The notes: generated from the sequence alone by a model not told the origin. A DNA stretch of 19,530 nucleotides from Paraphysomonas bandaiensis (GCA_965644295.1 CBFFRP010000654.1:1-19530), one strand, 5' to 3'. Numbered from the stretch's first letter, positions 1-19,530 are shown. Numbers and translations: made by a program.

Positions 1-2186
1 TTAATCCCTAGGTGTGTGGTCACGACTTTCAGGTATTTTAGACACCAATCATGGGAGGCCTTGTCTGTGATTGTGAGAGGAAGGTCTGCTCCGAGGTAAT
101 GTATCGACTCTAGTGATGTTTGGATAGGGACTGGGTGTGGACGCCACGACCAGTCGTAGAGAATGATGTAGCCAATGGGGTCGGAGGACTTGTTGGAATC
201 TTGTAGGATCGGAAACACTGTGCAAACTACTTTGGGGATAGAGAGTTCCATTCCCGAAAGTACGCAGAACGCAGATATTTGTTGGGCAATGAGTTGGGCA
301 GCGTGTATGGATTTAGCTATTGTGTTAAGATCATCCGCGAAGGAGATCTTTATTTCGCCGGTAGTCGGAGTCGTGAGTTGAATAGTTGGTAACGTTGGAC
401 TCGTTGTTGACAGTTCAATGTCCAGCCACGTGAGAAGGATGTCGTAGAGTGCCACCCAGGCGCATGTGGATTCTGTGCCCCCTTGGGTGATACCCCTTTC
501 GGCTTCGAAACCCAGACTGAATAGTGCAATGAAGTGGCCGTCTGCGGACAGGAGGTCAAGGAGAGAACGTGGCTCTATGTTGTTTGCCATGAATGGTGTC
601 CAGGGAAATGTTAGACCGCCGGCATCTAAGTTGCCAAACCAGTCAACTACATCGTCCGGAACGCCCAGTCGTGCCCACGCGAGACGCATGAGGTTAGGCG
701 CAATTGAGTCGAAGGCCTTCTTGAAGTCCCAGAGTGTACATATATGCTGGTCGCCTTTTCGTCTTGCTTCTTCTGCAGCCGCGAGTACCCTTAGTATCGC
801 TGTGTCCGTCCCGTTCCTCCAGCGATAACCATGCTGGGACGGATGCAAAACTTTCTGTTCCTCCCATACGGTAAGAATTCTATGAGTGATTATCCTTGTT
901 AATATTTTCCTACTGACTTCAAGCAGACCAATCGGTCGGAGATTAGTGAGGGAGGATTCTCCTGGTTTCTTGAGAATGGGAGACATTACCCTGTCTCTCC
1001 ACCAAATGGGCACATGTTTATGTTTCCAGAGAGATCTGGTGAGGATGTAAGCCTCTCGCTGAACTACCGGTGGCCAGGATTTGACCATGTTGGAGGAGAC
1101 CATTGAGGGTCCAGGCGCGCGGTTGAAGGAGAGAGAGTGAAGTGTGCAGTAGAATTCATCCTGGGTGATGTCTTTTGCAAGAGTAGATTTGAGTGTGGCT
1201 GCCATGGCCGGAGTGGTCTTGGTACAAAGGGCCCGTCGTAACCCCAGTTGCAGGGGAAGAGGGATTTTCGAGCGGGGGTGGAGTGGTTCCTGGCATGTCG
1301 CTGAGCCCGGATCAAGAAGGGATTTCCACCATGTAGGGTCATCCTGGAGCTGTTGTGCTACAGGGTCAAGTCCAGGAGGTTTGGCATGATGTTCACGGAA
1401 GTGCGCATTAATGCCTTCATGAATGTCTTGCGGTGTTGTGAGGATGTGTCCGTCAGTTGTTTTCACCGTGGTAAGTCGGAGTGGTGTTTTGACCTTGAGA
1501 CCAATTTTCTGAAGAATTGCTTGAAGTCTTTTCTGCTGTAGCAGTGCCTCCATCTGATTGGTGCGAGCCGTGAGTCTAGTCCGCATTTCTGTCCTGGCTC
1601 TTCCATGAAGAAGTCCTCTCAGTCGCAAGGCAATTCGGAGAAGGTTTTTCTTGGTGGCTTGCTTTTCGTTCCAACCCAGGATTACTCGTGGGTCCGCGTT
1701 GCGATGGCTGCACCAGAAGTTGATGTCTGATATGCCTTTGATGTGACCCTGAGAACTCCTGAGATAGGAGTCCCATCGGATGAACCATGCAGTGATGATT
1801 TCGTGGGTGGGGGTGGTTGCCGGGGGGCCGCGCCATCCATGCCGTTTGTATCCGGCAGAATTGAACATCTTTTGGATAATCCGCAAAACCATGATCATTC
1901 CTTCCTGTATTACTCTCATTTCCGGGGAAAAGCCATTCTTGAACTTTGAGCGTTTGCGCTGACAACGTTCGTGTAGTCGTGTGCTATAAGTACATGCAGG
2001 ACGCTTCGCTTCAAGCGAAGCCTGGAGGGTTATGTGATGGATGGCCGCTAGTCTGTTGGCTGCCACCTCAGGAGGGAGTATGGCAGACGATCCGTTGTCT
2101 AAATGTGGTAGTTGTGCATGAAGTTGGAGGAGTCTTGCGGTGTATGCCTGTACTTCCTTGGAGTCCTTCGGGTTTACATTGAGACG
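1..2186 (-). CDS. LINE polyprotein, reverse transcriptase part (frameshifted continuation, partial, open to the window edge)
   Basis: My manual translation; absent from the ORF track because there is no stop before the edge. The frame is stop-free from 2378 to 1 and contains RAPGPS, PILKKPG, NLRPIGLLEVSRKI, QHGYR, WDFKKAFDSI, GITQG, FADD (330-341) and HYLG. Confidence 0.92.
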
Positions 2187-5100
2187 GGGGGATTCGGAGG
2201 TGCGACTCAGGTGGTCGAGGGTCAAGATTGACTGGTACAGTGAAACCGACCCAGACCGGTCGATGATCGAAGGCTGCTGCGAGTAGTGAGGGGGAGTCAA
2301 GGCAGCCAGTGTCCGTAACAGACATGTTCGGAAGTAACGGCGTGTGTAGAATATGATCGATCCGCGATATTCCTTTGTCTAATCTGTGGAAGGTATGATA
2401 TGTTTTCCTGGGTAGGAGAAGCTCATGGAGTGGTGCAGCCAGTTGGAGTTTGTCGGCAAGTGGTCGTATGTCTCTGCCTTTCGGATTTGTCTCCATGGAG
2501 CCATTGAAGTCGCCGGCGACAATGACAGTATGGTCCTTGGCTCTGGCTTTAGTGACCCATTTCGTAAGGATGTTGCATAGGAGCTTGTAGGGGTCAGCAG
2601 TACAGATACCACGGGACGCTCTCCCTAGCTTGGTCAATTTGCTCCATAATGTGCAAGAGCCTGGCGTGGATGGCTTCGGGGGTAGATAGACGCTTATTAG
2701 TACTAGGGTGTGCGCCACCGACGTTTTGAACTCTAGTCGGCTCACTAAACCAAGTCCCGTAAAGTCAGCCTTTGTGAAGGCGAGACGGCGCTTCCAGTAT
2801 TCGCTGATTATGACTACTGTACCCCCCATTAGTGGGTCTCTTGAAGTCAGTTTTGGCTGCTTGCTGAGGAAGAGGCATATTCTTGATCCCTGGATTGCAT
2901 CTTCTATGATACGTGTGAAGAAGTTGGCCTGAGTTTCTGTTAGACGGACATCCTGTAATAGGAGCACGTCCAATTTTTGCCGCTTAAAGTGTCGGATGAT
3001 AGCTTGGACTTTGCCTGTGTGAGATGCCGGATTGCCATTTGTGTTCCATGTGGAGAGTCGGAGTCCCATGGCTGCTCCCGAGGGAGCCTTGGGGATGCTG
3101 CTGGAGGTCTCTGTAGGAGTTCCACTCTTGTCTGCAAGGAGTCTGTCCCATACTGCTTTATTGGCACCGCCTATGTCGCTGTCGTACGCAGCCCTGGCTT
3201 GGATTAATATCTCAAGTGGCCAGCGTTGATCACACCAGTAATGATGCCCGTAGTTGATGAGAAGTTCTTCATCCTTAGCAATGGGACGTATTGTACGGAC
3301 ATAGAGGCGTTTATTTTTCGTGACAAACTTGACATTAGCCATGTTTGTGGCTAGGGGGTCATTAATATACCCAGCTTCGCATGTTACACATTGTCGGACT
3401 TGGTCAAAGCCATCTATTGCGAAGGTACCAGTACTGTCTTGAACTATGTAATCAGAACGCCTTGCAGACTGACTCAGCTTTGTTAGTGGATAGCGTTTGC
3501 CTTTGTACTCAGCAATGATGACGTCTGCTGGGAATGTGTTCTTCGCATAAAGGGATAGTCCTTTGGCAGTGTTATCGGCGTACGCAATGTAGAACTTTCT
3601 TGACCAGTCCTTGTCCCAGCTGGTGGTATCAAGTGCTGGAGTTGGTCTGATCGTTCGTGTGGTCGTGGATTGGTGTGAGTTGTGAAGGTTCGTTGGTTGG
3701 TCACTTTCATCGTAATTTACGACCTTTTTGGCTTTCCGGGTTGGCTGGCATCGACTTGTCAACGCAGTTTGGGCGTGTTTCAACTGCATCTTCTTGTGCG
3801 ATGGTAGTGCTCCAGGGGTTGAAGCCTGCAGAATCTGTCGATTTGTTCGTGCTAACTTGGTGCTGCTGGACGAGGTTGTTCCGGTGCTGGTCGTCTTTGA
3901 TGTCCTATTGTTGTTCGTGATTGAGTCCGCGGGAAGTGTAGGTGGAGCGATGGGGTCAGACGTTGAGAGTATACTGGTGGCCAAGGTGTTTTCAAGAGAT
4001 AGTAGGGCGTTGTCTAGGGCAGTAGAAAGACCGGCAGGGTCTAAGAGGAAGTAGTGAGCATCTTGTAGTATGACATGGTAGTAGTTATCACGAATAGCGT
4101 TCCTAAGTTCCTCCACCTTCCATGCGATGTTATAAGCTGCTTTGTCAGTAGGGATGCCTACAATGCTGAGATAATTACCATTTTGCGCCCACGTCGTGCA
4201 GGGGTTGATAGTAGAGGCTAAAAGGTGGACCTCTCGCACTGAGAGCCAGTGAGTTATGTCGTCCTCCGTAGTGTATGTTGTTTTGGCAGGTATTAAAAGT
4301 GCGGCCTGTGCGTGATCCAACTTATGTCGTAGTGGCTGAAGTGTGTGATGGGCCATGCACTCCCGTTGCATTGTGTCGAACGCTTGGGTGCCTAATGTAT
4401 TTATAAAAGATGCTAGCGTGTGACGGTCCTTGCGTTGTTTGAGGTCTAATTTCAGACAGGAGCGAGTGTGTCGCCTGCTTGAAGCAAGAATGTGCAGATG
4501 ATAGAGTGTGCTGTATGCGCAGTATCCATCACTTGGGATATGTTGTTGTGTGCGAAGGGCTGAGGGTCTGAGGGTGAGGCGATAGACTCTGCTCATGTCG
4601 CACATATGGAGCCTGAGTTGTCGACGGTCCGTGGGGTTCATCTGCCGTAGTTGACGTCGAGCTCTCGGTGACAAGGAGACTGCAATTACTTCCCTCTGTT
4701 CCTGTTGCTCTCTTTGCTCATGTAGCATAGATGGTACAGTTGACGGTTCAGAAGTCCAGATGATGTTGGTGCTCTGTCTGGAGGTCTGGTGTTGTAGAAA
4801 ACAGGATAGCCGCTCCTGAGTTCGTGTTAGAGCGTGCATGATGGAGGTGGGGATATTTGTTGCATTTAGTATGTGAAACCCATGCTGGCTGCGTATGATG
4901 TCATGGGTTACCACAGTGTTGGTAGAAGCGTGCACTGTTAGTGCCTGTCTGGAGAATGGTGATAGCTGTGCCCAACCAGGCGCCAGGTGCGGTTGAACAG
5001 CGTCCCATAGTCTGTATGGTATGGAGAGAAGATCGAGTAGCAGTTGGAAGTCCTCCGTGTCTAGATGTAGTCCTGTGTGTGGATTCGAGGATTCATATTG

Positions 5101-5292
5101 CATAAGTGTCTTACGGAGAGTGACAGTGGCTGTTGAGGGAATACCCTTTGTCAGGCAAAGGGTCCGCACATGCCTAGATACAACATGAGTGGAGTCTGCC
5201 CAGGGTTTGTTGCCATTCGCGAGATGCTGGGCAACTAGTAGGGCGCTGTGCGTGGTGTCCAATTTGTGCTCTGGTAGCGTGAATGATATCAT
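2068..5292 (-). CDS. LINE polyprotein, N-terminal part: OTU-like protease (about 4042-4542), SET domain (about 3235-3597), APE/EEP endonuclease (about 2240-3063)
   Basis: 1074-aa ORF with ATG in GCCAACATG context. OTU-like motifs IPSDGYC...WLSVREVHLLA...QDAHYF. SET motifs KGLSLYA...EYKG...YINDP...EELLINYGHHYW. APE motifs LSTWNTNG, VLLLQD, VAGDFNG, SRIDHI, DHRPV. Confidence 0.9.
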   Translation of the reverse strand: MISFTLPEHKLDTTHSALLVAQHLANGNKPWADSTHVVSRHVRTLCLTKGIPSTATVTLRKTLMQYESSNPHTGLHLDTEDFQLLLDLLSIPYRLWDAVQPHLAPGWAQLSPFSRQALTVHASTNTVVTHDIIRSQHGFHILNATNIPTSIMHALTRTQERLSCFLQHQTSRQSTNIIWTSEPSTVPSMLHEQREQQEQREVIAVSLSPRARRQLRQMNPTDRRQLRLHMCDMSRVYRLTLRPSALRTQQHIPSDGYCAYSTLYHLHILASSRRHTRSCLKLDLKQRKDRHTLASFINTLGTQAFDTMQRECMAHHTLQPLRHKLDHAQAALLIPAKTTYTTEDDITHWLSVREVHLLASTINPCTTWAQNGNYLSIVGIPTDKAAYNIAWKVEELRNAIRDNYYHVILQDAHYFLLDPAGLSTALDNALLSLENTLATSILSTSDPIAPPTLPADSITNNNRTSKTTSTGTTSSSSTKLARTNRQILQASTPGALPSHKKMQLKHAQTALTSRCQPTRKAKKVVNYDESDQPTNLHNSHQSTTTRTIRPTPALDTTSWDKDWSRKFYIAYADNTAKGLSLYAKNTFPADVIIAEYKGKRYPLTKLSQSARRSDYIVQDSTGTFAIDGFDQVRQCVTCEAGYINDPLATNMANVKFVTKNKRLYVRTIRPIAKDEELLINYGHHYWCDQRWPLEILIQARAAYDSDIGGANKAVWDRLLADKSGTPTETSSSIPKAPSGAAMGLRLSTWNTNGNPASHTGKVQAIIRHFKRQKLDVLLLQDVRLTETQANFFTRIIEDAIQGSRICLFLSKQPKLTSRDPLMGGTVVIISEYWKRRLAFTKADFTGLGLVSRLEFKTSVAHTLVLISVYLPPKPSTPGSCTLWSKLTKLGRASRGICTADPYKLLCNILTKWVTKARAKDHTVIVAGDFNGSMETNPKGRDIRPLADKLQLAAPLHELLLPRKTYHTFHRLDKGISRIDHILHTPLLPNMSVTDTGCLDSPSLLAAAFDHRPVWVGFTVPVNLDPRPPESHLRIPPSQCKPEGLQGSTGIHRKTPPTSCTTTTFRQRIVCHTPS

Positions 5293-5431
5293 GTTGGCTT
5301 GTATTGAGCAGCAACAATTATGAATTATACTGGCAACCGTCTAATTCAATATGAAAGAATATTTCTACTGCTTTTAAATCTGCTGTAACTGTGTTTACTG
5401 ATATTGCTACAGCTCTTTAAGAGAATTAGTT

Positions 5432-5563
5432 AGATAGCTATATGCGTATGTCATGTTTTCAACATCAGGATATTCGGTTGGAGCGTTTGCACTTCCAAGA
5501 GAGGCAAATGCAGCAATATGATAATATATTATTACAAAACTCAAGTAGCAGGGGCAACATGTA
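5432..5563. repeat. Dispersed direct repeat, copy A (about 130 bp, upstream of the LINE ATG)
   Basis: 5432-5522 aligns ungapped to 7291-7381 with 78/91 identities by manual count. Similarity continues with gaps to 5563/7423. Confidence 0.85.
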
Positions 5564-5896
5564 GATTACATCTAGGCCAATTTTAGTTAGTTCAAATAAT
5601 GTTCAAATCTTTTTAGCATCTTGAAAAAGTGTATTTTACTAAACTTTTTGTTGCGTAGTGCGCTCAAATTATATAATGTTGTGCTTTACATATTACTTCA
5701 ATTTCTAACAACACAGACATTCGATCTTGTGGTATTATCAGCCTCTTTCGCGGGCCCCTACCCCAAAAAGGGCATCCCCTTGATTAACCGCGCCTATTGA
5801 CACTGAAGGACTACACGTTCGTAGCCAGCTCTCACACTTACTTACCAGGTATATCAACATTTTGCTTGCTCACTGCGTTAAGTGATAGAGAAAAAA

Positions 5897-5951
5897 TGGT
5901 TGCACCTTGGTGCTTGCGGTGACGCACAAGCAGCTTTCGTAGCGCAAAATA
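5897..5951 (+). repeat. Conserved hairpin motif, copy 1 (TGGTnnnACCTTGGTGCTTGCG-GNRA-CGCACAAGC)
   Basis: Contains the 16-nt core ACCTTGGTGCTTGCGG found identically in four places. Loop is GTGA. Confidence 0.85.
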
Positions 5952-6027
5952 ATTATTTAGCAATAGGCATGTATGTAAGTGTTAAAACTAAACAGAAATC
6001 TATCTTGTACTGTATACTAATATGCGA

Positions 6028-6090
6028 CTATTTGACGCTACGGAGGCTGCTTCTGCATCGCCGCAAGCACCAAGGTGCGACCACCTCCGT
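6028..6090 (-). repeat. Conserved hairpin motif, copy 2
   Basis: 53/63 ungapped identity to 14381-14443 by manual count. Loop is GCGA. Inverted relative to copy 1. Confidence 0.85.
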
Positions 6091-7290
6091 GTTTTGTCCT
6101 TAAGGTGAACTAGCCTGGATGCTTGACTTCAGCAGGTAGCCCAATATCCCGGATTTCTTTGAGGTGGGCCCATTCCCGAATGCCTGTTTATTCATCAAGA
6201 CCCAAAGACGTCTACACAAGTACCACCTCCTGTACCCACACAAGCATTGGGCTATGAGTGGGCAGAAAATTTTCTGCTGATGAGTATATATAGGCGGATC
6301 ACGTTAGTATCCCAGAGAAATAATTCAGTCAGCTCAAAACAATAAGAAACAAAAAGTTGAGTACGAGACGCACGAGTCATGTAGAATGTACTGCAAATGC
6401 CTGTTTTTAGGGTACCTATATAATCTTATTATCATAATATACATACATAATAATCATATATATACTATAACCTTTGAAGTGTCTCTCGTAACTTGCCGCT
6501 AAGTTGTTGTCATACTATCCATCATTATATTATTTGATGTCGAAAGTATTTTTGTTGTGTACCTGAGTATATAAGTCTCTTACATTTTTTGTTCATTAAA
6601 TATATATATATATAGGTGTTACACAACATATATATAATAGATATTTTATGGACATGTCGCTGCTTACCTCAGAAATAATACCTCTAAATTGTGTATAATA
6701 ATATGTTAGAAACTAGTTCGCCAACTGCGAATGTTGGTGACAAACGATGACAATCTGATTCTGGGTCCGATACTAGTTCTTCAACCACTGAATATAATTA
6801 CTTTCAGTTAAACTGGTTGCATTTATCTTCCTCGTAGCAGCATTTTTCCTGTTGACCTCACGTCGTGCTTCTCGTCCAATGTACGGTGCATTGAGCGCAC
6901 TTCTCGGTTCGTCATGTAAAAATCCATCTGACTCTTGAATAACTAATCGTGGAGGGATGCACTTAATTGCAGCTAACTTGTGCCCGATGTATTGAACAGT
7001 AGGTTGTGCTCTAATACCTGGGCGGCCACAAAGACTTCTTGTTCCACGTTCACGTGCTTCAACATGCATTTCTAATACACCTGTTCCACCAAAAAGTCTG
7101 GTTTTAAATGGAACATTAGACCACATATACTCTCTCCGCCATCATCTCAACAATTTCTATATAATTGTCACCAGCACATGCTTTGTAAGTTGTTTTGACG
7201 CCTAAAGGGGATCCTCTGAGGGTGATTCTCTGAAATAGTGACTCTTTCAAAAACGAATTGTACTACTACTACTGTAAGTAGTAGTGCTGA

Positions 7291-7423
7291 AGATAGCTAT
7301 ATGCGTGTGCAATGTATCCAAAGTCAGGCTATTTGGTTGGAGCGTTTGCAATCTCAAGAGAGGCAAATGCAGCTATATGATGAGAATATGATAGTACAAA
7401 ACACAAAGCAGGGCCAACTTGTA
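7291..7423. repeat. Dispersed direct repeat, copy B
   Basis: Shares AGATAGCTATATGCGT, GGTTGGAGCGTTTGCA and CAAGAGAGGCAAATGCAGC blocks with 5432-5563. Confidence 0.85.
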
Positions 7424-7935
7424 ACGCAATAAATACTGCTAATAACAACTATAATTGCGACTTTTTCTTTATCTTTAACCTCTCAGATACAAATTACAGT
7501 AAAATAATAACTCAATCTGGTGAAATCGCATTACCAGGTTTTGGTATTACCTCGGTTAAATATGCATTTTAGATAGGACGCTACCTCAAAAATGTATTGC
7601 AATATATTTTTCTCGGCCCTTGATTATATAGGTACATGTGTAGTCAGCAGGGCAAGGTAAAAATATATTGGATTGCAATATATTGCAATTATTTATTTCA
7701 AGCAAACATGTTTGTTATTATTTTCGTCATTCGCATATATTTCAGTGGCAAAAGAGTGTATGCGCAGTCGTGACCGTTTAGTGTTTGAGCTACTGTAAAA
7801 CCATATAGTGTCGCATGAATAGTGGATTGCATGTATATTCCCATACCACCTTTCTCGTGCGGGTCGTGGTTTATAATGTACACAGGGAATACGCCTCAGA
7901 TTTACAAAGATCTCTATTATTTAGTCGACAACTAT

Positions 7936-9202
7936 CTAAGTCAAATTCGTGCTGCAACCAGGGCAATTATGAAGAGAGTCGTGAATGAAAATATCGCACT
8001 CCACACAGAATAGATTCGTACATTTAGGACACTTCATGCGCATAGAATCGCTAGTAAATCTAAAAAGGCACCCATAGCAGGAGGCTGAATTGGCAGTTTT
8101 AGTCTCTAAATTCTTTGTACACTCAGTGAAGTTATCAACAGGGAAAAGGTGGTGATGAGAACGCGCAATATGAGAAGAGGAGTTTAGCTGGAGGGAACAT
8201 ACGGCGCATTGACTGGGGATCTCTGTAACCCGAGCGCCGCATCTGGGACATACGTAAGACGTGGACGCCACTGTAACTCGTCTAGCCTCGAAAGCAAACA
8301 GCGGTACAGGGTCGAAATGTCGACTCGGAAAACCCATATACACAAAATCTGTAAACTGAGAGGAACTGGATTTGGCTTCAGGAGGAGGAGTGGTATGACG
8401 TAGCAACAGCTCGTTGAGATGCAGGGTATCTAATGCAAGGGTGAATGTTCCGTTGGTTAGCTCCGCCAGTTTGCGACATATGTATATCTCCGCAGACAGA
8501 CAAATTACGTTACATCGTATCTTCATCTTACGCACTTCCTGTTGCAAAATTAACTACCCAATTTGAACCATAGCAGAAAAAATCTCACCTCTATGACCTT
8601 AAAAATGTCACCGGGGTCACAAGTCGCGAGTGATGAATATACAATAACTATCTCTCGACAACCATAGTCCGGTATATCACGCAGGGTTGCCATCGCCAAT
8701 AGCAGAACATTCTGCAGTGAGGCACTACCCTCAGTTCGTAGCAATCCGCCAATGGCCTGTATATGACTCTTGGAATTGCCTGAAGAGCCAGTAAAGAGTA
8801 TAAACCAACTCTAAACCATGAAATACCTGACAAGTCGGTTAACTTTTCTGCGATGCGATCTCTTGTCACAGCAACACTCAGTTGCGAAATGGGGTTCTGA
8901 TCGAAATACTCCAATACAAATTTTTGTGCCGTTGATTTCATAACTTCTAAACGAGAGGGACGATAGTCCGTATCTTTAGCAGACACAGAGCAGTCCAGGA
9001 ACACCATCATATAACGGATCAATCCACGTCTCACAGACTGAGTTAATCTCTGTAGCTTCGCTCGCTTGGATCGCTCCTGGTCATTGTTTATAGTCATGAT
9101 GTTTCCTTCCGAGTCTTCCTTCACACTCTCCCATGTCCTCTTCATGGACTGCTCCCAGCTATAGGAGACACCACCCTCATAGTCGGCCTGCATAGACGCC
9201 AT
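7936..9202 (-). CDS. GTF2H2: General transcription factor TFIIH subunit 2 (p44/Ssl1); exons 9202-8827, 8779-8589, 8538-7936; about 389 aa
   Basis: YSWE...RTWE, RRGLIRYM, DYRPSRL, EYFDQNPISQL, LSGN, SLQN, TCDPGDIF (vWA domain). C4 finger YVCPRC...CAVC, HIARSHHHLFP, and C-terminal CYGC...CPKC...CVECDIFIHDSLHNCPGC. GT-AG introns of 47 and 50 bp give an intact 1170-nt CDS. Confidence 0.95.
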
Positions 9203-9739
9203 TTTAGGGGAGAACACGCTGCTATTACGTATGAGTCAATACTAGACTTAGCATTACTATCATATCGTGCTCTTAAGACTACAATCGTGCTGCCCATATA
9301 CACACACAGTACGAGGAATATACAGCAGCCTACTTTATTCTGCTGTGCGTATGCACGTACAGAGTACTTTTATACAATAAATGCGTAGTTTTGTACGCAC
9401 AAATCTCCCATTTTATGCTTCGTAAATACTCTGTATGAGATACCAGGAACGAGCGGGCTGGACATGCAGAGTAGTTCTGTTGTGTGTACACACCGCACAC
9501 ACACACGTACACATACACACATACCAACACACACAAACACATACTTGCGTTTTTTTCGGTGTGGTTTCTGTGGCTTTGTTTCAATTCACAGCAGCAGTAT
9601 GTACACACACATATACAGACACCAGTCGACCCGTTCAAATTTCTATTTCCCACCTTGTTAGTCAGGCACCCACCCCTCGTCTGGTTAGGAATAGTGTTCT
9701 TCACGTAGTCTATTCGTAGGGTTGAAACCATTCTCAGTC
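9203..9739. promoter_or_regulatory. Putative bidirectional promoter region between divergent GTF2H2 and kinesin genes
   Basis: 537 bp between head-to-head predicted start codons. No specific promoter elements were identified. Confidence 0.45.
9488..9544. repeat. Imperfect (CA)n/(AC)n microsatellite
   Basis: ACACACCGCACACACACACGTACACATACACACATACCAACACACACAAACACATAC. Confidence 0.8.
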
Positions 9740-12700
9740 ATGTTAACGGATGCTAGGTCCTTATGGTACTCTGCTAGTAACGTGTTGCAAAGTTTGAATG
9801 ATAACATCACTAATGCTCTGGAAACATTCGATCAGATAGATGAAGATGATGAGGAGGCCAAGTCGGAGTCGGAGATTTATAAGAAACTGCTTGATGATGC
9901 GCAGATGCAGCACTTTGAGCTGTCAAAGCAGTTTCGTGTACTTGTAGCTGAGAAGGACTCTGAGATCGAGGTATGGAAATCGAAGTGCTCCGAGCTTTCT
10001 GGTGGGGATGTATCAGAAAGCGATGTTAAGGCTAGTATTGACTCAGCCAAGTTGGAGGCGGAGCTTTCTGTTTTAAAATCTGCGATTAGTGAAATGGAAG
10101 ATGTGCTGAAAAGCTCACTCCACGAGAAAAATGAGTTGACGGCAAAGCTGATAAAGTACCCTGAGTTAGTTTCTGAGGTTGAGGAACTGCGGAGCAGACT
10201 AGCGGACACTATTTCCTCCAGTGGCGAGAATGATGCCAAGAAGACAGGAGAAATCGATGATTTAGTAGCAGAGTATTCGATGTTGGCAGCAGAGTCAGAG
10301 AAGCAGAAAAGTGCGGATAGCCTGCGCATCCGAGAGTTGGAGCTTGAAAATGAAGTTCTGGTTACGAAGATGCATGCGTTGGAACATAGCATTACGGAGC
10401 TCGCAGACCGATCTGTTACAAGTAGGTTATCTGTGTGTTCTGTCTGCTAAACTGCCTCCTTTCAATTTGTGTGCATCGATTACTTAATATTGAGTATTTT
10501 TATGATTTTTGTAGCTTCGTCTACCCCTCCCTCCCCTGTTAAACCTCAGAATAACATACCTCCTGCGCCATTATCTGGAGGAGAAACTGCTCAGCAAGTG
10601 AAGGAGCTGCGAGCCAAAATTGTAAATCTCGAATTCGATCTCAGTGAGAAGGAAGAAAAAATGCAAGAGTTACAGATGGCCCTGAAGAAGAGCAAGGAGG
10701 CCGGTAATATAAATTAAACATGATATTGATTCACATTTGGCTGGCTAACGGAAGGCATAGGTGACGGCGCGAGTAGTTCTTCTGATACCGGTGTATCTGC
10801 TGAGCAGCTCAGGACTCTCCAGAACTCCCTTTCCAAGCGTGTGGACGAAATTGCAAACCTTCAACAGGACGTGACGCGACTACAAGTAGAGAAACAAGAA
10901 GCAGAGGATGCAGGGAAAAAGTTTTACGAACAGCTTCGGGCTCTGCAGCGGGAGTCAGACAGTGAACGCAAAAAGTCCGAGAATGAGGCATCGTCACTTG
11001 AGGAGGCACAGGAACTTAGAAGACAATTGGAAAATGCCCGGAATGAGATGGAAAGTATCAAAGAAGAGTCTGAGAGACGTATTCAGGAGCTATTGGAAGA
11101 AGGTCGGACAGATCGTGCCGCAGCTTTGGCAACTGTTCAGGTGGTATTGATGAGTTTTTGCTGCTTTGGACCTCAGATTGTGTATTCGCACACATTCAGG
11201 AGGAAGTGGATTCACTTAAGGCTGATATCTCTACACTGCAGTCAGAGAAGAGTACTTCAGAAAATAAGTTGCAGCAGAAGATAGAGGAGCTAAGCTCTGA
11301 GTTGTCAGAAGCTACGCAGGAATTGGAACGTGTTAAAGCAGCTCACGCTAATGAGCTGGACTCGGTCAAGGAGGAGGTTGAAAAGGCCATGCTCTCATCA
11401 ACTGATGAGGCATTAAAGAGCAAGATCGATGAGCTGACGGCTAGATACGAAGAAAAACAGAGAGAGGTTTTCAGCTGACCGCTTGCAATATGCACCTCAC
11501 TTGAAATTGTATAGCTCTCTGCAGGTCATGTGCAGGCTCTCGCTGAATCGGCTAGGGAGGTGGAACGCTTGAAGAATAATATCTCTGAGCTTGAAGACAA
11601 GATAACAACATTACAGAATCAGCATGACTCTGCGCTAAAGGAGTGTGAAGATCGTATTCGAGCTGAAGGAGTAGATCTTGCTAGCCAGCAGGTTTCGTCT
11701 ATCATCGGAGTAAGATTAGGCTTCATTTTCCCTTATGTAGGTGGAAGCAGCAAAGGCCACCGCATTGGAAGAAAAGAATATTGCTCTGGAAACTCAAAAA
11801 ACGGAGCTGGAAGAGAATGCACTTGGTCGTATCAAAGATGCGATCGCAGAGCAGATAGCTCTGCATGAACAGGCCATAATTGATGAAAGAGGGCGACTTA
11901 ACGAGGAAAAGTTAGTTCTCATCTTGTTATCTTGCTGACTGATCATATATGATAATATAGAGCTGAAGCCATGCGTCAGCAAGAGTCGGAGATGCTTGCA
12001 GCGACAGAAATTCGCATTGCAAACATGCAGGAAGCTCATGAGAAGACTCTATCTGATCTGAAAGCAGAATGTGACGCCGCCCTCGCAAAGGCAGTGGAGA
12101 ATGAGCGCAAGGAATGCGAGAAGGCGCTGGACGATGCCAAGAAGAGTGCAGAAGAAGAGAAGAGGGCGCTTGAGACGGCTCATAAGGCTACACTTGAGAC
12201 TCTGCATCAAGAAATGGCTACAATTAAAAACCAGCTGGATAATATTGAAGCAATGTGAGTGTCAGTGAAATATATTTGTTGTTTCGATTCACTTCAAGGT
12301 AGTCACACTGAGAAACTGGAGGCTGCACTTTCTGAGTTACGTGTGGCAAAGGATGCGGAGCGAGATGCAGCCCTCGAGGCTCTACGAGTCGAAATGCAGA
12401 CTCTAGTTGATTCCGCCTATGCTGCCCGGGATGAGTATTTAGCTCTGTATACGAAGGTTAACTTATATTACTACTCTTCTTGAGTGCGTTCTGACCATAC
12501 ATTAGGAAAACAAAGCCAGGAAGGCTATTCACAACAAGCTGATGGAGATACAAGGTAATATCAGGGTGATCTGCAGAGTGCGACCTATCCTCGAAGTAGA
12601 GCACAAGTCAGGTGGTGGGAAATGATAAAATAATATTAGGATATGTTACCTTTCGTTTCCCAGGGGAGGATGTAGATGTGACTGAGATACTCTCCGATGA

Positions 12701-13915
12701 GGACATTGTTATTCATCGCGACTTGAGCACAAAGAATCGATTTGAATTCGATAGAGTGTTTGCACCTTTGTCGAGACAAGAAGAGGTATTCGAAGCTGTA
12801 CAGCCCCTGGTGGTGAGTGTACTGGACGGGTACAATGTCTGCATATTCGCCTGTAAGTAAACTTCGTATCATGATTCCGTCTGTAATCTCTTTACTAGAC
12901 GGTCAGACAGGTTCTGGAAAGGTATGTCTTGTCTGAAACTGCGTTGATGTTGTTCAATTAGTCGATAGACTTTTACTATGGAAGGATATGGCACCGACAT
13001 TGGAGTATCACCCAGGGCAATTTCAGAACTGTTCAGAATTGTACAGGAATGCTCGGAGGATTGGTCGTACACAGTATGGATCTCACCACTTAACGATTAT
13101 TGTTTATGACTTTTTCTGATTCAGATTACATTCAGTACGCTAGAAATTTACAACGAGAGCATTCGAGACTTACTCGACAGCAGCGGAAACAAAGATAAAC
13201 TTGATGTCCGCCAGACACCTGAAGGAAATGTTGTGGCTGGACTTACGGAAATTGAGGTGACCAGCCCGGAACAGGTGCTGGAACTCATGTCGCAGGGCCA
13301 GAGAAATCGTGCTGTAGGCGCGCATGACATGAATGAGCACAGCAGTCGTAGTCATTCTATCCTCACTCTTACGTGTCGCGGAAAGAGTCTCCGGGATGGA
13401 AGCAGCACGTTTGGTAAGCTACACATGATTGACCTGGCGGGATCTGAGCGTGTGGGCAAGACGGATGCCACGGGTGATAGACTCAAGGAAGCGCAGAACA
13501 TCAATCGTTCTCTCAGTGCACTTGGAGATGTGATAAATTCTCTCGGGAGCAAGAAAGCTACACACGTGCCTTACCGAAATTCGAAGTTGACATTTTTGTT
13601 ACAGGTTCAATGTTGATTCTTCAGTCGATGCTTGTGTAATGTGTTTTCCAGGATTCTCTTGGTGGAAATTCTAAGGTGTTGATGTTTGTCAATATATCCC
13701 CAGCAGTATACAACGTGGGAGAGTCGATATGTTCTTTGAATTTTGCTGCTAGATGTCGAAATGTTGAGCTCGGTCAGGCCAGAAAACAGGACGATGGTCC
13801 ACGGTCATCCCGTAAAATTGCCGCAGGCTCCGCCTCTTCGGACTCTACTCCGGTGAAATCCTCTTTGTCCAGCAGCAGGCGCATTTCTTCGACAACCCCG
13901 TCCGTTAGAAAGTAA
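9740..13915 (+). CDS. Kinesin-14 family motor (KIFC3/KCBP-like C-terminal motor) with long N-terminal coiled coil; predicted exons 9740-10421, 10515-10703, 10761-11140, 11200-11466, 11515-11691, 11741-11910, 11961-12254, 12303-12456, 12506-12611, 12664-12852, 12899-12921, 12969-13073, 13125-13604, 13652-13915; about 1159 aa
   Basis: Kinesin-14 neck [31 protein letters not shown]-loop YGQTGSGKT, LEIYNE, switch I NEHSSRSH, switch [27 protein letters not shown]. 13 GT-AG introns (46-59 bp, one 93 bp) join into a 3480-nt frame. The start codon and some coiled-coil junctions are less certain. Confidence 0.92.
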
Positions 13916-14380
13916 TTCCTCATACCAGTCGAGATATATTGGTGTTGCAATGTAGTTCATATGATGAAATCCATATAGATGTTGCCCCTGGCATTTTTGA
14001 CCGCGCAGATGATATTTTCGTCTCAGATAGGTATAAGTAATAAGAGGCAATTCGCTATTTCTCCGATAGGTATACTCTACACCACCCAAATCTTCAAAAT
14101 GAATCCAGATACTTATGGGTTTTGATCTCGCTGAATTATGATATATTTGGAGAAAACACCCTTTTCGAATGGATATATTACTAAAGCTAACCTCTAACTA
14201 TGTAACCCTTAAAATTTCTTCGTAGCACGCAATGTTTAGTTTTGCAAACAATTAATATTGAAGGTCTTGTTATCTAGCAATAGGCGTTAAAAACTCATGC
14301 CAATATAGTGGCTAGTTGAATGCTAGACATACTAGTTAGACCTCTACCCATAACTATTCAGCACAAATTCTATTTTCCTA

Positions 14381-14443
14381 CTATTTAGCGCTACAGTAGC
14401 TGCTTGTGTGTCACCGCAAGCACCAAGGTGCGACCACTTCCGT
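14381..14443 (-). repeat. Conserved hairpin motif, copy 3
   Basis: Same core with loop GTGA. Lies at the 3' end of a putative LINE remnant. Confidence 0.85.
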
Positions 14444-15005
14444 TCTTGATGTTGTTTGTGAGTTTCGCCCTGCTCGTGTGTCTTAGGACTCGCTGGCGCA
14501 TGTTGTCCGGAGGTCTCCCCTTGGGATAAGGCTCCACCAGGCTCTGAGGCACAGGGTTATGCATTAAGGTCCTGAGTGTACCGAGCACTAGATGTGCGTG
14601 CTGAGAGGTGGGTGGTATGGTGGTATGTGGCGTTGTCGCCGTGCACCGTTTGAGCGTCGCGCATATGTGTAGTTACCGGAGACGGCGTCGCTGTCTAGGG
14701 CCTGATGACGTCATGCGGTCCGGTGCTATGGTCCTACGTGTATGAGTGGGGGGGTTCCTATGTGTGGTGGGCGGTGTTCCAGTCTCGGTTCGTCTGTGGA
14801 TTCCTAGTAATCGTAGCACCCTTGGGCGTTTCCATTTCTGTCTATGTTTTGGACGAGGTCGAGGTAGTAGCCTAGGGGGTCCTTTCTGTAGGGTAACGTA
14901 TCGCCTACTTCGATCTTGGATCATTAGCTTTGCTGCAGCGAAAAGCGGTAGAAGCAATCTGATGACCGCTGATTCGATGTTGCGTAGTCCTTGGGGTGTC
15001 AGTGA
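14381..15005 (-). mobile_element. Putative 5'-truncated 3' remnant of a non-LTR retrotransposon
   Basis: Minus frame open 15005-14673 (SLTPQGLRNIESAVIRLLLPLFAAAKLMIQDR, then an R/P/T-rich tail). Same A/C-rich minus-strand bias as the left LINE, and it ends in the hairpin motif. No catalytic motif is visible. Confidence 0.45.
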
Positions 15006-15020
15006 CTAATTATTAAGAGT

Positions 15021-16000
15021 TGTAGTCCTAAGGTATTTGAAGTGTGAACGTTACATATATATTTGAAGATGTCTATATATATAAGATATAAGATCGAATG
15101 CTATTGATTTTGGTAGTTGAGACAACATGAATTTAGCGAACGGTACTGATCATAGTTATAAGTAAAGCATTATTGTGTGCATTGTAATTTAACTAACTAG
15201 TGCTAAATTCTGATATCCTACTACTAATAAAGAGGCTTGTGCGTTACCCGCAAGCACCAAGGTAAAACCACTATATAAACCCAATAACAATACAGCAACT
15301 AGTACTCTTTTAGTATTTCATCTCTTCGTCACTGTCGTTCTTACTGTTGTTGTACTGAATATATGTTTGGTCGATCGATAATGGGTGTCAAGCTAACTAA
15401 CGCAGCAGCATCGTTTCTTACATTTTCCACTTCGACGGCCTTATCCAGTTGTGGCGATGTCGGATGATTGAGTGTCATCCATATGGGTATCAGTAGACAT
15501 ATCCTCTTTATCCATGCTTGCACTGGATAGTAGGTAGATAGATAGCGCTTAATTTCACTAACACTTAACTGTGCTGATTATATCCTTTTATCTTATAATT
15601 CTGCCCTATCTAAAAACTCGTATAACTTAGCCTATTTCTCCATAGCAGTTCTAGAAATGGGTTTCTAGCCATAAATAGCTAGTTTCCACTTCCAGAAATA
15701 TCCTTACAGTAATCTCTTATCATCCTACTATCTACTCCATACTGTCTCATATAACGTTTACATACTACTCATACTACCATAATACTGTACGGGCTACATT
15801 AAACGTCCGTTACGTCCGTATGTACGGATAGTCCCGGTACACTCCAACCCTGTATCTGACCTTAATACTCATGTCTCGTGACCTTGTCTTAACCATCTTC
15901 TACCTCTTATCTCATGTTGTTTCTTATACTACTTCACCTTGGCTCTCATATCACAACAACCTTATAACCCACCATTTCCACTACACCCAAGATTGCTACA
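15021..16000 (-). repeat. Predicted 3' LTR (about 980 bp)
   Basis: Begins TGTAG right after the PPT (16000). Candidate end is CTACA at 15025-15021, a 5-bp terminal inverted repeat. The 16000 end is well supported; the 15021 end is tentative because the 5' LTR is outside the window. Confidence 0.6.
15235..15271 (-). repeat. Conserved hairpin motif, copy 4 (shorter)
   Basis: GTGGTTTTACCTTGGTGCTTGCGGGTAACGCACAAGC on the minus strand. Loop is (G)GTAA. Lies inside the predicted LTR. Confidence 0.8.
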
Positions 16001-16010
16001 CTTCCCCCCT
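16001..16010 (-). promoter_or_regulatory. Polypurine tract (PPT) of the Gypsy element
   Basis: Minus strand reads TAG (stop) GGGGGAAG then TGTAGC. The purine run AGGGGGGAAG directly abuts the LTR-start TG. Confidence 0.85.
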
Positions 16011-19000
16011 AATCCGAGACCTGAATAGGTCTCTCGACATAACTGTCGGGTTTCATATTAGTCGCATGTACCCTTACAGTCTTACCATTAATCATAGTCT
16101 CATACAATACTGGGTTAATCCTCTTCGTCACCTTGTATGGACCCTCAAATCTTGGTTGTAACTTCATGGACACCTTATATTTCTCTTTATCCGATGCCGA
16201 TGAAAATGCTCTTACTGGACATCTCCTTCTGAAGAATAGATCCCCAACCTGGTACTCCTTAAACGGTAGATGTCTTATCTTACAATCCTTCCTTCCCTCT
16301 TCATGCCGTATCTCTGCCGCATGAGTGTGAGTGTCTCTATTCATCCTCAACCAATTGTTCCTCGTCCTCTGAGTAGTAACTACCCATGCCCACTGCAAAG
16401 CTGTAGTTAACTTATCTACCCAAGCCTCATCTACGTCCCGTTCTTCACCCATTACACTATTCTGCTCCTCTAGTTCACACATTCCCACTCTCTCAGGTGT
16501 AGATGACTCTCTTCCAAACATCATATAAAAAGGTGTATATCCTGTAGCAGCATTTACCGTTGAATTATACATCAGTTGCACCGTTGTCAAGAAAACATCC
16601 CAATCAGATTGTCGTGCATTAATGTAATGGTGTAGTTGGTCCTTCAATGTCTTGTTCATATTCTCTACCAACCCATTAGATCTTGGATTCTGTGGTGTAG
16701 TACATACTCGGTGAATTCTATACAACTCAGCTAATTTCGTATCCAACTGGTTTCTAAACTCCCTTCCTCGATCGGATACCACCATCTTTGGTACTCCAAA
16801 TGCATTATACACCTCTTTCACTAGAGCTTGCGCTACACTTTCAGCTTCCTTATCTGCCAATGGGAATAACCATACAAACTTGCTCTTAGAATCCTTACAC
16901 ACCAATATATGCTTGTTGCCATTATCTGTCTCTGGAAGGTCCACTACCAAGTCGATATGTAATCTTTCCATGGGTTCCTTAACCTCCGGATACTCCATTG
17001 TCGGGACTTTTGGCCTCCTGTAGTACGCCTGTCTAAGCTTACATGATATACAAGTCCTACAGTGCACACCCAACTCTTCTTTCATGTTTTCCCCATAGTA
17101 ATGCAGAGCCATGGTATTCACTGCTCTCGTTGCTCCTGCATGTCCTAGACCTTCATGAAAGATCTTAATACATGTACGCTTTAACCTCTCAGGTACCCAT
17201 CTTTGCCATATAGTCCTTCCCGCAGGTGTCCATCGTCTATGGATTCCATATACTCCTTCACCCATATCGCGCTTGCTTATGACCAAACCTTTTTCCACTT
17301 CTTTAACTTCTCCTTCGTTCATCTCTTTGTCCCATTCTCTTAACTGTTCATCTCTCATCTGTTCCGCTCTCCATTGTAAAGGTGTCGTCGGCCACTTAGC
17401 ATCATCATCCTCATGTTCTACATCATATAAGTCTGTCAGCATCAAAAGTCCTGAAGGTCCATGTACATAGAACGGGTCATCGTCATACTTGTGCGCCTTT
17501 CCTGTCAACGACCTACGATATCCCAACACTGCCTTCTCCGAATGTGAATAGAAAATCTTCTGCACCTCATACAGTTGCCCATTCTCATCATCTATAAACT
17601 TCTTTCCCACCAAATATTGCAACTTTTCGGCCAACTCCGGACACTGCAGCTGATTATCATACACATATTTCTCTTCTTCTAACTCGCTTAGGCCTTGTAC
17701 CGCCTCCTTGACTCTTATCGCTTTAGTCTTTGCCGCCTCCCCTACTTGCTCTTCACCATTTCCTGGTGTCTCTTCGACCGTCTTCTTACTCCGTTCTCCC
17801 CTCTGTTCCTGGATCTTCTTCCTCCTACTCTCTTGCTGAATCTTGGCAGACTGTTCTGATGTCAACAAATGCAGCCGATCTTTCCAATACTCCACTCCAT
17901 ATGATAAAAAGATCTCGTCTCCCGGTCTAATCGTTGTGGTCGCTATCACCAACAATTTCTTTCCCTTCACTTTTACTCTCGCATTCACCAACGAATCATC
18001 AATAGGGTCGTTGCAATACCTCCCATAACAACTATTCCTGTCTCTAGCGTCTATATATGCATACTCTCCTCCCCCCATAGGTACTGAAAAGACGTAATCC
18101 TTATCATACTCTTCTTTTTCTATTTCATCCTGTGATGGTCTCTCACCCTCATAATCACACACTATGGACCCTTCCTTCATATACTTCGTCGCGAATAGTC
18201 CTTCGCCTGCTCCTTCGATTGTCGACTTCAACACTTTCACTCTATTATATCCCTTCTTTCTCTTCCGTCTCATATCACTCAAATCTTCTGGACTATCCAA
18301 CGTCTCCCAATCGGCCCTATGTGGTGCTTCCCTCACCGGCTCTATTCCTTTCTTCTTTGGTCTCAACACTCTATCCGATTTTCCAAACCTCTTCAAATAC
18401 TTCTTCATATTCTCTTCACCTTCCATCTTACTTCCCATATTCCTTCTCCTAGTCAGTGCATTTATTATCTTGATCACTTCTTCTTCATCTTTGTTCTCTT
18501 GTTTTTCTTTATCCTGACTCCTCTCAGGTGTCTTCTTTTTTCTCTTCTGTGCCCTCTCTATCATCTTACGTCTCTTCATCTCTAAGTCTTTAGCCAACAA
18601 TAGATCTTCCTCTGTTACCGTTCCTTTATCCCATTCTAGATCATCAGCAGTAAGGTATACTGGTTCTTCCCCTCGTTGTAGTAGCCTTGACACTGCATCC
18701 GCATCCATATGCTTCGTTCCTTGCTTATAGTGTAGTCTAAAACTTAAACCCATCAAATCCAGTAGATATCTCATCAACCTTCCATTGTTAGAAGCCGTTT
18801 GTCCCTTGTACATGTATACCAGGCAATTGTGATCGGTATACACATCCACCTCTAACGCCCCCCTTACATACACATCCCAGTACATCAAACAGTCATGTAA
18901 TGCCTTGCACTCTATCTCCGTCGGTGCATATTCTCTCTCCGTTGCCGTCAATCCTTTACTCCAATAGCCAACTGGTCGTCTATTCTCTTCTTCATCTGGC

Positions 19001-19530
19001 TGTAGCATTACTGCTCCCATTCCATGTCCCTTCCTACAGGCATCTACTCTGATCTCAAATGGTTTTCGGTTGTCAACTAACATCAAGCAGGGCGCAGTCG
19101 TCAACGCTTCTTTCAACTCGTCTACCGCCTTTTCATGACGCTCTCCCCATCTTTCTGTTATCACTACCCCTTTTCTCGTCAGCTCATGTAGTGGCGCTAC
19201 CATCTCAGCATAACCATCTATAAAATTTCGATAGTAGATGGTCATTCCTATAAACGATCTCACAGCCTTCACATCTTGTGGGTATGCTAGTTCCCTAATC
19301 GCTTTCACTGCTTCGGGATTCGGGTATTTCCCATGTTCATCGATGATATATCCTAAGAAAGCAATCCGTGGATGGTTTATATGCATCTTCGACCTCTTAA
19401 ATGTCAGATCTCTCGCTTCCAGACATCGGAACACCTTTCCCAAGGTTCTGTAGTGATCTTTAAACGTCCTGGAATGAATCGCCACATCATCTTGGTACAC
19501 TATTCCTTCATCCTGATGTATTGAAGCAAA
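16009..19530 (-). CDS. Gypsy Pol polyprotein (partial): RT, RNase H (about 18685-19062), SET (about 17884-18240), unknown domain (about 17425-17622), integrase
   Basis: Frame is open to the window edge (FASIHQDEGIVYQDD). RT: YQDD, AFLG, RSFIG. RNase H: VDAC, EIE, YTDH, ADAVSR. SET: GAGEGLFA, YCNDP, EIFLSYGVEYW. Integrase: HHCC (FHEGLGH...CISC), HID...VSD-x35-E (SNGLVE), RFEGPYKV. Confidence 0.95.
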   Translation of the reverse strand, partial: FASIHQDEGIVYQDDVAIHSRTFKDHYRTLGKVFRCLEARDLTFKRSKMHINHPRIAFLGYIIDEHGKYPNPEAVKAIRELAYPQDVKAVRSFIGMTIYYRNFIDGYAEMVAPLHELTRKGVVITERWGERHEKAVDELKEALTTAPCLMLVDNRKPFEIRVDACRKGHGMGAVMLQPDEEENRRPVGYWSKGLTATEREYAPTEIECKALHDCLMYWDVYVRGALEVDVYTDHNCLVYMYKGQTASNNGRLMRYLLDLMGLSFRLHYKQGTKHMDADAVSRLLQRGEEPVYLTADDLEWDKGTVTEEDLLLAKDLEMKRRKMIERAQKRKKKTPERSQDKEKQENKDEEEVIKIINALTRRRNMGSKMEGEENMKKYLKRFGKSDRVLRPKKKGIEPVREAPHRADWETLDSPEDLSDMRRKRKKGYNRVKVLKSTIEGAGEGLFATKYMKEGSIVCDYEGERPSQDEIEKEEYDKDYVFSVPMGGGEYAYIDARDRNSCYGRYCNDPIDDSLVNARVKVKGKKLLVIATTTIRPGDEIFLSYGVEYWKDRLHLLTSEQSAKIQQESRRKKIQEQRGERSKKTVEETPGNGEEQVGEAAKTKAIRVKEAVQGLSELEEEKYVYDNQLQCPELAEKLQYLVGKKFIDDENGQLYEVQKIFYSHSEKAVLGYRRSLTGKAHKYDDDPFYVHGPSGLLMLTDLYDVEHEDDDAKWPTTPLQWRAEQMRDEQLREWDKEMNEGEVKEVEKGLVISKRDMGEGVYGIHRRWTPAGRTIWQRWVPERLKRTCIKIFHEGLGHAGATRAVNTMALHYYGENMKEELGVHCRTCISCKLRQAYYRRPKVPTMEYPEVKEPMERLHIDLVVDLPETDNGNKHILVCKDSKSKFVWLFPLADKEAESVAQALVKEVYNAFGVPKMVVSDRGREFRNQLDTKLAELYRIHRVCTTPQNPRSNGLVENMNKTLKDQLHHYINARQSDWDVFLTTVQLMYNSTVNAATGYTPFYMMFGRESSTPERVGMCELEEQNSVMGEERDVDEAWVDKLTTALQWAWVVTTQRTRNNWLRMNRDTHTHAAEIRHEEGRKDCKIRHLPFKEYQVGDLFFRRRCPVRAFSSASDKEKYKVSMKLQPRFEGPYKVTKRINPVLYETMINGKTVRVHATNMKPDSYVERPIQVSD

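What the first reader, a model, noticed from the sequence alone, without database searches (positions are those of the whole stretch)
3235..18240. Two unrelated retrotransposon classes (LINE and Gypsy) carry the same atypical NDP-type SET domain inside their polyproteins
Seen in sequence: the LINE SET (3235-3597) and Gypsy SET (17884-18240) align motif by motif. The pairs are KGLSLYA/GEGLFA, EYKGKR/DYEGER, DYI/DYV, AIDG/YIDA, CEAGYINDPL/CYGRYCNDPI, KNKRL/KGKKL and EELLINYGHHYW/DEIFLSYGVEYW. Both replace canonical NH(S/C) with NDP and lack pre- and post-SET Cys clusters. Established: minimal SET domains ending in YGxxYW resemble the chlorovirus vSET histone methyltransferase and bacterial SET proteins; retroelements are better known for capturing chromatin readers (chromo, PHD) than writers. 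Inference: a mobile methyltransferase module has been swapped between, or independently captured by, LTR and non-LTR elements in this lineage. It may be a transposon-encoded system for writing chromatin marks at insertion sites or countering silencing. I cannot verify novelty without a search.
Basis: partly seen in the sequence, partly recalled or inferred. Interest (0 to 1): 0.92.

Follow-up and report, generated by a model that had tools for sequence, protein, structure and literature searches.

The report
SET methyltransferase domains inside two retrotransposons
A LINE and a Ty3/Gypsy jumping gene of a marine micro-eukaryote each carry a conserved SET (lysine-methyltransferase) domain inside their main enzyme protein, so both lineages seem to bring their own protein- or chromatin-marking enzyme, an activity nobody has tested.

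Summary
Window 3235-3597 and 17884-18240 both encode Pfam-significant SET domains that align to each other (28% identity, E 1e-13). The first lies 59 residues upstream of the APE endonuclease of a LINE. This copy is dead: 5'-truncated, with a private 2-bp deletion. The second lies between RNase H and integrase of a Ty3/Gypsy pol. Neither is a one-off. The genome holds at least 46 stop-free LINE SET copies in four diverged subfamilies and three SET-bearing Gypsy families, two of them shown to be complete elements with 99.5-99.9% identical LTRs. Metagenomes contain the same two architectures. In the LINE lineage SET is as constrained as APE and RT, and the catalytic Tyr and SAM-binding motifs are invariant. 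'ND' replacing 'NH' marks a large compact-SET family, not just these elements, although none of the 20 other SET loci read in this genome has it. The best tree puts LINE and Gypsy SETs in separate clades, but an AU test does not exclude a sister relation (p 0.149), so swap versus separate capture is unresolved. Prior art is survey-level only (Helentron SET ORFs; a tally of TE-SET fusions). This scan already noted the same thing on other contigs of this genome. Activity and substrate are untested.

The parts
1..5293 (-). LINE copy, 5'-truncated at 5293 and running off the contig start. It is a dead copy of a young family.
   Evidence: 99.83% identical to the full-length copy on C440 over 5295 aligned positions, with 7 substitutions and one 2-bp gap.
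90..971 (-). Reverse transcriptase domain of the LINE, in the frame 3-2378(-).
   Evidence: Pfam RVT_1, E 6.1e-16, aa 470-763 of that frame.
2185..2186 (.). Site of a 2-bp (GG) deletion that frameshifts this copy between APE and RT.
   Evidence: Gap against C440. Contigs from all three runs that cover the site carry the GG (table 4).
2338..3051 (-). APE-type endonuclease domain of the LINE.
   Evidence: Pfam Exo_endo_phos, E 6.4e-10, aa 748-985 of ORF 2068-5292(-).
3235..3597 (-). LINE SET domain (ND-type, compact), ending 59 residues upstream of the APE domain.
   Evidence: Pfam SET 42.8 bits. AlphaFold model with core pLDDT 88-98; Foldseek top hits SET7/9, MLL3/4, SETD8 and PR domains. Motifs invariant across subfamilies.
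3973..4620 (-). Candidate OTU-like cysteine-protease module (Cys box GYCAY, His box AHY).
   Evidence: Both boxes are invariant in four LINE subfamilies. Pfam gives no hit. The model has pLDDT 67, and 46 of the 50 listed weak Foldseek hits are OTU deubiquitinases, but all have E >= 0.02. Inconclusive.
15450..19530 (-). 3' part of a Ty3/Gypsy element; it runs off the contig end.
   Evidence: 97.5-99.3% identical to a sister copy on C656, with similarity ending at 15450.
15450..16008 (-). Presumed 3' LTR / 3' untranslated end of the Gypsy element.
   Evidence: Lies between the pol stop (16009) and the end of similarity to the C656 copy. The LTR status is inferred, because the 5' end is off the contig.
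16009..19530 (-). Open pol frame (1173 aa within the window): RT tail, RNase H, SET, integrase.
18751..19149 (-). RNase H domain of the Gypsy pol.
   Evidence: Pfam RT_RNaseH_2, E 1e-25, and RT_RNaseH, E 6.5e-23.
17884..18240 (-). Gypsy SET domain (ND-type, compact).
   Evidence: Pfam SET 48.7 bits. phmmer against EHMT2 gives E 1e-6, full length, with the catalytic Tyr aligned.
17197..17883 (-). Conserved SET-to-integrase linker module (about 230 aa).
   Evidence: The homologous segment of the L026 element finds nine external Gypsy-SET proteins at E 6e-11 to 3.5e-36.
16099..17196 (-). Integrase: H2C2 zinc finger, rve core, SH3-like C-terminus.
   Evidence: Pfam Integrase_H2C2 4.4e-9, rve 2.7e-11, SH3_Tf2-1 4.2e-6.

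Best explanation
SHOWN: the window holds two independent insertions about 10 kb apart, flanking ordinary host genes. One is a 5'-truncated, frameshifted copy of a young, multi-copy LINE whose giant single ORF reads (long N-terminal region with an OTU-like module)-SET-APE-RT. The other is the 3' part of a Ty3/Gypsy element whose pol reads RT-RNaseH-SET-linker-integrase. In both lineages SET is an integral, long-retained part of the polyprotein. It sits at the same position in four LINE subfamilies and three Gypsy families whose synonymous sites are saturated. It keeps the SAM-binding Gly, the Asn of the NH motif and the catalytic Tyr, and in the LINE it folds as a compact SET. Both belong to one ND-type compact-SET family that none of the 20 other SET loci read in this genome belongs to. 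INFERRED: the domain is an active SAM-dependent protein-lysine methyltransferase. It is made in cis with the DNA-cutting and DNA-joining enzyme (just upstream of APE in the LINE, upstream of integrase in Gypsy), so it acts on nucleosomes or other proteins at the target site during integration. The most likely effect is a histone-lysine mark that helps integration or delays host silencing of the new copy. I put about 0.85 on the anatomy and retention part, about 0.6 on catalytic activity, and about 0.35 on histones at insertion sites being the substrate.
For: Domain calls are above Pfam cut-offs. At least 32 stop-free LINE SET copies are 96-100% identical, with further subfamilies at 69, 50 and 48%. 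Three Gypsy families are present; the 39% family has nine copies. Two families are complete elements with 881-bp and 547-bp LTRs 99.9% and 99.5% identical. Invariant G13, N79, D80, N88, E111, Y116, G117 and W121. LINE SET dN is 0.21, against 0.19 for both APE and RT and 0.34-0.39 for linkers and the N-terminal region, with dS saturated; Gypsy SET dN/dS is about 0.2. The model matches SET7/9, MLL3/4 and SETD8 at E 1e-9 to 1e-7. The same architectures occur in metagenome proteins. Poly(A) metatranscriptome contigs at >=99% identity lie on the LINE, including parts of SET. No ND among the 20 other SET loci read in this genome.
Against: No activity, substrate or chromatin data exist. The His of the NH motif is replaced by Asp, and no solved structure with ND was found, so SAM binding is assumed by analogy (PRDM9, with NC at this position, is active: my own knowledge). 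In Gypsy, SET is less conserved than RNase H and integrase (dN 0.40 against 0.17 and 0.27) and about as conserved as the upstream linker. SET7/9, the best structural match, methylates many non-histone proteins. RNA-library contigs do not prove transcription or strand (caveat). The window's own LINE copy is dead and its Gypsy copy is incomplete.
Confidence: 0.6

Rival explanations
1. SET methylates non-histone proteins, such as the element's own RT or integrase or a host restriction or silencing factor, rather than chromatin.
For: The best structural matches are SET7/9, an enzyme with many non-histone substrates (my own knowledge). No histone-reading or nucleosome-binding domain accompanies SET.
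Against: The position next to the DNA-cutting or DNA-joining module in both classes fits action at the target site. All closest solved relatives by sequence profile are histone methyltransferases or PR domains.
Confidence: 0.2
2. SET is a non-catalytic tether: it binds a histone tail or another chromatin protein and steers integration, as chromodomains do in chromoviruses.
For: The canonical His of the NH motif is lost. PR domains, some of which lack activity (my own knowledge), are among the nearest relatives. No chromodomain is present on the integrase.
Against: The catalytic Tyr, the GxG Gly and the Asn are invariant over deeply diverged subfamilies, which a pure binding role would not require.
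Confidence: 0.12
3. On origin: the domain passed directly between the LINE and Gypsy lineages (TE-to-TE exchange), rather than being captured separately from a common pool of small ND-type SET genes.
For: Same subtype in both, and ND absent from the 20 other SET loci read in this genome. Both fall in one loosely supported group in the 184-row tree (SH-aLRT 91). The AU test does not reject LINE + Gypsy as one clade (p 0.149).
Against: The best trees place this genome's LINE SETs in a 33-row clade (97/95) that contains no Gypsy SET. The two are only 28% identical, and the backbone is a polytomy.
Confidence: 0.15
4. SET is a decaying passenger or an artefact (a host SET gene hit by insertions, or a chimeric assembly).
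For: The window's LINE copy is broken, and the Gypsy family of the window has only one stop-free SET copy.
Against: Same position in dozens of copies on different contigs, stop-free frames of up to 3,000 aa or more, saturated dS with low dN, and the same architectures in unrelated metagenome assemblies.
Confidence: 0.03

Closest known systems
Retrotransposons that captured cytosine DNA methyltransferases (dinoflagellates, charophytes; de Mendoza et al. 2018, PMC5890265) and a methyl-CpG-binding domain (arthropod Copia; PMC6673714)
   Same: Retroelements carry an epigenetic writer or reader inside their coding region, in many recent copies.
   Different: There the module is a DNMT or MBD, not a SET. 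That paper does not mention SET.
SET-domain ORFs and OTU-like proteases carried by Helentrons, e.g. the Phytophthora infestans proto-Helentron (Thomas et al. 2014, PMC4067079)
   Same: A mobile element of a stramenopile carries a SET gene, and Helentrons also carry OTU-like cysteine proteases. This is the same pair of modules suspected in the LINE here.
   Different: Helentrons are rolling-circle DNA transposons, and their SET is a separate ORF of about 153 aa likened to Clr4. It is not a domain fused into an APE-RT or RT-RH-IN polyprotein.
Survey of chromatin domains fused to TE domains in 172 eukaryotes (Grau-Bove et al. 2022, 10.1101/2021.11.30.470311)
   Same: States that SET methyltransferases are among the domains found in gene models with TE domains. 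Its Table S6 lists one 'SET RVT_1 DnaJ' model with a PRDM-like SET and LINE similarity in Symbiodinium microadriaticum.
   Different: It is a tally of gene models, not a description of element families. The held (truncated) table has no RNaseH-SET-integrase or SET-Exo_endo_phos architecture.
Chromoviruses (Ty3/Gypsy with an integrase chromodomain)
   Same: A Gypsy lineage with a chromatin-related module built into pol, probably linked to integration.
   Different: The chromodomain is a reader at the integrase C-terminus. Here the module is a writer-type SET between RNase H and integrase, and no chromodomain is detected.
Compact SET enzymes without Cys-rich flanks: SET7/9, SETD8, PR domains (PRDM9/12), chlorovirus vSET
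   Same: Same fold and size class. Best Foldseek hits are SET7/9, and the best profile hit is PRDM12. The C-terminal YGxxYW resembles vSET.
   Different: All score about equally (45-56 bits), so there is no close relative. None of the matches printed residue by residue has ND. vSET matches only over 30 residues at E 0.014.

Membership tests
SET domain (Pfam PF00856) | Profile match above the curated gathering score | tested here: met
   42.8 and 48.7 bits against 22.4. Also met in all seven related elements.
SET domain (Pfam PF00856) | SAM-binding GxG-type glycine and the Asn of the NH(S/C) motif | tested here: met
   G13 and N79 are invariant in nine transposon SETs. N aligns with the N of EHMT2 'NH'.
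SET domain (Pfam PF00856) | His of the canonical NH motif | tested here: not met
   Asp in all nine and in 149 of 184 nearest relatives. This is a family-wide substitution, not a decay.
SET domain (Pfam PF00856) | Catalytic Tyr in the C-terminal motif | tested here: met
   Y116 is invariant and aligned with the Tyr of EHMT2 'FDYG'. Y in 178 of 184 relatives.
SET domain (Pfam PF00856) | SET fold | tested here: met
   LINE SET model with core pLDDT 88-98; 370 PDB matches at E <= 0.001, and all 50 matches listed are SET or PR domains. The Gypsy SET was not folded.
SET domain (Pfam PF00856) | Lysine methyltransferase activity | not testable with these tools
   Needs a biochemical assay.
SUV39/EZH-type SETs | Cys-rich pre-SET and post-SET modules | tested here: not met
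   No Cys clusters flank either domain.
PR/SET (PRDM) domains | PR-domain profile match together with C2H2 zinc-finger arrays | tested here: inconclusive
   PRDM2_PR scores 28.1 and 29.9 bits on the isolated domains (cut-off 27) but 22.8 and 26.2 on the whole ORFs. No zinc-finger array is present.
Chlorovirus vSET | Full-length similarity to vSET | tested here: not met
   Only residues 92-121 align, E 0.014.
Non-LTR (LINE) retrotransposon | APE endonuclease followed by RT in one ORF; many copies with 5' truncation | tested here: met
   architecture; copies; window copy truncated at 5293. The 3' end has no poly(A) tail, which the class does not require.
Ty3/Gypsy LTR retrotransposon | RT-RNaseH-integrase order and flanking LTRs | tested here: met
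   Domain order. LTR pairs were found for the two sister families. The window's own copy runs off the contig, so its LTR pair could not be seen.
Chromovirus | Chromodomain at the integrase C-terminus | tested here: not met
   No Chromo hit in any of the pol ORFs.
OTU cysteine protease (LINE N-terminal module) | OTU profile or fold with a catalytic Cys and His | tested here: inconclusive
   No Pfam hit. Cys and His boxes are invariant. The Foldseek list is dominated by OTU enzymes, but every E >= 0.02 on a pLDDT-67 model.

The most novel reading that the evidence does not exclude
A compact ND-type SET is a mobile 'chromatin-writer cassette' that has moved among selfish elements: LINEs, Ty3/Gypsy elements and perhaps Helentron-like transposons and giant viruses. 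It is kept because the element itself methylates histones at its integration site to steer insertion or escape silencing, and in LINEs it may work together with an OTU-type deubiquitinase.
Probability: 0.2. Interest if true: 0.85.

Novelty: new variant of a known kind. Interest (0 to 1): 0.62.

Why it matters
Transposons are known to borrow chromatin readers, and in a few lineages DNA methyltransferases. A histone-type lysine methyltransferase built into the replication enzymes of both a LINE and an LTR element, conserved over deep divergence and present in young, apparently expressed copies, would mean that some mobile elements write protein or chromatin marks themselves instead of only being targets of host marks. 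The families here offer stop-free, near-identical copies, clear catalytic residues to mutate, and two different integration mechanisms (target-primed reverse transcription and integrase) carrying the same module. This makes the question of what a transposon gains from its own SET directly testable.

Tried and rejected
(1) Plus-strand reading of the given coordinates gives only stops. (2) Giant-virus link: the ESM Atlas places both SETs nearest to the same clusters of small Nucleocytoviricota and Bacteroidota SETs, but a scan of viral contigs with the transposon-SET alignment found no relative. The broader alignment A3 could not be used. This stays a lead only. (3) Context of short unlabelled neighbours in the tree (P0064, P0014, P0137): the contigs are 1.1-3.8 kb and uninformative. 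(4) Pfam on 40 neighbours found only SET, PRDM2_PR and one RickCE-like domain. It missed the APE similarity that phmmer detects in P0010, P0031 and P0081, so it cannot show whether those proteins are transposon-borne. (5) LTRs were not found inside the first 10-kb fetches but appeared after extension. (6) OTU assignment of the LINE N-terminal module: inconclusive. My by-eye label 'SET-OTU-APE' for P0046/P0150 is only partly backed: SET matches at E 2e-13 and a collinear APE start at E 3e-4, with no OTU alignment. (8) dN/dS between subfamilies is limited by saturated dS, so I rely on dN relative to neighbouring domains. (9) The 79-row 'transposon-SET' group of the quick tree was not recovered intact in the careful tree, whose 82-row group takes in six rows that lay outside the 79-row group. 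I do not claim an exclusive transposon-SET clade.
Full report
OBSERVATION. On the plus strand the two stretches translate into stop-ridden sequence. Each lies in a long open frame: 2068-5292(-), 1074 aa, and 16009-19530(-), 1173 aa, open to the window's end. Pfam calls SET in both, far above the gathering score (42.8 and 48.7 bits against 22.4). It also calls an Exo_endo_phos endonuclease downstream of the first SET, and RNase H upstream and integrase (H2C2, rve, SH3) downstream of the second. The two SETs align at 28% identity over 112 residues, E 1e-13. No Cys-rich pre-SET or post-SET flanks are present.

ANATOMY OF THE WINDOW. Window 1-5293 is 99.83% identical to a full-length LINE on contig C440. 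It differs by seven substitutions and a 2-bp deletion at 2185/2186. That deletion throws the RT (Pfam RVT_1, E 6e-16, frame 3-2378) out of frame with SET-APE. The copy is 5'-truncated at 5293 and runs off the contig start, so it is a dead copy of a very young family. Contigs from all three sequencing runs that cover position 2185 carry the missing GG, so the frameshift is private to this copy or is an assembly error. The Gypsy element occupies about 15450-19530 and runs off the contig end. A sister copy on C656 (97.5-99.3% identical) is interrupted inside its SET domain by an insertion of about 6 kb carrying a DUF7869 ORF. Between the two elements lie ordinary host genes, a TFIIH Ssl1/p44 gene and a kinesin, and a dispersed 756-bp repeat. 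The two SET-bearing elements are therefore separate insertions that happen to be neighbours.

NOT ONE-OFFS. The genome (62.6 Mb, 669 contigs) holds at least 32 stop-free LINE SET copies at 96-100% identity, in open frames of up to 3021 aa. Further LINE subfamilies have SETs 69%, 50% and 48% identical. All of them read (long N-terminal region)-SET-APE-RT in one frame. The window's Gypsy family is rare: one stop-free SET copy. Two other Gypsy families carry SET at the same place, RT-RNaseH-SET-integrase, with SETs 52% and 39% identical, and the second has nine copies. These two are complete and young. One is 10,281 bp with 881-bp LTRs 99.9% identical, plus a second copy at 99.5%. The other is 9,685 bp with 547-bp LTRs 99.5% identical.

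CONSTRAINT. Nine transposon SETs share invariant G13 (SAM-binding loop), N79-D80, N88, E111, Y116-G117 and W121. Y116 aligns with the catalytic Tyr of EHMT2, and N79 with the Asn of its NH motif. Between LINE subfamilies, synonymous sites are saturated. SET has dN 0.21, like APE (0.19) and RT (0.19), and well below the adjoining linker (0.34) and the N-terminal region (0.37-0.39). In Gypsy the SET evolves faster (dN 0.40) than RNase H (0.17) and integrase (0.27), but still with dN/dS of about 0.2.

FOLD AND NEAREST KNOWN SETS. An AlphaFold model of the LINE SET, built on a 70-sequence alignment, has pLDDT 88-98 over the core. It matches SET7/9 best (E 1e-9), then MLL3/4, SETD8 and PR domains. 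A profile of the family against all PDB sequences gives PRDM12, EZH2, LegAS4, MLL3, PRDM9 and G9a at about the same score (45-56 bits), and none of the matches printed residue by residue has ND. Substrate specificity therefore cannot be inferred by homology. vSET matches only over the last 30 residues.

HOW SPECIAL IS 'NDP'? An exhaustive profile search of 1.84 billion cluster representatives found 8,538 proteins at E <= 0.001 and 957 at E <= 1e-10. Among 184 full domains from the best 150 proteins plus this genome's SETs, 149 have Asp after the Asn. ND is thus the hallmark of a large family of compact SETs. The caveat is that the hits were selected with an ND-bearing profile. Within this genome, none of the 20 other SET loci that I read has ND; they have NH, NT or NA, or no comparable motif. 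Locally, then, the subtype was seen only in the transposon SETs. Twelve of the 150 representatives share flanking retroelement domains with this genome's elements. Nine are Gypsy (P0024, P0054 and P0142 have RT, RNase H and integrase; P0021, P0052 and P0117 the linker and integrase; P0007, P0015 and P0047 the conserved SET-integrase linker only) and three are SET-APE (P0010, P0031, P0081). All those looked up come from metagenomes and are unnamed. P0046 shows SET and, 750 residues later, a weak collinear match to the APE start.

ONE ORIGIN OR TWO? In a 184-row tree, all Gypsy SETs (this genome's three plus nine external with Gypsy context plus ten short proteins) form a clade (SH-aLRT 98). This genome's LINE SETs form another (99). 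Both lie in a 79-row group (91) that excludes the five other SETs of this genome that could be aligned. In a careful 100-row tree the LINE SETs (100/100) sit in a 33-row clade (97/95) with P0010 and P0081 and no Gypsy SET. The 21 Gypsy-type rows are one side of a branch (71/99). The backbone is a polytomy, and six rows that lay outside the 79-row group fall inside the broad group. Forcing LINE + Gypsy into one clade costs 14.1 log-likelihood units, p-AU 0.149. The data therefore favour two class-specific, old SET lineages drawn from one family, but about 120 columns cannot exclude a direct ancient exchange. A recent swap within this genome is unlikely, given 28% identity.

EXPRESSION AND HABITAT. 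The LINE stretch occurs in 20 public runs from 13 studies, mostly marine, seawater and hydrocarbon metagenomes. Two poly(A) metatranscriptomes hold about 46% of its sampled words. Contigs from these libraries lie on the LINE at >=99% identity, including 3379-3755 within and beside SET. A run guessed to be RNA covers 1906-4348, which is the whole SET plus APE. This is suggestive of transcription, but contigs cannot show strand or exclude DNA carry-over.

MECHANISM (inference). In both classes the SET sits just upstream of the module that cuts or joins target DNA, in the same polypeptide. The most economical reading is an active lysine methyltransferase delivered to the integration site, acting on nucleosomal histones or nearby proteins to aid integration or postpone silencing. 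Alternatives are non-histone substrates (SET7/9-like) or a non-catalytic tether. The LINE also carries, upstream of SET, a module with invariant Cys and His boxes whose weak structural matches are almost all OTU deubiquitinases. If real, SET plus a deubiquitinase would be a two-enzyme protein-modifying kit, the same pair reported as separate ORFs in Helentrons.

WHAT IS KNOWN. Papers I could search describe DNMTs in retrotransposons (PMC5890265), an MBD in Copia (PMC6673714), SET ORFs and OTU proteases in Helentrons (PMC4067079), and a survey noting SET among TE-fused chromatin domains, with one 'SET RVT_1' model in Symbiodinium (10.1101/2021.11.30.470311). None describes SET inside an APE-RT LINE polyprotein or between RNase H and integrase of a Gypsy pol. 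Repbase and Dfam could not be consulted. Earlier notes of this scan report the same LINE and Gypsy SET elements on other contigs of this genome. I re-derived the architecture, copy number, selection and shared subtype independently, and I add the exhaustive search, the trees, the AU test and the literature precedents.

VERDICT. This is a real, conserved feature and a new variant of a known kind (transposons carrying epigenetic enzymes). The evolutionary route and the function remain open.

Noticed in passing
L023:606-1097 (= G000 C644:3605-4096); also C566:348-719 and C505:4181-4552: The 3,731-aa LINE subfamily carries a second, different SET domain (NT instead of ND) about 1,300 residues upstream of the ND-type SET. 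Pfam SET scores 27.1 bits, above the cut-off.
   Followed up: partly
G000 C564:5678-6043, C599:3685-4050 and 11582-11947, C338:269247-269612 and 274784-275149, C51:5334-5693: A multi-copy family of SET ORFs of about 260 aa of the NT type, resembling the second LINE SET and the database protein P0147. It may be carried by yet another mobile element.
   Followed up: no
G000 C505:58018-62727: Three LINE-type SET copies spaced exactly 2,178 bp apart, which suggests a tandem array of an internal LINE fragment.
   Followed up: no
window 14255-15010 (fragments also at 5894-6322): A dispersed repeat of about 756 bp with at least 40 copies at 87-94% identity across the genome. It is probably a non-autonomous element.
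   Followed up: no
window 7936-9217 (-) and 13233-13616 (+): Host genes between the two elements: TFIIH Ssl1/p44 exons (Pfam Ssl1 and C1_4) and a kinesin motor exon (Pfam Kinesin, E 1.6e-47).
   Followed up: partly
L030:4892 to L031:1047 (G000 C656, about 8891-15046): An insertion of about 6.15 kb splits the SET domain of the sister Gypsy copy. It encodes a 521-aa ORF with DUF7869 (E 4.9e-23) and is probably another mobile element.
   Followed up: partly
P0024, P0142 (metagenome proteins): These external Gypsy-SET polyproteins appear, by eye, to contain an exonuclease-III/APE-like stretch upstream of RT; the source names P0024 'exodeoxyribonuclease III'. An endonuclease in an integrase-bearing LTR element would be unusual.
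   Followed up: no
L021:1536-1774 and L032:1089-1335 (LINE 3' end): The LINE ends in a 3' UTR of about 240 bp, conserved at 80% between subfamilies, with no poly(A) tail or simple repeat.
   Followed up: partly
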